Part shown: positions 1-51,980 of the stretch, one piece after another
Layout: every line of letters begins with the position of its first letter
How positions within the stretch are numbered: the first letter of the stretch is position 1
Origin: a virus
Lineage: Duplodnaviria > Caudoviricetes
IMG/VR virus record: IMGVR_UViG_3300037755_000190
Location: 1 to 51,980 of that record
DNA length: 51,980 nt
Reading direction: 5' to 3' (one strand)
Notes under the pieces: model-generated
What the model was told of the DNA's origin: nothing
The model's database searches: none
What the model saw: the letters and a program-made list of their open reading frames with translations, nothing else
Made by a program: the position numbers and the translations under genes

Positions 1-96
1 GGCGCTGATCATTACAGCGATCCGTATAGCCTGAGCGATGAAGAAGGTACTCGCATTTATATTCGTAATATTGTGAAGATCGAGGTGGTTATTTAA
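1..96 (+). CDS. possible 3' end of a hypothetical protein entering from outside the window
   Basis: Frame 1 is open from base 1 to TAA at 94-96 (GADHYSDPYSLSDEEGTRIYIRNIVKIEVVI), directly abutting the next ATG at 99. Confidence 0.4.
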   Translation, partial: GADHYSDPYSLSDEEGTRIYIRNIVKIEVVI

Positions 97-98
97 TC

Positions 99-527
99 AT
101 GTCAAAGAAAACCAACAAGACCAGTGTTGCAGAAGCTCTAAAGGTTATCGCGGACGCTCTGACGAGCGAAGACAAGGCGGAAACGACAAGCAAGGTTAAA
201 AAGCCTAAGAGCTTCCTGGCCATCTATGTGGAGCAGCGCTACGCCCCGTCAGACGCCCGTACAGGCCAATACATCTATGATGAGGACGCGCAAGAAGCCT
301 ACTACCAAATGTATCCCTCCTATCGGCCGAAGAAGTGGGCTCTGGAGACCAACAACCAAGCGCCTCGCTACATGGTCGAAATTGAGAACGGGGACGAAAA
401 GGCAGCTCTGACCAAGATCGAGAAGGGTCTAGAAGGTCTGAAGCTTATCAACAACGCCGCCACGCAGCAGTACAAGGACAAGTTCCACTACCACGTCGTT
501 AAGATCGAAGAGACTACTGTCAACTAA
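99..527 (+). CDS. hypothetical phage protein
   Basis: 142-aa ORF with GAGGTGG SD upstream of the ATG. Confidence 0.8.
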   Translation: MSKKTNKTSVAEALKVIADALTSEDKAETTSKVKKPKSFLAIYVEQRYAPSDARTGQYIYDEDAQEAYYQMYPSYRPKKWALETNNQAPRYMVEIENGDEKAALTKIEKGLEGLKLINNAATQQYKDKFHYHVVKIEETTVN

Positions 528-1383
528 AACCATTGATACCCTCGTCTCGGATATCTATCAACTCTTCGACGGGTCGGTAGATGTCCCAGATGAGCAGGTA
601 AAGGAGCTGTCCGATGCCATCGCCTCAACAGTTCGAAAACGACTTAGCAGTGATAGAGGACTTAGCCCTTCTCTCAGAATGTCCAACTTGGGAACAAGGT
701 GCGACCGCAAGTTATGGTACTCAGTTAACAAACCCGAGCTTGCCGAGAACTTATCTGGAGCCACGAGTTTCAAGTTTCTCTATGGAGACATACTCGAATC
801 CCTCGTATTGGGACTCGCCAAGCTCGCCGGACATTCCGTTGAGGGAGAACAGGATGAACTCTCCATTGGCGAAGTTAAAGGCCACAGAGATGCGGTTATT
901 GACGGAAGACTCACAGACGTTAAGTCAGCCACAACCCACAGCTTCGCTAAGTTCAGAGACCACAAGCTAAGAATAGATGACCCCTTTGGGTATCTCACAC
1001 AGATTGGATCTTATCTACATGCTTCCCAAAAAGACCCTCTCGTCAAAGACAAAGACAAAGCATCCTTTATCGCGGTCGACAAGCAGCTCGGGCACATCGT
1101 CGTCGACACCTATGAGAAGGACGCCACTGATTACGACCTACTCGTGGAACAAAAGTCAGCACTTCTGGCTAATGAAGGGCTTCCTGAGAGAGGATTTGGA
1201 GACCAGCCCGAAGGAAAGTCCGGTAACCGAAAGCTCTGCACCGAGTGCTCCTACTGTCCTTTTAAAGGAGCGTGTTGGCCTGGGCTTAGAACTTTCACTT
1301 ACTCAAACGGGCCGACTTTCCTTACAAAAGTTGTAAGAGAACCACAGGTGGAGGAGAAGACAGATGGCAAACGAAAATTCTAA
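517..1383 (+). CDS. PD-(D/E)XK (Cas4-like) exonuclease, probable CTG start
   Basis: Motifs RMSNLG..C.RKLWY, KFLYGDILE, GHRDAVIDG..TDVKS and C-terminal CTECSYCPFK..CW. The frame is open upstream of the listed ATG 679 back to CTG 517 (MSTKTIDTLVSDIY), with no ATG/GTG/TTG in between. Confidence 0.85.
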   Translation: MSTKTIDTLVSDIYQLFDGSVDVPDEQVKELSDAIASTVRKRLSSDRGLSPSLRMSNLGTRCDRKLWYSVNKPELAENLSGATSFKFLYGDILESLVLGLAKLAGHSVEGEQDELSIGEVKGHRDAVIDGRLTDVKSATTHSFAKFRDHKLRIDDPFGYLTQIGSYLHASQKDPLVKDKDKASFIAVDKQLGHIVVDTYEKDATDYDLLVEQKSALLANEGLPERGFGDQPEGKSGNRKLCTECSYCPFKGACWPGLRTFTYSNGPTFLTKVVREPQVEEKTDGKRKF

Positions 1384-1552
1384 TAAATCCCACTTCAAGC
1401 TTGAGTACGTTGGTATCAAAAGTCGGGGTAGGCAAGCCTGGGTGTTGTGGATCAGAGACGAGACGACTCTTGTCTGGAAAGAGGTTCCCTACGATCTGTA
1501 TATGAAGGACTTATTTGATCTAGCTACTATTTGCATGCGAGAGAGTGGTTGA
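1364..1552 (+). CDS. hypothetical protein
   Basis: 62-aa ORF with GGAGGAG SD, overlapping both neighbours. Confidence 0.65.
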   Translation: MANENSNKSHFKLEYVGIKSRGRQAWVLWIRDETTLVWKEVPYDLYMKDLFDLATICMRESG

Positions 1553-1926
1553 AGAATAGTTTCGAACAAGCTTGCTTTGATGCTTTAGTTAATGAGTACG
1601 GTAAGAACAATGTTTTATACGAGCCTGAAGAGTTTCTTTACACTTCAGAACATTTTTATACTCCTGACTTTCGTGTCCGCGACGGCAGCAGCCTATTTTA
1701 CGTGGAGTCAAAAGGTTATCTTCGTCCCGATAATTGTCGAACGATTGTCCATGTAATTGAGCAACATAACCTTGACCTTAGGATAGTCTTTCAGCGCAAC
1801 CAGAAATTACGCAAAGGATCGGAACAGCGTTACTCAGACTGGGCGGATCGCAAGGGCATTACGTACTGCGTAGGAGTCAAAAACATAAAGGATATAGCCC
1901 CCGATGAGCACACACGTAGTCTTTAG
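1549..1926 (+). CDS. T7 endonuclease I-like Holliday junction resolvase
   Basis: Motifs YEPEEF.Y, YTPDF, YVESKG, DLRIVFQ, YSDWA..KG. TTG start at 1549 overlaps the upstream stop. Confidence 0.85.
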   Translation: MKNSFEQACFDALVNEYGKNNVLYEPEEFLYTSEHFYTPDFRVRDGSSLFYVESKGYLRPDNCRTIVHVIEQHNLDLRIVFQRNQKLRKGSEQRYSDWADRKGITYCVGVKNIKDIAPDEHTRSL

Positions 1927-2662
1927 CTGCGCTCACGTCCACCATGAGCATAACAACGATAGGGCAACCTGGCTAGGCAAACTGATCTGCGACGTTCGAC
2001 CGGAGGTGGTAGTCAATCTTGGGGACAATGCAGATATGCCTTCCCTGTCTTCTTTCGACAAGGGCACAAGGGCCGCTATGGGTAGGACTTACGAGAAAGA
2101 CATAGCCGCCCACATAGATTTCCAAGAGAAGTTGTACGCCCCCATTCGTAAGCAAAAGAAGAAGATGCCCTACTCTGTATTCTTCATTGGTAATCACGAG
2201 CAACGTATCGAGAAGGCTGTCAATGCAGCGCCAGAGTTGGAAGGAGCTGTTAGTTTAGCGGACTTGGAGCTAGAGGCGTACTACAATGACGTTGTGTATT
2301 ATGATGGCGGTACTCCTGGGCATCTGTGTATTGACGGAGTGTACTATTCGCATTATTTCGTCTCAGGTGCTATGGGACGGGCTATCTCGGGCGAACACAC
2401 CGCTTACTCTCTTATACAGAAAACTGGTGCCTCCTGTACGCAGGGCCATACTCATGAGTTTGATTACTGTGTACGTACGCGCGTGGATGGGGCTAAGCTA
2501 CAAGGCTGTGTCGTCGGATGCTTCCAAGATTACACTAACGATTGGGCGGGCAAAATAGCCACTTCATGGGACCGTGGAGTGATGATTAAAAAGAACGTAG
2601 AGGATGGACGCTATGACCACGAGTGGATATCTTTGAAAACATTGAAGAAGGATTACAGTTGA
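1904..2662 (+). CDS. calcineurin-like metallophosphoesterase
   Basis: Motifs C.H (in place of D.H), LGD.AD, GNHE, SHY and QGHTH. Confidence 0.85.
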   Translation: MSTHVVFSCAHVHHEHNNDRATWLGKLICDVRPEVVVNLGDNADMPSLSSFDKGTRAAMGRTYEKDIAAHIDFQEKLYAPIRKQKKKMPYSVFFIGNHEQRIEKAVNAAPELEGAVSLADLELEAYYNDVVYYDGGTPGHLCIDGVYYSHYFVSGAMGRAISGEHTAYSLIQKTGASCTQGHTHEFDYCVRTRVDGAKLQGCVVGCFQDYTNDWAGKIATSWDRGVMIKKNVEDGRYDHEWISLKTLKKDYS

Positions 2663-2820
2663 TAGACCCAGACGAGACTAGCCTCGAACGAGCCGAGCAG
2701 CTATTAGAGACTTACTATCTAGAACAATTGATTGAGTTGTCTAACTTAACAGAGGCAGAGGCGTTAGCTATCCTCATTGATAGTGGCGACTTTACCTTGC
2801 CCGAGGTACTACCGCTATGA
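2659..2820 (+). CDS. small acidic hypothetical protein
   Basis: TTG start overlaps the upstream TGA, with AAGGA SD. Confidence 0.55.
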   Translation: MIDPDETSLERAEQLLETYYLEQLIELSNLTEAEALAILIDSGDFTLPEVLPL

Positions 2821-2960
2821 CTATCTATCTTATTCGGGACACCACTTATCACGTTGCCGAAGGGTACATGACCACTTACGAAGCGGCAAGACAATGGATC
2901 AAAGATAACAAAGAGCCGTGGACTTATGAAGTTATCGCAGTGGATGAATTGTCGTCATAG
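2817..2960 (+). CDS. 47-aa hypothetical protein (not in ORF track)
   Basis: ATGA overlap with the previous stop, GAGG SD; MTIYLIRDTTYHVAEGY...DELSS*. Confidence 0.6.
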   Translation: MTIYLIRDTTYHVAEGYMTTYEAARQWIKDNKEPWTYEVIAVDELSS

Positions 2961-2962
2961 TC

Positions 2963-3148
2963 ATGGTTGATCCGGAAGACAAGTACAAAAGACGTAGGCG
3001 GCGGCAACGCAACCTTATCGCTAGGGATCTCTTAACCGATCGGAGGTGGAAAGGACGAATTGAGTTATCAAAGAAAGATCGCATTAAGAAACCGTTAATA
3101 GAGATAAGCGATGATTTACGCCGTGACGAAGATGACGATGCTGGGTGA
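2963..3148 (+). CDS. small basic hypothetical protein
   Basis: 61-aa Arg/Lys-rich ORF packed into the operon. Confidence 0.6.
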   Translation: MVDPEDKYKRRRRRQRNLIARDLLTDRRWKGRIELSKKDRIKKPLIEISDDLRRDEDDDAG

Positions 3149-3311
3149 CGAATTGGTGGGTTTGTTCTCTGACGTCGAGGAGGCAGATAGTTATATTGAA
3201 GGTGTTTCTCTTAGTAACGAGGATGAACAGCGCTACGCTGTACGTGGTTGGGTAGTAAACTGCCCAGAATTAAACAGTGATGATGACGAGGACGAAGACT
3301 ATGACGACTAA
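3111..3311 (+). CDS. small acidic hypothetical protein
   Basis: 66-aa ORF overlapping its neighbours. Confidence 0.55.
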   Translation: MIYAVTKMTMLGDELVGLFSDVEEADSYIEGVSLSNEDEQRYAVRGWVVNCPELNSDDDEDEDYDD

Positions 3312-3651
3312 AAAGATCGCTGGTGGATCGCCCGCCGCTACTTACCTGTTCTTTAAGCTACAAGAAGAGCTAGGGGAGGTAACACAGGCTTTGAGTAAAT
3401 TCCTCATCCAAGTGGCCTTTCATCCTAACGACCCTGAAGAACAGGAAGAAGCACGCAAACGTCTCTCTGAAGAAATTGCTGATGTAATGGCTGTCTATGG
3501 TTTCATTGAGAAGTTGGGTTACATCAATGAAGAGGCGTTAGAAAAGAAGTACGCAGCCCGAGTAGACATTCTGGAAAAGAAGTTAGATAAGATCGCGAAG
3601 GAGTACACGGATAACAACGATACTGACGGACGGAAAACAAGTAGCGAGTGA
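3301..3651 (+). CDS. MazG-like nucleotide pyrophosphohydrolase
   Basis: KLQEELGEV...LSEEIADV is the EEXXE..EXXD all-alpha NTP-PPase signature. GAGG SD precedes ATG 3301. Confidence 0.75.
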   Translation: MTTKKIAGGSPAATYLFFKLQEELGEVTQALSKFLIQVAFHPNDPEEQEEARKRLSEEIADVMAVYGFIEKLGYINEEALEKKYAARVDILEKKLDKIAKEYTDNNDTDGRKTSSE

Positions 3652-4117
3652 CAGCCAGACATCTATTGGTAGTGAACGTTGCCCTGGAGAATGGTCGAAG
3701 GTGATAGTCGAAGGAGACCGTCTCTTTGCTTTCTCTGGGGCTACTTGTATGTTTGCACCGGCGATCAAATGGTACAAGAGTGGACTAGCAGCAGATCGGC
3801 CTAAGGTGGATGGCGACGAGTACAACCATACGCTTTGGGTGTTCGATCCAGACAGAGGCGCGCAGTGTTTCAACAATACCCATCAGAATCCCTATCCGGA
3901 AGTAGCTCATTTTCCTGCTGCAATGGGGAGTGGCGCCAAGTTTGCACTAGGGGCTTTCCACGCCGGAGCGTCCTTAACAGAGGCTGTCCAAATAGCCATA
4001 GCCCTCGACGTATTTAGTGGTGGCCCTGTAAAGGTAGTTGACATCCCACAAAAGACATTACCAATAGTTAAACAAACGCTGTGGGAGAGAATCAGCTATG
4101 TTGTCTGGGGACACTAG
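3611..4117 (+). CDS. Ntn-hydrolase (HslV/proteasome-beta-like) peptidase, probable ATA start
   Basis: Extending the ORF upstream of GTG 3701 gives (M)TTILTDGKQVASDSQ, the Thr1 Ntn signature; also AMGSGAKFALGA and A..LD..SGG. AAGGAG SD (3598-3603) lies 7 nt before ATA 3611, and there is an in-frame stop at 3584. Confidence 0.8.
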   Translation: MTTILTDGKQVASDSQTSIGSERCPGEWSKVIVEGDRLFAFSGATCMFAPAIKWYKSGLAADRPKVDGDEYNHTLWVFDPDRGAQCFNNTHQNPYPEVAHFPAAMGSGAKFALGAFHAGASLTEAVQIAIALDVFSGGPVKVVDIPQKTLPIVKQTLWERISYVVWGH

Positions 4118-4910
4118 AGTACGGGGTGAGTTTGGATGGAAATCGCTCTCTGAGGAGTACGGGAACCTCCACGCACCTACTAAGACAGGCAGGCGATACA
4201 CCTTTGGCCTAGCTAAGGGCTCTCATAGTAAGAAAACGTGGGATATCATAGCTTCCCGCCCGCACCTCTGGCCCTTGGTATCTGGTGAGGTGACTTATGA
4301 TCTTCGGGAGGGTGACGTTGTCCCCGCTAACAAGTCTGACTGTGGCTACTCTCCTGAGGGCTGGCTACACGGATACTTAAAGCGTGAGGGCTATTCAGGG
4401 GGCGTCTATACTCTTTATAAACAGTTCTACCGATGGACAGGACGCCTCCACCAGTTGTCTATTGATAAGTCGGTTGGATCAGACAAGACCGAATACAGGT
4501 TCCCTGATTTTACCTATCAACAGTGGCCTTACGAACTGGGGAAAACCTACGAAGGCGCTAAGTACGTAGGGTCTTTTATTCAGGGCTTTATGGACGCAGG
4601 GACATCCTTCGCGCAAGTTGCTTTCAACACCTCAGAGGCCGCTTGGTGGTTTTACGGCATGTGCCCTTTCGCAGGATACATAGCCTCCGGAGTTGTCCAC
4701 GAGACAAGAGTGAAAACACAGGCTACTCGCACGAAAGTAGGAGCCGCTGAGTTTCACACTGTCTACAAATTTTACTGTGCAAAGGGAAGCGATCACGCAG
4801 GGTTTAGGGTGCTCCAGATCGATCCTGTGGAGGGGCAGGGGTTGTATGTAGAGCGCGGCGAATTTCCCCAGCCTGCTTGCCTTGAGGGTGGTATACAAGC
4901 CCTTTTTTAG
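4098..4910 (+). CDS. free-standing intein-derived protein (Hint + degenerate LAGLIDADG)
   Basis: Block A-like MLSGDTRV..GWKSL, block B-like IIASRPHLWPL, DLREGDVV, LAGLIDADG-like WLHGYLKREG and FIQGFMDAG, and block F/G-like FRVLQIDP...LEGGIQ. Own GGGAG SD; in-frame stop at 4065. Confidence 0.7.
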   Translation: MLSGDTRVRGEFGWKSLSEEYGNLHAPTKTGRRYTFGLAKGSHSKKTWDIIASRPHLWPLVSGEVTYDLREGDVVPANKSDCGYSPEGWLHGYLKREGYSGGVYTLYKQFYRWTGRLHQLSIDKSVGSDKTEYRFPDFTYQQWPYELGKTYEGAKYVGSFIQGFMDAGTSFAQVAFNTSEAAWWFYGMCPFAGYIASGVVHETRVKTQATRTKVGAAEFHTVYKFYCAKGSDHAGFRVLQIDPVEGQGLYVERGEFPQPACLEGGIQALF

Positions 4911-4989
4911 TGTGAATACCTTAAATAGTTATGGTCAACGAAGCCCCGGAGTGGTACGCCAAAAAGGTTTATCGCAAAGGGGCTTTTTC

Positions 4990-5301
4990 ATGGCTAGGGC
5001 AGAATTACTTGTAGGCGTATCTGTCTGTTTCACCATCGTTTTCGGCGTTTTTGTAGCTTTACTGGTGCTTTACGTCCTGCGATTACGACGAGATATATCG
5101 CGATTGTTGATAACCCAAACGATCTTGAAAGCGCTTTACGATGACGATACACCTATTCCACAATTACCATATACATGGAGGGTTCCACCTGTTGGAGTGG
5201 AGGCTTCTCCTGGCTTCAAAAGTGTGGTCTTACCGTATCAAGGTCGCTCCGGAGGTGTGGTGGCCGATCTCAGAGGGACTGGCAGGGCCATGGGGAGTTG
5301 A
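4990..5301 (+). CDS. putative membrane protein
   Basis: N-terminal hydrophobic helix. It overlaps 5141..5503 in another frame, so its extent is uncertain. Confidence 0.45.
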   Translation: MARAELLVGVSVCFTIVFGVFVALLVLYVLRLRRDISRLLITQTILKALYDDDTPIPQLPYTWRVPPVGVEASPGFKSVVLPYQGRSGGVVADLRGTGRAMGS

Positions 5302-5503
5302 TGGGCAAGGTGAAACTTGGGCGGTTTTCGATGGGTGCTCTTATCGGCTAACGCCTATGCACAAGACAAAGGAATGGCCTAAAGGGGGATACGATGACTA
5401 CGAATCAAGAAACGATCGAAGATTCTCCCGTCTTCCGAGTAACATCGCAGACGACCCATCGATTAGTTTTCGAAAGAGCCACCAGCCAGGGTATCAAACT
5501 TGA
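5141..5503 (+). CDS. hypothetical protein
   Basis: 120-aa Trp-rich ORF with large overlaps on both sides. Confidence 0.35.
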   Translation: MTIHLFHNYHIHGGFHLLEWRLLLASKVWSYRIKVAPEVWWPISEGLAGPWGVDGQGETWAVFDGCSYRLTPMHKTKEWPKGGYDDYESRNDRRFSRLPSNIADDPSISFRKSHQPGYQT

Positions 5504-5669
5504 GTATATGTTGTGTCTTCACTGTGGTGTCACCAGTAGGCAAAAGCCGGTCGGACGCTTATCTTGCACTAACTGCGAGAGGGTATACCCCAGCAAGGCA
5601 GACATAGAGTGGTTTAACAAGGGGCGAGCGGAGCCAGCGGACCCTAACGACATAAGGGTTGCTCCATGA
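5394..5669 (+). CDS. CxxC...CxxC zinc-ribbon protein
   Basis: CLHC and CTNC motifs; AGGGGG SD. Confidence 0.65.
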   Translation: MTTNQETIEDSPVFRVTSQTTHRLVFERATSQGIKLEYMLCLHCGVTSRQKPVGRLSCTNCERVYPSKADIEWFNKGRAEPADPNDIRVAP

Positions 5670-6130
5670 CCTGTTGTAAATGCACTCCGGGAGATGTCTC
5701 CCCTTGCGTGCCCCTGCTGCAACACGCGGATAAATGTACGTGTGCTGCCTGTATGTCCTTCAACAAAGCGGTGCGGGATTTCATAGAGAAAGGCAATTTA
5801 AGGGATGCTATCTCCGCGATGTTTGCCAACCTTATTGATAGAGAGGTGCTCGCCCGCATACGCTTGGAGATGCGTCAACAAGAAGAGTTGAGCCCAGAAC
5901 GGTTTAATGTGATCTTAGACGACTCTATAAGAGGTGTAATTATAGGGATTACTGCGGCTCTAAATAATCTGATTGGAGGCTTTGTAAGCGACCCAATTAC
6001 ACGTCTAAGGCTCCTTGAGGATACCCAGGACGCTTTACTAGCCGCTCTGCAAACGTCTCCAAAAGAGCTTATAGAAGTGATGACTGTTAGTAGGTACGAT
6101 CCTCTTGACAGCAAGCCGACACTTCAGTAG
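5666..6130 (+). CDS. hypothetical protein with Cys-rich N-terminus
   Basis: ATGA overlap; 154 aa. Confidence 0.65.
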   Translation: MTCCKCTPGDVSPCVPLLQHADKCTCAACMSFNKAVRDFIEKGNLRDAISAMFANLIDREVLARIRLEMRQQEELSPERFNVILDDSIRGVIIGITAALNNLIGGFVSDPITRLRLLEDTQDALLAALQTSPKELIEVMTVSRYDPLDSKPTLQ

Positions 6131-6165
6131 ACACACAGCTTCTCTTTGCAGGTTAGGAACAGACC

Positions 6166-6234
6166 ATGTGGTTTTTTATCCTAGTTGCGTTGTGTCTCCT
6201 TCCCGTCGCCTATTCGGTGGCCAAGGACTTCTGA
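6166..6234 (+). CDS. 22-aa hydrophobic peptide
   Basis: AGGA SD; MWFFILVALCLLPVAYSVAKDF*. Confidence 0.45.
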   Translation: MWFFILVALCLLPVAYSVAKDF

Positions 6235-6323
6235 AAATCTCTGTCTACTGTTAACTGTTTATCAACCCATCCTAGCTATCCTGTCTTTGTAAGTACAGCG
6301 TACAACCCTAGAGAGTAGCGAGT

Positions 6324-6623
6324 ATGAAGAAGATCGAAGGCTTGGACTTAACGGGTATCTTTGACGAGGCGGAGAACGAAACCCTTGCTGAGAAGAAGCT
6401 TGGGGTGAAGAAGATCGTCTCTGGGATCATGATAAACCTCCAGGGCTGGCGGCGGGAAAGAGAGCAAGGCAAGACAGCCTGGGAGAAGTCCGACAAAAAG
6501 CTGGGGGATAAGATCGACAAAGCAGTTGCCAAGCTGGAACAGATCAAAGCAGGTAACTGGGATATCCTTATTGACGAAAACGACAAGAAGCAAGGCGCTA
6601 CCGAGACCGCCGACGCAGACTGA
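6324..6623 (+). CDS. coiled-coil hypothetical protein
   Basis: 99-aa charged helical ORF. Confidence 0.7.
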   Translation: MKKIEGLDLTGIFDEAENETLAEKKLGVKKIVSGIMINLQGWRREREQGKTAWEKSDKKLGDKIDKAVAKLEQIKAGNWDILIDENDKKQGATETADAD

Positions 6624-6677
6624 GCGAGCGGTTGGGGAAGTCCCGTAAAGTGTTGAGCCTGATCGCACCAATTCTTT

Positions 6678-7013
6678 ATGAGGGCTTCCCCAGTGGCACA
6701 CTTCGATGATACCGCTGTCCTAGCTTTACTGGCTTTCTTGCTTATCTATGTCTTAATCTTATGTGGAGAGATCGAAGTGGCTCGTCCTTTATCACATCGA
6801 ATCGTTGACGGTCTTCGTGATCTTGGCTTGTGGTTTCAGGAGAAGTGGGAGATCATTTCACCAGCTAAGTGTTGCAAGAATCCTCATCTAGTCGATATCA
6901 AGGACGGGGCGGTATGTCTTAACTGCGGTCTCCGGGATGATGATAAGTTGGACCATCGAAGAGTTGCACACTACCGTTTCATTAATCGACTTAAACGACT
7001 TACGCACTCGTAG
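6678..7013 (+). CDS. membrane-anchored protein with C-terminal Cys motifs
   Basis: N-terminal TM segment; CC and CLNC motifs. Confidence 0.6.
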   Translation: MRASPVAHFDDTAVLALLAFLLIYVLILCGEIEVARPLSHRIVDGLRDLGLWFQEKWEIISPAKCCKNPHLVDIKDGAVCLNCGLRDDDKLDHRRVAHYRFINRLKRLTHS

Positions 7014-7116
7014 CTTAATACAGGGAGGTGTGCCCCTCTCTGCCCTCCGTAAGAGGACGATAAAGCAGATGTGTCGCTAGGGCCGAAAGATGCAGGTTTG
7101 AGCCCTGCCGAGTGCT
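7004..7116 (+). ncRNA. tRNA-like RNA with expanded D-loop and irregular anticodon arm
   Basis: Perfect 7-bp acceptor GCACTCG/CGAGTGC, then TA, D-stem GCTT/AAGC and T-arm GCAGG-TTTGAGC-CCTGC. The D-loop is 46 nt and holds two hairpins. No encoded CCA. Confidence 0.6.
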
Positions 7117-7152
7117 ACCCATAGTAGCCGTTAGTGCTACCCATAATGCCGT
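7111..7152 (+). repeat. tandem direct repeat duplicating the 3' end of the tRNA-like element
   Basis: AGTGCTACCCATA at 7111-7123 and 7133-7145, each followed by a short spacer and GCCGT. Confidence 0.7.
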
Positions 7153-7202
7153 GTATCGGTGAATAGAAGATGTGTCATATGTTAACCAAGGGAGAAGTTC
7201 AA

Positions 7203-7403
7203 ATGAAGAAAGCCCACGAAGAGCAGCCGCCGGCGGCTGAAGAGCAAAGTCACGCCAAAGGGGACGAACAGCCCCGCGATGTGTCTCTTGCCCCTACGGA
7301 CGACCTCCCCAATCTCGTGACCGGCGAGTCGGAAGCGACCGAAGAGACTGTCCAGGTAGCTTCTGGCGAAACCACTACGGAAGAACAGGTCACGACAGCG
7401 TAA
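7203..7403 (+). CDS. acidic low-complexity hypothetical protein
   Basis: GGGAG SD before ATG 7203; rich in E/T/P. Confidence 0.6.
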   Translation: MKKAHEEQPPAAEEQSHAKGDEQPRDVSLAPTDDLPNLVTGESEATEETVQVASGETTTEEQVTTA

Positions 7404-7463
7404 GCTCGGACCCGCAAGAAACCAAGCACAGAAACCACTGACCACCCCTTAGGGCTTACTCAG

Positions 7464-7844
7464 ATGCAAGAGCTTGAAAACCATTTGGGTAAGACCCTTC
7501 GGGACTCTGAGACAGACACCGAGCTTGTTGAACTACACCCTACAGCACAGGATTGGAAGGCGGCTTTCTACTCTGCTCACGCACTATCCGCTACATTGCT
7601 TAAGCGAGAGAGACAAAGAGGAGAGTCGCACTTGCGTCTTTGGAATATCTGTTGGCTGAGTGGCGGATTATTAGGCTGGGGGCTTGGCACCAACATGACT
7701 TATCTTGCCCCTTCTTACAACGTTTACTGTCCTGCTTTTTTTACACTTCTAATAGCTTTCTTAATAGTATGGGATATGCAAGCTAGCCGCAAGGCTTTAA
7801 TACTTAAGGGACCACAACCCAAGAAAGAGGAGATTGGCGGGTGA
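7464..7844 (+). CDS. putative membrane protein (2 TM)
   Basis: 126 aa with two hydrophobic segments. Confidence 0.6.
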   Translation: MQELENHLGKTLRDSETDTELVELHPTAQDWKAAFYSAHALSATLLKRERQRGESHLRLWNICWLSGGLLGWGLGTNMTYLAPSYNVYCPAFFTLLIAFLIVWDMQASRKALILKGPQPKKEEIGG

Positions 7845-7942
7845 GTGTGTATATTGATCTGGGCTATGGTGTTTCTATCTTCTTTGTCTTAGCCGGGATT
7901 GGCGTGTTCTTGTGGGGTGTTGGGTACTTGATGCGATCTTGA
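7841..7942 (+). CDS. 33-aa single-TM peptide
   Basis: GTGA overlap, GAGGAG SD; MSVYIDLGYGVSIFFVLAGIGVFLWGVGYLMRS*. Confidence 0.55.
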   Translation: MSVYIDLGYGVSIFFVLAGIGVFLWGVGYLMRS

Positions 7943-7954
7943 TGAGGGACAGCG

Positions 7955-8290
7955 ATGGTTTCAGAATTAGCAGGTATGGTAGCGGTCATCGAACGTAGGG
8001 CCGCTAGGCAGGTCCAGACAACCCCTAATCGTCAAGAGCGATGGGAACAGCGCAACGAGGCTATCCAGGCTGCACTAGCCCTAGGACTGCCCTATAGGGT
8101 CACGCCGCTAGCGGTCATAGTAGGACAATCCCCAAAGCGCGCTCCAAAGCCCGCCCCTACTACTCCTACTGTCGTTACGAAGCTCCATAAGCGCAAAGTC
8201 CTACTGGTTAATCCTCCATCCCTGCAACGATCTGTCTTTGGTGCTGTCCCGAGGGTGCAGAGGGCTTCTAAGGCAGACATAGAATGGTGA
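7955..8290 (+). CDS. basic Pro-rich hypothetical protein
   Basis: GAGGG SD; 111 aa. Confidence 0.6.
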   Translation: MVSELAGMVAVIERRAARQVQTTPNRQERWEQRNEAIQAALALGLPYRVTPLAVIVGQSPKRAPKPAPTTPTVVTKLHKRKVLLVNPPSLQRSVFGAVPRVQRASKADIEW

Positions 8291-8553
8291 GGTTCCGCGA
8301 ACATAGAGGGCAGCTTGAAGACGCTCTAAAGACCGTTCACGAGATCTCCACCAAAGCAGAGCTGGCGCAGCACATACGTAACTACCTATCCAGATCACCA
8401 CAGTTCAGGCTTACGGACGATGAGTTGATTATAGAGCCCTATGTGCTTGAAGAGGACACTCGTTGTGGCTGGAAAGAGACGTGGATTGTGTATCGAGACA
8501 GCGGAGCGCTAGGCTGGGGTGTGTTTGGCTTCACTGATGGACCGCTAATATGA
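8284..8553 (+). CDS. hypothetical phage protein
   Basis: 89 aa (M.RFREHRG.LED...D.RCGW.ETWIV...GVFGFTDGP), overlapping its neighbours. Confidence 0.7.
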   Translation: MVRFREHRGQLEDALKTVHEISTKAELAQHIRNYLSRSPQFRLTDDELIIEPYVLEEDTRCGWKETWIVYRDSGALGWGVFGFTDGPLI

Positions 8554-8663
8554 CTTGTTCCGACGCAGCAGTGCTCGTTGAAGCCATTAAAAGTCTTTCT
8601 GGTGCTATTATGGCCGTTGGGATTGTCTGGGCTATCGCTTGGTGTGTGGTTAAGACATGGTAG
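8550..8663 (+). CDS. 37-aa single-TM peptide
   Basis: ATGA overlap with the upstream stop; MTCSDAAVLVEAIKSLSGAIMAVGIVWAIAWCVVKTW*. Confidence 0.5.
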   Translation: MTCSDAAVLVEAIKSLSGAIMAVGIVWAIAWCVVKTW

Positions 8664-8758
8664 ATTGGGACACCGTTATAGCGCTTCTCAACACGCCGGT
8701 AGCGGCCTTCTTGGGAGCCTTTCTAGGCGGTCTAATTGGAGCGTATTTGTTTCTATGA
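8657..8758 (+). CDS. 33-aa single-TM peptide
   Basis: Overlaps the previous stop; MVDWDTVIALLNTPVAAFLGAFLGGLIGAYLFL*. Confidence 0.5.
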   Translation: MVDWDTVIALLNTPVAAFLGAFLGGLIGAYLFL

Positions 8759-8856
8759 CAGTAATGGAGCTATTTACCACCTGCCCCCCGATAGGCTTAC
8801 TGACAGTGGCGTTGTGTGCCTTTGCTATGGGCTTGGGGATCGGTAGATTTCTATAG
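8755..8856 (+). CDS. 33-aa single-TM peptide
   Basis: ATGA overlap, GGAG SD; MTVMELFTTCPPIGLLTVALCAFAMGLGIGRFL*. Confidence 0.5.
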   Translation: MTVMELFTTCPPIGLLTVALCAFAMGLGIGRFL

Positions 8857-8931
8857 ACTGGGGTAGCTCAGTGGTAGAGCAAGCGGCGTATAACCGTTAG
8901 GTCGGGGGTTCGATGCCCTCCCTCAGTACCA
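8857..8931 (+). tRNA. tRNA-Ile (anticodon TAT), atypical G33
   Basis: Acceptor ACTGGGG/CCTCAGT, D-arm GCTC-AGTGGTA-GAGC, anticodon arm AGCGG-CGTATAA-CCGTT, T-arm GGGGG-TTCGATG-CCCTC, discriminator A plus CCA. Confidence 0.85.
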
Positions 8932-8934
8932 AAA

Positions 8935-9022
8935 GCTCGCGTGGCGGAATAGGTAGACGCGAGGGGCTTAAAACCCCTTATTCCTAGTGATTGTGAGGGT
9001 TCGAATCCCTTCGTGAGCACCA
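8935..9022 (+). tRNA. tRNA-Leu (anticodon TAA)
   Basis: Acceptor GCTCGCG/CGTGAGC, anticodon arm AGGGG-CTTAAAA-CCCCT, long variable arm, T-arm GAGGG-TTCGAAT-CCCTT, A plus CCA. Confidence 0.92.
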
Positions 9023-9069
9023 GCGCCTTCGGCGCAATCGGCCTAACGGCCTCACCAACAGGAAAGACA

Positions 9070-9240
9070 ATGACGAAAGCTACAAAGACCGCCTCAGAAA
9101 TCCTTCTAAGGACGCTTGACAGATGGGGAGACATGGGGACGGACAACATACGAGATGAGATCGAGAAGGCCGCTAAGTTGGCTAAGGAAATGGAGGAAAG
9201 CCTAGAGAAGGACGAAGGGCTGGCTGTACCCAAAGCCTAG
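9070..9240 (+). CDS. small hypothetical protein
   Basis: AGGA SD before ATG 9070. Confidence 0.55.
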   Translation: MTKATKTASEILLRTLDRWGDMGTDNIRDEIEKAAKLAKEMEESLEKDEGLAVPKA

Positions 9241-9243
9241 TGC

Positions 9244-9505
9244 TTGTCACACTGGGTTGTCACACTACCAGAAATATGTTATCAATCAGCCCTCCCTAGT
9301 GAATAGCTAGACGAGGGTCTTTTCATGTCTATGTCGTTGAAATACCACGGATTTCCAGCCGAACCGATCTGAGCACGCCAGTGCGAATTCCGAGCCGAAG
9401 GCGAGGATATCTCCCCATGGGAGACAAGGTTCTATCGGAATTTCCTACGGTGCTTCAAGGGCTTAGATTCCCGCTTGCAACGCCTTGGCACAAGGATGTC
9501 ACAAT
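9244..9505. other. putative attP region
   Basis: Arm-type-like direct repeats TTGTCACACT x2 (9244-9253, 9257-9266), with TTGGCACAA and ATGTCACAAT (9485-9505) at the other end. Two inverted IHF-like sites (9331-9343, 9453-9465) and a central imperfect dyad TCTCC-CCATG-GGAGA. Lies immediately upstream of the integrase. Confidence 0.6.
9289..9323 (+). terminator. putative intrinsic terminator of the tRNA operon
   Basis: CCCTC-C-CTAG...CTAG-AC-GAGGG followed by TCTTTT. Confidence 0.5.
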
Positions 9506-10568
9506 GGCTACGTATCGCAAAAGAGGATCGACTTGGCAGGTTCAAATTAGGGTCAAGGGGCAATCGCCGCTTAGCCGTTCGTTCCCCACGAAAGCAGCCG
9601 GTCAAGCCTGGGCTGAGAGCGAGGAGAAAGCGTTGAAAGGGGGGACGATTAAAATTCCTCATGGCTATACCCTTGGTTGCCTATTGAGCGAATACCTAAC
9701 CGTCACTCAGTCTAGCACAGACAATGCCTTTATCAAAACGTTCATAAATAGGTGTCAGTTTTTAGATAAGCCACTCGCTAAGTTGATAGCTACGGACTTC
9801 TTAGCCTACAGAGACAGCCAACTTAAGACAGTAAAGAAAACTAGCTACAACAGGTCTATCAAGCCTATTATAGCAGCCTTTAGGTCAGCTATCGAGATGA
9901 AGCACTTTCCCGCCGATTGTGCAGATTGTCTCAAGGCCACAAAACTGAAAGCCAAGGCTACTAAGCGCAGAAGACGGTTCTGGGACCATGAAGAAAGAGC
10001 TTTTAGTACTGTCTGTAGCTGCCCTACTCTGGGGGCTGTGGTTGTGGTCCTTGTGGAAACAGCTATGCGGTCCGGTGAATTGTGGTTGGTAAAGAAACAG
10101 AACGTGAGGGACGGTATGATTTACATTCCAGAGGAAGACACAAAAACAAAAAGCCCCCGGACTATTGCGCTAAGTCCAAGGGCTCTTTCAGCGGTAGATA
10201 TTTTAATGGCACAAAGCGCTACCGAGAAACTGGTCTCACTAGGTGCTGGTGTCTTGAAGAAGAAGTTTAGAAAGGTGTGTCATCAGGCAGAGATAGTTAA
10301 TCTGCATATGCACGATCTGAGGCACGAAGCTTTGTCTAGGATGTCTGAGAAGGGCTTTGGTCCGGCTGAGATGATGTCTCAATCAGGTCATACACAACTC
10401 AATCAGCTAGGTGACTACATCCATGGCAACCCTCTGCTTATTCAGAAGAAGTTGCTAGCGATGTCACAGCTTGGAGGAAATCCTCTAGTGGAACCTGTGA
10501 TTTATTTAAGCCATCCCCGTAGTAGTACGAGTGTCCCGATGTTGTCGGAAGTCCAGCCCACTCCATAG
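9504..10568 (+). CDS. int: tyrosine integrase/recombinase
   Basis: AAGGA SD plus ATG 9504 (MATYRKRGSTWQVQIR). The catalytic set R (AMRSGEL), K (TKT), HxxR (HDLRH), H (SGH) and Y (DYIH) is intact. Confidence 0.93.
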   Translation: MATYRKRGSTWQVQIRVKGQSPLSRSFPTKAAGQAWAESEEKALKGGTIKIPHGYTLGCLLSEYLTVTQSSTDNAFIKTFINRCQFLDKPLAKLIATDFLAYRDSQLKTVKKTSYNRSIKPIIAAFRSAIEMKHFPADCADCLKATKLKAKATKRRRRFWDHEERAFSTVCSCPTLGAVVVVLVETAMRSGELWLVKKQNVRDGMIYIPEEDTKTKSPRTIALSPRALSAVDILMAQSATEKLVSLGAGVLKKKFRKVCHQAEIVNLHMHDLRHEALSRMSEKGFGPAEMMSQSGHTQLNQLGDYIHGNPLLIQKKLLAMSQLGGNPLVEPVIYLSHPRSSTSVPMLSEVQPTP

Positions 10569-11058
10569 CCAATCTATTAGCAAAGGTGTTCTTATCCATC
10601 TCGCCCCTTAGGTAACTATCAAGCCCCCGACGCCTCATCAGATGTACGGCCATTCTGTCTTGAAGCTCGGGGGTCATCTTTTCGTCCCCTGTAAGCCCCA
10701 ATTCTTTCTTTACGCCCGTCAGAGTCTTGTTGAGAAACTGATAGCGGCCTATGGCTGTGCTAGGCGATCCCTGGGCCTTCATCTGGCCTTGGAAGTCCAA
10801 CACCTCATCGACGCTCATATTCGTGACAGGTACCCTTCCCTTGACACCAAAGGCGTCCTCATAGCCCTTCTGAGAGGCTTCTGCACGGCCGATTAGGTCA
10901 AGCATACCTTTCATAGGTCCAGCCCCGTAAGCAGCCCCTACAGCCTCTACCTTGCTCCTGGTGCCATCATCGATATCCAAGGTATCCGGCTTGTAAGCCT
11001 GCCGAGGGTTAATGGCCGTGAAGTTGAAGACAGAAGATTGTTGCGGCTGCTCTACCGT
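10438..11058 (-). CDS. lambda-R/GH104-like lysozyme domain, probably expressed as a -1 frameshift extension of 11052..13103
   Basis: Motifs LDLIGRAE, STAIGRYQF, PELQD and EWAGLP..SYY. The frame is open from the A7 run at 11058-11064. The first conventional start is a TTG at 10980 with no clear SD. Confidence 0.85.
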   Translation of the reverse strand, partial: TVEQPQQSSVFNFTAINPRQAYKPDTLDIDDGTRSKVEAVGAAYGAGPMKGMLDLIGRAEASQKGYEDAFGVKGRVPVTNMSVDEVLDFQGQMKAQGSPSTAIGRYQFLNKTLTGVKKELGLTGDEKMTPELQDRMAVHLMRRRGLDSYLRGEMDKNTFANRLAMEWAGLPTTSGHSYYYGDGLNKSQVPLEDFLQAVTSLATSSE

Positions 11059-13103
11059 TTTTTTCCTTCTCCCTCTCCTCCACTCGGGGGGTTGTCTTTC
11101 TCGAAGTTCCTAATCGCCCCTTCGCGCATTTTAGTCCAGAAGGAAGCTTCTTTAGGGGCCATCGTATTAATGCCCATTCCGTTGAACAGACCAAGCAGTT
11201 CTTTACTAATGTCCTGCCCATCGGCCTTGAGTATAGGCGCTAAGACAGCGATCTGCCTATTGAACTCCTGTACGGTCGCGTCAACGTTGTCTGTAAACTT
11301 GTTCTCTACACTTCGTAGAGCGCCAGCAAGGGGATTACGCCAGTCGCTTTTACGCTCAGAACCAGAGGTTACGTTGAACCTATTGGCGTCCTTATCATAA
11401 TCAATCTTGATATTAGGGCGCATAGTGACACCCTCTTGGATCGTATTGGCCATCTGACGGAACAAACCACCAAAGCTATCTAAGGTCCACTGCTTGTATT
11501 GGTTCCATGCCTGAGGGTCGGTGGCTTTCATCTTAACCATAGTCTTAGTTACCTCTGGAGAGGCTAGGCGAGTGTAGATGCCTGTCTTCTGTTCCGGTTT
11601 GATACCCGATAAGAAATCAGAGTTCTCCGGGCCAAACAAACTCTTAGCTGTATTTAAGACAATCTGAGGTGACGCTCTGGGATTAGTTATAACGTCAACG
11701 CGGTCTTTAATCTGCTGATACTGTAGCTTAGAACGAGTCGGCTTATCTACGTTAGTATGCTTATTGTCGTCCATGTCTTTCTTGAGGGAAGATGAATCTC
11801 CCGACATGCCCTTAGCCAAAGAGATATTACGGAGCTGTTGAGCTGCCACAGACTTCATCTTTTGCCCTTGAGGAGACAGTAGCATTTCGTCTAAAAGCTC
11901 TTGCCCACCCTGGTCCTTAACAGCTTGCATAATCCTGATTTGATCGGAGCTTTCAATAACCTTGCGGTTAGCTTCGTCTTTAAGAGCTTTAGTCCTGACT
12001 ATATCCGCATTAAGTACGCCGTACTCTTTATCGTTGAGTAGCTTCTCATAATAGTTAATACGATTAAGAGCTGTCTCCTGAATGTGCTTTATCTTCTCTG
12101 GGGACTTGATAGCGTTATAGTAGGTTGTCTGTCCGTCGGCCCATGGTTTCTCAAGGATACCCTGAACGCCTTGCTGTACCTTAAACTTCAACTCTGAGAA
12201 CTGTTGACGTAAAGCCATTTGCTCATCTGGGGTAAAGCTTTTGGGGTCTTTCCTAGCTTTATCCATGAGTAGAGTAAAGTTCTTAGAGGTATCTGCCGTA
12301 TCAAGGATAATACGATTGGTAAATCCAGTGACTTCATCTAACGCAGTACCGACAGATTGTTCTTCGGTAAGATTGCCCTGATCCTTAGCAAGTGCCAATC
12401 TGTTTCGTTTAAGCTCAACGGCTAGCTTCTCTTGGGCTCTTTCTTGAACATAAGCCCTTGTTTCAATCTTAGTATAGGCTTGCCCAGCATTCTGACGCTG
12501 GTAGTAGTCGGGAGGAAGGAACTCGTTATTAGTGTCTACGAAGGTATTGAACTTCTTCTCGTCTTCGTTCTTCTCCGCTAAGGTTGATGTCCATTCTTTA
12601 CGTTTAGCTTCAATCGCCGCCGCAGCAGGACGATGACCAAGAGCAGATGTAACTTGCGCCTCAATCTTGTCTGCGTAAGCTGGATACCTTGCTCTTGCCT
12701 GCTTAACCATAGCATCCATTTGAGACCAGTACTGTGAGGCACTGATACGGCCTTCCGAATAGGCTTGGGTTATCTTCTTACCCGTAGTACCTATACGCTG
12801 GATGTCTGTGTTAGCAGCCGGATCGGCTGGAGCCTCTGGTTTAACTAGAGTATCGCCTGCCTCACCTCCTGAGATTGCAGATACGCCAGTAGAATCTGTA
12901 GTCGTACTGTCAACGATCCCCTGAGCAATCTTATCTGCTTCAGCTTTCTGTTGTGTCTCATGGAAGTCTGACTTAAGCTCAATCCCCTGGGCAATACCAG
13001 TGAAGAGCTTTTTCATAGCCTTGTTACCGTCCCCTTCTTTGGAGTACCCAATATAGCTAGGATCATTTGCGCCTTGTACCTCAGCGCCGAACGCTTTAAC
13101 CAT
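11052..13103 (-). CDS. internal virion (ejection) protein
   Basis: 683-aa helical Q/K/D-rich protein, last gene of the late arm after the giant virion protein. Confidence 0.75.
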   Translation of the reverse strand: MVKAFGAEVQGANDPSYIGYSKEGDGNKAMKKLFTGIAQGIELKSDFHETQQKAEADKIAQGIVDSTTTDSTGVSAISGGEAGDTLVKPEAPADPAANTDIQRIGTTGKKITQAYSEGRISASQYWSQMDAMVKQARARYPAYADKIEAQVTSALGHRPAAAAIEAKRKEWTSTLAEKNEDEKKFNTFVDTNNEFLPPDYYQRQNAGQAYTKIETRAYVQERAQEKLAVELKRNRLALAKDQGNLTEEQSVGTALDEVTGFTNRIILDTADTSKNFTLLMDKARKDPKSFTPDEQMALRQQFSELKFKVQQGVQGILEKPWADGQTTYYNAIKSPEKIKHIQETALNRINYYEKLLNDKEYGVLNADIVRTKALKDEANRKVIESSDQIRIMQAVKDQGGQELLDEMLLSPQGQKMKSVAAQQLRNISLAKGMSGDSSSLKKDMDDNKHTNVDKPTRSKLQYQQIKDRVDVITNPRASPQIVLNTAKSLFGPENSDFLSGIKPEQKTGIYTRLASPEVTKTMVKMKATDPQAWNQYKQWTLDSFGGLFRQMANTIQEGVTMRPNIKIDYDKDANRFNVTSGSERKSDWRNPLAGALRSVENKFTDNVDATVQEFNRQIAVLAPILKADGQDISKELLGLFNGMGINTMAPKEASFWTKMREGAIRNFEKDNPPSGGEGEGKKR

Positions 13104-16100
13104 TATTCTTCTTCTGCCTGTCCACTAATCATTTCCCTACGTGCCTCAGACTGCCCTACAGGAGCCTTGCGCCAAAAGTCCTCGCGTACCGCGTTAAATA
13201 AGTTCTCGTGTCCCTTGACAGCGCCACGAAGGATAGCGCCGTGCTTAGATGGGTTAATACCACTGGACACCAACCATGCTTTAGCTCTCTTAAGGTAGCC
13301 ATCTCCTAATTCCTGATTTCCATCGGTGTATTCAGAGATCGCCTTACGATACCATTTCTGCACTTCTTTGACTGCTGCGTCTTCAGCCTTACGTTGCTCT
13401 TTACGTGACTGGATCATTATGAAGGTATCACCAACATCTCTATTCGTGAGTCCCATAGCACCGGACATAAAGGCATCAAAGCCAGTCGCGTTATCGACAA
13501 CAACCGTACCATTCCGTGTAAAGTAACGTCCCTGATTATAGAGATACCATGCTTTCGCCGCGTTATTGATAGACGATATGTTGCGAGTAACTTCTAGGAA
13601 GTCCTCCATAGTGGGAGGCGCTACGCTTTCGTCAAAAAGAGACATAAGAGCAGCCGTAGCCGGTTCAGCCGATTTGATCATATCACCTATGATAGAACCA
13701 GACGCGCCCAGCAATAAATCTATGACTGTCTTCTCACCACTGATGGCATCTTTGAAAAGACTCGTACCACCTGGACCGTAACGTTCCGAGACGTTGTACT
13801 GCTTGCCAGTGGCCACAGAGAGCATGGTAGAGAGCAAACCATCGTGCATAGCCTGGATAGCTACATTGTCCATAGGGACGCCACGCTCTAGGGCTGCTTG
13901 TCGGATATCCTCATAGTAAGGCCATACGCCCGCACCCGCACCAGCGGCTACAGGAACCCCGTACACGGCTGCATAGGTCATATAGGCTTGACGCTTCTCA
14001 GCGCCTGATAGGCGACTCCCCCAGCCCGGCAAGAGCTGTTCTGCTAGGCGTGCCTGGAAAGCTAGGAACTGCGTAGGAATGCCCACGATGCCTTGCTGCC
14101 ACGCTGCGTTAGAAGCCCTAGTCATATTGGCTGCCATCAGATCGGCTCGCTTAAGCACTTGGTTACGTGCAGCGTTATCCATTACAGCCTTTGGGTTAAG
14201 ATCCCTCCAAGCGTAGTAAGCAGCGTTCCAAGCAGACAAGCGGACAAAGCGTTCACCCTCGTCGAAGAACATCGTGCCCTTCTCTAAGAAGGTGCCAAAG
14301 GTTCCCTTAAACAAGTTAGGGTCGAACACGTCGTCACGCCAAGCCACTTCGCCACCAACATTGTAGTAGCCAGTCCTACGCATCTCTGCATAGGATTCTT
14401 TGAAATGATCGGCGTTGCTAGACCACCTCGCGAACTGATTGATAATGTTTTCGTCTTCAGTCAGCCGGAGCATACGCATACGAATAGCGTCACCAGCACC
14501 CCTGATAGCCATCTGAGGGCCAGCGATAGCCATGACGTGTACAAAAGACTGTGCCTGTAACGCTAACTGGACTGGATTAAACAAGCCTAGTTTAGTATGG
14601 AAGGCAATGGATCGAGCGTAAGTGAAAGGGTCTTTGACCGTAGGAAGTAAGTTCTCTGTTACATAGTCAGAAGCTTTTTGCCCTAACCGAGTGTAAACCT
14701 GATCGACAATCTTATTCTGAAGCCACATCATCTTTGAGCTAAGATCGGAACTAGCCCCAATGAACATGATGTTAGCTCTGCGTGTGTTCTGTGCAGCGGC
14801 TAATAACGCTTTGTTCTTTGTCTCCGTATCCCAGACAGGATTATGGAAGTAATAGATAGGATTGCGCCGTAGTTCCTCGGGAGTCGTCTTCATCACAGAC
14901 CAGAACTCGTTGATAAAGTTCTCCACGGCGGTCGTCTTATAATCATTCATGTGACGACTACGCGAGACGTTGGCAATAGCCTTATTGAGCGTGTCCAGGG
15001 GAGACAGGAGCCGTGGTTTATCTAATTGAAAGATCGGCTTGGATTCAGTGCCCAATTCTTGTACACGCGGCAAGTCGGGATCGCGGGAGCCCAGATACTT
15101 CTTGTCAACATTCTGTGCGAATAGATTGTATTTGGAACGCACACCGTTAAAGAACCCTTCGTACTGACGAAAAGCCCCCTTGAAGTGTTCCATGTCCGAA
15201 GTGTTACGCCCAGCCGCTGTCCATGTAATAGGATCGTCCATATGCAGCAACGCAGGTCTAATAGTTCCATCAGGCATCACCTTAGAACTAAAGAACGACT
15301 TGAAGGTCTCAATATCCCAAGGTGTATTCTGGTATAGGAAGGTCTTTAGAGCGTCCATTTTATTGTCACGAAGCAGTAACCTAGCGTCGTCTGCCGCTTG
15401 GGCGTAACGCTTAGCCTCAACCTCAGTGGCGACATTTAAGAGGGACGTATCGCCTTCATAGATGTGCCGTAGTGAGCCCGAGGCTGTAGACCGACGCAGA
15501 TTAGGCTGCTTGATAAAAAACTTGTCGCCATACTCGACGTGACCACCCGGACGGTAAGGCAGAATGTTCCAATCAAACTTAGCGTTCTCAAAGTTCTTTA
15601 CGACAGCAAAGTGAATGGTTTCCGTAGTGCCCGCTACATCCAAAAGAGGTTTCTCTAGTGGGTTAACAATCTCGACTACTTTAAACCCACGATCCTTAAC
15701 GTTGCCGTCTAGTGTGTCTCGCACGTCTTGTGTCAATTGAGAGCGTAGGAAAAACTCGCCCTTGTTCTTCTTGGCTGGATCATAGAGCCAAACACCAAAG
15801 TCCTCGGAACCATCATCCCAAGGTATACGATCATTAAGCCGCCCTGCGAACTGTCGAGACGCCTTAGTCTGGGCTTGCCCTAGTTCATCTGTTGTCTGGT
15901 AGAAGATAGTTGTCTTCTCTGCACCCATACGGGCCAAGTCACGATGAAGGGCTAAGTTACGGAGGATGTAATCCATGTCGTAAAGTTGCGTGTAGGTAAA
16001 GTATGCCTCGATCTGCTTTTCACTGGGCTGTTGCTTGAACCTATCAAAGAACGCGTTCTCGAATTCACCGATAGTCGTATGGAACAGACCACGCTCCCCA

Positions 16101-19100
16101 CTAGATTCATCGATGTAATCTCTGTTCTTCTCCCAGATTGTGTTAAGCTGGCTCTTTTCCTTCTTAGTCAAATCCTTGCGTAGCACCTTAGACGCATCCA
16201 ACATCAAACGATGGATCTCTTGAGCCGCTGTGGTCGCTAGCTGACGATTAGAGTTGGCCAATGTGCTTAGTAGATCATCTGGCGTCCTGATAAGACCGAG
16301 GAAAGTGTTTAAGATGCCCTTCGGGCTAGTGTTATCTGTGGAGACAATAAGATCACGCACACTGTCTAGCGTCTCGTCAACGCTTTTGGCAATGTTGATA
16401 TAGAAACCGTCGCCCTGCTGCAAGATGCTAAACTGATTAGGCTTAAGACCGTACATGTCAGTGCCGAATAGAGCCGCCTGAGCCGGATTGTCAAATAGAC
16501 TACCGTCTGCCTTACCCATACGAAGATGGACAACAGTGGTGTTAACTAACTGATCTTCCGGGCGCGTAACTGAGAAAGGACCGCCAAAGGAGACATCAAG
16601 GAAGGCATCATTAACATGTGTGTAGGTTGTCTTGAGGACACCTTTTGCTTCCTCAATAGCCTTCTGTAAAGCCTCGGCTGGTAATCTAACGATAGCCGAG
16701 TTGTTAAGGGGTATACCTAACAGTTTGACAGCGTTACGCTTAAGAGCCGCTAGAACACGATCAGACTTCGCCTTGGTTAGCGATTGTCCGTTGGAGGCAA
16801 CTTCGTCAACGTTAAAGATAGATGGTGTTAGCTTAACTAGATTGCGACTATCGTCTAGAGGGTCTCCACCTCTCCAGGCTTGTCTTGCCCTACCATAGAC
16901 ATCAAGAGAAACAGCAGCATCAGACATACCAGCTTCCGCTAGGACACCATCACCTGTCTCCATCATGCCAGCACGACTTGTTGCTTTGAAGCTGTTCTTT
17001 ATCTGCTCAGCGTCACCAGCCTTTTTAGCGTACAGCTCATTAAGAGCCAATTCGTTTATTAAGGCTTCATAGCTCTGTAAGGTCTGACCAGATTGCTTTG
17101 GGTTGCCATACTTGAGCTTTGCTTTCTCCGTGTTGAAGTAAATCCACTCATCAGCGTTAGCAAAGTCATCGTCCGCCATCTGACCACCCATCTTGCGCCA
17201 GGCTTTCAGCTCGTACTGCTTACGCAAAGAGTCTTCGTCTACTATAACAGTGCGTGTGGCTTCGTCGTAGTACGCATAGCCTTGACCCTTGGGGGTAGGC
17301 TTAGTCTTCACAGGCAAATTTGTAACTGGATCGGTTGGAATCGTCTTTGTCGGGGGCATTAGAGGCGGCGCTTTTACCACCACCGGAGGCTCCCTGACAG
17401 CGGTAGGCTTACGGCGGTTCTTGATAGTGTAGGGAATAGGTTCGGGAGACTGCCCCATAGCGATGTTACGGGAGGTCTGGAGCCCAGCCTTTAGGCGTTC
17501 TTTGTAGAGCTTAGTTAGTGCCAGGGCATTAATAATATTCTCGTATTGAGCAGTGGTTTGCCCCTTGGCCTGAAGAACAACGGCGTGGGCCGTCTCGTGC
17601 CAAAGAACAAACTCCGTCATAGCACCAATGTCGTCAATTAGCGCTTTTGGAACGAAGTTGGCACCGGGATAAAACGGCTCGTTTTTAGCAAAACGCCTTT
17701 CCGCTTCAGCCGAAAAATACCACGGATCGAGACCAACATTGTGTCTCGCTACTACTTTACCCTTGCTCTTGGTAGGGCTATAAGCGTAAATCGCGTCATC
17801 TTGTTTATATGTGTATGTTGGCCAGGGCTTAAATCTGTCGTCCAGAAAGTCTAATGCTTTAGCGTCCTGCCAAGGCTCAACAACAGTATCTTTAAGAAGC
17901 GATCGTATGGCGTCATCTACATACTTTTCGTCGTTGAGAGAGCCGCTAAGAATAGAGCGACCAATGCCAGCGCCCCGCATAAAGGAATAGAGAGCATCTT
18001 TACCACCTTTGTACGCCTTTTCAAAGAAATCCATATTAGTGTCTAGCGCAGGTGAAACACGATCTACTATATCTGTTAGATTAATAGAAATCTGCTGTGT
18101 GGTCTTTGGAAACTCTCCATAGTCTCTGGCAGAACCAAAACTGAAAGTCCCATCTTCATCTGCGTAACGCACTTTATCGTGGCGAGTATAGTGGTATGTC
18201 GCATTACCGTTCTCATAGGTAATCTTTATGTCGGGTGCGTTTTGACCTTGAGGCCCTATTGTCTCTGGAGCCTGACGGACGGGACTTGTTGGCGCGCCTT
18301 CAGACGCAACCTCTGTAGTGTTCCTGAAAGCTAAACGCTTCTTGATACTATCGGCGACCGTTTGTCCAACCGTCTTACCAACCTTGCCCGTCACTTCAGC
18401 CACTTTAGAGACATCAACAGCAAGTTTAGCTGGCTTAAGGAAGGGTAGGAACGATGTCATGTCCAGAGCACCAAAGGTGTTATCTAGGAGCTGATCGTTG
18501 CTGGAATAGTTAATGACACCCTGAGCAAAGCTTAGAGCGTCTAATGGACTATCTTCCGCGATCTTACGGACAGCAAGTTCTAACTGCGTCTTAAACTCAG
18601 AGGGGCGCAGTGTGTATAGGTATTCTACTTCCTCAGAGATTGTATTACCAAAGAGGAGACCACCCGTCAAAGGAGCGGCGGCAACAGCGCCAGTAAGATT
18701 TGTGTAAGCCCAGAAGGGAATAATTTGCTTTGCGTAAGCGAGAGCGGTCCCTCCGATGCCTGTTTGCTTCCACTCGTGCTCTGCATCCTCAAGGACAGCC
18801 TTAGCTATCTGATTGCGAGCGATGAGTTTGACCGCCGCGTCTGAGGCGTCTAGGTACTCCCAAGGAAGCTTATTTAGCGCCTCTTGGTGATTGCTTTGCC
18901 CGTTGATAAGGGAGGGAATAGTTGAGACAACCCACTCACCGTACATCTCCTCAAGCACGGTCTTAGGATCGCTTGCCGTCGAACTACCTACGATGCCCAT
19001 CAGCTCGTCGGCCTCTGAAGTTGTCAGGGGGCGGTTAATGGTGCTAGTGATCTCTTGGACCATCCCCAGGCGCATCTTACGGTCCTCAAGGCTCTTGGAG

Positions 19101-19378
19101 GCTGCTAGGGCCTGTCTGAGTTCGGGCTCGTCTCCATTCGCTAGCTGATTGACAATGCTGTCGTAGCCAGGGGATTTTGCCCCCATAGCGAAGTTAGCCT
19201 TGGTAGCACGCCTAGCGATAACGTCGGGATCGGTACTAGGGCTAGTCGTTAGCCCCCCAGGCGAAGACATGTCGAGATCATAGTAAAGGTTCTCAGCAAC
19301 AGGACCGCCAGCTTGCGCTTCTTCGGAAATGTCAACATCAATGAACTGAGTATCAACCCCAGGCGGCTTAAGTTCCAA
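13103..19378 (-). CDS. giant internal virion (ejection) protein with zincin-like HExxH insert
   Basis: 2091 aa in the T7 gp16-like position; FVLWHETAH motif at 17585-17611. Confidence 0.8.
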   Translation of the reverse strand: MELKPPGVDTQFIDVDISEEAQAGGPVAENLYYDLDMSSPGGLTTSPSTDPDVIARRATKANFAMGAKSPGYDSIVNQLANGDEPELRQALAASKSLEDRKMRLGMVQEITSTINRPLTTSEADELMGIVGSSTASDPKTVLEEMYGEWVVSTIPSLINGQSNHQEALNKLPWEYLDASDAAVKLIARNQIAKAVLEDAEHEWKQTGIGGTALAYAKQIIPFWAYTNLTGAVAAAPLTGGLLFGNTISEEVEYLYTLRPSEFKTQLELAVRKIAEDSPLDALSFAQGVINYSSNDQLLDNTFGALDMTSFLPFLKPAKLAVDVSKVAEVTGKVGKTVGQTVADSIKKRLAFRNTTEVASEGAPTSPVRQAPETIGPQGQNAPDIKITYENGNATYHYTRHDKVRYADEDGTFSFGSARDYGEFPKTTQQISINLTDIVDRVSPALDTNMDFFEKAYKGGKDALYSFMRGAGIGRSILSGSLNDEKYVDDAIRSLLKDTVVEPWQDAKALDFLDDRFKPWPTYTYKQDDAIYAYSPTKSKGKVVARHNVGLDPWYFSAEAERRFAKNEPFYPGANFVPKALIDDIGAMTEFVLWHETAHAVVLQAKGQTTAQYENIINALALTKLYKERLKAGLQTSRNIAMGQSPEPIPYTIKNRRKPTAVREPPVVVKAPPLMPPTKTIPTDPVTNLPVKTKPTPKGQGYAYYDEATRTVIVDEDSLRKQYELKAWRKMGGQMADDDFANADEWIYFNTEKAKLKYGNPKQSGQTLQSYEALINELALNELYAKKAGDAEQIKNSFKATSRAGMMETGDGVLAEAGMSDAAVSLDVYGRARQAWRGGDPLDDSRNLVKLTPSIFNVDEVASNGQSLTKAKSDRVLAALKRNAVKLLGIPLNNSAIVRLPAEALQKAIEEAKGVLKTTYTHVNDAFLDVSFGGPFSVTRPEDQLVNTTVVHLRMGKADGSLFDNPAQAALFGTDMYGLKPNQFSILQQGDGFYINIAKSVDETLDSVRDLIVSTDNTSPKGILNTFLGLIRTPDDLLSTLANSNRQLATTAAQEIHRLMLDASKVLRKDLTKKEKSQLNTIWEKNRDYIDESSGERGLFHTTIGEFENAFFDRFKQQPSEKQIEAYFTYTQLYDMDYILRNLALHRDLARMGAEKTTIFYQTTDELGQAQTKASRQFAGRLNDRIPWDDGSEDFGVWLYDPAKKNKGEFFLRSQLTQDVRDTLDGNVKDRGFKVVEIVNPLEKPLLDVAGTTETIHFAVVKNFENAKFDWNILPYRPGGHVEYGDKFFIKQPNLRRSTASGSLRHIYEGDTSLLNVATEVEAKRYAQAADDARLLLRDNKMDALKTFLYQNTPWDIETFKSFFSSKVMPDGTIRPALLHMDDPITWTAAGRNTSDMEHFKGAFRQYEGFFNGVRSKYNLFAQNVDKKYLGSRDPDLPRVQELGTESKPIFQLDKPRLLSPLDTLNKAIANVSRSRHMNDYKTTAVENFINEFWSVMKTTPEELRRNPIYYFHNPVWDTETKNKALLAAAQNTRRANIMFIGASSDLSSKMMWLQNKIVDQVYTRLGQKASDYVTENLLPTVKDPFTYARSIAFHTKLGLFNPVQLALQAQSFVHVMAIAGPQMAIRGAGDAIRMRMLRLTEDENIINQFARWSSNADHFKESYAEMRRTGYYNVGGEVAWRDDVFDPNLFKGTFGTFLEKGTMFFDEGERFVRLSAWNAAYYAWRDLNPKAVMDNAARNQVLKRADLMAANMTRASNAAWQQGIVGIPTQFLAFQARLAEQLLPGWGSRLSGAEKRQAYMTYAAVYGVPVAAGAGAGVWPYYEDIRQAALERGVPMDNVAIQAMHDGLLSTMLSVATGKQYNVSERYGPGGTSLFKDAISGEKTVIDLLLGASGSIIGDMIKSAEPATAALMSLFDESVAPPTMEDFLEVTRNISSINNAAKAWYLYNQGRYFTRNGTVVVDNATGFDAFMSGAMGLTNRDVGDTFIMIQSRKEQRKAEDAAVKEVQKWYRKAISEYTDGNQELGDGYLKRAKAWLVSSGINPSKHGAILRGAVKGHENLFNAVREDFWRKAPVGQSEARREMISGQAEEE

Positions 19379-19844
19379 AGAGCGAATTCCCTACGGACGT
19401 GCCAATGCTACTAATCGTACCAGCGTTCTTTACGAGGCTGCCGCCGAGCGTGCTAATACCTTCACCAAGGCTACCCCGTGTTTCTGCTCGGCGCTGTTGA
19501 CGGTTAGCAGCGAACACTTGATTACCTAAATCGTTCTGTTGCTGAATACCAGCGATGTTCGTCTGCCCTTCACCTTGTATGCTGGCAAAGGCACCCTGTA
19601 GACCTGATCCAGCGCTAGCGCCCTGAGTCGTTGCGTTAGACAGGGCTAGAGCACGCTGCTGCTGCATCTCCCTAACAACGGCTCGTTGTCGTCTAAGGGC
19701 ATCCAGGTTAGCTGATTTCTGTCGGGCGTCTTCTTCTTTGTCTGCCGCTTTAGCTGCATCTTGAGAGGCGTTGTATTGCACTAACGTGCCCGCTGCTCCG
19801 AGAGCCAAGCCGACCCCGGCGATTATACTTGTTACTGCTGGCAC
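19368..19844 (-). CDS. internal virion protein (T7 gp14-like position)
   Basis: A/G/Q-rich with a hydrophobic N-terminus; follows the GNAT gene. Confidence 0.75.
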   Translation of the reverse strand: MPAVTSIIAGVGLALGAAGTLVQYNASQDAAKAADKEEDARQKSANLDALRRQRAVVREMQQQRALALSNATTQGASAGSGLQGAFASIQGEGQTNIAGIQQQNDLGNQVFAANRQQRRAETRGSLGEGISTLGGSLVKNAGTISSIGTSVGNSLFGT

Positions 19845-19845
19845 T

Positions 19846-20346
19846 TTATGCTCTTTCGCATGTCTTTAAATATGCTTTCTCACTTAATTTGTATCCAAGG
19901 CGCTCATAGTACTTCCCAACCTTATCTGCGTACTCTCCGTTTAATGAACATAGCTGGAAATAATCCGCCTTGGCTACTTCTTTTGACCAGTACTCAAAGG
20001 CTTGTATTAGTTGGATGCCCACTCCCGATTGTCTGTGTTCTTCGTCAACCCACCAAAGTACCTCTGTAGCCACTCTAGCCTTCGAGAAAATGATGGGCTG
20101 AACACTAGCGGCAAGGATGGCGATGGGCTTGCTTTCCAGTAGTCCCAGGATGATAATTCGATTAGAGGGGTCGTATATAAATTCGCTGATGATAGAGTTG
20201 ATTTTGTCTTCGTCATGTCCGTATTCACTGTAAATAGATGCCTTATAGAAATCGATGCAGAGGCGTTTAATATCGTCAAAGTCTGCTAATGTGCCTAATT
20301 TAAGACTATACGCCTTGGTTGCTTGTTTCAAATACCGACCAGCCAA
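19846..20346 (-). CDS. GNAT acetyltransferase (tail module)
   Basis: Acetyl-CoA motif A EVLWWVDEEHRQSGVG; YYERLGYKLSE. Confidence 0.85.
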   Translation of the reverse strand: MAGRYLKQATKAYSLKLGTLADFDDIKRLCIDFYKASIYSEYGHDEDKINSIISEFIYDPSNRIIILGLLESKPIAILAASVQPIIFSKARVATEVLWWVDEEHRQSGVGIQLIQAFEYWSKEVAKADYFQLCSLNGEYADKVGKYYERLGYKLSEKAYLKTCERA

Positions 20347-22474
20347 TTAGATTAAAGGGTTGCCCCGCTACACTGTCCACACGAAATTGATAAACAATAC
20401 CTGATCCTCTGGACTTAATGCGTTTACGTTCGTAGGAATAAGAGCCGCTATCCGTTGTGATCCTCTGCGTTGAAGACCAGCGCCCTGTACTGCCGCTAAG
20501 GGCGTATTGCCATCTCGATTGAAAATCTAAGGTCGAGGCTTCGTTCTCAGTCGAAAAGAATAGGTTAATGTAAGTAGGCGTCACCTTTCGATAGCCGTCT
20601 CCATGGACCTTATAACCTGTCGTAAAGTATGAGTCGTAATCGAGACCTACTTCATCAACGGAATACCAATCTACGTAAGCTGTGTTCCATTCTTCTGCGA
20701 AGGTAAAATCGTGCTCGCCGCCATTTGGTGTACTTACGAGAAACTTAAATACCTCAGCCTTCGGCACTAAAGGATCAAAGGCATATACTGTTGCCAACGC
20801 TGAATTGGTTACTGTCGCTAAAGCGCTGTCGGTAACAATTTGTGCTTCACCTTCGGTGTCTTCAGAAATAACAGAGATGATTGCGTTTAGGGCGTAGGTG
20901 CTCGTGTCAATTGACCAGCCATAGAAGGACTTGGCAATTAGGTTAAAATTAAGTACTCTATCGTATTCGTAGGATTCTGTATTTGAGGCGGCGTCTGTGG
21001 ATCGATAAAGCCAACTAACAATACGGTTACGTCGATTATAGGCACCCTTTGCGAACCTTTTACTTTCGTAGGGAATGTCATTATAAAACGACCTAATAGT
21101 AGAATCGGTTAGAGGCGTTACGCTTGGTACAGATGATGTCTGCTCTTGATTAACGAAGTAAATAGACTCCCCATTCCAAAAGCTAGGTAGGCCATCAATG
21201 GAGACAAAGGACGAAGGGCTAAGACACCCGACATTTGACACCTTTATCACCGAGTAGTCAGTAGCCCTAAAGCCGACACCTTCAGAGCCAGAGATAGACC
21301 AAACACCATTAGTCGCAAAGACCAATAGGGCGTCTTGGAAGGCAAACAGTTTAACAACCGTTCCGGAGTCCGGGATTAAGACAACACCACCATCAGAGGC
21401 TAATAAGCTAAATTGTGTTGAACTGGCGGGGTCGTTGGCTTGGTAGCATTCGCTGATTTGGTCATTGCGCTCAATGATCTGACTGAAAAGGATCTGATTG
21501 GAAAACTTCTCACCCTGTGTTCCCGCGTACCAGACACGCCCAGCAAAGAACTCAACAGTAGACATGCGATAAAAACCAGCCGAGCGCCCAGCGTCGTCTC
21601 CCGTCAAGCCGGTAATGGATCGACCTGGATTTACGATAGAAACGGAATTGCGGTCTGGATCATGGTAGTCAAGGATATAATGCCCTTTTGGCGAGGGGGT
21701 GTTACCTTGGACACCGGGTAGAGCCGAGAAGTCATAGTGGAAATCAGGAAAGTAGATGAACCAAGTATCGGCATTGCTAGGGTAGTCCGCTCTAGCGTCT
21801 TCCCATCCATCAAGGATATAATCATCGGAGAAGGTAGCAGAGTTCTCCTGCTGTACGTCTGTATCCCAGCCTTGATTTAATAGATTGTATTCGTGTTGTT
21901 CACTAAGTACTGTCGGTCGCTCGGTGATTTCCAACCCATCGTCAATACCTTCAAAGTCGCGTGTCTTTAGATCGATTACCGTTGCGCTTACCGTTATTGC
22001 GTCAGGGTCATACGTGATATACACGGTTTCCATAGCTGGGTTAGCTACAAATAGAAAGCCATTCCCCGCCGCATATTGGCACTCGGCCGAGGAGACAGAA
22101 AGATTAGTTCCAGTTGGTTTATAATCGTCTAGTTCGATACTAGCAAATTGCGTATCGGATATTGCCCCAGTGCTATCTACTGAGTAGAAGAATAGAATTG
22201 AGCCGACTTGTGCGATGACAATAGTGTTATCCCCATTGCCGGCCGCTGCGTCCCACCTATAGACCGATAGCGCACCGTCAGCTCTTGTACTCGTCGATAT
22301 TTCGTATCCGTGTTCAAGGTCAATACCCAACCTACGCTTTACAATGCCTTGATCATCAAAGACACAGTTATCTGTCTCGGTAACGGCTTGCTCGGGAAAG
22401 TTAAGGCCAGTTGCCTCGGTGATCAGTCCCTTTACGAAACTGTTTTCAACGAAACTGCCTGCTTGTCTAGCCAC
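20306..22474 (-). CDS. tail tubular protein B / nozzle (beta-propeller)
   Basis: N-terminal NSFVKGLITEA..LNFPE..N, FFAGRVWYAG and LLVFATNGVWSI; 722 aa downstream of tubular protein A. Confidence 0.85.
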   Translation of the reverse strand: MARQAGSFVENSFVKGLITEATGLNFPEQAVTETDNCVFDDQGIVKRRLGIDLEHGYEISTSTRADGALSVYRWDAAAGNGDNTIVIAQVGSILFFYSVDSTGAISDTQFASIELDDYKPTGTNLSVSSAECQYAAGNGFLFVANPAMETVYITYDPDAITVSATVIDLKTRDFEGIDDGLEITERPTVLSEQHEYNLLNQGWDTDVQQENSATFSDDYILDGWEDARADYPSNADTWFIYFPDFHYDFSALPGVQGNTPSPKGHYILDYHDPDRNSVSIVNPGRSITGLTGDDAGRSAGFYRMSTVEFFAGRVWYAGTQGEKFSNQILFSQIIERNDQISECYQANDPASSTQFSLLASDGGVVLIPDSGTVVKLFAFQDALLVFATNGVWSISGSEGVGFRATDYSVIKVSNVGCLSPSSFVSIDGLPSFWNGESIYFVNQEQTSSVPSVTPLTDSTIRSFYNDIPYESKRFAKGAYNRRNRIVSWLYRSTDAASNTESYEYDRVLNFNLIAKSFYGWSIDTSTYALNAIISVISEDTEGEAQIVTDSALATVTNSALATVYAFDPLVPKAEVFKFLVSTPNGGEHDFTFAEEWNTAYVDWYSVDEVGLDYDSYFTTGYKVHGDGYRKVTPTYINLFFSTENEASTLDFQSRWQYALSGSTGRWSSTQRITTDSGSYSYERKRIKSRGSGIVYQFRVDSVAGQPFNLIGWSVFETSNQGV

Positions 22475-22751
22475 TAATCAGTAGACCTTGATCGATAGCC
22501 CCCTTGGGCTTAGCTTCTGCTTTGAGGAGATTAAAGTAAGCCTTAACTGCTTTCTCAGCTTCGCCAATGCCCGTATAGCAGCCCTCTAGTTGGGGCGGGA
22601 TATTCTTAGTTCTTTCCATACGTACTCGCCAGAAGCCATGGGGGTCGGTCGGATAGATGATGGCTGTCTTTCCCATGGACTCCATACGGCGTTCAAGAGG
22701 TAGGTCTTTGTCTTCGTCTGTATCAATCTCAGGGTCAATTAAGTGCCTCAT
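22467..22751 (-). CDS. hypothetical protein in the tail module
   Basis: 94 aa, overlapping both neighbours. Confidence 0.7.
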   Translation of the reverse strand: MRHLIDPEIDTDEDKDLPLERRMESMGKTAIIYPTDPHGFWRVRMERTKNIPPQLEGCYTGIGEAEKAVKAYFNLLKAEAKPKGAIDQGLLISG

Positions 22752-23527
22752 CGGGCGCGTCTCCCATAATTAGGTAATTTGTCCATAGCGGACAGTGCAT
22801 CTTCGTGCGGCAAAGCTTGTTTAGCTCGCTCTGCGTGAATCATTTGGTCTCTGGCTTCTTTACGCGCTAAGGCGTGGTCTGATTGTTTCAGTTCAGCAAA
22901 GGCTAGAGCTTTGGATTTATTCAATAAAAGCGAGAACTGCTCTGCATCCAGATCGGGGGTAAAGCTATCTGATTGCGTCCAGGTCGCTGTCTTCTGTCCG
23001 TAGGCCACTGTTTTAGATTTCTGCAAGGTGGTATCTACGTCAGCATCATAGGAATCAAAGATAAAAGTGTAGTCGTCTAGGGAAGTCCACCATTCCGGAG
23101 CTTTGTCATTGAGACAGAAGATGGGCAAACTATCCGAGCCGACTACTAAGCTAAAGTCCACAACGTTCGTCTGATCTGTGTCTAGCTGATACATCTGCTC
23201 AAAGAAGTCTTCGGGATTCTTGTACTTGACGGGTTGGATCAGGCTTGCTGTGTCTCCATCTGCAATTTTGTCATACTTGATCCACAGAACGTTAAGGACA
23301 TCACTGGGTAGGTACATAAGTGTTGGTTTTGAGCTATCTCCAGAGGCCGTTAGTTCGAACAAAGAGAAGTGTTCTGGAAGCTCAAGTCGAGACACGATAT
23401 CCCAATAACAGCGCTTGATAATAGCTACGACTTGTAGAGCCTCTGTCGTGTCTGTTATGCTGTTAATCTCGTCACTGTCCATTGCAGACAGGATTTCTTG
23501 GGTAAGCTCTAGTACTGTGGATTTCAT
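22748..23527 (-). CDS. tail tubular protein A / adaptor
   Basis: N-terminus MKSTVLELTQEILSAMDSDEINSI.DT.EALQV, C-terminus PNYGRR; gene position. Confidence 0.8.
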   Translation of the reverse strand: MKSTVLELTQEILSAMDSDEINSITDTTEALQVVAIIKRCYWDIVSRLELPEHFSLFELTASGDSSKPTLMYLPSDVLNVLWIKYDKIADGDTASLIQPVKYKNPEDFFEQMYQLDTDQTNVVDFSLVVGSDSLPIFCLNDKAPEWWTSLDDYTFIFDSYDADVDTTLQKSKTVAYGQKTATWTQSDSFTPDLDAEQFSLLLNKSKALAFAELKQSDHALARKEARDQMIHAERAKQALPHEDALSAMDKLPNYGRRAR

Positions 23528-23916
23528 CGAGTTTTAAGGTAATCCATAAAGCTGCGACCTAGCTTTTCAATAGGCCGTGTTAGAAAGTAAGACAGAATAA
23601 TGGTCTGCTCTAAATTCTCGTAAGGTGAAGGAAGTTTTGCAATACCCCACCCAAGAGTAAAGGTGCTATCCAAGGCAATTGCCCCGATATGTAGAATAAA
23701 AGGATAGACCACGAGAGGGCGTATGGCCGCAGTAACCCACCAGCCTTGCTCGACAACGAGTATTTCTTTCTGTAGCTTTCTCGTTTCAAGTTCTGCCTGG
23801 ATTGTAGCAACTGCGATTTGTGCATTAGCGTCTGTCTTCTTTGAGTAGGCGTCTAGGAGTTTGTCTAAGACACCTCCCGTGAGCCAGCTAATCAGATATG
23901 TGAATATTTTTAGCAT
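23524..23916 (-). CDS. holin (3-TM type)
   Basis: WWVTAAIRPLVVY and SYFLTRPIEK motifs with TM segments; adjacent to the endolysin. Confidence 0.7.
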   Translation of the reverse strand: MLKIFTYLISWLTGGVLDKLLDAYSKKTDANAQIAVATIQAELETRKLQKEILVVEQGWWVTAAIRPLVVYPFILHIGAIALDSTFTLGWGIAKLPSPYENLEQTIILSYFLTRPIEKLGRSFMDYLKTR

Positions 23917-24664
23917 AGGAGTAGAGACCGTACCCAACGACCGCTAGGAGAGCTAACATGAAGGCCAGCGCAAAGGGGTTGTTCACCGCACCTACAAGGC
24001 CAGCACCACAAGCCGTGATCAAACCCGTTAAGGAGAGCTTCCAAGGGGTCTCTGAGGGGGTAGTAATGTCTCCTGCTGCCCCTAATCCCTCGGGCACCGT
24101 TGGCCGCTCCTGGATGATCTGTATGCCCTCTGAGGCCATCTCTAGGGCTGTGGCTTTGACCCCCTTCACACGACTTCCCCAGCCCTTGCCGAACGTCACC
24201 CAAGTACCGAGGGTATGAAGCCAACCTAGCCGGTCATCACAGACACGAGAGATCAGGGCAGGTAGGTTTTCAACGGAGGTAGCGGCGTCTAGCGTGGCAG
24301 GCCCCATGAGCCCATCGATCTTTAGCTTTCGCCCTTCCGCCTTGTTGAGAGCTTTCTGCAAGAATTTGATGGAACGATGGGGGCCACTGTTGACACCAAA
24401 ATCGAAGACAACCAAGTCCAGACCAATAGGGAGAAGATCGCCCTTCACCGCGTCCCAATAACTACTCTTGTAGATGTCTTCCATCTCGCTGCGTGTAATC
24501 TTTTTAACATCGCGAGGAGTAAGTTGCTTTAGGCGTCGGTAGGAGTTATAAACCCGCTGAATAATACCCCACTGTGTCTTTCCACCGGGGTCTTTAGGAT
24601 GATTAGAATACCCACCCTCCCATTTAAGGGTTTCAGCTAAACAGTCTTTAAAGTTAACTTTCAT
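23888..24664 (-). CDS. GH108 endolysin with PG-binding domain and C-terminal hydrophobic tail
   Basis: EGGYSNHPKDPGG.T.WGI, FDFGVNSG, DGLMGPATL and FGKGW..RV motifs. Confidence 0.92.
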   Translation of the reverse strand: MKVNFKDCLAETLKWEGGYSNHPKDPGGKTQWGIIQRVYNSYRRLKQLTPRDVKKITRSEMEDIYKSSYWDAVKGDLLPIGLDLVVFDFGVNSGPHRSIKFLQKALNKAEGRKLKIDGLMGPATLDAATSVENLPALISRVCDDRLGWLHTLGTWVTFGKGWGSRVKGVKATALEMASEGIQIIQERPTVPEGLGAAGDITTPSETPWKLSLTGLITACGAGLVGAVNNPFALAFMLALLAVVGYGLYSYAKNIHISD

Positions 24665-24670
24665 ACGTAA

Positions 24671-24784
24671 TTACGCCCAATTCCCTACTGCGGTGACTGT
24701 ATTTATACCGATTGGCCAGCAGCGAAAGAATGAATTTCTTTGTATTACTGGAGCGCCGTCCGGAACCGCGACCGGATAATACAT
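24671..24784 (-). pseudogene. 37-codon ORF resembling an orphaned tail-fibre C-terminus
   Basis: MYYPVAVPDGAPVIQRNSFFRCWPIGINTVTAVGNWA*, at the boundary between GC-rich and phage-typical DNA. Confidence 0.4.
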
Positions 24785-24810
24785 CGTCGCGCCCTTGCCG
24801 GAATCACTAA

Positions 24811-26883
24811 TCAAGCTGCAACGACCCTGATGACGGCAAAGTTAATCTCGACAGCCTCACCAAGATTGCCAGCCGATACGTTCGTCAGCGTAATGCGGAA
24901 TGACCCAGCCGAAACATCGTCAATACCAATGTGGTAACTATCGAATGACGCTCCACCGCTGATGTTCGGCACGATGACGTCTGTCGCTGCCACGGCGCTA
25001 TTGCTGACTGTGAATCCAACCTCTGCGCCAGCATTGAGCGTGGCGTTATGCATCGTAATCTGCCCGCAGACCTTATTCAGCGTGACGCCGGTCGACTTGC
25101 TTGTCGCCTGAGTGACGGTACCGCCCGCCCCGGCGCCATATCCGAGTCCTCCAAGGGGCGCGCTGGCGGTGACCGCACCATTCTCATCAACCGTAAGACG
25201 AGTGTTTGCGCCGCCTGTCTGAAGCCGTATTTTACCGCCGGCGTGTGTGGCAGAAACAAAGACGCCTTCTGCGCCATCCCAGCTCATCGAAAAACTTGGA
25301 AACGCGGCGATTGCCCTCGCCAACAGCGAGGCTGTCCCAGCATCCGTTTGAAGCTGCCAGCCTGCGGTGGCCGATGCACCAGTATTGACGTTCTTCACTA
25401 GTTGAGCAAAGTCGGAGTTGACGCTATCAACAATATGCGTTGCCCGTATATTGGGCGTCACTACGTTGACGTTAACAGTCCCGTAGGCGGTAAAATTGTT
25501 AGTATCGCCCGTTAGATCGTTGGCATACCTGTGCGAAGCATCGCATTCAATTCGAAGGCCGGATGCGCTCACAATAACACCACTGCCAAGCTCTATTGCC
25601 TTGCCTGTGTTGTCCGTGCCATCTACACACGATATAAGGATGTTGTTAAGTATATATGCAACGCCACTGCCGTTAAGCGATAATGGTACGTGAGCAGTCG
25701 TGCAGTCCACTTGAATGTTGCTCAATGCGCAGCCATAAGTTGTGGACTCGATGGCGTTTGTCATCACGCCGGTTGTTGCCGGGAAATCCCAGAAATGGAC
25801 TTTGTCCGTCTTCCATCCGGCGAGATTGCCGCTGATGCCTTTCTTCGTTCCGAAGATGATGCCGTTGTGAATATGATTGTCTGACGAATCATTCCCGGAA
25901 TAGATGCCGTAGTTGTTCGCTGGCGCGGGAGTCGGAACAGCAGCATCATCAGTCCGCCACAGCCCAAAATCATCAATCATGATCTCGTAACAAGTCGTAA
26001 ACTGACTTGGGTCGCCGATGCGAATGTAAGAGCTTTCTGTTTCGGTCACGCCATCGGTATAGGCTCCTATGGAGCGGATCAGAAAACTGTTGAGGTGGAC
26101 CCCGTTGCCGTCTTTGATCCAGAAGCCCCGGCGAGCCAGATAATCGCCATCCCAGCGCCCGCCTTGCAAGAAGACATTGCGCAAGCGCACACCGCTGGAC
26201 CCCACGCCGGTCTGCAACATTGCGTCCATCGCCGCCCCAGCGAAGATTCGAACCTGCGGGTCGCAAACGATGTTAACATTCGGCTTCCATGTCAGGGCCG
26301 AGTTGATCTTATAGCTGTTCCCCAGCCAAGTGGACGGGATATGGATCGTCGAGCGCGCAGTCGTAACCGAGGCTGCAAAGTCGATTGCGGCTTGGATCGC
26401 CGCGGCACTGTCATTCGCCCCAGTTGAATCCGCGCCGAAATCAGTGACGGAGATCGTATCGCTGTTCTTGGAATGCATCGTGCGTGCAACGACGCCGGTT
26501 CCCGTTGGCTTGAAATGGGACATCGGCACGACATTGCCGGCCGAGTCCTTCATGGACAGCGTGGTGACGCCACTTTCGTCAACCGCGTACATCCTAGCAG
26601 TATTAGCACTAGGGTTCACCGGAGCGGCGATCTCATCCCAATCGACAAAGCCAGTTACTGTATCCGCCTCAATTATGTCTCCATCGATCAGCAAGTTACC
26701 GACGTTGATAAGATCGTAGCCGTTTAAATCAAGATCGGCCCCCATTGAGTTAGGCGAAGTGCCATCGCGAGACAAAGTATTCTCTATTGCTGTCTCGATA
26801 GCGTCAGAGTTATTATTTATAGTAGTGACAGCGGAGGCTTCATTACTAAGATTAGCAAGATTTGATAGTGTTAATTTAGCCAT
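24811..26883 (-). CDS. tail fibre/tailspike with pectin-lyase-like beta-helix (probable depolymerase)
   Basis: Anchor NTLSRDGTSPNSMGADLDLNG; tailspike neck SVTDFGADSTGANDSAAAIQAAID; beta-helix-like middle; GGTVTQATSKSTGVTLN C-terminal domain. Confidence 0.85.
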   Translation of the reverse strand: MAKLTLSNLANLSNEASAVTTINNNSDAIETAIENTLSRDGTSPNSMGADLDLNGYDLINVGNLLIDGDIIEADTVTGFVDWDEIAAPVNPSANTARMYAVDESGVTTLSMKDSAGNVVPMSHFKPTGTGVVARTMHSKNSDTISVTDFGADSTGANDSAAAIQAAIDFAASVTTARSTIHIPSTWLGNSYKINSALTWKPNVNIVCDPQVRIFAGAAMDAMLQTGVGSSGVRLRNVFLQGGRWDGDYLARRGFWIKDGNGVHLNSFLIRSIGAYTDGVTETESSYIRIGDPSQFTTCYEIMIDDFGLWRTDDAAVPTPAPANNYGIYSGNDSSDNHIHNGIIFGTKKGISGNLAGWKTDKVHFWDFPATTGVMTNAIESTTYGCALSNIQVDCTTAHVPLSLNGSGVAYILNNILISCVDGTDNTGKAIELGSGVIVSASGLRIECDASHRYANDLTGDTNNFTAYGTVNVNVVTPNIRATHIVDSVNSDFAQLVKNVNTGASATAGWQLQTDAGTASLLARAIAAFPSFSMSWDGAEGVFVSATHAGGKIRLQTGGANTRLTVDENGAVTASAPLGGLGYGAGAGGTVTQATSKSTGVTLNKVCGQITMHNATLNAGAEVGFTVSNSAVAATDVIVPNISGGASFDSYHIGIDDVSAGSFRITLTNVSAGNLGEAVEINFAVIRVVAA

Positions 26884-27350
26884 CAGCTTGTGCGTGTGTA
26901 CTCTACTGTTACGTGACAGCTCGCTGCCGTAGAAGAAGCGCCGTCATTGGCTAACTTAATCCACTGGTTTGCTGTCAGAGTGTTATTAGAAACTGGTGTT
27001 AGAGAGTCAACGTCACCCTCAGCCGACCCAGAGTTAGCTACAGTAATAGTTCCCAGTGAACCGCCACCAGTCTTAGTTATGGTGATAATAGAATCGGCTG
27101 CCGTTATAGCGCCAGACAGGACAGTGGTAATCTTTGTGATAGTGCAGGCAAAAGGAGACACAAAGTACAAGTTCTGTGCTGTCGAAATGTCCGTGTAGTG
27201 ATCCGTAAAGGTGCCTTTGTTTCGATTAAAGACAGTCGTCCAAGCGCCACTTGCCGCACCGTCAGCTATGTACTCCTGTCCAGATGTAGCGGAAGCAATG
27301 CCCTTAGGTTCGTGTAAGTCGCCACCAGTTAAAGCAGAGTGTAGAACCAA
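26883..27350 (-). CDS. virion structural protein
   Basis: N-terminus HSALTGGDLHEPKG; T/S-rich beta protein. Confidence 0.75.
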   Translation of the reverse strand: MVLHSALTGGDLHEPKGIASATSGQEYIADGAASGAWTTVFNRNKGTFTDHYTDISTAQNLYFVSPFACTITKITTVLSGAITAADSIITITKTGGGSLGTITVANSGSAEGDVDSLTPVSNNTLTANQWIKLANDGASSTAASCHVTVEYTRTS

Positions 27351-27387
27351 ATTAGTGTACCTTTGGCCTCAAAGAGGCGTTGTAATA

Positions 27388-27410
27388 AGAAAAAGGGGGC
27401 CGTAGCCCCC
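27388..27410 (-). terminator. intrinsic terminator
   Basis: GGGGGC-TACG-GCCCCC-TTTTTCTT on the minus strand. Confidence 0.85.
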
Positions 27411-27413
27411 AGA

Positions 27414-27965
27414 TTAAGCCGTGGTGACGGTGACCACTAAACCCGTTAAATCGATGTCTGTTGAGGCTGCCGTAGTCCCTGTGAAGAGCACGTAAAGTGT
27501 CTCACCTTCCGCCAAGACCTCCGTCAAACCAGTCACCGCCAGATTGCTCGAAGACAGAATAGTGTCTGCCGTAAGTGTACCGACGTTGTCCGTGCCAAGT
27601 TCAGCATCTGTGTTGTCCGCCGCAGCGTTAGTCAGCTTTCGCACAGACATAGTAAGGGTGACGTTGCCGCCAGCGCTTTCGACCTGCCCAGTAGCAGAGA
27701 CAGCCGTAAGAGTCGCCCCGATGTTCAAGCCGGTAATAGGCACGACAAGGGTTGAGCTAGTTTGAGAGGCCGGTAGCGTTGCGTGACAGATATTAGTTCC
27801 TGCCGTGACAACCCAGCCTGCTGTAGCGCCCACCTTTGCGTTGCCGCAGATTGGGATAACCCTTTGAATGCTTTGTGTAATTCGGTCCGTGGCGACTTCT
27901 GCGCAATCTAGGGCAAGCCCCTTGAAGTTCCACGTTTTATTCCTAGCTAGTACAGCCGTTGCCAT
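27414..27965 (-). CDS. virion structural/decoration protein
   Basis: 183-aa T/A/V-rich beta protein downstream of the capsid gene. Confidence 0.7.
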   Translation of the reverse strand: MATAVLARNKTWNFKGLALDCAEVATDRITQSIQRVIPICGNAKVGATAGWVVTAGTNICHATLPASQTSSTLVVPITGLNIGATLTAVSATGQVESAGGNVTLTMSVRKLTNAAADNTDAELGTDNVGTLTADTILSSSNLAVTGLTEVLAEGETLYVLFTGTTAASTDIDLTGLVVTVTTA

Positions 27966-28280
27966 TTAATACTCCAATACTGAAACAACGTTTGTACTGG
28001 CCGCCACAATTCCGTAAATCGCTGCTGTGGTTATCGAACCTTGTAGAGTTAACTTTGTAGCAGTTAGCACGATAGCGCCGGTCGTTGTGGCTACGCCTGA
28101 TCCGCCAATAAAGACAGTGGCACCACCGTTGTTAGAAATTTCTATAAATTTACGATTAGGATTTGCCGCTGAGAGAAGAGTAGCAGTGGTTGCAACGGTC
28201 ACCTGAGTAGCCGTGAACTCATCACTGTTAGTAATTACTCTGTCTTCGCCATCCGGGCTTTTTGCTCCACGTAATACCAT
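27966..28280 (-). CDS. virion structural protein
   Basis: Jelly-roll-like pattern TATLLSAANPNRKFIEISN.G.TVFIG..V...G, AAIYGI. Confidence 0.7.
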   Translation of the reverse strand: MVLRGAKSPDGEDRVITNSDEFTATQVTVATTATLLSAANPNRKFIEISNNGGATVFIGGSGVATTTGAIVLTATKLTLQGSITTAAIYGIVAASTNVVSVLEY

Positions 28281-28285
28281 ATGGT

Positions 28286-28309
28286 AAAGGGGAACTCGAA
28301 GGCTCCCCT
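28286..28309 (-). terminator. weak terminator after the capsid/decoration genes
   Basis: AGGGGAGC-CTTCGA-GTTCCCCT-TT on the minus strand. Confidence 0.55.
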
Positions 28310-28316
28310 ACACTCC

Positions 28317-28832
28317 TTACGGATTGTACCAGTAGATGCGAGCTTTAATGCGCCCCGCGGTGAAGACAGCCGTATTAGCCCCTGCGGTAAAATACCCAGT
28401 GTTGCTAAGAGTCGTGCCAACCAAAGCGCCTACCCCTGCGTGGCCATCAGGAACAGAATCAGCCCCAGCAACAAACTCAATAACAGCCCCGGTATCCGAG
28501 ATGTCTGCAACCGCCAAAGCCGCTACAAAGCCGTTATAATCAAGTTCTGTGGTGCGATCCTGATCGATGAGACCAAAATCCAAGGTGGCCGATCCGCCAG
28601 ACGTTGCACCCGTTTCCACAACAAAGCGGACTCGTTCGATGCGTGCGCCGTTAGGAATCGTGATAGTGTCAGACAAAATAGACTCGGTTGCCGTAGCAAG
28701 AGAATCTAAATCAATCTCAATCTCCACCTCGTGAAGCGCGCCGAGCGTATTGTACTCGCCACCATCAACTACAGTCACCTCGTCAGTGCCATACTTAATG
28801 TAGAGACCGTCATTATTAAACCATGTACCCAT
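28317..28832 (-). CDS. capsid decoration/minor head protein
   Basis: MGTWFNNDGLYIKYG..., IPNGARIE; immediately after the capsid gene with AGGAG SD. Confidence 0.75.
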   Translation of the reverse strand: MGTWFNNDGLYIKYGTDEVTVVDGGEYNTLGALHEVEIEIDLDSLATATESILSDTITIPNGARIERVRFVVETGATSGGSATLDFGLIDQDRTTELDYNGFVAALAVADISDTGAVIEFVAGADSVPDGHAGVGALVGTTLSNTGYFTAGANTAVFTAGRIKARIYWYNP

Positions 28833-28844
28833 TATATTTACTCC

Positions 28845-29789
28845 TTAGACCTGATCAGTATCACTGAGGATCACAACCAAGTTCTCAGGGCGGTACAGTT
28901 TAAAGCCCCAACGAGCGGTCGTAACGTACTCGTCACGCTGGAGGTCTTTATTATACTCTGAGTCAACCCGTGGTGCCTGACGAACCGAGCCAACAAAAGG
29001 CAGGACATCAGGAGCAGCAGAGAAGAATAGGTTGGCAACACCCGTGGTAACAGACAAGCTGTTAATCGTCTCGGCCATGCCTTGCTTGAGGTTCTGACAG
29101 ACGTAAACGTCAAAGCCGTAAATATTCATACGGAACTGCGTTCCAGTCGTCATACCGTCGCGGACAATGCCTTCCCAGCGGGGATTGAAGCTAATGTTAG
29201 TCAGATTGGTTTGTGTGCTAAGTTCATACTCAACCGAGGGGTCAACGATAGCCACAAGGTTAGTCATGGGGACGTTGGCCTTTTCCAAAGCAAAGCGAGC
29301 CTTAGCAAAGTCCTGAGGTGTAATCACCTCGTTCGTGCCTGATGCAACAAAACGATGATTAGCACCGTTTATTGTATTCAGGTTAGATGCCGTTTGGCCG
29401 TCCGGACCCTTAGCCAAGAGATCGACTTCCATCGACTTCATAATAGCGCGAGATTGCTTAGGCACAAAGCTGGAAACAAGGCGGCCCATATAGAACGAAT
29501 CTTGCTTCATCTTATTGTAGATAAAAGTCGCTGAACTCTTATACTTGTCGATAGTAAAGGTGAAGTTACCAGTGTCCATCGCAGTGTATCGGATGGGCTG
29601 GCCCTCTTCGTAGTCGTTCACTTCGGCTTGACCGATGGACGGAATATTGAGAGTGTCGCCATCAGGGAACGGAAGCATATCTACATACTTCATCCCCATA
29701 AGCTCTTCCAACAGCGTTTCCTTGACCTGGGTCGTCCAAAGATTGGATCGGATCAAGTGCTCATTGGCGAGCGTTGAAAAACCAGACAT
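28845..29789 (-). CDS. major capsid protein
   Basis: 314 aa; LIRSNLW, FPDGDTLNIPSIG, DTGNFTFTIDKY and YVTTARWGFKLYRPENL; follows the scaffold gene. Confidence 0.9.
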   Translation of the reverse strand: MSGFSTLANEHLIRSNLWTTQVKETLLEELMGMKYVDMLPFPDGDTLNIPSIGQAEVNDYEEGQPIRYTAMDTGNFTFTIDKYKSSATFIYNKMKQDSFYMGRLVSSFVPKQSRAIMKSMEVDLLAKGPDGQTASNLNTINGANHRFVASGTNEVITPQDFAKARFALEKANVPMTNLVAIVDPSVEYELSTQTNLTNISFNPRWEGIVRDGMTTGTQFRMNIYGFDVYVCQNLKQGMAETINSLSVTTGVANLFFSAAPDVLPFVGSVRQAPRVDSEYNKDLQRDEYVTTARWGFKLYRPENLVVILSDTDQV

Positions 29790-29866
29790 TAATTATGTCT
29801 CCCTGTTAAAAACGCGCAGGGAGGTGTTTCTTCTATGAGCCCCAAAGGGGCGAGTGCTCCGAGGAG

Positions 29867-30583
29867 CTACTTGTAGAAGTCTTCGCCTCTATCGGCGGCA
29901 GCTATGGCGTCTTTGTGCATTTGTAGTTGCACTTCCGATGTCCAATAGTGTGACTTGTCCTTAGCCTTCAAATCCTGGTAGTACTTATAGTTGCGTGTGC
30001 CGGAATTGGGATTGATGCCCATTCGCTCGGTAGACATGCTAGAAGTCGGTGTATTGTAGATGCTGGGGCGAGCCCCAGTTGCACCAACCAGTTCAAGAAG
30101 CGCTTTAGGTGACTGTTTCGCCAGATCGTTGATTGCATCCAAACCTATGCCTAAGTCTGTTGCTTTCTGTCTTAGCCTCGCTTCGTAGTCCGCTCCAAAA
30201 TGATTCTGGAGAGAGCGCTTTGCTTCCGCTAAGTTGTCCTGGGCTGTCTTTGCCGCGTCGCGTTTCGTTATTGTTTGTTCGATTAGTTGCGTAATATCAG
30301 GGGTTGTCGGTCGTTCGCTGCTTGCCTGGTTAGCTTGTGCGCTATTAGCACCTACGCCGGATGATTGGTTCTCTAGCCGCGCTAGCAATTCCTCCATGCG
30401 TTCCCTTGCGTTGAGGTCAGATCGAAGTTCGTCCAGCTCTTTCGTTAGTTTTTCAATAAAGCGGTCTGATTCAATTTTCCCTTGTGCAAGATCATTCGTT
30501 GTCTTGAACTTCTTGCCGTCACCTACGAGTTGGTCTACTGCGTTCGGTGTAGTGTCGTTATTAAATAAGTTCTCTTCGGTCAA
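29867..30583 (-). CDS. capsid scaffolding protein
   Basis: LVGDGKKFKT..DLA.GK.E.D.FIE coiled coil; lies between portal and capsid. Confidence 0.8.
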   Translation of the reverse strand: MTEENLFNNDTTPNAVDQLVGDGKKFKTTNDLAQGKIESDRFIEKLTKELDELRSDLNARERMEELLARLENQSSGVGANSAQANQASSERPTTPDITQLIEQTITKRDAAKTAQDNLAEAKRSLQNHFGADYEARLRQKATDLGIGLDAINDLAKQSPKALLELVGATGARPSIYNTPTSSMSTERMGINPNSGTRNYKYYQDLKAKDKSHYWTSEVQLQMHKDAIAAADRGEDFYK

Positions 30584-30852
30584 TCGAGAAATTCCAATAG
30601 TTGTAGTACTTTGTTAAGTCTTGCTTTCTCACCTAGTCGTGAGGCTTGTTTATAAGTCCAGTTAGGGTTATCAAAATCTGTGGTCGAGACTTCCGCCTTA
30701 TTCAACTGATCTTGTTCGTCCTTTAAGATATCCCTTAGTCTGGAGAGAATAAAACGGCTATTGTATAGCGTTTCTTCAAAACTCTCCTGATCCTTGGGTG
30801 GTAAATGTTGTGTCCAAATAGACGAGGGTCGTTTCCTACGCGGCTTCAGCAA
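30580..30852 (-). CDS. conserved-position hypothetical protein after the portal
   Basis: DFDNPNWTYKQA motif; overlaps the portal stop and scaffold start. Confidence 0.75.
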   Translation of the reverse strand: MLKPRRKRPSSIWTQHLPPKDQESFEETLYNSRFILSRLRDILKDEQDQLNKAEVSTTDFDNPNWTYKQASRLGEKARLNKVLQLLEFLD

Positions 30853-32641
30853 TATCGGCCCCTACAAAGTCGTCTTGTGATAATCCAGATGGTGTGCCTG
30901 CTTCCATCGCTACCGCTTCTTGACTAGACTGCTGTAAGCGTTGAGCGTCGGCCTGTTCGCTAAGTCGGACGTATGGCTGCACAATTTCGTATTCCGTCAA
31001 GTCTAGGAGGTCTTCAAACATCTTAGCTAGCTTGACCGTCGAGAAGTGTGCTTTCATCTCTGGGTCTTGTCCGAGCGCAGACTGAAAGAAGTTATTCAAG
31101 TTTTGTACTAGCTCGGCCCGTTCTGCGAAGTGTCTCGCAGCGACAGGTCTAATGCGGCCATTACCCGTAATGTCGTCAGATGTTAACGTGGTAAAAGTAG
31201 TGACGTTGTACTCTTCGTCTATCACTCGGATAGAGCTAGAGGTCATCAAGCGTCGGCCCTGCTCTAATAGAGCGTTAATCAAGGGCTCTACGAACTGCTC
31301 TTCAAACTGCGATATCTTATTAGTGAAGATACGGGAAGAAGCATTCTCTAAGCGCTGTACTTCATACATGGTCTTTTCGCCCGGAGACCTGAAGCCCATA
31401 GCTTCTTTTGGTGCCCCAGCCATTTCTTCCATGCGCGCTTCGATAGCTTGTATTTCAACGTTGGCCTGCAACACCTGGAAAGGTGGAGCCATCATCTCTA
31501 CATCGCCATCGTCACCTACATAGATACGCTCGAATGGCCCCCATTGAAAATTCTCAACGTGGCCCTTGATCTTGAGCGGCGGGAAGGTGATTAAGTCGAA
31601 TACGTCTGCTTTAAGGTTCTCGATGTGATCGAGGCGGTACTGTAAACCAATTAGATTATCTAACGGACCCATCGCCCATAGGTTGTCTTGTCTCGGCCGC
31701 CATCCCACGTGATAGATAGGGGCGGTCCCGAAGTAAGACTGGTTTGGTGCCTTGTGAATAATCTTGTGGCGGTCTACTACTGAGATTACATGATTGCGAA
31801 GGAACTGCTTAGACTCATAATCGTAAGTGTCGCCATAGAAGGTAAGGACTTCGCAGTAATCGCCCTGTAGGTAGTGTGTGAAGCTTGAGAAGCCGTCCAT
31901 GTTGTAGAAGGCATCTAATGGCTTCGTTTCGCCTACATAACCCTGTACGCTCTCTCTGACGCCCTTAATGTACTCGAAGAGCTTTTCGTACTGCTCTCGG
32001 TTCTCGGGACCAGACTGGCGCTCTAGCATCTCCTTGACTTCACCTAGAGTCATCCAAGAACGGACAATCTTGGGCGTGTTCTCGAAGGAGGCGGCCATGG
32101 GGTTGATGACGATATCTAAAGGCGAGATGCGCTTAATGGAAGGGCCAACATAACCCACCTGCGTCTTGCCACCACCTTCAGTGACTTCAACCGTGTTATC
32201 AATCCACTCGACCGAAGCGAAGGCGTTACCGTAATCGATGTAGTCAAGTATGCATTTGTTTAGTTCTGTCTTAAATACCCGATAGTCAAGTACCCAAGAC
32301 ATATAGTTTTCGATAGCCTCGCGCTTGGCCAGGCCATTAGACTTTTCGTCGTTACCTTCCCACATAAGCCACTTACGCTTGGGGAATAAACTGGCCATAT
32401 AGTTGGCTTGGAGATTGTCTCGGATTTGACACAGCTTAGGAAGGGTCGTCTTGTTTTTCCACGGCAGGGTCGAATTAGTCGTATCCTCTGTGCTGGTAGC
32501 ATAGACGTACTTACGGACTTCTTCTTTTGCCAGTATCCAGGGAGCCCTAAGGGTATTCCATTCTTGCCAGAACTGCGCTATGCGACAACCTAGCTGATCC
32601 TCCGAGATAATGTCTTTTAGGTCTAATACGCGCCCGGCCAT
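30836..32641 (-). CDS. portal (head-tail connector) protein
   Basis: 601 aa; LPWKNKTTLPKLCQIRDNL, DYIDYGNAF, RISPLDIV and GAPKEAMGFRSPGEKT; follows the terminase. Confidence 0.9.
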   Translation of the reverse strand: MAGRVLDLKDIISEDQLGCRIAQFWQEWNTLRAPWILAKEEVRKYVYATSTEDTTNSTLPWKNKTTLPKLCQIRDNLQANYMASLFPKRKWLMWEGNDEKSNGLAKREAIENYMSWVLDYRVFKTELNKCILDYIDYGNAFASVEWIDNTVEVTEGGGKTQVGYVGPSIKRISPLDIVINPMAASFENTPKIVRSWMTLGEVKEMLERQSGPENREQYEKLFEYIKGVRESVQGYVGETKPLDAFYNMDGFSSFTHYLQGDYCEVLTFYGDTYDYESKQFLRNHVISVVDRHKIIHKAPNQSYFGTAPIYHVGWRPRQDNLWAMGPLDNLIGLQYRLDHIENLKADVFDLITFPPLKIKGHVENFQWGPFERIYVGDDGDVEMMAPPFQVLQANVEIQAIEARMEEMAGAPKEAMGFRSPGEKTMYEVQRLENASSRIFTNKISQFEEQFVEPLINALLEQGRRLMTSSSIRVIDEEYNVTTFTTLTSDDITGNGRIRPVAARHFAERAELVQNLNNFFQSALGQDPEMKAHFSTVKLAKMFEDLLDLTEYEIVQPYVRLSEQADAQRLQQSSQEAVAMEAGTPSGLSQDDFVGADIAEAA

Positions 32642-34218
32642 TAGACAACGCCACCAAATCTAGCGTGTGTGCCGTACCTGTTATTAAAGGCCGTAAACCC
32701 TTGGGCATCGCCTGTCGGCGCTACACAGACATCAATACAAGAAGCGAGAGCATCCTTTACGTCGTCATGAACTGGTTTAGCTAAGATCAACTCTTCTTCC
32801 AATACGTTGCAATTACCTCCACGATAGTGCCAAATCTGATTGCTAGAGTACTTGGGGTGCAGAATAGCATCTACCCGTTCCTCTTTTGAACCCAGCACAC
32901 GAGAAGGGTTGTACTCATCTACAGACAGAGCCAGGCCGTGCGGTTTGATGTAGTCGTTCTTAAGACTTGAGACAATGACCTTCTGAGCAACTGAAACCTC
33001 GCATCGTATTTTACGAAAGCCCCATTTCTGGTGGAGGTATAGTATGTGCTCGAAGTATTCTGGTATGCGATCGGACTTAAATCTATCTATGTCTAAAATG
33101 TAGTAGTTTCGTTCTGAGTCAACACCCACCACTACGATAGCCGTATAGTCCGCCTTCTTCTTTAGTGAGTAGGCAAAATCAACTGAGGCAAAGACATTAA
33201 GCTTAGCGGTCTTAAATCTAAGCGTACCGTCAATTCGTTTGAGGAACTTAGGATCGTAATATTGAAACTGGTCCCGCTTAATCTTGGCTGTTTCGTAGTC
33301 TGATGGATCGTTATAGTACTGGGCTCGGAACTGGATAGGATCTAAGTACTGTGCCCGTTTTCTAGCTAAAGCCTCTTTGTCAAAGCCATAGATTGATCCG
33401 TCTATTTGTCTTTCTCTGGGCCATAAGAACTGTCCGGTGCCATCGCCTCGATCCTCAACTTTGCGCTCGAACTTTTCGTAAAGGGGTTCGTAGCCAGAGA
33501 TATCTTCGTGTTCGTCGTATAGTTCGACAGCCATCTCGGTTAGATCGTTGTAAAGGTCTCTGGGATGATAGCGAGTACCAACAACCCATTCCTTTGAATC
33601 AGCGCCCTCGATGGAAGACAGAAGAGAGTATTGTAGTTTAACTCGTTCTCGGCCCTCATCAGTGTAGGCGTTATCCATAACAACAACGTCATCTAGGACA
33701 GCAATGTCGCAGTGCATACCCACAATAGTTGAGGTCAGACCGGCTGAGAAGAGCGTGGGGTCGCGGATCATATCCGCCTTGCGCTTGGGGTGATCTACGC
33801 AGAATTCGGTTTGAGTCCACCGCTCGCGCTTAGATTCTTCAGCATCCACCATCTCCGGCCAGTAGTATTTGTAGGCGTCAGAGAGGAGGATATTCTTAAT
33901 GAAACCGACCTGCCGTGTTGCGAGGTTGGCTGTGGAACTGATGTAGAGAATACGGATGGAGGGGTTGCGTGTGATCTCCCAAGCCACACGATAGGCGATC
34001 ATTGCCGACTTTTGGTGGTCGCGGGGGAGTAGGGTTAACTGGTGACGCTTGCCTTCCGGTCGTGTCCACCAAGCCAGTAGTTCGCGATGGACAGAGCCAA
34101 GAATGCGTCGAGGGTGAATCAGCTTTATGAAGGTCTCTAGGTCCGCTTCTGCGGCAGCCTTGACTTGTTCGTACTGATCTTTTTGCTTAGGACTTAATAC
34201 AGTTTTATTAAACGACAC
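32641..34218 (-). CDS. terL: terminase large subunit
   Basis: Walker A-like LPRDHQKS, Walker B IAVLDD, VVGTRYH, RNase H-like VDFA...DYTA...HDDVKDAL. Confidence 0.93.
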   Translation of the reverse strand: MSFNKTVLSPKQKDQYEQVKAAAEADLETFIKLIHPRRILGSVHRELLAWWTRPEGKRHQLTLLPRDHQKSAMIAYRVAWEITRNPSIRILYISSTANLATRQVGFIKNILLSDAYKYYWPEMVDAEESKRERWTQTEFCVDHPKRKADMIRDPTLFSAGLTSTIVGMHCDIAVLDDVVVMDNAYTDEGRERVKLQYSLLSSIEGADSKEWVVGTRYHPRDLYNDLTEMAVELYDEHEDISGYEPLYEKFERKVEDRGDGTGQFLWPRERQIDGSIYGFDKEALARKRAQYLDPIQFRAQYYNDPSDYETAKIKRDQFQYYDPKFLKRIDGTLRFKTAKLNVFASVDFAYSLKKKADYTAIVVVGVDSERNYYILDIDRFKSDRIPEYFEHILYLHQKWGFRKIRCEVSVAQKVIVSSLKNDYIKPHGLALSVDEYNPSRVLGSKEERVDAILHPKYSSNQIWHYRGGNCNVLEEELILAKPVHDDVKDALASCIDVCVAPTGDAQGFTAFNNRYGTHARFGGVV

Positions 34219-34427
34219 AAATAATCTACTAAAGCACCTAGAGTAGCAGCGGCGGTAAGTAACCAGAGTAGATATGTTTTACCGTAGCGAGCTTCTGTTA
34301 CGAATTCATTTACGGCTTTCATCTCTGATCTTAGTAGCCGGATTTCTTCTTTGAGATCTTTTTGGCCTTCCCCGAGGTGGCGGACTTCGACTTTGAGCGC
34401 TTCGACTTCACGATCCAATGTCACCAA
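34194..34427 (-). CDS. coiled-coil protein with C-terminal TM (XhlA/holin-like)
   Basis: Heptad repeat followed by a hydrophobic helix. Confidence 0.65.
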   Translation of the reverse strand: MVTLDREVEALKVEVRHLGEGQKDLKEEIRLLRSEMKAVNEFVTEARYGKTYLLWLLTAAATLGALVDYLCRLIKLY

Positions 34428-34926
34428 TAACGCCTAGTCGATTAAAGTCATCTAGCACTCGGGAGTTGTCTGTTATCATACGTTCTGCTGCCCTTTTGAT
34501 ACTGTCTTTGCTTGGTCGTCCCACGGGATCTTTCACTTTGTCTGTCCAACCCTTTTCGAGGAGGTATTTGTTTGCTGCGAAGGATTCCTTGCGTCCTGCT
34601 CGGGCTTCGCTGATAATGTGGTAGAGGGCTTCGGATTCTAACTTCAGTTGCAACTCTTGACGCCACCGCTGGACGTAAGGTTGGAACCAGCTTAGATCAC
34701 AGAGTTGGACCCAGTGTTCCCAGTCCGCTAGGTACTTCTGTACAAAGCGGTATTCCTTGGGGTCGTCTTCAGCCATGTATAACTTGTAGAGGCTGGGGTA
34801 GCCCTTGTGGTCACCGTTCTTGAGTGTGTAGACGACAGTGGACTTATCCGCATAGGTGGTCTCATAGAACAGGCTCTTAGTGTACCGAGCACCGCTATCG
34901 TTCGTAAATTTGCTTATCGCTGGCAC
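34408..34926 (-). CDS. putative terminase small subunit
   Basis: First late gene; TKSLFYE, SLYKLYM..DPKEY.F, W..EL..KL.S.AL, A.KYLLEKGW and VGRPSK. Confidence 0.65.
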   Translation of the reverse strand: MPAISKFTNDSGARYTKSLFYETTYADKSTVVYTLKNGDHKGYPSLYKLYMAEDDPKEYRFVQKYLADWEHWVQLCDLSWFQPYVQRWRQELQLKLESEALYHIISEARAGRKESFAANKYLLEKGWTDKVKDPVGRPSKDSIKRAAERMITDNSRVLDDFNRLGVIGDIGS

Positions 34927-34972
34927 TGGTCTACTGGATGTCCTGTTATGATTACTCTTCCCCTATAACAAT

Positions 34973-35001
34973 AGTATACGAAAGACAACCGTAGATTGCA
35001 A
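34973..35001 (-). promoter_or_regulatory. sigma70-type promoter of the late arm
   Basis: TTGCAA-N17-TATACT pointing into the terminase genes. Confidence 0.75.
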
Positions 35002-35244
35002 TAGCTAACTTCGTTAGCAAGACAGAATTTTCAGACAAATCAACACAGCGCTCCGCTTAAGGGAGACATAGAGAAATCTATGGACAGTGAAGGGGGTTCC
35101 GTGCTACCCTATTGATTCTCTAAGAGATACACTAAGAGTATTAACTTAGAGACTATACAGCAGTGTTCTATACCCTAAGGTACCCTAGGGTTATTCTGGG
35201 AGGGGTTCTCCAAGGGGAACCTAGGCGGCCGATGAGAGGGGACG

Positions 35245-35508
35245 ATGCCTGAAGATTTAGAAGAGGTTGATCTGACTAGCTTAGAGGTGGACGAGATATC
35301 TGTCTGCCTGGAGTACATACGACAAGTAATGCCCGGTAAGAAGTTCCTCTTGGTGGTCTATGAGCCGGACAGCAGACCGAAGAGTGGGCTTCTCGCTAGG
35401 TGTGGCTCTAATATGAAGTCAGAGGAGATCAAGCGAGCCCTCATCGAAGTGAGGCGTTACGTTAGCCGGGATAACATAAAGGTCTACGCTAAGACAAAGA
35501 GGAATTAG
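35245..35508 (+). CDS. hypothetical protein
   Basis: GAGGGG SD; 87 aa. Confidence 0.7.
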   Translation: MPEDLEEVDLTSLEVDEISVCLEYIRQVMPGKKFLLVVYEPDSRPKSGLLARCGSNMKSEEIKRALIEVRRYVSRDNIKVYAKTKRN

Positions 35509-35510
35509 TT

Positions 35511-35852
35511 ATGCAGATAGCTCGCTTTGCAGGGAATAAAGGGAAATGGCGTACCCTTGAGATATCTACCATCAAGTGTGGGCCGTTTGCCTTCGCGATA
35601 AGACCTTACGAGACAGCCATTAGTTGGCCACGTAGGTACAAGCAGGGTCAAGAGGAATGGGTTATTGTAGCGGCTTACGACACGGAGGAAGAAGCTAGGG
35701 CTGGCCATGCTGATTGGGTAAAGATCATGCTTAAAACACCACCAGACAAGCTAGTTGACTGCTGCAACTTTGCGATGATGGCGGCGAGGAGAGATAAGGG
35801 CTTGCTGTCTCTGTCGGACCTAGTAGCTGAAGCAAGAGAAGACATCAGCTAA
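35511..35852 (+). CDS. hypothetical phage protein
   Basis: GAGG SD; ISTI...PYETAI....W.IV..YDTEEEARAGHADWV. Confidence 0.75.
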   Translation: MQIARFAGNKGKWRTLEISTIKCGPFAFAIRPYETAISWPRRYKQGQEEWVIVAAYDTEEEARAGHADWVKIMLKTPPDKLVDCCNFAMMAARRDKGLLSLSDLVAEAREDIS

Positions 35853-36068
35853 AGAAACACCTAAAGGTGTAAAAGAGTAACCCCTTACTGCTAGAACTAG
35901 AGGTAGTTCTATGAGCGCCATGGGGAAGCACTAGGGCATTGTTGCAGTAAGGGGTTATAGGTTGCCAGTCGTACAGATGTAGATTACCGGGTAGGTGGTT
36001 GCTTAGCTCACAATCCAACACTATGGTCAGACAAAGAAGGATTGACTAACGGACCGGACCTACCCGGC
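35851..36068 (-). ncRNA. putative two-domain structured small RNA
   Basis: 10-bp stem 35987-35996/36058-36067 and 14-bp stem 35878-35891/35944-35957, each with internal hairpins. A promoter lies directly upstream and a hairpin plus U-tract at the 3' end. Confidence 0.6.
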
Positions 36069-36074
36069 AGTGAG

Positions 36075-36103
36075 AAACTATACCTTACTCAGAATCTCGT
36101 CAA
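36075..36103 (-). promoter_or_regulatory. sigma70-type promoter for the putative ncRNA
   Basis: (C)TTGACG-N17-TAGTTT; predicted +1 near 36068. Confidence 0.6.
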
Positions 36104-37312
36104 GCCCCTTCGGTCGAACAGGCTCAAACAACAGTTGTCTGCCCCCAAGACAGCCCTATGCCATCAGGAGCCCTCAGAGCGCCACACAGGCCAGTGATCG
36201 CTATAGGGCTTGTGGTTAGATACCCTAAGGTGCTAACACCCGTGTACGAGGCTCCTAGGGGCTTACAGGGGCTATACGCCTCCTTAGGGGTACGGCATAA
36301 TTTCTTGGAGTAAAATTCAAGGGGTGATTCAGGGGGAGGGAGGAGGCCCGGCCCCCCTTATACCCGGGGGGCGGCACTCTTGGCAGGAAGGTCAGCAACG
36401 TTTTACCCCACTAACCACTGGTCCAACGAGACATCCGACCACATACACGTCTAAGTCCTTGGCCACCTTAGTATATCTAACCGCAACCACTGCTCGGCTT
36501 CTCCCTCCAACTCTGACATCCGTTGCTCCCTTACCACATCCCTTGCTCTATGGACATTGATAGGCTACTGCTCCGCTTGCTGGCCCAGTCGTTCGAATGT
36601 ATATCTATCAGCAGCCAAGCATCTGGCCTCGTCGCTCACTCACGGCGCTGTAACTGATGCTAGCTAAGCGGGGGCTTGAGGAGCAGACAGAGAATAGGAT
36701 AGGTCTTCGGGCCTCGCTTATACTTTGTCTGCTTTGCTTTTGTCTGGCTCTGTTGGTCCACGATAGCTCTTGCCATAGTGTTAGGCCCTCACGGTCATAC
36801 ACAGCCCAATGGATGCTTAGTGATATATGATCGCTAAGCTGTGCTTGTTGATAGCCCCGCTCTTTCCCGCCATAAGTTGACCAAGCAACACCCAGCTCAT
36901 CGCTTCGCGTCGCCACCTAGACGCGCTGCGCGCGTCTAGCCAAATGCTTCGCATTCGGTACGTGGCTTCGCTTCGCTATGCAGTGCCCACCTCACCAGCC
37001 CTTGAATATATCTTCCTCGTGTCGTCCTATCGTACAAGTTACCTCTGTGCCTCCTCAAGGGGGACACTACGCGCGCAGTCACGTGTCCTAAGTACGCCTG
37101 CGTAGAGCGCTCAGACACCGAGTATACAAGCCCTAGTGTGCTTCTTGTGGTCGCACACTGCGGGTTCCGTGCATAGCGCTCTACTCCGGCTATGCTTTAC
37201 GAGCGCGTAGTGTCGCAGGCTTCGCCTGCCTTCGCCCCTTGACCAGACCCAGAGAACTTGTGGATCGGGGACGACTTCGTCATGAGACGGAGCGTAAAAA
37301 GGAGCTGTACAG

Positions 37313-37615
37313 ATGGCTAAATTCCTCATTTCGATCGTGGGTGGCCTGCGCCCTTTCGTTTTGGCTTCAGCATTCAGCCTCTTGGCCCTTCATCCGGGAA
37401 ACGCAAAGCCCAAGAGCCAGTGCAACGTGCTGACAGACAAGACCCAGTGCGAAGCGCTAAAGGGAGGCGAAATCAACCTGTGTCAATGGATCGACATGTC
37501 GAACAGCTACACAGTGAACGGGCCGCGCAAATCCTACTGCCGGCTGTCGGGCAAGAGCATAACGAAGGAGCAGTACGAAGCTCTGAAAACGGCTTCGACG
37601 CCCAAGGCCCAGTAA
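37313..37615 (+). CDS. secreted Cys-rich protein (moron-like)
   Basis: AAGGAG SD, signal-peptide-like N-terminus, four Cys (C..C..CQW..YCR), own terminator. Confidence 0.8.
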   Translation: MAKFLISIVGGLRPFVLASAFSLLALHPGNAKPKSQCNVLTDKTQCEALKGGEINLCQWIDMSNSYTVNGPRKSYCRLSGKSITKEQYEALKTASTPKAQ

Positions 37616-37647
37616 ATCGCTGGCTCGGTAAGCACTGAGAGGTACAG

Positions 37648-37678
37648 AGGGGTGTCCGAAAGGATGCCCCTTTTTTCT
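37648..37678 (+). terminator. intrinsic terminator
   Basis: GGGGTGTCC-GAAA-GGATGCCCC-TTTTTT. Confidence 0.9.
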
Positions 37679-37889
37679 TACTCGGTGGGGCTGCAATAAG
37701 CGGAGTTCGCTAGTCGCTCACTAGTGTCTCAGTCGAGTTCGCCTACGGCTCACATATTCTTTTCGTTCGCTGGATACCTCCAACGAACACTCGGGGCCAC
37801 AACCCTAGCGTGCCCCATCGCGCCCGCTCGCAATCCATTGGTGTACGAGACGGGACGCGACGGGCCACACTAGGGATGTGGGATCGAGA

Positions 37890-37918
37890 TTAACAACCCC
37901 TGCAACTTGGTGTACAAT
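37890..37918 (+). promoter_or_regulatory. putative sigma70 early promoter
   Basis: TTAACA-N17-TACAAT upstream of the early ORF string. Confidence 0.55.
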
Positions 37919-37996
37919 GACCTCGCCTAGACAGAAGTTAGGAAGGTCAGGCAGTATCCAAACTAATGTAGCTTCACTCCAAAGCGAGCCCAACAG

Positions 37997-38428
37997 ATGA
38001 GACAACCCAAGAAAAGAAAAGCAGGTATAGAGGACTTGGTATCTAATTTGAATGACCTTAGAGATTTACTTGATGGACCGATCGGCACAGCACCCCTATT
38101 GAAATCAAAACCTCTGACGCCAAGCCAAATGGATAAGCTAGTTAAGAGAGCCTTCAACAATATTTTATCGCACCACCGTCTATTGCGTTTAGAGATTAGC
38201 TCAAGATCAGTTCAAATAGATGGATGGAAGAAAAGAGCAGCCGATGAGGTACAGGCACAGCTCTTAGGTAATCCTAAAGTAATCAATCCTGCGTCTATAG
38301 TATATACTCGTAAGGCTTTAGTGCTTGAACAAAGGCTAAAAGTGTTAGATACTATGTGGGAGTTGATTTTGGGTACGTACGAAGATTACTTCAACTGCCG
38401 ATACGAGCCAGGAGGGGATACCAAATGA
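37997..38428 (+). CDS. early hypothetical protein
   Basis: 143-aa basic helical ORF. Confidence 0.7.
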   Translation: MRQPKKRKAGIEDLVSNLNDLRDLLDGPIGTAPLLKSKPLTPSQMDKLVKRAFNNILSHHRLLRLEISSRSVQIDGWKKRAADEVQAQLLGNPKVINPASIVYTRKALVLEQRLKVLDTMWELILGTYEDYFNCRYEPGGDTK

Positions 38429-38649
38429 GCAGTGATGATAAATACGGCAAAAGCCTTATTGGCGCTGAAATAGAAATCCCTGTTCATTACGATCTGTGGA
38501 TGCAAGGCGCTCGCTTTGGGAAAGTAACAGCGTTTAGGGAAGGGAAGGGCGGTACGAGTAGCTATGTACTAGTTAAAATAAACCATCCTAGGGTGCATGG
38601 CAGACTGAAGATATGGGCCTTAGACTGGGATTACATTAGAATATTGTGA
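38425..38649 (+). CDS. early hypothetical protein (SH3-like pattern)
   Basis: GGAGG SD, ATGA overlap; IPVHYDLWMQGARFGKV. Confidence 0.7.
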   Translation: MSSDDKYGKSLIGAEIEIPVHYDLWMQGARFGKVTAFREGKGGTSSYVLVKINHPRVHGRLKIWALDWDYIRIL

Positions 38650-38658
38650 GGCAGGGAA

Positions 38659-38901
38659 ATGATTAAGACAACTAAAGAACAGCGCGCTACACTGCTTGCC
38701 AAGTTCAAGCGCAGCAGACTAAAACAAAGAAGAAATACGTTGTTGGATCGCAATTACGCTGTGTACGATGAAATTAACTATAGTGATTACCGCTCATTCC
38801 GTAGACACGTGCAAGGAACATACTGCATGGACGGTGCTATAACTGTTCAATGGTGCAACATGTGGCTGTGTATCGAAAAAGACGGTTATTGCCACACGTA
38901 G
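38659..38901 (+). CDS. early hypothetical protein
   Basis: GAGG SD; Y.SFRR.V....D.AI.VQWC.MWL.IE.DGY.HT. Confidence 0.75.
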   Translation: MIKTTKEQRATLLAKFKRSRLKQRRNTLLDRNYAVYDEINYSDYRSFRRHVQGTYCMDGAITVQWCNMWLCIEKDGYCHT

Positions 38902-38915
38902 AAAGGTGACGACGG

Positions 38916-39116
38916 ATGAAATACGTTAAAGTATGCCCACGCGGCTTTGCAAATGAGTATACTATTTATGTCATCACAAACGAGGAATGGGGCGAATACA
39001 TAGAAGAATGCGGTAATTTGGAGAACGAAGAAGGGAGCGGGTACACGGTCGAATACAAAAATCCTGCTCAATGGGTAATTAATCGCGCTATACCTTGGAA
39101 AGATCGTTCAATATGA
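38916..39116 (+). CDS. early hypothetical protein
   Basis: AAGGTG SD; 66 aa. Confidence 0.65.
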   Translation: MKYVKVCPRGFANEYTIYVITNEEWGEYIEECGNLENEEGSGYTVEYKNPAQWVINRAIPWKDRSI

Positions 39117-39310
39117 AAGTGTATTACGGACAATACAACCGGCTTGGAGTGCATATTTGGCAATCAAACCGCGATGTCATCAGAGCAGCCAGCAAAATGC
39201 TCAAGGATAAGTTCAACAGAACAGAAAGGGAGGCTAGGCACGCCTTCTATAGATCGGCACTAGAGATACACAAGGGCGAACAAGACTTATCAATCCGTTA
39301 TCGCTTATAG
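39113..39310 (+). CDS. early hypothetical protein
   Basis: ATGA overlap with the previous stop. Confidence 0.65.
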   Translation: MKVYYGQYNRLGVHIWQSNRDVIRAASKMLKDKFNRTEREARHAFYRSALEIHKGEQDLSIRYRL

Positions 39311-39321
39311 GACTATACGTC

Positions 39322-39519
39322 ATGAACATCGATAGTTCGCTTTGGTCTGTCCGCTCTTACGGCGATGGCAGCGCACACATTACCCAGCGATCAACGGGAA
39401 ACATTCGGACAGTCAACCGCTCCACTTTGCCCTCAGTAGATGATTTAGCCCAGATGCATGAATTGAAGTTCAATAGGATCATGCGCGAAGCCTTCCACCA
39501 CGCCAAGATAAGGAAATAA
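39322..39519 (+). CDS. early hypothetical protein
   Basis: AGGA SD; 65 aa. Confidence 0.65.
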   Translation: MNIDSSLWSVRSYGDGSAHITQRSTGNIRTVNRSTLPSVDDLAQMHELKFNRIMREAFHHAKIRK

Positions 39520-39523
39520 TCGC

Positions 39524-39847
39524 ATGCCTAAGTACCGCGTAATATTCACGGCAGACATGGTTAAGTTCGAAGATCGAGGTTACTTTAAATCTGTCCTTTG
39601 GGCACCTTTCGACCCTAACGTGCCTATCGCTCGGGATATCTGTGAGGCGACAAACTTAGCCAAGATAGAAAGCGAGTTTAAACTATTCTGCGACAAGTGC
39701 GTTGATCTGGCTAAGGCTAAAGTAAACGAGGAATGGAACGGCTTTCGAGCGTCAATTACTTATAACTGTGTGGAGCGTAAGCCTCGCGGCTGGAATAAAG
39801 CCAAACTTAAACATGAACAGGAGTTAACCGATGAGACTAAAGATTGA
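39524..39847 (+). CDS. early hypothetical protein
   Basis: TAAGGA SD; 107 aa. Confidence 0.7.
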   Translation: MPKYRVIFTADMVKFEDRGYFKSVLWAPFDPNVPIARDICEATNLAKIESEFKLFCDKCVDLAKAKVNEEWNGFRASITYNCVERKPRGWNKAKLKHEQELTDETKD

Positions 39848-40070
39848 GATATCTTGCGGCAATGCAGCTTTTGAGAACTACCCTGGTCTGGAATTAGCTA
39901 GAATACTCAGCACCTTAGCCGACCAAATCAGGCGCTCACACACAGGCATGTTAGGAACTTTCAAATCAGCAGGAGGTCGTGAATTAAGGGCGAGTAGCGG
40001 CAAGCTTATGGATATCAACGGCAACACTTGCGGTGCTTGGCAGATCACAGGAGATAAAGACGAGCAATGA
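39831..40070 (+). CDS. early hypothetical protein
   Basis: AGGAG SD; I.C.NAAF....ELARIL..LA....L.DINGNTCG.W. Confidence 0.75.
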   Translation: MRLKIEISCGNAAFENYPGLELARILSTLADQIRRSHTGMLGTFKSAGGRELRASSGKLMDINGNTCGAWQITGDKDEQ

Positions 40071-40429
40071 GTACGACCGATATCCCACAGGAAGGCTATT
40101 CTAATCGTGAGACTTGGGCTGTCTGCCTTGCCATAAATAACGCAAAGTGGATGTTAGAGCACTCTAAGGGGTTGCTACAGTTCGTCAAGGACAGGGCCAA
40201 ACAGAAGGGCGAAGAAGACGACCACTTGACAGTAGACGAGTTCATATTACTATGGTACGCTCAAGCTTTGGAAATCTACATTACCGAGATTATCGAAGCA
40301 CACTGCGAGAGTATACAATCCGTGTTCTCGCATCAGACCGACGTGGATGTCGCCTTGCTGATCAATAGCTTAATGGGGCTTCCCCGTGTCAATTGGCGTG
40401 AAGTGGCAGCAGATCAATTAGCAGAATAG
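40067..40429 (+). CDS. early hypothetical protein
   Basis: GYSNRETWAV.L.I.N ... VNWREVA pattern. Confidence 0.75.
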   Translation: MSTTDIPQEGYSNRETWAVCLAINNAKWMLEHSKGLLQFVKDRAKQKGEEDDHLTVDEFILLWYAQALEIYITEIIEAHCESIQSVFSHQTDVDVALLINSLMGLPRVNWREVAADQLAE

Positions 40430-40511
40430 CCCATCTACTGTCTTAAAATAACCACATACATGCAATATGCGCGGTCATTGAGGTTACTCACAACATTGGA
40501 GACTTATTACC

Positions 40512-40967
40512 ATGGCACAACACTACACCGTGAATGATCAGGATACTGTGGCACAAATCGCTATCGCCTATGTCTCAAACCATACGGTTCAAATTGATGA
40601 TCTGCCTCGTCTGATGAGTAAAATTCGGCTTGGCTTGACGGACCACACAGACACAGACGAAGCGGCAGACGAGTTTGACACTACCCCTTATCCGCGTTCT
40701 TCCCCGCTAGGCTGGAAGGGTGTTAAGGAGCCTCGCAAGCTAACCAGCAAAGAGATAGAGCGCTCCATTACCCCAAACGAAATTATCTGCTTTGAGAACG
40801 ACCGTGGTTATAAGAGCATGAAAAGGGGACTCGCGACCCTAGGCTTGACGGTCGATGAATACCGGGCCAAGTGGGGTCTGCCGAGGGATTACCCCATGGT
40901 TGCCCCTAACTACGCCGCCGCTCGCTCTAATCTGGCTAAGGAGCTGGGGCTAGGTCAGAGGCGCTAA
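40512..40967 (+). CDS. mucR: MucR/Ros family regulator lacking most zinc ligands
   Basis: AQIAIAYVSNH.V..DDLP.L, SITP..IICFE, YRAKWGLPRDYPMVAPNYAAARS.LAKELGLG. Confidence 0.92.
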   Translation: MAQHYTVNDQDTVAQIAIAYVSNHTVQIDDLPRLMSKIRLGLTDHTDTDEAADEFDTTPYPRSSPLGWKGVKEPRKLTSKEIERSITPNEIICFENDRGYKSMKRGLATLGLTVDEYRAKWGLPRDYPMVAPNYAAARSNLAKELGLGQRR

Positions 40968-41012
40968 ACCGTATACCAGTAGCCATCTGGGAAACTGCCC
41001 CTAAGAGGGCTA

Positions 41013-41041
41013 AGGGGATGGCTTAGGCTGTCCCCTCTTTT
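41013..41041 (+). terminator. intrinsic terminator after mucR
   Basis: AGGGGATGGC-TTAG-GCTGTCCCCT-CTTTT. Confidence 0.75.
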
Positions 41042-41062
41042 GCATCAGCAAGCGAGAAGACA

Positions 41063-41227
41063 ATGAGAGTAGCCACACACTTAAAAATCTATCTCGAAGA
41101 CAGCCAAGACACGGTTTTAGAGGTCTACCTTCCCCGCGCCCTAACCAAGGATGAAGCCGAGCGGCTATCTGACTACATCAAAGCGCTGGTTATTCCCGAC
41201 ACAGAGACACAGGACACAGACCAATGA
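41063..41227 (+). CDS. 54-aa hypothetical protein (not in ORF track)
   Basis: MRVATHLKIYLEDSQDTVLEVYLPRALTKDEAERLSDYIKALV...; ATGA overlap with the next gene. Confidence 0.6.
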   Translation: MRVATHLKIYLEDSQDTVLEVYLPRALTKDEAERLSDYIKALVIPDTETQDTDQ

Positions 41228-41766
41228 CCAAGCTAAACGAGAAACAAACGAAAGTCCTAGCAGCCCTGAAGAATGCGCGAGCTGAGATGCCTTATAAGGG
41301 CTTGGAGTTAGTCAACGTTCTCCGATCCCTGGACAAACTAGGGCTGGCGCACAAAGACGCGCGAGGCGAATGGTGGGCATCTAAGATGCTTGATCCGGAA
41401 CCCTCTGAGAAGGCTCAGGATGCCCCTACAGCCACGAAAGCAAAAAGCGCTATCCTACCATCTGAAAAAGCAAAGAAGACGCCTAAGGCCGCTGCAAAGC
41501 CGTCTAGTACACCCTCAAGCCCGAAGGGCAGTACATCTCACGATGTTTTAGTAAAGGAGCCCCCCTCTTATGCCCCATCCGCGCCAGATTATAAACGCCT
41601 TGTGGACGAAAAACAGACGCTTGTCGGCTACCTCTACACCTCTAACGACATTACTATCACAGAGACAGCCCGAGGAACCGTTATTGCCCGTGGCCTCTCC
41701 CCCAACACAGCGCTGGTCAACTTCAATAAGAAGACAGGGCTTAAGGCTCGCTGTGAAGGGGATTGA
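41224..41766 (+). CDS. hypothetical protein with wHTH-like N-terminus and K/A/P/S-rich linker
   Basis: 180 aa; low-complexity basic middle segment. Confidence 0.7.
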   Translation: MTKLNEKQTKVLAALKNARAEMPYKGLELVNVLRSLDKLGLAHKDARGEWWASKMLDPEPSEKAQDAPTATKAKSAILPSEKAKKTPKAAAKPSSTPSSPKGSTSHDVLVKEPPSYAPSAPDYKRLVDEKQTLVGYLYTSNDITITETARGTVIARGLSPNTALVNFNKKTGLKARCEGD

Positions 41767-42057
41767 GAATTATCTAAAGACAAGCGACCGAAGGCAACTA
41801 AAATCTGTTCTTGAGGCATTAACAATCGTTAAATTAACCAAACAGGTTAAGCGGCCGCTATAGCTCACTATTTTGCTTGCTAACCCTGCCTTGGATTGCC
41901 TAACTTGTTGTTGTAGGGAGAAGTAGACGGCCCTGCGGATCGTAAGAAAAGAAAGCTCACTGGCAGCTAGTCGTCCACGAAAGTGGATCACAAAGCCTTT
42001 AAACAACAGATCAGGCGGCTAATCACTGGCTGGTTTAACTAAAGGGTTTACAGACAT

Positions 42058-42849
42058 ATGGCTATTCGCTATATTGTACGTCCAAGTCATATCCGCCTTA
42101 CTCCTAAGGCCCTGGCGACGAAGTTGGAAGCTGAGAAAGTCGTACAGACTAGCCTCCTCGCCCAACTATTCGATCCCAGCCAGGATGTTTTCCTCGGATA
42201 TCCTCCCCCCAATCGAGTCCAGGGGTTTACGGAAGGTCAGGCGGCAACAAGTGCCGGAGCGCAGTCCTACCGTGATCTGTATAGCTTCTATTGCAAAGAC
42301 AAGTACAGCCAGCGCAAAGCTATAGACGCCGCAGGGATCAAAGTTCCTGTAACTTGGGGTATTAGCCCTGATGGAGCCTTTGCTACGCGTGGCGGTAAAT
42401 TCGTCATTCGTCCCCGTAATCATATGGGTGGTCAAGGCTTCCAGGTTGTAGATAACGTCTCTGCCTTTACCTCCCCCAACACTTCCTATTTGTCTCGACT
42501 GTTCGAGCGCCAGCACGAATACCGGGTTATCTATTCGCACGGTCAGCGAGTTTGTACCCTTTATAAGAAGATGCCCGAGGGGATCTCTCAGGATGTGCCC
42601 TGGACGCTAGCAAATGGAGCTTTCTTTCAGCAGATCAACAGCAGGCAAGAAAATCATCGTCTCCATGATCGCGGCGCTTACGCGGCGCTAGAGGCGTTCT
42701 CTGTAGTCAAGGAAGCCCATGTCTGCGCCGTGGATATCGCTGTGTCCGCAGATAGCTATGCTGTCTTTGAAATCAACTTCTGCCCTTCCCTTAAGCTGGA
42801 ATCTCGCTTAGAGGCCGTCGCTAATAGGCTGAAGGCGTTCCGAGCGTAG
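42058..42849 (+). CDS. ATP-grasp ligase
   Basis: DKYSQR..I..AGIKVP.T, FVIRP..H.GG.GF, EYRV, AVDI and VFEINFCPSL. Confidence 0.85.
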   Translation: MAIRYIVRPSHIRLTPKALATKLEAEKVVQTSLLAQLFDPSQDVFLGYPPPNRVQGFTEGQAATSAGAQSYRDLYSFYCKDKYSQRKAIDAAGIKVPVTWGISPDGAFATRGGKFVIRPRNHMGGQGFQVVDNVSAFTSPNTSYLSRLFERQHEYRVIYSHGQRVCTLYKKMPEGISQDVPWTLANGAFFQQINSRQENHRLHDRGAYAALEAFSVVKEAHVCAVDIAVSADSYAVFEINFCPSLKLESRLEAVANRLKAFRA

Positions 42850-42901
42850 TCTTCCTCTTTTTGTTGTCTGAAGCCCCATCCATTTGAGGGACCGATTCGT
42901 C

Positions 42902-44758
42902 ATGGCTTATAAAGTCCTGAAGACCTTTGACGTGTCCGCCGATGATCAGCTCGCTACCGCTACTGAAGCCTACCTTCTTAGCGACCCACGCATTAATACA
43001 CTGTACACCACTGGGCTTGAAGGACAAACCTACGAAGATGTAATACGATTCGCCAAGCAGCTTTATTGCACCGATAACATTCGCGATAACCCGCTTATCT
43101 TCACAAATCTTTCGTCCACTAGCGAAGCAAGAGGAGCAGCGGCACATTACGCAAATTTTAACCTGAAATTTATCGAAAAGGTTCCTCAAGACCTGCATTG
43201 TTGGTCCTTTTATCTAAATCTTAGCTACGACGATTATTATCGTACAGAGATACACGATTTAAGAGGCGTGCCCCAGTGGTCAAGCGATGCACTGTCCGCC
43301 AGTTATTCCTCCGCTACCCGTGTGTACGTGGATCAACAAACGTACTGGGATAACCTTATTATTTACCTATCGGGAATACGTGATTTCTTCTCTAACAATA
43401 CGTGGAACCTGATTAAAGTTAAGAAATCCAAGAAATCAACACACGTCCCCTACAATGCTTTTGGCTTTGCTATACAGGTTCTTTGTTCACGCAGCTATAT
43501 CCATCGGCGCCATAATGGTAATCAGTATACGGGAACTACTTGCACCGCTTCGGAGGCAATGGGGATCTTAAACGAATCTGTGGATGCAAATCTTTCCTAC
43601 AGAGATGGGGCGTGGCTTCTCACTTGCCCGATAAGCGTTAAGAACAAAAGTACTCTGTATCACGTTTTCCCCTCCACTACCGATGTCTGTACTATTCTTG
43701 GTAGCGGAGCGGCGAAGAAAAAGGTCGTCAAGAAGGGCGACAAAGAAATTAAGCACGATATGTCTCGCTTCTCACGTCTCTATGGCGTCGAGTTGGAATT
43801 GACGACGGACTTAACAACTAAACAGATGATAGATGCTCAGGGTGAGGAAGTGTTCTTTCTCCTCAAGCAGGACGGTTCTATCACTGGAGCAAAGACAGAG
43901 AAGTACGAATGCGTAACTAAACCTATGGCCCTACCTGATCACAGGGTTTTATGGTCTAGATTCTTTTCACGCTGTGCGGATAAGGCTGTGTTCGATCAGT
44001 CAACAACTACTAATAACGGTATGCACGTACACATCCACAAGGATTGTTTCAAGAACGACCACTTACAGAAGTTTGCTTGGTTCATCACTAATCCGGCTCA
44101 CTTTGAGTTCTTCTTACAGATTTCTCAGCGTACGGCCGAGTCACTTAGTCGCTGGGCTCCTATGCCTAACTACGCAACTTGTCGAAATGAAGAGATGGCC
44201 TACAAAGAGTGCCTTCGATTGAACGCCGCTCAACGTGGCGCTGTCAATACCGGCAACACCCGAGGTAAGGGCACCTGCGAGATTCGTCTGTTCAAGGGCA
44301 TTGTGTCCTGCTCTGAGGTTATACGTAATCTTGAGGTAGTTGATTCTGTATTTGAGTTTACTCAGGTCACGCCCCGCCGCCATCTTACGCTCAAGAATTA
44401 CTACGCCTGGGTTAAGTCCACACCGCGCACACAGTATAAGCTTCTTCGAGCCGACCTATTTAAATTGGAGATGGATAAGCTAATCAAGAAAGCTGAAGTG
44501 ATCCGCTTGGTGTTCGGCCTTACCGATCCCGATAAGATTGTCGATCGCATCAATACCGAGCAAGACAGAACCGTAAAACTCTCTGCCGACAAGCGTTTTG
44601 TTGTTGATACTCTTGTCTTTGCGACGCTGACAAAGTTATTAGGTCGTAGGGTCTTCGGTATTAACGAGGATGGGCTGCTCACTGTTAAGCAAAAGAATGT
44701 AGGACGGCTAGCACACTTGGATGTGAAGACAGAAAAGGTCTATTCGAACGTAAAGTGA
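42902..44758 (+). CDS. putative amidoligase (COOH-NH2 ligase, glutamine-synthetase-like fold) with N-terminal extension
   Basis: YGVELEL, KQDGSI, ECVTKP, GMHVHI and EIRLFKG; GAGGG SD before ATG 42902. Confidence 0.85.
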   Translation: MAYKVLKTFDVSADDQLATATEAYLLSDPRINTLYTTGLEGQTYEDVIRFAKQLYCTDNIRDNPLIFTNLSSTSEARGAAAHYANFNLKFIEKVPQDLHCWSFYLNLSYDDYYRTEIHDLRGVPQWSSDALSASYSSATRVYVDQQTYWDNLIIYLSGIRDFFSNNTWNLIKVKKSKKSTHVPYNAFGFAIQVLCSRSYIHRRHNGNQYTGTTCTASEAMGILNESVDANLSYRDGAWLLTCPISVKNKSTLYHVFPSTTDVCTILGSGAAKKKVVKKGDKEIKHDMSRFSRLYGVELELTTDLTTKQMIDAQGEEVFFLLKQDGSITGAKTEKYECVTKPMALPDHRVLWSRFFSRCADKAVFDQSTTTNNGMHVHIHKDCFKNDHLQKFAWFITNPAHFEFFLQISQRTAESLSRWAPMPNYATCRNEEMAYKECLRLNAAQRGAVNTGNTRGKGTCEIRLFKGIVSCSEVIRNLEVVDSVFEFTQVTPRRHLTLKNYYAWVKSTPRTQYKLLRADLFKLEMDKLIKKAEVIRLVFGLTDPDKIVDRINTEQDRTVKLSADKRFVVDTLVFATLTKLLGRRVFGINEDGLLTVKQKNVGRLAHLDVKTEKVYSNVK

Positions 44759-44791
44759 TCTAAGGCCAAGTGTGTGATGGGAGTGAGTGCT

Positions 44792-45814
44792 ATGTGCGTT
44801 ATTCTTCAGAAAACAATCGGTCAAGACATCCCCTTTGAAGCCTTACAGAGGGCCGCTCTTCGGAATCCTCATGGCTTTGGTGTCATGGTGGCAGATCGAG
44901 GTGAGTTGGTAGCTACTCGTGGTGTCTGTGAAAAAGCAGAAAAGGGTGCGGAAGAGGTTGCCAAAGCTCTCGAAGAACTAAAAGACATGCCCACCCTTAT
45001 CCACTTCCGTTACGCCACTGCGGGAAGCAAAACGTTGGGCAATACGCATCCCTTCGAACTGCTCAAGTTGGACGCAGACGGCATTGACCTACAGTTGATG
45101 CACAACGGCACTATGTCTTACTTCAAAGACCCGTCACGGCAGGAGTCTGATACGGCACTGTTCTGTGAATCTGTAGCGTCTCCGCTTCTACAGCGCTGGT
45201 GGGCATACGTCGAGAACGAAGACGAGCTTATCAACGACCCCGCTCTTAAGAAGACCCTGGAGGCTATCGTCGGCGCTGGTGTCCTTACCCTGATGACCGG
45301 CAGCGGCAAAGTTATGAAGATCAACGAAGACTACGGTGAAGTCTACCCCTGGGGTTGGGCCAGCAACAAGAATCCCTTGGTGGAGGACAAGACCAAACGG
45401 AAGGATACCAAAAGCCACTACGGTCCCTCAACTCTGGAGACGGCTGCAACAAGTTACAACAACGCTTCTGCTTGGTCGCCCCCGGAACACTGGAAACCAG
45501 CAAACCAAAATAAATCTACCCGCAGCCTGGATGACCAAGGAGCGGCCCTCCGAGACATGATTCGATTGTCACCGAACAGCAAGGTGACTCTCCCCGTTCC
45601 TCGCACTCGCCTGGACGCCAAAGACTTCCTCGGTACGTTCGAACTTGAAGACCTTGTTTGGCTGGATTTAGACGACGTTCGCGATCTGATTAAGAAGTGT
45701 CCAGAAGCAACCGCTATCATCCTTATGGACCTTCTTTTTAAACTGTACCTCGATGCGAAGGGCAAACCACTGGTTAGCTACGGTAAGGGTGACGTCGGTG
45801 TCGAGACCAATTGA
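44792..45814 (+). CDS. class II glutamine amidotransferase (Ntn, Cys1)
   Basis: M-C-V-I start, NPHGFG, HFRYATAG, NTHPF, MHNG and SDT. Confidence 0.9.
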   Translation: MCVILQKTIGQDIPFEALQRAALRNPHGFGVMVADRGELVATRGVCEKAEKGAEEVAKALEELKDMPTLIHFRYATAGSKTLGNTHPFELLKLDADGIDLQLMHNGTMSYFKDPSRQESDTALFCESVASPLLQRWWAYVENEDELINDPALKKTLEAIVGAGVLTLMTGSGKVMKINEDYGEVYPWGWASNKNPLVEDKTKRKDTKSHYGPSTLETAATSYNNASAWSPPEHWKPANQNKSTRSLDDQGAALRDMIRLSPNSKVTLPVPRTRLDAKDFLGTFELEDLVWLDLDDVRDLIKKCPEATAIILMDLLFKLYLDAKGKPLVSYGKGDVGVETN

Positions 45815-46493
45815 GCTAGATTTAGAACCCTTCTCTTGGGAGGACACGCCTTTGAACACGGCTAAAGATGACACCGAAGACACAGAAGGGCTTTGGTCAG
45901 AGGAGCACCAGGGGTTTCCTTGGTATATGGAAGAAGAAGCCGTCGTTGACCAGAAGTGGGAGGTCACGGCTTTAGCTGAAAAGGGCCTCGATAGGTCGGA
46001 TTTTACCCCGGACCATGCGCTCTTGTGCAAGCAACTGGAGCACTATGTCTTCGTGTACGGCACCCTTAAGCGCGGTAAGGTCAATAATCGGGTCATCGAC
46101 AACAAGAACTGCGTTTATATTGCAGATGCCTTTACAACGGATAAATCATTCCTACTGAAGGAGACGCAAGGTAGCATTCCCGTGCTGCTCAGCACGTTCG
46201 GACAGAACGATCAGAAAGACTCTAAGCTGGTCAAGGGTGAGTTGTGGCTAATGCGCACTCCACAGATACCTCGGTTGGATCAGTTCGAGCAGAACGGTAT
46301 TCTTTATAAGCGCATCAAGACAATGGTATCTGTGGAGCAAAACCGTTTACCAGCCTGGACTTACGCAGGCATTAAGAACGCTTGGAGTGATACGGGAAGT
46401 CATTCATCTCTAAAGCTATGTCCCCACTTCAAGAAATCAAAAGACCCAAGCGTGGAGTACTACACTTACGTTGGTGGGCCGGTTAGGGGTTAG
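45798..46493 (+). CDS. gamma-glutamylcyclotransferase (AIG2-like) with acidic N-terminal extension
   Basis: VFVYGTLKRG, VKGELW, LDQFE, YKR and AWTY; GTG 45798 with AAGGGT SD. Confidence 0.85.
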   Translation: MSRPIELDLEPFSWEDTPLNTAKDDTEDTEGLWSEEHQGFPWYMEEEAVVDQKWEVTALAEKGLDRSDFTPDHALLCKQLEHYVFVYGTLKRGKVNNRVIDNKNCVYIADAFTTDKSFLLKETQGSIPVLLSTFGQNDQKDSKLVKGELWLMRTPQIPRLDQFEQNGILYKRIKTMVSVEQNRLPAWTYAGIKNAWSDTGSHSSLKLCPHFKKSKDPSVEYYTYVGGPVRG

Positions 46494-46497
46494 TCGC

Positions 46498-46818
46498 ATG
46501 AGATGCCAAATATGTAATTGGGCGGACTTCTCGACCAGCGAATGTTTAGACCAGTCCGAGGATTTCCCCGGACGGAACGCAGTGCATTACCGTAAATCAA
46601 TTGATCAAGACGTATGCAACTACTGTTTTCAACAAATCCAGGTTAATCGTCGTTTCTATCATTCATGGGGTTCTAATATCGATAAAGCCAATGAAGCGTG
46701 GGGTGGAATCGTCGATACCTTAGCTAAGGCTAAGAAGGTGTATGACAACAAACGACCCAAACAAAACTATAAAAAGAAGGTTCCTACCCTGTCCAAACCC
46801 AAAGTGCAAGTCGAGTGA
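46498..46818 (+). CDS. zinc-binding hypothetical protein
   Basis: MRCQIC...CNYC; AGGGG SD. Confidence 0.7.
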   Translation: MRCQICNWADFSTSECLDQSEDFPGRNAVHYRKSIDQDVCNYCFQQIQVNRRFYHSWGSNIDKANEAWGGIVDTLAKAKKVYDNKRPKQNYKKKVPTLSKPKVQVE

Positions 46819-48274
46819 CGCTTATACGGAGTACGAAGATGGTCACGGCTATTGCTATAGTTGTCAGGTATACGTCAAATCAGAGGCTTCTGTAGAGCTG
46901 TCTCCACCTTCGTATTCCCTCGAATATCTGGCTTGGCGTGGCGTTTCAAAAGAGACCATGCGCCAGACTGGAACTCAAACGAGAGTAGACAGTGATGGTA
47001 AGCCTTTTTCACTTCTATACCGTTATCCTAAGGGCGGCGTTAAAGCTCGATTATTGGGTGAAAAGAAGTTCGCTTCTGAAGGAGACATGGCGAGCCCTCA
47101 ACTTTTCCTCCAAGACAAATTTCCTACTGGAAGCTCAAACGCGATCACTATTACGGAAGGGGAACAAGACGCTTTGTCTACGCTGCAAATGCTCGGCGGG
47201 CGGCGTCCAGTGGTTTCAGTGCGCAGCTCTTCCTCAGCAAAGAAAGACTGTACGGCACACGTAGGCTACATAAACACATTCGAGAAGATTTACCTGTGCT
47301 TTGACGACGATGAGGTGGGCCAGAAAGCAGCAAGACAAGTCGCCAGCCTCTTTGATTTCAACAAGGTCTATCTGGTCAAACTGAATGGCCTGAAAGACGC
47401 TTCTGCCTACCTAGAAAGTGGAAGACAGGCTGACTTCAAGGATTTGTGGTTCTCAGCGCGACGATGGCTACCTGACAATGTGAAAAGCGGGCTGTCTGAA
47501 CTAAAGAAGGTCGCAACAGGAAAACGAGTTAACAGTCTCTTCGACTATCCTTTCCCCAGCCTCCAAGAGATGACCCAAGGCATACGGCCTACTGAGGTGG
47601 TTCTCCTGACGGCTCAGGAAGGGATAGGTAAGACAGAGATAGTAAGGGCGATAGAATACCATGCGTTAGCTACCACAGATCATAACATTGGCATTATCCA
47701 CCTAGAGGAATCAGATCAGCGCGCTATACAGGGATTAGTTGGCTATGAACTGAAATCACCCGTACACCTCATAGATACACCACAGACCGCTGTAGACGCA
47801 GCAATAGACAAACTGGTGAAGAAAGATGACCGCCTATTCCTCTACTCTCACTTTGGTTCGAAAGACCCTGGGGATTTTGTTAATGGCGTTCGCTTTCTTG
47901 TCGCTGGTTGTGGCTGCAAACTTATTACTCTTGACCACATTACTATGGTGGTATCAGGAAACCAGGATGATAATGATACAGCTACACTAGACGAACTATC
48001 TACTAAGCTTGCTATGCTCACCATGGAATTGGAGTTTGCACTTGTTCTCGTCTCTCATGTCAATGATTTTGGTAAGACACGGGGGAGCCGTAATATCTCC
48101 AAGGTTGCAGACATACGAATCGACCTTGAGAGAAATCTCAAAGCAGAAGACGCTGACGAGCGCAACACCACTAAACTTACAATCTCCAAGAACCGCTACT
48201 GCGGTGATACCGGCCCGGCTGGTCGATTATTCTTCAACCGTGAGACGTTTGTCGTATCAGAAAAGGAATTCTAG
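46742..48274 (+). CDS. T7 gp4-like primase-helicase
   Basis: Zn ribbon CP..KC..CYSC, TOPRIM ITEGEQD/FDDD, Walker A AQEGIGKT, LDHIT, VSH and KNRYCG.TG. Confidence 0.93.
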   Translation: MTTNDPNKTIKRRFLPCPNPKCKSSDAYTEYEDGHGYCYSCQVYVKSEASVELSPPSYSLEYLAWRGVSKETMRQTGTQTRVDSDGKPFSLLYRYPKGGVKARLLGEKKFASEGDMASPQLFLQDKFPTGSSNAITITEGEQDALSTLQMLGGRRPVVSVRSSSSAKKDCTAHVGYINTFEKIYLCFDDDEVGQKAARQVASLFDFNKVYLVKLNGLKDASAYLESGRQADFKDLWFSARRWLPDNVKSGLSELKKVATGKRVNSLFDYPFPSLQEMTQGIRPTEVVLLTAQEGIGKTEIVRAIEYHALATTDHNIGIIHLEESDQRAIQGLVGYELKSPVHLIDTPQTAVDAAIDKLVKKDDRLFLYSHFGSKDPGDFVNGVRFLVAGCGCKLITLDHITMVVSGNQDDNDTATLDELSTKLAMLTMELEFALVLVSHVNDFGKTRGSRNISKVADIRIDLERNLKAEDADERNTTKLTISKNRYCGDTGPAGRLFFNRETFVVSEKEF

Positions 48275-48275
48275 C

Positions 48276-48656
48276 ATGGCTATCAATTGGAACAAGCCCG
48301 TCGAAGTGAAGCGCAAAAATATGGTCGGTGGGGAAGTCTGGGCACCCTGCAAGTTCTTGGGCATCGTGGAATATGGTGATCGGGCTAAGAGGAAGTGGAA
48401 TCGCGCCGTCAATACCACGAATGGCGTCTTCTATTACGATGTGCTCGGGGTCTGGGAATACGCATTAAATTCTGAGGAATGCTGCCTTCGGAATACACCC
48501 GAGAAGAAGCGCTATACTATTGTTACCGTTCGTCAGAAAGCAGGGAATATTTCCTCACACACTCTTGCAGGAAGCGGCCTCCCGAATATGGAGATTGGCA
48601 AGACCTATTGGGATTCTCCCATCATTCATGTCACAGAATTTGAGCTGGCTGCATAG
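48276..48656 (+). CDS. hypothetical protein
   Basis: AAGGA SD before ATG 48276 (MAINWNKPVE). Confidence 0.7.
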   Translation: MAINWNKPVEVKRKNMVGGEVWAPCKFLGIVEYGDRAKRKWNRAVNTTNGVFYYDVLGVWEYALNSEECCLRNTPEKKRYTIVTVRQKAGNISSHTLAGSGLPNMEIGKTYWDSPIIHVTEFELAA

Positions 48657-48694
48657 AATAAACCTGTTGCAAAAATAGCACATAGTGATACTCT

Positions 48695-48773
48695 ATTGGT
48701 GTAGGGGATGAAGAGATAGTCTGCTTGATGGCGTTGCCGCGATTGAGTAAGACGCTCTTTCCCCTACACCAAT
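48695..48773 (+). ncRNA. 79-nt rod-like hairpin (possible small RNA or leader)
   Basis: 14-bp perfect stem ATTGGTGTAGGGGA/TCCCCTACACCAAT with nested helices; a TTGCAA...TACTCT promoter-like element lies just upstream. Confidence 0.5.
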
Positions 48774-48797
48774 CCCGCCCAAGAAGTCCCCTCCCTC

Positions 48798-49100
48798 ATG
48801 AAATACCTTATCAAGAAACTATACTGGAGACTGTGGATGACTCCCGCACAAATCAAAGAAGCCGCCTCCCTTCTGAACAAACGAGATTCTATTCAGTGCC
48901 AAATCGAGAAGTGTAAGACCTGGAACGCTCCGGCCAATGTTTATTTGGGGATACCTCCCACAAGAGATTACGCTGGTTGTTATACTTATCCCGCATATGT
49001 AGAAAACTTTAGACTGCCTATCGCCGATATCATTGAAATCCTGGGGGCACAGAAGACTGACGTTGTACTGAAGTTAGGAGCGCTGGGCGTAAAGGAGTAA
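48798..49100 (+). CDS. hypothetical protein
   Basis: 100-aa ORF with no SD (preceded by CCCCTCCCTC). Confidence 0.55.
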   Translation: MKYLIKKLYWRLWMTPAQIKEAASLLNKRDSIQCQIEKCKTWNAPANVYLGIPPTRDYAGCYTYPAYVENFRLPIADIIEILGAQKTDVVLKLGALGVKE

Positions 49101-49103
49101 TTA

Positions 49104-51089
49104 ATTAGAACTCTCCATCTGGATAAGCCGCAGGCGGCTCTAAGGACAGTTGTCCTAGACTGCGAAACAAACCGCCTCCATAATCCAGATCGTGTTTGGT
49201 TAGTAGTCTGCAAAGATTTAGAGACGGGAAAAGTACATGTCTTCCGAGAACCAGACCGGCATCCTGACGAACTTCTTGGGCTACTTGCGTGTAGCGACCG
49301 TCTTGTTATGCATAATGGTTTGGGTTTCGATCATCCTATTCTTACTCGTCTTATTCCAAATTTCTCTGTGGCTCAAGAGAGCGTCTTCGATACTCTGGTT
49401 GTTTCTCGTTTGCTTAACTACGGAGTTGCTGGTGGGCATAGCCTCGAAGCTTGGGGCGAACGACTTGACTTTCGAAAAGGATCGGTTCTTGGCTTTGATG
49501 CGCTCACTGACGAATTAGTCGAGTATTGCATACAAGACGTTGAGTTAACCGCCAAGCTCTACAACTACCTGTTAGAGGAGATTGACCTAGAGCAGTGGCA
49601 AGACTCAATCGACTTGGAGCACAAGACCGCTCAGTACTGCTACCAAATGCACGAAACGGGTTTTGCCTTCGATATTGAGAGCGCTACCAAGGTTTATGGA
49701 GACATAGCCAGTAAATTAGCTAAGCTAGACGAGGAAATTAAGAGTGCTTTCAAACCTAAAGCAGTTTTACTTAGAGAAATTACACCCGTGGCTACAGCCC
49801 ATGGGACATTACACAAAAAAGATTTTAAATGGGTTGAACGAGGATCTTCTGGGGACATTGATCTTTCTCCTTATACTGCTGGCGCTCCTTTTTCTTTATT
49901 CAAACTAGAGCCCTTTAACCCCGGTTCCACCGTCCAGATTGTCGAACGCCTTAATAAGGCAGGGTGGAAGCCTACCGAGAAGACCAAGGGCCATATTGCC
50001 TTTGAGAGGGACTACCAGCGAGCCCCTCAGTGGCGAAAGAAAGAGCTGGCAGAAGACCTAGCCGAATGGCGCATATGGGGCTGGACGGTCTCTGAAGAGA
50101 ACCTAGCGACACTTCCTGAAGACGCCCCTCCGGCCGCACAGCTCCTCAAACAGCGCCTTATCCTTGATCGACGACGTTCCACCTATGAAGAGTGGTTCAA
50201 GGCGTACACACCACCTCCACAGGGCGCACCATCTGAGGCCGTAGGCCGAATACACGGTACCATAAACCACCTAGGGGCGTGGACCGGCCGATGCTCTCAC
50301 AACAATCCCAACATTGCTAATATCGTTCGCATCGTCAAAGGGGCAGACAAGAAACCTATCCACGGCTTTGAAGGTGGGTATGGCTTCGAGATGCGATCTG
50401 TTTGGATAGCTCCGCCAGGGCGAAGGCTAGTCGGCATAGACGCGGATGGCATCCAACTTAGGGTACTCGCCCACTACATGGACGATAAGAGGTTTACGGA
50501 TGCCCTTGTTAACGGAAAGTCTGAAGATGGAACAGATGCACACAGCCTTAATCAACGGGCTCTTGGAGATGTTTGCAAAAACCGCGATCTCGCTAAAACG
50601 TTCATATACTCATGGCTCCTCGGAGCAGGAGCGCCTAAAACAGCATCGATACTTAACTGTACTCTCGGAGAGGCTAAGCAGGCTAGAGACAGATTCGTGG
50701 CAGCTTATCCAGGACTTGAAGAGCTTCGAAAGGTCACTATCCCGGCCGACGCTCAGAGGGGGTTCTTCGTAGGCTTCGATAATAGAATTGTTCTTTGCGA
50801 CTCCGATCACCTTATGTTGTCTGGATACCTACAGAACGGTGAAGCTGTCGTAATGAAGAAGGCGATGTCCATCTGGATACCTCAACTAGAAAAGGACGAC
50901 ATAGATTTCAAACTGGTTGATTTTGTTCATGACGAATGGGTTATTGAGTGTCCAGACGATGACGAAATCTGTCAGTTAGTGCTAACGACCGCTGCTACTT
51001 CAATTCGGTTAGCTGGGGAGGCGCTAAAGCTCAAATGTCCGATGAAAGGAAATGGGCGCATTGGTCTGAACTGGGCCGACATTCACTAA
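49104..51089 (+). CDS. family A (T7-like) DNA polymerase, probable ATT start
   Basis: ExoI DCET lies upstream of the listed ATG 49308; also ExoII HNGLGFD, ExoIII YCIQD and polymerase motifs DADGIQLR, AKTFIY, VHDE. AAAGGAG SD 6 nt before ATT 49104; in-frame TAA at 49098. Confidence 0.93.
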   Translation: MRTLHLDKPQAALRTVVLDCETNRLHNPDRVWLVVCKDLETGKVHVFREPDRHPDELLGLLACSDRLVMHNGLGFDHPILTRLIPNFSVAQESVFDTLVVSRLLNYGVAGGHSLEAWGERLDFRKGSVLGFDALTDELVEYCIQDVELTAKLYNYLLEEIDLEQWQDSIDLEHKTAQYCYQMHETGFAFDIESATKVYGDIASKLAKLDEEIKSAFKPKAVLLREITPVATAHGTLHKKDFKWVERGSSGDIDLSPYTAGAPFSLFKLEPFNPGSTVQIVERLNKAGWKPTEKTKGHIAFERDYQRAPQWRKKELAEDLAEWRIWGWTVSEENLATLPEDAPPAAQLLKQRLILDRRRSTYEEWFKAYTPPPQGAPSEAVGRIHGTINHLGAWTGRCSHNNPNIANIVRIVKGADKKPIHGFEGGYGFEMRSVWIAPPGRRLVGIDADGIQLRVLAHYMDDKRFTDALVNGKSEDGTDAHSLNQRALGDVCKNRDLAKTFIYSWLLGAGAPKTASILNCTLGEAKQARDRFVAAYPGLEELRKVTIPADAQRGFFVGFDNRIVLCDSDHLMLSGYLQNGEAVVMKKAMSIWIPQLEKDDIDFKLVDFVHDEWVIECPDDDEICQLVLTTAATSIRLAGEALKLKCPMKGNGRIGLNWADIH

Positions 51090-51316
51090 ACAATTACGAT
51101 ACGACTAGAAACCTAACCATCTATCAATTTGTTATTCAATACGACAAATTAGTTTACGATAAATATATACAAGCCGCTTCCGTGGATGACGCCAAGAGCA
51201 TCCTACTAGATCAGATGGAAGACGAAGAAGTGGATCTTATTGCGGTATCCTTTCTTCACGTAACAATCCCCTCTAACGACATTCTGCACAAGTTAACAAG
51301 GAAGACATTAGATTAG
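51035..51316 (+). CDS. hypothetical protein (start uncertain)
   Basis: Open frame between the polymerase and SSB genes; the 5' part overlaps the polymerase. Confidence 0.5.
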   Translation: MSDERKWAHWSELGRHSLNNYDTTRNLTIYQFVIQYDKLVYDKYIQAASVDDAKSILLDQMEDEEVDLIAVSFLHVTIPSNDILHKLTRKTLD

Positions 51317-51317
51317 T

Positions 51318-51764
51318 ATGAGTACTGCGTATCACTATTTTACTGGCACCTGCAAATGGGCCAAGCTGGAAGAGCCAGACGACTTTAAGGGCCAGAAGAA
51401 GTACAAGATTAATTTGTACCTAGATAAGGCAGGGCTGCGTAAGCTAAACGAGAGTGAGGCTAGGCTGACGGTCCGCCAAGATGACGATGGCAAGTACGTG
51501 ACTTTCTCCCGAGCTGTCACCAAGACCTTTAAGGACGAGCTAGTCGAACAAGGGCCACCTTGGGTTCTATGGGAAGTTGAGGGTGAAGAGGCAGACTTTG
51601 ATAACCCCTCACGGATCGGTAACGGAAGTACTGTAACCTGCAAGGTCGCTGTCTATGATACTAAAATGGGAAAGGGCCATACGCTAGAAGCTGTAAAAGT
51701 CGAAAGCCTCGTTGAGTACAACCCAGAAGAAAGAAGCACCGAGGGTGCAGATAGGAAGTTCTAG
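51318..51764 (+). CDS. single-stranded DNA-binding protein (T7 gp2.5-like OB fold)
   Basis: G.CKWAKL.EPD, YKINL, IGNGS.V..KV.VY, LEAVKV..LVEY, acidic tail ending in F. Confidence 0.8.
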   Translation: MSTAYHYFTGTCKWAKLEEPDDFKGQKKYKINLYLDKAGLRKLNESEARLTVRQDDDGKYVTFSRAVTKTFKDELVEQGPPWVLWEVEGEEADFDNPSRIGNGSTVTCKVAVYDTKMGKGHTLEAVKVESLVEYNPEERSTEGADRKF

Positions 51765-51765
51765 A

Positions 51766-51980
51766 ATGACTGATACCGTAACTGTTAGTGAGACGCCGAA
51801 AGTTACCTACGCCATTCAGACTATCTCTATCGGTTGGTACGATGCTCAGATGAATGCCGGGCATGATGGATACGCTACGAAGGCAGAGCTAAAAGCCCGT
51901 ATGGCCGATGGAAAGAAGGTCAACAAGCACATTTCGATGGGCAAGCAGGTCAATTCTTTAGAGGATGCTAAGATTCTTAT
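51766..51980 (+). CDS. hypothetical protein, open to the window end
   Basis: AGGAAG SD plus ATG; MTDTVTVSETPKVTYAIQ... with no stop before 51980. Confidence 0.65.
   Translation, partial: MTDTVTVSETPKVTYAIQTISIGWYDAQMNAGHDGYATKAELKARMADGKKVNKHISMGKQVNSLEDAKIL

Follow-up and report, generated by a model that had tools for sequence, protein, structure and literature searches.

The window (the whole stretch of viral DNA that was analysed, 51 980 nucleotides in length) carries an intein homologue that has no exteins and stands as a gene of its own. Its product aligns with inteins inserted in phage ribonucleotide reductase (RNR) genes, is predicted to keep their fold and no longer has the residues used in splicing. 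The explanation that we prefer as a whole is that it descends from such an intein, that the host gene was lost and that the surviving frame was exapted as a non-catalytic binder; we regard this account as evenly poised between acceptance and doubt.

Gene organization

The gene and its surroundings are described in Table 1. A six-frame search with the protein's own profile matched positions 4098-4904 (E = 8.9e-91) and nothing else in the record, and the idea that this genome has a further copy or a different intein was rejected. An initial annotation of the DNA had assigned the gene its own Shine-Dalgarno sequence and an in-frame stop upstream, and had concluded that exteins are absent. All of this holds: no ATG, GTG or TTG lies between the upstream TAG and the start codon, and in the orthologue at locus L008 the gene is likewise free of exteins. 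The reading frame starts at an ATG of its own and stops at the +1 position, and the protein thus fails one criterion for an intein, in-frame insertion in a host protein.

Vestigial exteins were rejected, as a six-frame search with PF02867 gave no candidate anywhere in the record. The stop is followed by a Cys codon (TAG TGT), which is one codon out of register for a +1 Cys and was treated as chance. Frameshift fusion with the upstream peptidase was discounted, the gene having its own Shine-Dalgarno sequence and ATG and the fused form having no nucleophile at the junction.

Table 1. Positions, in the window, of the intein-like gene, its parts and its neighbours
Feature	Position	Strand	Description	Basis
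HslV-like peptidase gene (phrog_1040)	3587..4117	+	Thr-Thr nucleophile motif; upstream neighbour	
In-frame TAG	4065..4067	+	33 nt upstream of ATG; excludes N-extein	Read from sequence
GGGAGAG Shine-Dalgarno-like motif	4083..4089	+	8 nt 5' of ATG	Sequence; function inferred
Stand-alone intein-homologue gene	4098..4910	+	270 aa plus TAG stop; ATG start	ORF list, sequence
Overlap of gene start with peptidase gene 3' end	4098..4117	+	20 nt, frame +1 relative to peptidase	
Hint N-terminal half	4098..4343	+	Residues 1-82: block A with Met for Cys1, block B S-R-P-H, TYDLREGD	Alignment, model
Inserted two-lobed LAGLIDADG domain	4344..4796	+	Residues 83-233	Fold matches
LAGLIDADG helix 1	4353-4391	+	Ends K-R-E-G	
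LAGLIDADG helix 2	4557-4601	+	Ends M-D-A-G	
Hint C-terminal half	4797..4907	+	Residues 234-270: block F without Cys or His, block G GGIQALF without Asn	
Hairpin and U-run	4940..4990	+	Directly 3' of gene; probable intrinsic terminator at the end of the DNA-metabolism operon	RNA fold

The intein-like gene is the final gene of a DNA-metabolism operon. The peptidase gene before it has no canonical start codon, with ATA at 3587 or 3611. The hairpin that follows it has a folding energy of -32.6 kcal/mol (z -4.1), equalled by none of 200 shuffled sequences, and L008 has the same terminator-like feature (z -5.4); a simple terminator scan did not pick up the hairpin at 4940-4990.

Sequence motifs

Eleven RNR-embedded inteins, cut from their loci, were compared with 11 close stand-alone orthologues. 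M1 occupies the column of Cys1, which is Cys in all 11 embedded inteins, so that the criterion of an N-terminal nucleophile is failed. Across 29 stand-alone rows (28 cluster representatives and L008), Met fills this column in 21 and the terminal Asn is kept in one. The segment S53-R-P-H56 aligns with the T-R-x-H of block B, in which Thr and His are both present in 11/11 embedded inteins. Ser is the commonest residue in the Thr column of the orthologues (4/11) and His is found in nine of them; Thr-x-x-His is therefore not satisfied either. TYDLRxGD is common to both groups. At the C-terminus GGIQALF-stop aligns with GGIDTYN/C, and the expected Asn or Gln followed by Cys, Ser or Thr at +1 is missing.

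Both LAGLIDADG helices can be aligned, WLHGYLKREG with ..HGFVFGDG. and FIQGFMDAG with FIRGWIAADG. The catalytic position of motif 1 is Glu97 in the window protein, Gln in 8/11 orthologues and Asp in every embedded intein; that of motif 2 is Gly in the window protein, most commonly Ala in the orthologues (6/11, with no majority for Asp) and again Asp in all 11 embedded inteins. An acidic residue ending each helix, the mark of a homing endonuclease, is thus not found. Cys1, the block B Thr, both Asp residues and the block F Cys are invariant in the embedded inteins (11/11) and variable in the 11 orthologues, as are the strand residues Q103/R105/C107 and R201/Q203/R205. R96, H233, C261, P55 and W89 are invariant in 11/11 orthologues and differ from the embedded inteins.

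Alignment to the embedded inteins upholds the earlier reading of block A with Met at Cys1, of SxxH in block B, of DLREGD and of an end without Asn. Both LAGLIDADG motifs had been described as lacking the canonical DG; in the window protein the acid is missing from motif 2 alone, motif 1 still being Glu-Gly (E97-G98). The broader inference that neither splicing nor homing seems possible is supported, the splicing residues being gone and the endonuclease acids not conserved. Splicing is impossible since there are no exteins and since the nucleophile, the block B Thr, the block F Cys and the terminal Asn are unconserved in the family. Because the LAGLIDADG acids are not kept by the family, we infer, without cleavage data, that cutting DNA is not its conserved activity.

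The window protein itself keeps Glu97 at the catalytic position of motif 1, an observation that speaks against its being nuclease-dead.

Predicted structure

The predicted fold is a Hint domain split by a two-lobed LAGLIDADG domain. The AlphaFold model was built from 40 sequences (pLDDT 90.9, pTM 0.89) and supersedes one from six sequences that was too weak (pLDDT 63.9) and with which Foldseek gave no hits at E <= 0.001. With the 40-sequence model Foldseek gave seven hits at this threshold, all of them intein homing endonucleases, and the best 27 of 48 161 chains in a structure search are all Hint domains. The match to the gp41-1 intein (Z 12.8, rmsd 2.5, 107 residues aligned) meets the criterion of a Hint fold, and full-protein matches cover residues 1..270, the insert being looped out. 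For residues 83-233 the matches are to I-DmoI (Z 7.1, 125 aligned), to I-Tsp061I (Z 6.9) and to WhiA (Z 5.8); helices 86-96 and 154-167 of the model, with their flanking strands, satisfy the criterion of a two-lobed LAGLIDADG architecture. The check that had been proposed for a Hint domain with inserted LAGLIDADG, by AlphaFold and Foldseek, has therefore given a structural match.

Homologues

A profile of the window protein and five homologues, with 55 invariant columns among the six sequences, had 100 matches at E <= 0.001, among them inteins in phage RNR at a ...NN/C site. Among long hits that were scanned, Ribonuc_red_lgC adjoins the match in 8/10. The embedded relatives have Cys1 after NN/C and a terminal Asn or Gln followed by Cys+1; given the number of hits and these features, homology to inteins is not a matter of chance. 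The best match in BFVD is an RNR large subunit (E = 8e-17). The suggested resemblance to RNR-type inteins is thus confirmed, the nearest relatives being inteins of phage RNR genes.

In a tree, a branch with SH-aLRT support of 98 separates 27 of 28 stand-alone cluster representatives from 69 embedded inteins, so that the stand-alone proteins make up a cohesive family with at least 27 clusters at 50% identity. The tree was made quickly and has no root, with SH-aLRT as its only support, and shared catalytic loss could group degenerate sequences artificially. The 11 orthologues have pI values of 7.06-9.15, compared with 5.67-6.32 for 10/11 embedded inteins; this basic character is not shared by the other stand-alone clades (pI 5.4-9.4).

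Searches of general resources were uninformative. The window protein matched no family in Pfam (E <= 1) or PHROGs, and Pfam found nothing in nine of ten other stand-alone members, the tenth (P0058) having one sub-threshold LAGLIDADG_3 hit. A sequence-profile search of the PDB gave no hits at E <= 10, tblastn no match in 50 697 phage records, and a pattern scan of genome contigs 13 hits of which none was confirmed. A search of viral contigs for stand-alone contexts with the family alignment returned two loci, both RNR-embedded, and context searches with P0016 alone and with P0023 alone returned none. The genomic context of the stand-alone gene is known for two genomes and is inferred for two more from equal-sized contigs.

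Proposed loss of the RNR host gene

The phage lineage is one of podoviruses of roughly 51-52 kb, distant relatives of the Zobellviridae. The initial annotation had seen no RNR gene in the window and had suggested that the intein-like gene survives from a lost host gene. The first point is secure, as the 52 kb record is rated 100% complete and has no match to PF02867 or PF13597. The second is favoured by gene position: Lentibacter phage ICBM2 has RNR directly after a MazG-like gene, and in L003, a phage with RNR and an intein, RNR closes the same rightward module, downstream of a phosphoesterase.

We propose that the ancestor was a LAGLIDADG-bearing intein at the ...NN/C site of a phage RNR large-subunit gene. 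The host gene would have been lost in the lineage and the intein reading frame would have survived independently. That the frame now coincides with the ends of the intein, with Met for Cys1 and a stop for the +1 Cys, is directly seen, and the protein keeps the whole Hint and LAGLIDADG fold, shows family-specific invariant residues and is basic.

Retention of the reading frame

L008 is the syntenic stand-alone orthologue whose existence had been set as a check on domestication; it is intact and 37% identical to the window protein, compared with 52-75% for the core enzymes beside the gene. Saturation of synonymous sites in the only pair of DNAs compared precluded a dN/dS estimate: dS is 2.5 or more, or saturated, for neighbouring genes, and by NG86 is saturated or undefined for the intein-like gene and most neighbours. 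The probability that a random frame of 270 codons stays open is 2.3e-6, and the frames are intact in all 29 stand-alone rows, at identities down to about 20%. The intein frame thus appears to have been recruited for a new role, by exaptation rather than decay, and the domestication that had been suggested is supported both by L008 and by the cohesion of the 27 clusters.

Function

The present role that we favour, with a confidence somewhat short of even, is that of a non-catalytic binder of nucleic acid, most likely DNA; this is inferred, with no binding data. The LAGLIDADG saddle would bind the nucleic acid and the Hint domain would act as a scaffold. The task may be a regulatory or DNA-handling one in phage replication, for which WhiA and nuclease-dead LAGLIDADG maturases offer parallels by analogy. 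The putative DNA-reading strand residues vary among the orthologues, which argues against one shared conserved target site. One DNA sequencing run, probably its source, contains this stretch, and no RNA run is listed with it. More tentative, taken jointly, is a fuller version, in which the whole intein was exapted after RNR loss, the family is old and the new invariant residues reflect a nucleic-acid-binding or metal-binding function exercised with the HslV-like peptidase; R96 at the former metal site, H233 and C261 would build that function.

Alternatively, the protein might act through protein contacts alone, as partner, regulator, adaptor or substrate of the translationally coupled peptidase, which we consider unlikely. 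HslV-type peptidases normally require a partner, as is established for HslUV. The overlap of the two genes is kept in the window and, at 32 nt, in L008 though the proteins differ by 48-63%. The longest contigs of the peptidase homologues P0118 and P0119 are equal in size to those of P0003 (51126) and P0006 (8042), and from the genetic code we infer that the YVVSGH tail of P0118 and the MLSADT start of P0003 could be encoded by the same nucleotides. Adjacency by itself is weak evidence, and compact phage genomes often have genes that overlap slightly; we know of no Hint or LAGLIDADG feature that docks on HslV, and L003 has an RNR-embedded intein without an adjoining HslV-like gene. A complex prediction for the peptidase and the intein-like protein scored 0.01, which counts neither for nor against a contact.

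Free-standing phage homing genes often abut conserved genes, and this gene both abuts and overlaps one. It could be a selfish homing element that cuts with a non-canonical active site and spreads beside its target, for example the overlapped peptidase gene; the retained Glu97-Gly98 of motif 1 would fit, and variable DNA-contact strands would suit changing targets. A precedent is found in yeast, where free-standing intein-derived endonucleases home next to a host gene (WHO/HO; PMC7282813, as far as the accessible part of that paper goes). We judge a phage counterpart of WHO to be quite unlikely. The motif 2 acid is absent in 11/11 orthologues and the motif 1 acid is replaced by Gln in 8/11; synteny in two phages with similarly diverged neighbours points to vertical descent; there is a single copy per record; and the 27 stand-alone clusters form one old group, not recent invasions.

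Nuclease-dead LAGLIDADG proteins are established as intron maturases, and the basic pI would also be compatible with an RNA binder that aids RNA folding or processing. This is improbable, as the only structured RNAs that Rfam finds in the 52 kb record are two tRNAs; with no intron among the matches, a role as maturase of a phage intron was rejected as well.

That the gene is a functionless relic, left after RNR loss and persisting because deletion pressure is low or because the overlap imposes a dual-coding constraint, is very improbable. In its favour, the catalytic features are all eroded, the protein evolves faster than the adjoining enzymes and no function emerged from Pfam, PHROGs or the PDB sequence search. 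Against it, the frame is open throughout the 29 rows and at 37% identity where the synonymous sites of neighbours are saturated, the six profile sequences share their 55 invariant columns, the stand-alone group has invariant residues peculiar to it, the confidence of the predicted fold is high and the overlap spans just 20 of the 813 nt.

Significance

Inteins are usually seen as pure parasites that invade, decay and are lost, with yeast HO as the textbook exception. A complete intein frame that outlived its host gene and persists as a conserved family of phage genes, cut exactly at the splice junctions, would be a clear instance of a selfish protein element that changed its role and, if the fuller version of exaptation given above is true, the first counterpart of HO/WHO in a prokaryotic virus, yet nuclease-dead. 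A literature search confined to titles and abstract openings, with most subscription journals outside its scope, found no account of a phage or bacterial intein gene without exteins. The system would allow tests of what a Hint-LAGLIDADG scaffold can do after the loss of both chemistries, and a compact, stable, nuclease-dead LAGLIDADG scaffold may be of engineering interest. It also flags a family of 'hypothetical proteins' missed by Pfam in 11/11 members tested and by PHROGs in the one member scanned there, the window protein, and suggests that an intein can mark the former site of a lost gene.

Comparison with known systems

The RNR-embedded phage inteins (site ...YYAGR..NN/C(F/Y)LL; among L001-L014, L022, L023 and P0012-P0024) are homologous along their entire length, with 24-30% identity and a nearly identical TYDLRxGDVVPAN; they have the Hint-LAGLIDADG-Hint order and the end points in common with the stand-alone protein, and occur in related podovirus modules. 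In contrast, the stand-alone form has no exteins, its catalytic residues, including the terminal Asn/Gln, are lost or unconserved, about 15-20 residues are deleted between blocks A and B, and its pI is basic where that of the embedded form is acidic.

As far as the accessible part of the source describes them, the HO and WHO proteins of yeast are likewise products of free-standing, intein-descended genes that combine Hint-like and LAGLIDADG parts and do not splice, but they are active site-specific nucleases with a zinc-finger domain (PMC7282813). The phage protein ends in the intein's last column, with no zinc finger, and its family is without the catalytic acids. HO and WHO are from yeast, whereas the phage gene is viral and prokaryotic.

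PI-PfuI (Z 12.6, 245 residues aligned), PI-SceI (Z 11.4, 244) and TliVMA (Z 11.5, 243) share the architecture of the whole protein; they differ in being larger (366-454 residues, with extra DNA-recognition regions), host-embedded and catalytically competent.

WhiA is a further case of a nuclease-dead LAGLIDADG scaffold in a non-cleaving role, and matches the model weakly over residues 83-228 (8dy9_I, Z 5.8; 3hyi_A, Z 5.4). Its C-terminal domain is a helix-turn-helix, and it lacks a Hint domain. The phage protein has no sequence relationship to it, no hit to Pfam LAGLIDADG_WhiA and no residues past the Hint C-terminal half.

The bacterial intein-like (BIL) and hedgehog Hint domains (2lwy, Z 11.3; 1at0, Z 10.7) also use the Hint fold outside classical splicing. 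They keep the N-terminal nucleophile, process an attached polypeptide and, unlike the phage protein, have no LAGLIDADG insert.

Gene boundaries and neighbours

The intein-like protein is the product of a free-standing gene at the end of a DNA-metabolism operon, in a record of 51,980 bases with a completeness rating of 100%. An in-frame TAG lies upstream, no ATG, GTG or TTG occurs in frame between it and the ATG start, and GGGAGAG precedes the ORF, which bears out the initial annotation of an extein-less gene with its own start. The start overlaps by 20 nt, in a different frame, the 3' end of a gene matching the PHROG 'peptidase HslV family' (phrog_1040, E 3.8e-22). Directly 3' of the intein-like gene is a strong hairpin with a long loop and a U-run, not detected by a simple terminator scan; a similar structure (at about 8836-8885) follows the corresponding gene of L008, a syntenic relative on a contig of 52,099 bases. 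Folding gives z-scores of -4.1 and -5.4, respectively, and none of 200 shuffles was as stable in either case.

The peptidase gene has no ATG, GTG or TTG ahead of its Thr-Thr nucleophile motif. Of two ATA codons, one aligns with Met1 of P0116, a homologue (MRRSTKITT...), and the other is preceded by AGGAG at a distance of 7 nt; either translation begins at ATA or the start codon has been damaged. The gene is shortened by gene callers, to 138 aa by the ORF lister and 122 aa in the database version.

Coordinates of features in the window
Feature	Position	Strand	Remark
Exonuclease/endonuclease module	0.7-4.9 kb		continues from primase/helicase and polymerase
Peptidase segment lacking ATG/GTG/TTG	3584-3720		
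TAG preceding peptidase frame	3584-3586		
ATA aligned with Met1 of P0116	3587		
Second ATA	3611		
GTG used by ORF lister	3701		
In-frame TAG	4065-4067	+	upstream of intein-like ORF
GGGAGAG	4083-4089	+	ahead of intein-like ORF
Intein-like ORF	4098-4910	+	ATG start, 270 residues
Hairpin and U-run	4940-4990		
tRNA-Ile(TAT), tRNA-Leu(TAA)	8857-9022		
Tyrosine integrase gene	9381-10568		just downstream of tRNAs
Structural genes	about 10.4-34.9 kb	opposite	
2,091-aa ORF	13103-19378	opposite	among structural genes
Primase/helicase, DNA polymerase	46.7-51.1 kb		

Stand-alone and embedded relatives

The window protein has no match in Pfam at E <= 1, in PHROGs at E <= 0.1, in the PDB by sequence at E <= 10 or, by tblastn, in 50,697 phage records. 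A word-indexed protein search identified five unnamed homologues of 266-275 aa (39-64% identity), three of them encoded by contigs 51-52 kb or 8 kb long; all six proteins begin Met-Leu and share 55 invariant columns. A profile of the six, searched against 1.84 billion representatives, returned 100 proteins at E <= 0.001 (eight at E <= 1e-30). Some are proteins of 244-305 aa aligned end to end, others long proteins of up to 2,195 aa with the matching stretch in their interior. When ten of the long matches were compared with Pfam, eight carried a ribonucleotide reductase (RNR) barrel domain adjoining the match, one had ferredoxin-type matches and one had no family at all.

The embedded matches start right after ...NN, many with Cys first, and end ...N or ...Q, followed by Cys as the first residue of the RNR sequence C(F/Y)LL..DTRE; some more distant ones have no Cys at the start, by an offset estimate only. 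From loci in viral and metagenome collections 11 complete embedded copies were excised by coordinates, all situated in phage RNR genes between ...YYAGR....NN and C. The proposed resemblance to phage RNR inteins is therefore upheld. Phage RNR genes can also carry a second intein, after ...ETLRNA (L001 7393-8190, L010, P0012 from residue 551), which has no position 1 nucleophile, since it starts with Pro, not Cys or Ser, when compared with intein-less RNRs (...LRNACTEV...).

Loss of the splicing and nuclease residues

The embedded copies were compared with 11 close stand-alone orthologues (P0001-P0010 and L008) in a 40-row alignment.

Residues in embedded inteins and stand-alone orthologues (11 sequences each)
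Position	Embedded	Stand-alone orthologues
1	Cys 11/11	Met 11/11
Block B Thr	Thr 11/11 (A-T-R-x-H-H-W)	variable, commonest Ser 4/11
Block B His	His 11/11	His 9/11
LAGLIDADG motif 1 acid	Asp 11/11 (..FGDG..)	Gln 8/11; window protein Glu
LAGLIDADG motif 2 acid	Asp 11/11 (..AADG..)	commonest Ala 6/11; window protein Gly
Block F Cys	Cys 11/11 (V-Y/F-C)	variable, commonest Val 5/11
LAGLIDADG strands, two lobes (Q-x-R-x-C, R-x-Q-x-R)	invariant	variable

All 11 embedded inteins end in Asn or Gln, a terminal Asn being found in only one of 29 stand-alone rows. The start Met occupies the Cys1 column in 21 of these rows and lies one residue earlier in five; 11 stop at, or one residue short of, the terminal-Asn column, 13 stop one residue later and five are extended by 2-20 residues. 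Since the termini fall at or near the ends of the embedded inteins, the gene is the reading frame of the intein, trimmed to the splice junctions. Arg96, His233, Cys261, Pro55 and Trp89 are invariant in the orthologues, not in the embedded inteins; the Arg96 column, adjoining the former metal-binding Asp, is Gly in all 11 of the latter. The window protein is basic; the orthologues have a pI of 7.06-9.15, against 5.67-6.32 for 10 of the 11 embedded copies.

These data show that the window protein cannot splice and that its family has not preserved the LAGLIDADG active site. Of the two LAGLIDADG motifs in the window protein, only motif 2 is without its acid; Glu97 remains at motif 1.

A deeper stand-alone clade (P0022-P0030, P0033, P0044, P0054 and P0070) retains, between blocks A and B, a CPxTG segment that is deleted in the clade of the window protein. 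Several members still have ..ADG at motif 2, most end with Asp one residue past the Asn column, and P0030 and P0033 lack block A entirely.

Predicted structure

Modelling from six sequences gave a poor result (pLDDT 63.9), whereas the 40-row alignment gave a confident model (pLDDT 90.9, pTM 0.89), in which the predicted fold is that of a complete intein. Among 48,161 PDB representatives the best 27 chains were Hint domains (inteins, a BIL domain and hedgehog), led by gp41-1 (Z 12.8). The intein homing endonucleases PI-PfuI (Z 12.6, 245 aligned), PI-SceI (Z 11.4, 244 aligned) and TliVMA (Z 11.5, 243 aligned) match over most of the protein. Residues 83-233 resemble the monomeric double-LAGLIDADG proteins I-DmoI (Z 7.1, 125 aligned) and I-Tsp061I (Z 6.9), and also WhiA (Z 5.4-5.8). 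The model thus agrees with the Hint domain and inserted LAGLIDADG region that had been read from the sequence. Foldseek gave seven PDB matches at E <= 0.001, all intein endonucleases. The best 50 matches in BFVD were all intein-carrying proteins of 518-1,174 aa, headed by an RNR large subunit (E 8e-17, TM 0.71 by query), and included no stand-alone protein of this size; in the ESM Atlas residues 1-270 aligned to phage RNR and other intein hosts.

Maintenance of the gene

L008 contains an intact homologue of 269 aa, its gene overlapping the peptidase gene by 32 nt. Identity to the window is 37% for this protein, compared with 74% for the primase/helicase fragment, 65% for DNA polymerase, 71% for the Cas4-like exonuclease, 55% for Endonuclease I, 75% for the metallophosphoesterase, 26% for the MazG-like protein and 52% for the HslV-like peptidase. 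Synonymous sites are saturated (NG86 dS at least 2.5 or undefined in neighbouring genes), so no dN/dS value can be given. With such saturation and a random-frame chance of 2.3e-6, a neutral frame of 270 codons would have closed.

A quick maximum-likelihood tree was calculated from 97 rows (28 stand-alone, 69 embedded), omitting seven of 104 proteins, namely the fragments P0011, P0041 and P0075 and four long matches covering fewer than 150 profile positions. On this unrooted tree from a short search, a branch supported at SH-aLRT 98 separates 27 of the 28 stand-alone rows from the embedded inteins. At least two changes between stand-alone and embedded states are required, and shuffled labels require 24 on average. 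Shared loss of catalytic residues may influence the grouping. The family is old and conserved. The exception, P0058, has 305 aa and comes from the record of a Neorhizobium chromosome; it nests among embedded inteins and keeps both LAGLIDADG motifs (..GDG and ..ADG). It is a second, independent stand-alone homologue and may be a bacterial example of an intein-derived endonuclease that is both free-standing and active.

Absence of RNR and a proposed lost host gene

Six-frame searches of the whole record found no match to PF02867 (class I/II RNR barrel) or PF13597 (class III RNR), the controls being positive in 12 and 6 of 14 genomes, respectively; the absence of RNR noted initially is confirmed to this extent. 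The intein-like profile matched the record once. By DNA polymerase the closest cultured phages are roseobacter and Lentibacter podoviruses of Zobellviridae (35-42% identity). Lentibacter phage ICBM2 has the order primase/helicase, polymerase, ..., exonuclease, endonuclease, ..., MazG-like, RNR, glutaredoxin, ..., terminator. The window has this order too, with MazG followed by the HslV-like gene, the intein-like gene and the hairpin that resembles a terminator. This evidence is positional only, because the ICBM2 RNR is without an intein and of a different subtype. In L003, L004 and L005, where RNR carries the intein, the RNR gene is preceded, at a distance of about 1.7 kb, by a homologue of the window phosphoesterase (34-37% identity), and in L006, L012 and L013 an endonuclease I homologue is upstream of RNR. 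With RNR at the equivalent position in three comparisons, the idea that an RNR gene was lost from where the stand-alone gene now lies is supported, not proven.

Compared with the usual Zobellviridae-like gene order, the window is circularly permuted. No T7-type RNA polymerase was noticed among ORFs of at least 120 aa, without a dedicated search. The phage is probably temperate, given the tRNAs just upstream of the integrase gene.

Function and comparison with known systems

With modest confidence we take non-catalytic DNA binding as the most likely function. Nucleic-acid binding of this kind is a tentative inference, somewhat short of an even chance and without binding data, in which the LAGLIDADG saddle would hold nucleic acid without cutting it. 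The strand residues with which homing enzymes recognize bases differ from one orthologue to another, and this argues against a single conserved DNA target. The protein may also act together with the HslV-like peptidase. For the family as a whole, some remaining nuclease or homing activity is unlikely; for the window protein, with Glu97 kept, it is not excluded. An RNA-maturase role is disfavoured, since Rfam finds no intron in the record.

Four of five defining features of inteins were tested and are not met. The protein is not an intein by definition, nor is it a canonical LAGLIDADG endonuclease. The original observation is confirmed and its interpretation, domestication, supported. We found no description of extein-less intein genes in phages or bacteria, although full-text coverage was incomplete. 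For a LAGLIDADG scaffold without nuclease activity the nearest parallel is WhiA, which has no Hint domain. The closest concept is that of yeast HO and its WHO relatives, likewise free-standing, intein-derived and non-splicing; these are active nucleases with a zinc-finger domain (PMC7282813). Domesticated intein or LAGLIDADG proteins are a known kind, to which the present genes add a new family, so far without annotation, in which an entire intein has been exapted to form a phage gene of its own.

What the first reader, a model, noticed from the sequence alone, without database searches (positions are those of the whole stretch)
10438..11081. Probable -1 programmed frameshift adds a lysozyme domain to a fraction of an ejection protein
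Seen (minus strand): the 683-aa virion gene ends GGA GGA GAG GGA GAA GGA AAA AAA CGG TAG. This places an in-phase X_XXY_YYZ heptamer A_AAA_AAA (11064-11058) one codon before the stop, with an SD-like GGAGG (11081-11077) 12 nt upstream. The -1 frame is closed just upstream (TAG) but open downstream for 206 codons (TVEQPQQSSVFNF...) directly into the GH104/lambda-R-like lysozyme, whose only nearby start is a TTG without a clear SD. Established: an internal SD about 10-13 nt 5' of an A-rich heptamer stimulates -1 frameshifting in E. coli dnaX and IS911, and podovirus ejection proteins carry muralytic domains. Inference: the phage makes 683-aa and ~888-aa isoforms, so only some subunits of the ejection conduit carry the peptidoglycan drill. 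Phage frameshifts are familiar for tail chaperones and capsids but not, to my knowledge, for ejectosome lysozymes.
Basis: partly seen in the sequence, partly recalled or inferred. Interest (0 to 1): 0.85.

Follow-up and report, generated by a model that had tools for sequence, protein, structure and literature searches.

The report
Frameshift site joining virion protein to lysozyme
In this uncultured tailed phage, a conserved slippery run of seven A's at the end of a large virion-protein gene probably lets some ribosomes slip back one base and add a cell-wall-cutting lysozyme that related phages carry as a normal in-frame tail of the same protein.

Summary
On the minus strand the 683-aa gene ends GGA AAA AAA CGG TAG. 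The A7 run (11064-11058) is in X_XXY_YYZ phase, GGAGG lies 12 nt upstream, and the -1 frame runs open for 206 codons into a lysozyme domain.

Evidence for a real recoding site:
- All 13 homologues of 51-83% identity end GKK(R)-stop, and none of the 14 is fused.
- The one independent relative with DNA (55% aa identity) has the identical 33-nt junction and the same -1 frame relation.
- The stretch between the slip site and the first start codon evolves like coding sequence.
- The first start codon sits at 5 different places in 10 relatives.
- The wider family is normally one polypeptide. 47 of its 150 best representatives carry this lysozyme in frame, and others carry VanY, CHAP, SLT or M15 domains.
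- A separate GH108 endolysin lies elsewhere in the window.

Not excluded: a split gene whose lysozyme starts at a conserved ATG (10914).

There is no experimental proof. An annotated precedent exists in Alteromonas phage H4/4.

Best explanation: -1 frameshift, confidence 0.7. Interest 0.6.

The parts
11052..13103 (-). 0-frame gene for the 683-aa carrier protein, a presumed internal virion or ejection protein predicted to be all alpha-helical
   Evidence: ORF and translation. 13 homologues of 675-691 aa. AF2 model is all-helical with mean pLDDT 65.7. The family profile finds 1466 proteins at E<=0.001.
11058..11064 (-). Slippery heptamer A_AAA_AAA in X_XXY_YYZ phase, coding the last two Lys codons before CGG TAG
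   Evidence: Identical in L002. Lys-Lys is conserved at the C-terminus in 13 of 14 homologues. No indel in the run in the Logan contigs that cross it. One of only 2 A7 runs in the window.
11077..11081 (-). SD-like GGAGG 12 nt 5' of the heptamer, a candidate stimulator
   Evidence: Identical in L002. The Gly-Gly-Glu motif that encodes it is present in 9 of the 13 KK-ending homologues and absent in P0008, P0012, P0013 and P0014. Its function is inferred.
11052..11057 (-). CGG codon and 0-frame stop TAG directly after the heptamer
   Evidence: In the homologues the stop follows KK after one codon (10 proteins) or none (3 proteins).
10915..11058 (-). -1-frame linker of 48 codons between the slip site and the lysozyme domain. 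Its first 26 codons (11058-10981) precede any ATG, GTG or TTG.
   Evidence: The AYKPDT motif is conserved, with 4 of 4 nucleotide differences to L002 at third positions and synonymous. In the X4 contig, 8 listed differences at 11008-11044 are 5 synonymous and 3 conservative. In the X2 contig a 3-nt insertion sits just after the stop.
10438..10914 (-). Lysozyme domain (lambda-R-like, weakly supported) from the conserved ATG 10914 to the stop. This is also the candidate free-standing 158-aa product.
   Evidence: phrog_90, 6.6e-24. Profile against 1AM7/3D3D, E about 3e-4. Met conserved in 9 of 10 relatives. SD score -5.0.
10978..10980 (-). TTG, the first canonical start codon in the -1 frame
   Evidence: SD score -3.3. 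P0030 starts at the same alignment column.
13103..19378 (-). Context: upstream 2091-aa internal virion protein, whose stop overlaps the start of the 683-aa gene by 1 nt
   Evidence: phrog_12003, 4.2e-36. Its C-terminus is homologous to the gene upstream of the fused gene in L030 (33% identity, 1.6e-44).

Best explanation
The 683-aa gene and the lysozyme ORF are two reading frames of one 'carrier plus muralytic domain' virion-protein gene. Most ribosomes terminate at TAG and make the 683-aa carrier. At the in-phase heptamer A_AAA_AAA, which lies one codon before that stop, a fraction of ribosomes slip back one base with the two Lys-tRNAs. They then read on through a linker of about 48 aa into the lysozyme, giving a fusion of about 888 aa.

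The SD-like GGAGG 12 nt upstream, and slow decoding of CGG followed by termination, are the likely stimulators (inferred). The virion would then hold mostly bare carrier subunits and a minority with a peptidoglycan-cutting tip (inferred).

Shown: the site, its phase, its conservation, the coding behaviour of the -1 linker, and the fact that the wider family is normally a single in-frame polypeptide.

Inferred: that slippage actually occurs, how efficient it is, and that the protein is part of the ejection apparatus.
For: 1. Site anatomy is as described.
2. All 13 homologues of 51-83% identity end GKK(R)-stop, although the residues just before vary. 0 of 14 database homologues is fused, and the assemblies are independent (lgn, jgi, ena).
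3. L002 is identical to the ENA contig L006 across the junction region read in both. It is 55% aa-identical to the window. It has the same 33 nt (GGAGG through A7, CGG, TAG, AGC) and the same -1 frame relation. All of the last 10 degenerate codons are identical, against a gene-wide rate of 166 of 365. That is about 4e-4 if the place is fixed beforehand.
4. The -1 linker upstream of any start codon behaves as coding. TVE and AYKPDT are conserved. 4 of 4 differences in AYKPDT are synonymous third positions. In the X4 contig, 5 synonymous and 3 conservative changes are among the 8 listed at 11008-11044. In the X2 contig there is a 3-nt insertion right after the stop.
5. There is no conserved start. 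The first start lies at 5 different alignment columns in 10 phages.
6. Natural in-frame fusions exist. L030 encodes one 841-aa protein with a carrier part (hhalign probability 99.8%, E 2e-30) and this lysozyme. It sits in the same gene position, after a homologue of the 2091-aa protein. L011 is also fused.
7. Among the 150 best family representatives, 83 are >=780 aa and 47 carry this lysozyme in frame. Of 10 long forms without it that I sampled, 6 carry VanY, CHAP, SLT or Peptidase_M15 instead.
8. A separate GH108 endolysin and a holin-like gene lie at 23524-24664. This lysozyme is therefore a second muralytic enzyme, sitting at the end of the internal-protein gene row.
9. A7 runs are depleted in the window: 2 against 9.8 expected.
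10. AAA-AAA is reported to give -1 frameshifting in E. coli (PMC1851650, abstract start seen in the listing).
Against: - There is no direct evidence: no protein, ribosome or RNA data, and no RNA run was listed.
- Nucleotide-level conservation rests on one independent relative plus short Logan contigs, and the difference table for those contigs was cut (187 rows not shown).
- The run of 10 identical codons is the longest in the gene, but 1240 of 20000 shuffles reach it somewhere.
- No downstream RNA structure beyond shuffles was found (z-scores +0.79, +0.19, -0.67, +0.23).
- A Met just before the domain is conserved in 9 of 10 relatives, and its SD score is typical for this phage. Independent initiation is therefore possible.
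- The GGE motif that encodes the SD-like element is missing in 4 of the 13 KK-ending homologues.
- In E. coli, A_AAA_AAA is far less shift-prone than A_AAA_AAG (PMC5009743 passage).
- 67 of the 150 family representatives are short forms without any muralytic domain, so the unfused state is common in the family.
- The host is unknown.
Confidence: 0.7

Rival explanations
1. Gene fission only. In this clade the ancestral fused gene has split into two genes. The carrier ends at TAG and the lysozyme is made solely from its own start: the conserved ATG 10914, or TTG 10980, or the 'MPI' ATG in L002-type phages. It joins the virion, or acts, as a separate protein. The A7 run is then just two AAA Lys codons.
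For: Met is conserved in 9 of 10 relatives while its neighbours vary. The SD score of ATG 10914 (-5.0) is no worse than the gene median of -4.1. Gene callers call the ORF separately (P0030-P0035). 67 of 150 family representatives are short forms. In cultured phages the homologous lysozymes are stand-alone genes. No stimulatory RNA structure was found.
Against: It does not explain several findings. GKK(R)-stop and the 33-nt junction are conserved. In the window, 26 start-less codons after the stop keep an open frame, conserved motifs, mostly synonymous changes and a 3-nt indel. The position of the first start differs at 5 places in 10 phages. It would also leave a 137-nt non-coding gap in an otherwise tightly packed gene row.
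Confidence: 0.2
2. The same fusion is made, but by transcriptional slippage. RNA polymerase adds one A in the A7 run, and normal translation of the A8 transcripts yields the fused protein.
For: An added A puts the lysozyme in frame. Homopolymeric A runs are known slippage sites (the review PMC5009743 covers the topic; I read only the passages). No phage RNA polymerase was recognised among the genes scanned.
Against: From recall, with no call behind it: efficient bacterial slippage usually needs runs of about 9 or more. The run here is in exact X_XXY_YYZ phase, with an SD-like element at the spacing typical of ribosomal -1 sites, and transcriptional slippage needs neither. No RNA data were available.
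Confidence: 0.07
3. Assembly or sequencing error. The true genome has A8 and one continuous ORF of about 889 codons.
For: Homopolymers are error-prone on some platforms, and fused forms exist in the wider family.
Against: 0 of 14 independent database homologues is fused. The IMG/VR and ENA assemblies of the relative both read A7. Logan contigs from 3 runs cross the run without an indel: X1 (which may be the source), X2 record 4 and X4 record 21.
Confidence: 0.02

Closest known systems
Alteromonas phage vB_AspP-H4/4 (MF278336) gp39/gp40, an annotated -1 frameshift between an endolysin ORF and an internal virion protein
   Same: It is a podovirus with a muralytic domain and an internal virion protein in two frames. 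The frames are bridged by an A-rich heptamer followed directly by TAG (GTA AAA AAG TAG). The site lies in the internal-protein gene row.
   Different: The order is reversed: the lysozyme ORF comes first and the large protein is the -1 extension. The heptamer is A_AAA_AAG. The phage belongs to a different family (Autographiviridae). Its lysozyme is not detectably related to this one (hhalign probability 0.5%). That case is also annotation only.
In-frame 'carrier plus muralytic domain' relatives of this same family (for example L030/P0055, L011/P0056, P0067-P0071)
   Same: The carrier part is homologous (hhalign 99.8%). The lysozyme domain and the gene position are the same. 47 of the 150 representatives are fused in frame.
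   Different: They have no frame break and no A7 run at the junction. Every subunit would carry the enzyme.
E. coli dnaX and IS911/IS1-type -1 frameshift sites
   Same: All have an A-rich X_XXY_YYZ heptamer decoded by Lys-tRNA. An internal SD-like element lies about 10-14 nt upstream (spacing recalled; the need for the SD in dnaX comes from the abstract start of PMC5600365 in the listing). A 0-frame stop lies close by.
   Different: dnaX uses A_AAA_AAG and a downstream hairpin. Here the last base is A and no hairpin beyond shuffles was found. In E. coli A_AAA_AAA is much less shifty.
Virion-borne muralytic domains of podovirus internal proteins: T7 gp16 N-terminal transglycosylase and phiKMV gp36 C-terminal lysozyme (recalled, no call)
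   Same: A cell-wall hydrolase sits on a large internal or ejected protein encoded after the tail-tube genes. A separate endolysin serves for lysis (here GH108).
   Different: Those proteins are single in-frame polypeptides. No sequence or fold similarity of the 683-aa protein to T7 core proteins was found.
Phage structural frameshifts: lambda G/GT tail chaperone and T7 capsid 10A/10B (recalled, no call)
   Same: A -1 shift near the end of a structural gene makes a minor, C-terminally extended form.
   Different: The extension here is an enzyme domain, not a chaperone or capsid extension.

Membership tests
Bacterial-type -1 programmed ribosomal frameshift site | Slippery heptamer X_XXY_YYZ in the 0-frame phase | tested here: met
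   A_AAA_AAA at 11064-11058, with codons GGA AAA AAA.
Bacterial-type -1 programmed ribosomal frameshift site | A -1 ORF that is open across the site, lacks its own conserved start, and shows coding constraint from the site onward | tested here: met
   206 open codons. First starts at 5 positions in 10 phages. Synonymous or conservative changes and a 3-nt indel upstream of the first start. This rests on small numbers and a cut table.
Bacterial-type -1 programmed ribosomal frameshift site | Conservation of heptamer, phase and nearby 0-frame stop in relatives | tested here: met
   At nucleotide level, 1 of 1 independent relative with DNA, and no indel in 3 contigs. At protein level, 13 of 14 end KK(R)-stop. 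DNA of the other 12 could not be fetched.
Bacterial-type -1 programmed ribosomal frameshift site | Stimulatory element: upstream SD-like sequence or downstream structure | tested here: inconclusive
   GGAGG is present at 12 nt in the window and in L002. The encoding GGE motif is absent in 4 of 13 homologues. Downstream folds are no better than shuffles.
Bacterial-type -1 programmed ribosomal frameshift site | A trans-frame protein product is observed | not testable with these tools
   No proteomic or RNA data were available. No RNA run was listed.
Lambda-R-like lysozyme (GH104 lytic transglycosylase) | Sequence or fold similarity to lambda R, including the N-terminal catalytic Glu | tested here: inconclusive
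   Profile A4 matches 1AM7/3D3D at E about 3e-4 over profile positions 92-167, which do not include the Glu. An invariant Glu (E61 of the -1 ORF) exists in 'AE'. There is no Pfam hit. The AF2 model has pLDDT 46, too poor for a fold search.
Podovirus internal virion / ejection protein | Homology to a characterised internal or ejection protein, or presence in virions | tested here: not met
   No Pfam or PHROG hit for the 683-aa protein. Foldseek against the PDB gave 0 matches at E<=0.001. The Atlas gave only leads of score 0.84-0.88. The assignment rests on gene order after a phrog_12003 protein and on the family's fused muralytic domains.
Carrier protein family with a C-terminal muralytic domain (this family, unnamed) | Homology of the carrier over its full length, and a cell-wall hydrolase domain 3' of it | tested here: met
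   The A1 profile finds 1466 proteins at E<=0.001. 47 of the 150 best carry the lysozyme in frame. 6 of 10 others sampled carry VanY, CHAP, SLT or M15. In the window the domain is present but in the -1 frame.

The most novel reading that the evidence does not exclude
A whole clade of uncultured freshwater and sediment podoviruses uses a conserved -1 frameshift to set how many subunits of an internal (ejected) virion protein carry a peptidoglycan-cutting domain. This converts an ancestral always-fused protein into a mixture of bare and enzyme-tipped subunits. The same large family of more than 1,400 proteins would then show three states of one gene: fused, frameshift-bridged and split. It would also show free swapping of the enzyme module among lysozyme, SLT, CHAP, VanY and M15.
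Probability: 0.6. Interest if true: 0.7.

Novelty: new variant of a known kind. Interest (0 to 1): 0.6.

Why it matters
If real, this would be a conserved, comparatively well-documented case in which recoding controls the dose of a virion-borne cell-wall enzyme. So far such recoding is known mainly for tail chaperones and capsid proteins.

It bears on how podovirus ejection complexes are built, suggesting mixed subunit composition. It also shows how phages move between fused, frameshifted and split gene layouts.

In practice, gene callers annotate this as two unrelated genes, so the fused product and the true function of the 683-aa 'hypothetical protein' family are missed. The family profile found 1466 proteins at E<=0.001.

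It also supplies a natural A_AAA_AAA site with an upstream SD-like element and no obvious downstream structure, which could be used for mechanistic work.

Tried and rejected
The DNA of 12 of the 13 homologues (P0003-P0015 other than P0011, which is the L002 phage) could not be fetched. This is the main gap.
- **The search for related loci with P0001 alone** in viral contigs found no relative. With alignment A1 it found only L002 in viral contigs, and nothing in metagenome contigs or genome contigs.
- **A 17-nt junction pattern** in viral contigs gave the L002 phage again (L003) and two unrelated chance matches (L004, L005).
- **A degenerate 30-nt pattern** in metagenome contigs gave only L006. 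It is identical to L002 across the junction region I read, and is taken to be the same phage from an ENA assembly.
- **tblastn of P0001 against GenBank phages** gave no match.
- **The search of earlier findings** (relatives) returned nothing.
- **No RNA holder was listed** by the look-up of sequencing runs.
- **RNA folding** of the junction and downstream stretch in the window and L002 gave no structure better than shuffles. The purine tract before the site pairs with a pyrimidine tract after it in both minimum-free-energy folds, but not significantly.
- **SD scoring of candidate starts** does not discriminate.
- **The codon-run shuffle test** is only borderline when the run may lie anywhere in the gene (1240 of 20000).
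- **AF2 model of the lysozyme ORF** had pLDDT 46.1 and was not used for a fold search.
- **AF2 model of the carrier** (pLDDT 65.7) gave no PDB match at E<=0.001.
- **The Atlas search** gave only leads below 0.9.
- **Cultured-phage homologues of the lysozyme** (Stappia SI01, Rhizobium RHph_X2_24) are stand-alone genes with their own starts and no slip site. The arrangement is therefore not general for this domain.
- **Stop-codon readthrough** is rejected. The 0 frame closes again 37 codons after the TAG and does not reach the lysozyme.
- **Literature searches** for a frameshift linking a virion lysozyme and an internal or ejection protein were. Only the H4/4 genome announcement turned up. The review PMC5009743 holds no occurrence of 'lysozyme', 'internal virion', 'ejection' or 'podovir' in the first 300,000 characters held. 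No supplementary files were opened.

Full report
**What the window is.** The window is a complete-looking IMG/VR virus record of 51,980 bp. On the minus strand it carries a podovirus-type structural module:
- terminase and portal;
- major head protein, a tail protein, a tail-spike-like protein, and a GH108 endolysin with a holin-like neighbour;
- a 722-aa tail-tube-B/'tail appendage' protein, about 30% identical to those of SIO1-like, Lentibacter and Vibrio podoviruses;
- a GNAT acetyltransferase and a 158-aa protein;
- a 2091-aa protein matching phrog_12003 'internal virion protein';
- the 683-aa gene (11052-13103);
- and, last in the row, the lysozyme ORF.

A tyrosine integrase on the plus strand (9381-10568) converges on the lysozyme ORF and overlaps it. 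No phage RNA polymerase was recognised among the genes scanned.

**The observation.** One search confirms every coordinate. The gene ends GGA GGA GAG GGA GAA GGA AAA AAA CGG TAG. The A7 run is at 11064-11058 in X_XXY_YYZ phase. GGAGG is at 11081-11077, 12 nt upstream. The -1 frame is closed by a TAG at 11112-11110 and is then open for 206 codons from the slip site to 10438.

The first ATG, GTG or TTG in that frame is TTG 10980.

The ORF matches phrog_90 'endolysin' (6.6e-24) but no Pfam family. A profile of the family matches lambda lysozyme (1AM7, 3D3D) at E about 3e-4, and a PDB chain named '66 kDa protein' at 8.8e-7. A7 runs are avoided in this genome: 2 found against 9.8 +/- 4.2 in shuffles.

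**Is the frame break real?** The database holds 13 homologues of the 683-aa protein besides the window's own call. They come from Logan, JGI and ENA assemblies and are 33-83% identical. All are 675-691 aa and none is fused.

The IMG/VR and ENA assemblies of one relative both read A7. Logan contigs of three runs cross the run without an indel: X1 (possibly the source sample), X2 record 4 and X4 record 21. A homopolymer error is therefore very unlikely.

**Is the site conserved?** At protein level, 13 of 14 homologues end in Gly/Ala-Lys-Lys followed by Arg-stop (10) or by stop (3). This holds even where the preceding residues differ, for example ...DADGKKR and ...DANGKK. Only the 33%-identical P0015 differs.

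At nucleotide level I could obtain only one independent relative, L002. L003 and L010 are loci from the same IMG/VR contig as L002. L006 is an ENA contig that reads identically across the junction, and I take it to be the same phage. L002 is 55% aa-identical to the window. It has the identical 33 nt, from GGAGG through A7, CGG and TAG to AGC, and the same -1 relation to the lysozyme ORF.

In a codon-by-codon comparison, identical codons occur at 166 of 365 identical degenerate residues. The last 10 are all identical, which is the longest such run in the gene. The probability is about 4e-4 for that pre-specified place, but 1240 of 20000 shuffles give a run that long somewhere. I count this as supportive, not decisive.

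The Gly-Gly-Glu motif that encodes the SD-like tract is present in 9 of the 13 KK-ending homologues and absent in 4.

**Is the -1 frame translated from the slip site?** This question separates a frameshift from a split gene.

In the window, 26 codons (11058-10981) lie between the slip point and the first possible start. They include TVE and AYKPDT, both shared with L002. The four nucleotide differences within AYKPDT are all synonymous third positions. The motif recurs as AFRPDT, SFRPDT or KPDT inside the called ORFs of P0033, P0019 and P0035.

A relative about 87% identical in run X4 (record 21, no gaps) shows eight listed differences at 11008-11044. In the -1 frame, five are synonymous and three conservative (Q>K, S>T, N>D). 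A near-identical relative in X2 has a 3-nt insertion directly after the 0-frame stop. One caveat: the difference table was cut, with 187 rows not shown.

Across ten phages, the first start codon of the ORF lies at five different alignment columns. It is 'MPI' in 3, 'KPDT' in 1, 'LDIDDG' in 2, 'M(D/E)..G' in 2, and the Met before the domain in 2. No start upstream of the domain is conserved, yet the linker is.

Against this, the Met seven residues before the LDLIG..AE motif is conserved in 9 of 10 (Val in P0035) while its neighbours vary. Its SD score (-5.0) is typical for this phage, whose median is -4.1. A free 158-aa lysozyme may therefore also be made.

**The family context.** Lysozyme-based loci from IMG/VR include L030. 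There, a single 841-aa ORF (P0055) contains a full-length homologue of the 683-aa protein (HMM E 8.4e-54; hhalign probability 99.8%, E 2e-30). It is followed in the same frame by this lysozyme domain.

The gene upstream of it is homologous to the C-terminus of the window's 2091-aa protein (33% identity, 1.6e-44). After it, the genes change strand, as they do in the window. The junction in L030 has no A run. L011 is a second in-frame fusion with a long Pro/Thr-rich linker.

An exhaustive profile search finds 1466 family members at E<=0.001. Of the 150 best representatives, 83 are >=780 aa and 47 carry this lysozyme in frame, with a median linker of 43 aa. The other 67 are short forms.

I sampled ten long forms that lack this lysozyme. 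Six carry another cell-wall hydrolase at the same place:
- VanY: P0058
- CHAP: P0064
- SLT: P0072
- Peptidase_M15_3: P0087, P0089, P0094

The 683-aa protein is therefore the carrier module of a large family of virion proteins with a swappable C-terminal muralytic domain. The window's clade has that domain displaced into the -1 frame at a conserved slippery site. Because the window also has a GH108 endolysin with a holin-like neighbour, this lysozyme is not needed for lysis.

**Mechanism.** The best-supported reading is tandem -1 slippage of the two Lys-tRNAs on A_AAA_AAA. The result is a major 683-aa product and a minor fusion of about 888 aa.

The upstream GGAGG lies at a spacing typical of dnaX- and IS-type sites. 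The spacing rule is recalled. The need for the SD in dnaX comes from the abstract start of PMC5600365 in the listing. That element, together with the CGG-TAG context, is the likely stimulator.

No downstream structure was found. In E. coli, A_AAA_AAA is much less shifty than A_AAA_AAG (PMC5009743 passage), although AAA-AAA does give -1 frameshifting there (PMC1851650, abstract start). The efficiency may be low, which would suit a minority of enzyme-tipped subunits. Transcriptional slippage on A7 would give the same protein and cannot be excluded.

**What is known already.** Full-text searches found one precedent. The genome announcement of Alteromonas phage vB_AspP-H4/4 states that genes 39 (endolysin) and 40 (internal virion protein) overlap at a putative slippery sequence, with gp40 made by a -1 frameshift (passages). 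The record annotates the joined CDS, and the site reads GTA AAA AAG TAG.

That case has the opposite domain order, lies in another phage family and has an unrelated lysozyme. It too is annotation only. The Atkins review does not mention lysozyme, internal virion or ejection proteins in the text held.

The present case is therefore a new variant of a known kind. The recoding type and the idea of a virion-borne muralytic domain are both known. New here are the C-terminal, frameshift-added enzyme on this carrier family, its conservation in a clade, and the fused, frameshifted and short states across the family.

**Verdict.** The frameshift interpretation is the best explanation (0.7). The split-gene reading remains possible (0.2). 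Transcriptional slippage (0.07) and assembly error (0.02) are minor. Interest is 0.6.

No supplementary files were consulted.

Noticed in passing
window 8857-10568: A tyrosine integrase (9381-10568, + strand; phrog_1, 5.2e-37) converges on the lysozyme ORF and overlaps its last 131 nt. tRNA-Ile(TAT) and tRNA-Leu(TAA) genes lie just upstream at 8857-9022.
   Followed up: no
window 10438-10914; L002 6058-7296: The muralytic ORF comes in two length classes in the clade. The short class is 155-205 aa (window, P0030, P0032-P0035). The long class is 371-412 aa (L002, P0017-P0019) and has an extra C-terminal domain of about 220 aa with no Pfam hit. In the window, the integrase lies next after the lysozyme stop, at the point where L002's ORF continues into this extra domain.
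   Followed up: partly
window 23524-24664: There is a separate lysis pair. One gene is a 258-aa GH108 endolysin with a PG_binding_3-like part (PF05838, 1.5e-29). Its neighbour is a 137-aa holin-like protein (phrog_12264; weak phrog_3427 holin hit).
   Followed up: partly
window 7736-7742 and 11058-11064: There are only two A7/T7 runs in 51,980 nt, against 9.8 +/- 4.2 in shuffles. The other one lies inside the + strand ORF 7464-7844.
   Followed up: no
proteins P0058, P0064, P0072, P0087, P0089, P0094: Homologues of the 683-aa carrier have different in-frame C-terminal cell-wall hydrolases: VanY, CHAP, SLT and Peptidase_M15_3. This is module swapping on one scaffold. Four of the ten long forms sampled had no Pfam hit in the extension.
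   Followed up: partly
proteins P0074, P0113, P0118: Short-form carriers of other clades also end in KK or KKK. They may hold further A-rich slip sites. No DNA was seen.
   Followed up: no
PDB chain 11mn_A: The best solved-structure match to the lysozyme profile is a chain named '66 kDa protein' (E 8.8e-7, chain residues 276-349 of 359). It ranks ahead of lambda lysozyme. I did not identify it.
   Followed up: no
window 10990-11090; L002 5990-6090: In both phages, the purine tract before the slip site pairs in the minimum-free-energy fold with a pyrimidine-rich tract 10-30 nt after it. The energies are not better than shuffles.
   Followed up: partly
window 19846-20346: A GNAT acetyltransferase gene sits inside the structural module between the tail-tube-B gene and the internal protein genes. 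SIO1-like, Lentibacter and Celeribacter podoviruses have the same arrangement.
   Followed up: no
window 679-1383 and 3701-4117: The early region encodes a Cas4-domain exonuclease (phrog_1990, 2.6e-29) and an HslV-family peptidase homologue (phrog_1040, 3.8e-22).
   Followed up: no

What the first reader, a model, noticed from the sequence alone, without database searches (positions are those of the whole stretch)
35851..36103. Promoter-to-terminator-delimited ~218-nt two-domain ncRNA with anti-SD-like loops
Seen (minus strand): TTGACG-N17-TAGTTT puts +1 at ~36068, the base adjoining a 10-bp closing stem. Domain 1 (81 nt) is a rod (CCGGGUAGGU/ACCUACCCGG, UUAGU/GCUAA, CAAUCC/GGAUUG). Domain 2 (80 nt) is a three-way junction closed by a 14-bp perfect stem, with hairpins AGUGCU-UCCCCAU-GGCGCU (G-U pairs valid only on this strand) and UAGAACUA-CCUC-UAGUUCUA. 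It ends in ACACC-UUUA-GGUGU-UUCUUU. No ORF of 60 aa or more covers it. Inference: an unannotated phage RNA. The C-rich loops (CCUC, UCCCCAU) resemble anti-SD seeds of alphaproteobacterial sRNAs, and the location next to the packaging genes and probable terminus also allows a packaging or lysogeny role.
Basis: partly seen in the sequence, partly recalled or inferred. Interest (0 to 1): 0.7.

Follow-up and report, generated by a model that had tools for sequence, protein, structure and literature searches.

The report
Orphan structured small-RNA candidate in phage
A roughly 215-base stretch of a temperate phage genome folds into two very stable domains and looks like a small non-coding RNA gene, but no relative carries it, so it stays a plausible, unproven candidate.

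Summary
The fold is far better than chance (MFE -79.7 kcal/mol, z -5.75, 0 of 200 shuffles as good). The plus strand folds about as well (-80.9, z -4.68).

Minus-strand signals are weak. There are 6 G-U pairs against 3, and U-tracts follow the stems only on that strand.

The window is a complete temperate podophage, probably of an alphaproteobacterium. The element lies in a 2-3 kb poorly coding control region full of hairpins. It meets tail to tail a conserved 113-aa plus-strand gene.

I found no homologue: Rfam, GenBank phages, plasmids, IMG/VR, a covariance model over 32 sources (31 fetched loci plus the window). The nearest genome (TerL 77%) lacks it, so covariation cannot be tested. No RNA run was listed.

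The anti-SD idea fails the cuckoo-family definition and a within-phage target test. Nothing supports a packaging role.

Best reading, about 0.4: an orphan, moron-like small-RNA unit. Rivals are the 3' end of a longer minus transcript, a plus-strand 3' UTR, or DNA-level inverted repeats.

The parts
36075..36103 (-). Promoter-like site. TTGACG (36103-36098), 17 nt, TAGTTT (36080-36075). Alternative -10 hexamer TATAGT (36082-36077) with a 15-nt spacer. Predicted +1 at about 36071-36068.
   Evidence: Read. The consensus scan did not call it. Its class occurs 58 times in the window. The 5/6 + 5/6 variant is one of 5 sites.
35985..36069 (-). Domain 1: an 85-nt rod. A 12-bp closing stem (10 perfect pairs plus 2), then 3-bp, 5-bp and 6-bp helices and a weakly paired apex.
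   Evidence: Energy -37.1 kcal/mol, z -4.93, 27 Watson-Crick and 4 G-U pairs. The plus strand gives -33.2 kcal/mol with 1 G-U pair. Perfect arms are listed as I14.
35958..35984 (-). 27-nt unpaired linker. It contains TACATCTGTACGACTGG, a motif that recurs at 36601-36585 on the same strand.
   Evidence: unpaired in the centroid structure; linker z -0.64; 2 matches where 0.46 are expected, and 6 of 100 shuffles reach 2.
35878..35957 (-). Domain 2: an 80-nt three-way junction. It has a 14-bp perfect closing stem, a 6-bp hairpin with loop UCCCCAU (two G-U pairs), and an 8-bp perfect hairpin with loop CCUC that stacks directly on the closing stem.
   Evidence: Energy -37.0 kcal/mol, z -7.61. The plus strand gives -38.6 kcal/mol but loses the 6-bp hairpin. 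Arms are listed as I2.
35851..35877 (-). 3' end. The U-rich CUCUUUU follows the Domain 2 stem directly. Then come the 5-bp hairpin ACACC-UUUA-GGUGU (35870-35857) and UUCUUU. This gives two possible termination points, for an RNA of about 197 or about 217 nt.
   Evidence: The terminator scan calls 35870-35857 on the minus strand. Hairpin energy -5.2 kcal/mol. On the plus strand the same stems are followed by A-rich sequence.
35511..35852 (+). Convergent neighbour: a 113-aa gene of unknown function. Its TAA stop (35850-35852) abuts the last U-tract of the element. An 87-aa ORF (35245-35508) precedes it.
   Evidence: A homologue lies in the closest genome G001 (42% identity over 74 aa, E 4.5e-14). 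A second 113-aa homologue, P0003, is 58% identical. No Pfam or PHROG family matches.
36682..36745 (+). Plus-strand intrinsic terminator: a long hairpin with a UUCG loop, followed by UUUGCUUUUGUCU. It implies plus-strand transcription across or just beyond the element.
   Evidence: -48.8 kcal/mol, z -4.19. In 90-nt windows the plus strand reaches -43.4 against -19.3 on the minus.

Best explanation
The element is an orphan, moron-like small-RNA gene on the minus strand of a temperate podophage. Host RNA polymerase would start at about 36071-36068. It would end either at the U-tract after the Domain 2 stem (about 35872) or after the small hairpin (about 35851). The product is a stable RNA of about 200-217 nt. 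Its 5' end is locked in a 12-bp stem, and two compact domains are joined by a 27-nt single-stranded linker.

The unit runs tail to tail into the conserved ORF87-ORF113 operon. No plus-strand terminator is seen before 36682-36745. The most likely action is therefore as a regulatory RNA that is fully complementary to read-through transcripts of that operon. This is cis-antisense control in the manner of lambda OOP or P22 sar. Trans base-pairing through the linker or the Domain 1 apex is a secondary possibility.

Shown: the fold, the absence of coding potential, the convergent conserved gene, and the strand-specific U-tracts. Inferred: transcription itself, both RNA ends, and every step of the mechanism.
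For: - Fold far beyond chance. Whole element z -5.75 with 0 of 200 shuffles as good. Each domain taken alone gives 0 of 300.
- Minus-strand bias in the fold. Domain 1 is 3.9 kcal/mol more stable on the minus strand, and G-U pairs number 6 against 3. The 6-bp UCCCCAU hairpin forms only on the minus strand.
- U-rich tracts follow the Domain 2 stem and the small hairpin only on the minus strand. The terminator scan calls 35870-35857 on that strand.
- A -35 hexamer TTGACG sits at the right distance, with either TAGTTT or TATAGT as the -10 hexamer. The structure begins within 1-3 nt of the predicted +1. Other likely promoters of this phage group are sigma-70-like. These are TTGCAA-17-TATACT before the late operon, TTGACA-16-TATAAT in the relative, and TTAACA-17-TACAAT at 37890-37918 (read).
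- Not coding. The longest ORF is 58 aa, has no SD upstream, and has no homologue among 5.8 billion proteins.
- Present here but absent from the closest genome at the same junction. That pattern is expected of a self-contained inserted unit.
- In that relative the syntenic junction carries a hairpin that is 8.6 kcal/mol more stable on the same strand and has a U-rich tail. Minus-strand transcription ending at this junction may therefore be a shared feature.
- Phage small RNAs convergent with a regulatory gene are a known kind (OOP and sar; passages of PMC12197685).
Against: - There is no expression evidence of any kind.
- No homologue was found, so no covariation is available.
- The plus strand folds as well overall (-80.9 against -79.7 kcal/mol).
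- Most stems are perfect Watson-Crick inverted repeats. These fit a DNA-level element or a very young structure equally well.
The better variant has a 15-nt spacer.
- The terminator hairpin is weak (-5.2 kcal/mol).
- The element is only one of several strong structures. Of the 18 best 90-nt structure clusters in the genome, 6 lie between 35101 and 37890. Being structured is therefore not special in this region.
- Other promoter-like sites lie upstream on the same strand, at 37036-37028 and 36482-36466. The RNA could be longer than proposed.
- Overlap with the ORF113 coding sequence is at most a few nucleotides.
Confidence: 0.4

Rival explanations
1. There is no separate gene. Domains 1 and 2 and the hairpin are the structured 3' end and terminator cluster of a longer minus-strand transcript of 0.6-1.2 kb. 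That transcript would start at an upstream promoter-like site conserved in the relative. One candidate is TTGAGG-18-TACGAT at about 37060-37028. The other is the box GGTTAGATATACTAAGG at 36482-36466.
For: - Three nucleotide blocks upstream of the element are conserved in the nearest genome: 37250-37202, 37076-37008 and 36491-36466, at 82-96% identity.
- Structures biased to the minus strand occur along the path, at 36960-36871 and 36430-36341.
- The relative has a hairpin with a U-rich tail on the same strand at the syntenic convergent junction, but no Domain 1 or 2.
- The local promoter is not above chance.
Against: - No terminator-free path is demonstrated.
- None of the upstream sites is a strong sigma-70 match when read.
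- Domain 1 begins exactly where the TTGACG promoter would place +1.
- The 102-aa minus-strand ORF on the path (36916-36608) is not conserved in the relative, so the long unit would itself be non-coding and unexplained.
Confidence: 0.2
2. The plus strand is the functional strand. The element is part of a long structured 3' UTR of the ORF87-ORF113 mRNA, which ends at the strong plus-strand terminator at 36682-36745. It would act as an exonuclease barrier or as a pause or insulator element.
For: - The plus strand folds as well as the minus: -80.9 kcal/mol, z -4.68. Domain 2 is slightly better on the plus strand, -38.6 against -37.0.
- No U-tract terminator follows the ORF113 stop on the plus strand until the UUCG-loop hairpin with its U-tract at 36682-36745.
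- ORF113 is a real, conserved gene.
Against: - Domain 1 is weaker on the plus strand (-33.2 against -37.1 kcal/mol) and the three-way junction is lost there.
- All U-tracts beside the stems are on the minus strand.
- An 830-nt 3' UTR would be unusual.
- The plus-strand terminator could instead serve a separate plus-strand unit that starts beyond the element, for example at the box at 36214-36230.
Confidence: 0.15
3. It is a DNA-level element. The inverted repeats would work as hairpins or cruciforms, or as protein-binding palindromes, at the replication origin, the packaging-recognition site or the genome-end region. That region lies between the terminase module and the early genes. The model is the hairpin intermediates of T7-type concatemer processing.
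For: - The three longest stems (14, 10 and 8 bp) are perfect Watson-Crick palindromes, and both strands fold about equally.
- The TerL is of the T7/SIO1 type. In such phages the genome ends lie beyond the terminase gene (recalled knowledge).
- The surrounding 2 kb is packed with other inverted repeats. One is a 210-260-nt rod conserved in the relative.
Against: - The extra G-U-only helices and the U-tracts are strand-specific features with no role in duplex DNA.
- The element is absent from the nearest relative, whereas an origin or packaging site should be conserved in place.
- It is 0.9-1.1 kb from the putative small terminase gene, with two genes in between.
- No repeats of an iteron type include it.
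Confidence: 0.15
4. It is a non-functional remnant. A recently acquired palindromic insertion, or the decaying piece of a mobile element, happens to sit between convergent units.
For: - It is a singleton with no homologue anywhere I searched.
- The perfect stems suggest youth.
- It lies in a rapidly diverging non-coding region where even the closest genome does not align.
Against: - Two adjacent, independently very stable domains, each 0 of 300 shuffles.
- A terminator-like hairpin and a -35 hexamer in register are more organisation than a remnant needs.
- There are no target-site duplications and no further copies in the genome.
Confidence: 0.1

Closest known systems
Lambda OOP RNA and P22 sar RNA (short cis-antisense RNAs of temperate phages)
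   Same: Each is a short promoter-to-terminator transcript in the control region of a temperate phage. Each converges on a small gene of the opposite strand and is non-coding. The function of OOP and sar is taken from passages of PMC12197685.
   Different: OOP is 77 nt (recalled) and overlaps the 3' part of the cII coding sequence. This element is about 215 nt and has two large folded domains. It overlaps the ORF113 coding sequence by at most a few nucleotides, so it can be antisense only to a 3' UTR or to read-through RNA. There is no sequence or Rfam relationship. The function of ORF113 is unknown.
Cuckoo / alpha-r14 / CcsR sRNAs of Alphaproteobacteria (anti-SD loop sRNAs)
   Same: The element has C-rich hairpin loops in a modular multi-hairpin RNA. 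The host is probably an alphaproteobacterium.
   Different: The family is defined by 2-4 adjacent simple hairpins, each with CCUCCUCCC in a loop of 9-27 nt (PMC4615179). Here the loops are CCUC (4 nt) and UCCCCAU (7 nt), set inside a three-way junction. The motif is absent from 36070-35851. No Rfam alpha-r family matches even at E up to 10.
Lambda pR'-tR' 6S transcript and HK022 put RNA (leader RNAs before late genes; recalled knowledge)
   Same: It is a structured RNA of about 200 nt between a promoter and a terminator. It lies upstream of the packaging and structural genes and on their strand.
   Different: A conserved opposite-strand operon (35245-35852) and a separate late promoter-like site (35001-34973) lie between the element and the late genes. 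No antiterminator gene is identified. The closest relative lacks the element.
phi29 prohead RNA (pRNA)
   Same: It is a two-domain phage RNA of about 170-220 nt encoded near the packaging genes and a probable genome end.
   Different: There is no match to any Rfam family, pRNA included. The phage packages with a terminase of the T7/SIO1 type, not the phi29 ATPase and terminal-protein system. I see no complementary pair of loops for ring formation by inspection.
Phage morons (self-contained promoter-gene-terminator inserts)
   Same: It is a compact unit with its own promoter-like and terminator-like signals. It is present in one phage and absent at the same junction in its closest relative. The window holds a second such unit: the 100-aa signal-peptide ORF at 37313-37615 with its own terminator.
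   Different: The cargo here would be an RNA, not a protein. Expression in the lysogen is untested.

Membership tests
Any curated RNA family (Rfam 15) | Covariance-model score at or above the family's gathering threshold | tested here: not met
   The whole window at gathering thresholds gives only 2 tRNA matches. For 35500-36500 at E up to 10, the only 2 hits are weak and lie outside the element: snoZ107_R87 at E 1.1 and PVT1_3 at E 9.3.
Cuckoo (alpha-r14 / CcsR) anti-SD sRNAs | 2-4 adjacent hairpins, each with CCUCCUCCC in a hairpin loop of 9-27 nt (PMC4615179, passages read) | tested here: not met
   The loops are CCUC (4 nt), UCCCCAU (7 nt) and a weakly paired Domain 1 apex. The motif is absent from the element. 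The one CCTCCTCCC nearby is at 36346-36338, outside it.
Anti-SD base-pairing sRNA (functional class) | Accessible C/U-rich seed with better-than-chance complementarity to ribosome-binding sites of target mRNAs | tested here: inconclusive
   Only phage targets could be tested, because the host is unknown. The best duplex of each unpaired segment with 140 heuristic translation-start regions was matched by many of 100 shuffles: 65 for the Domain 1 apex, 40 for the linker, 5 for the Domain 2 junction with loop 2, and 19 for loop 3. The best Domain 2 target is an artefactual start.
Intrinsically terminated sigma-70 transcription unit | -35 and -10 hexamers with a 16-18-nt spacer upstream | tested here: inconclusive
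   TTGACG-17-TAGTTT scores 5/6 + 3/6 and was not called by the scan. There are 58 sites of this class in the window. TTGACG-15-TATAGT scores 5/6 + 5/6 and is one of 5 sites, but has a short spacer.
Intrinsically terminated sigma-70 transcription unit | G+C-rich hairpin followed by a U-tract at the 3' end | tested here: met
   35870-35857 on the minus strand was called by the scan. It is weak, at -5.2 kcal/mol. A second U-tract, CUCUUUU, follows the 14-bp Domain 2 stem.
Conserved structured RNA (general criterion) | Homologues in relatives with compensatory base changes in the stems | not testable with these tools
   No homologue was found.
- blastn against phages and plasmids.
- Exact and loop-anchored patterns in IMG/VR.
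- Covariance model R1 over 30 sources totalling 240,988 bases (29 fetched loci plus the window), then over 2 more loci.
- The contig of the closer ORF113 homologue P0003 could not be fetched.
Cis-antisense RNA of the OOP or sar type | Transcribed convergently to, and overlapping, a target gene's transcript | tested here: inconclusive
   Convergence with the conserved ORF113 is shown. Overlap with the coding sequence is at most a few nucleotides. Overlap with the transcript depends on plus-strand read-through to the terminator at 36682-36745, which is inferred and not shown.
phi29-type pRNA | Rfam pRNA model match, a phi29-type packaging system, and inter-molecular loop-loop complementarity | tested here: not met
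   No Rfam match. The packaging enzyme is a TerL of PHROG 38 (E 2.8e-83). No complementary loop pair is seen in the fold, by inspection.

The most novel reading that the evidence does not exclude
The element is a cis-acting leader RNA that gates late gene expression. Transcription from 36103 would make a two-domain RNA that stays with RNA polymerase, as HK022 put does, or is acted on by a phage factor. Polymerase would then read through the tandem weak terminators at 35877-35851. It would run antisense across the ORF87-ORF113 operon, silencing it by collision and antisense pairing, and enter the packaging and structural operon at 34926. This would be a new, RNA-based early-to-late or lysogeny-to-lysis switch in a marine or sediment podophage lineage. 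My evidence excludes a packaging (pRNA-like) or anti-defence decoy role no better, and I rate those lower still.
Probability: 0.06. Interest if true: 0.7.

Novelty: new member of a known kind. Interest (0 to 1): 0.3.

Why it matters
Small RNAs of phages outside the enterobacterial models are almost unknown. Roseophage-like temperate podophages of environmental Alphaproteobacteria are one such group.

A verified, highly structured 215-nt RNA at the junction of two convergent units would give a handle on how these phages time or insulate transcription. It would sit between the late module and the early genes.

As it stands the element is a single-genome candidate. Its value is as a well-delimited target for a Northern blot or RNA-seq, if a host or lysogen is ever obtained.

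The wider observation may matter more. The whole 2-3 kb control region is built of strand-biased hairpins, and one of them is conserved with compensatory changes.

Tried and rejected
**Homologue searches, all empty**
- blastn (distant mode) of 35400-36500 against GenBank phages.
- blastn of the element against plasmids: one 27-nt hit at E 0.8, taken as chance.
- An exact 41-mer, the Domain 2 arms with a gap, and a loop-anchored pattern with free stems, each in IMG/VR: 0 matches each.
- Covariance model R1, built from the single sequence, over 30 sources and then 2 more: it found only itself and its own reverse strand.

**Relatives through TerL**
- 13 IMG/VR loci and 16 metagenome loci; the best is 77% identical.
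- The metagenome best hit L030 is the same genome as the IMG/VR record G001: 7,686 of 7,686 nt identical.
- No prophage relative in 185,579 species genomes.

**Relatives through ORF113**
- 5 IMG/VR loci and 1 distant MAG locus, none closer.
- A 17-mer conserved in the neighbouring rod fished 2 further IMG/VR contigs. They proved to be chance hits inside a coding region.

**Expression and variants**
- No RNA holder was listed. The only run listed is a DNA run that may be the source of the window.
- Laying its contigs showed one identical contig and no variants.

**Leads judged to be chance**
- The 13-mer ACGACTGGCAACC is shared with G001 but is not colinear there.
- Domain 1 apex against the ORF113 ribosome-binding site: 18 of 23 positions alike and the best of 140 targets, but 65 of 100 shuffles do as well.
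- Domain 1 apex against 36782-36768 (13 of 15 complementary). By my estimate a region of this size supplies a few such matches.

**Other readings set aside**
- Small-protein reading: the 58-aa ORF has no homologue.
- Ribozyme, tRNA-like, 6S, Y-RNA, retron and bridge-RNA readings: no Rfam or ARAGORN match, and no reverse transcriptase or recombinase next to the element.

**Calls that gave nothing**
- tblastx, attempted inside, returned nothing. It is not among the listed programs, so that blank means nothing.
Full report
**What the window is**

The window is one complete virus record of 51,980 bases. IMG/VR classes it as linear, and CheckV rates it 100% complete.
- The minus strand carries a structural and packaging module from 34926 down to 11052.
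  - TerL at 32641-34218 matches PHROG 38 (E 2.8e-83).
  - The 601-aa protein at 30836-32641 matches PHROG 332, described as head-tail adaptor.
  - A 172-aa protein of PHROG 8035 (function unknown) lies at 34408-34926.
- The plus strand carries replication and accessory genes from 37313 to the record's end (51980) and, on its other side, from base 1 to 10568; no terminal overlap joins the two ends.
  - These include DNA polymerase A, a primase-helicase and a tyrosine integrase.
  - Two tRNA genes are also there.
  - A Ros/MucR regulator is present (Pfam E 3.3e-32).
- The nearest named TerL relatives are phages of Rhodobacterales: Lentibacter, Celeribacter and Roseobacter SIO1, at 57-61% identity.

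The phage is therefore temperate, and its host is probably an alphaproteobacterium.

- Whole element, minus strand 36070-35851: MFE -79.7 kcal/mol, z -5.75, 0 of 200 dinucleotide shuffles as good. The centroid equals the MFE apart from a small linker hairpin.
- Domain 1 alone: z -4.93, 0 of 300 shuffles as good.
- Domain 2 alone: z -7.61, 0 of 300.
- Coding: the longest ORF across it is 58 aa with a GTG start inside Domain 1 and no SD. It has no homologue.

Three parts of the description are weaker than they look.
- The promoter TTGACG-17-TAGTTT has only 3 of 6 matches in its -10 hexamer and was not called by the consensus scan. The window holds 58 sites of that quality. The alternative TTGACG-15-TATAGT is rarer, at 5 sites, but has a 15-nt spacer.
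- The terminator hairpin is only -5.2 kcal/mol. A second U-tract, CUCUUUU, does follow the 14-bp Domain 2 stem directly.
- The plus strand folds equally well: -80.9 kcal/mol, z -4.68.

Strand bias comes down to a few items.
- G-U pairs number 6 on the minus strand and 3 on the plus.
- Domain 1 is 3.9 kcal/mol better on the minus strand.
- The UCCCCAU hairpin is lost on the plus strand.
- U-tracts follow the stems on the minus strand only.

**Surroundings**

The element is not directly upstream of the packaging genes.
- Between them lie two plus-strand ORFs of 87 aa (35245-35508) and 113 aa (35511-35852).
- The 113-aa protein is conserved. It is 42% identical over 74 aa to a protein of the closest genome (E 4.5e-14). 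It is 58% identical to a second 113-aa protein, P0003.
- Its TAA stop at 35850-35852 touches the last U-tract of the element, so the two units meet tail to tail.
- A late promoter-like site, TTGCAA-17-TATACT, sits at 35001-34973.
- On the plus strand I see no U-tract terminator after ORF113 until a long hairpin with a UUCG loop and a U-tract at 36682-36745. It folds to -48.8 kcal/mol with z -4.19 and is far weaker on the minus strand. Plus-strand transcription across or beside the element is therefore likely.

The whole stretch from 35100 to 37900 is poor in conserved ORFs and packed with strong hairpins. A genome-wide scan of 3,460 windows of 90 nt gave 18 structure clusters at z of -3.3 or lower. 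Six of them lie here, some biased to one strand and some to the other.

**Relatives**

TerL searches gave 13 IMG/VR loci and 16 metagenome loci.
- The closest is one 52-kb circular genome at 77% TerL identity. It appears twice, as G001 and as L030, and the two are identical over 7,686 nt.
- No prophage relative was found in species genomes.

Aligned against that genome, the control region keeps only three short nucleotide blocks: 37250-37202, 37076-37008 and 36491-36466. Nothing between 36465 and 34926 aligns apart from a 19-nt chance match.

Model R1, built from the element, found nothing but itself in 240,988 bases of 30 sources (29 fetched loci plus the window), or in 2 further loci. Pattern and blastn searches were also empty.

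One indirect point comes from the relative. The same convergent junction there carries a 66-nt hairpin with a U-rich tail. It is 8.6 kcal/mol more stable on the TerL-sense strand, -46.3 against -37.7 kcal/mol, with modest z of -2.05. This hints that minus-strand transcription ends at this junction in both phages.

**Function**

The anti-SD resemblance does not hold.
- The alphaproteobacterial cuckoo family is defined by CCUCCUCCC in hairpin loops of 9-27 nt (passages of PMC4615179). The loops here are a CCUC tetraloop and a 7-nt UCCCCAU.
- No Rfam alpha-r family matches.
- Duplex energies of the unpaired segments with 140 heuristic phage translation-start regions are no better than those of shuffled segments.
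  - The best hit of the Domain 1 apex is the ORF113 start region at -23.6 kcal/mol, but 65 of 100 shuffles do as well.
  - The one nominally low fraction, 5 of 100 for the Domain 2 junction with loop 2, rests on an artefactual start site.
- Host targets could not be examined.

A packaging role has no support. The phage has a normal terminase, nothing like pRNA matches, and the element is missing from the nearest relative.

**Best reading and rivals**

I think a self-contained, moron-like small-RNA unit on the minus strand is the most likely single explanation, at about 0.4. Its most plausible action is as an antisense partner of ORF87-ORF113 read-through transcripts, by analogy with OOP and sar (passages of PMC12197685).

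The rivals are:
- the 3' end of a longer minus-strand transcript that starts at conserved upstream sites (0.2);
- a plus-strand 3' UTR (0.15);
- DNA-level inverted repeats near the genome ends or the origin (0.15);
- a non-functional remnant (0.1).

**Novelty and score**

If real, this is a new and so far unique member of a known kind, the phage-encoded small RNAs. It is not a new kind of system.

With no expression data, no homologue and an ambiguous strand, it deserves modest interest.

The conserved rod at 37020-37275 shows compensatory changes against the relative and is, on present evidence, the better-supported structured element of the region. It is listed among the things noticed in passing.

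The supplements of the papers cited were not consulted.

Noticed in passing
window 37020-37275 (core nested inverted repeats 37043-37254), both strands: A rod of about 210-260 nt made of nested inverted repeats lies just upstream of the plus-strand ORF at 37313. It folds to -129.5 kcal/mol with z -5.78 on the minus strand, and to -129.2 with z -6.60 on the plus. Its outer arms are conserved in the closest genome. In a two-sequence alignment, 14 of 54 predicted pairs changed on both sides and still pair. This is better comparative support than the finding itself has, though it rests on only 2 sequences and the strand is undetermined.
   Followed up: partly
window 37797-37881, minus strand: A near-perfect hairpin of about 36 bp. 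It folds to -72.3 kcal/mol with z -7.08, and 0 of 200 shuffles do as well. In the 90-nt windows it is about 13 kcal/mol weaker on the plus strand, which means many G-U pairs. It lies just upstream of a plus-strand TTAACA-17-TACAAT promoter-like site at 37890-37918 (read).
   Followed up: partly
window 36682-36745, plus strand: A strong plus-strand intrinsic terminator: a long stem with a UUCG loop, then UUUGCUUUUGUCU. It folds to -48.8 kcal/mol with z -4.19. No conserved plus-strand gene ends near it, so the unit it terminates is unclear.
   Followed up: partly
window 36466-36482 (-), 36214-36230 (+), 35165-35181 (+), 36599-36617 (-, degenerate): A repeated box, GGTTAGATAYMCTAAGG. Two copies form an inverted pair 235 bp apart, and one lies 65 nt upstream of ORF87. 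The copy at 36491-36466 is 96% conserved in the closest genome. It is probably an operator or a promoter element of the control region.
   Followed up: partly
window 36296-36393, minus strand: A module conserved with the closest genome. It runs CTGACCTTCCTG, a G-rich hairpin, then CTGAATCACCCCTTGAATTTTACTCCAAGAAATTAT. It contains CCTCCTCCC at 36346-36338, and a perfect AAGGAGG follows about 55 nt downstream at 36285-36279. The true anti-SD-like motif of the region therefore lies here, outside the reported element. The G001 assembly junction falls inside the homologous G-rich hairpin.
   Followed up: no
window 37313-37615 (+) with terminator 37649-37676: A 100-aa ORF with a signal-peptide-like N-terminus, an AGGAG ribosome-binding site and a textbook terminator, GGGGUGUCC-GAAA-GGAUGCCCC-UUUUUU. 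It looks like a protein moron. It has no Pfam or PHROG match.
   Followed up: no
window 40512-40967 (+); 9381-10568 (+); 8857-9022 (+): A Ros/MucR-type regulator (Pfam E 3.3e-32). A tyrosine integrase (PHROG 1, E 5.2e-37) lies directly beside tRNA-Ile(TAT) and tRNA-Leu(TAA). These point to a temperate phage of an alphaproteobacterium. The attachment site may lie at the tRNA genes.
   Followed up: no
window 35245-35508 (+) and L024 4602-4877 (+): The 87-aa ORF before ORF113 and the 91-aa ORF after the ORF113 homologue in the relative look alike by eye in their middle parts. This suggests the same two small genes in swapped order. I did not test it with an alignment.
   Followed up: no
L030 4162-4189 (minus strand of the locus) and 3433-4160: In the relative, a perfect TTGACA-16-TATAAT promoter (12 of 12) drives the small-ORF operon through a structured non-coding leader of about 750 nt. 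The window has only 318 nt at the corresponding place.
   Followed up: no
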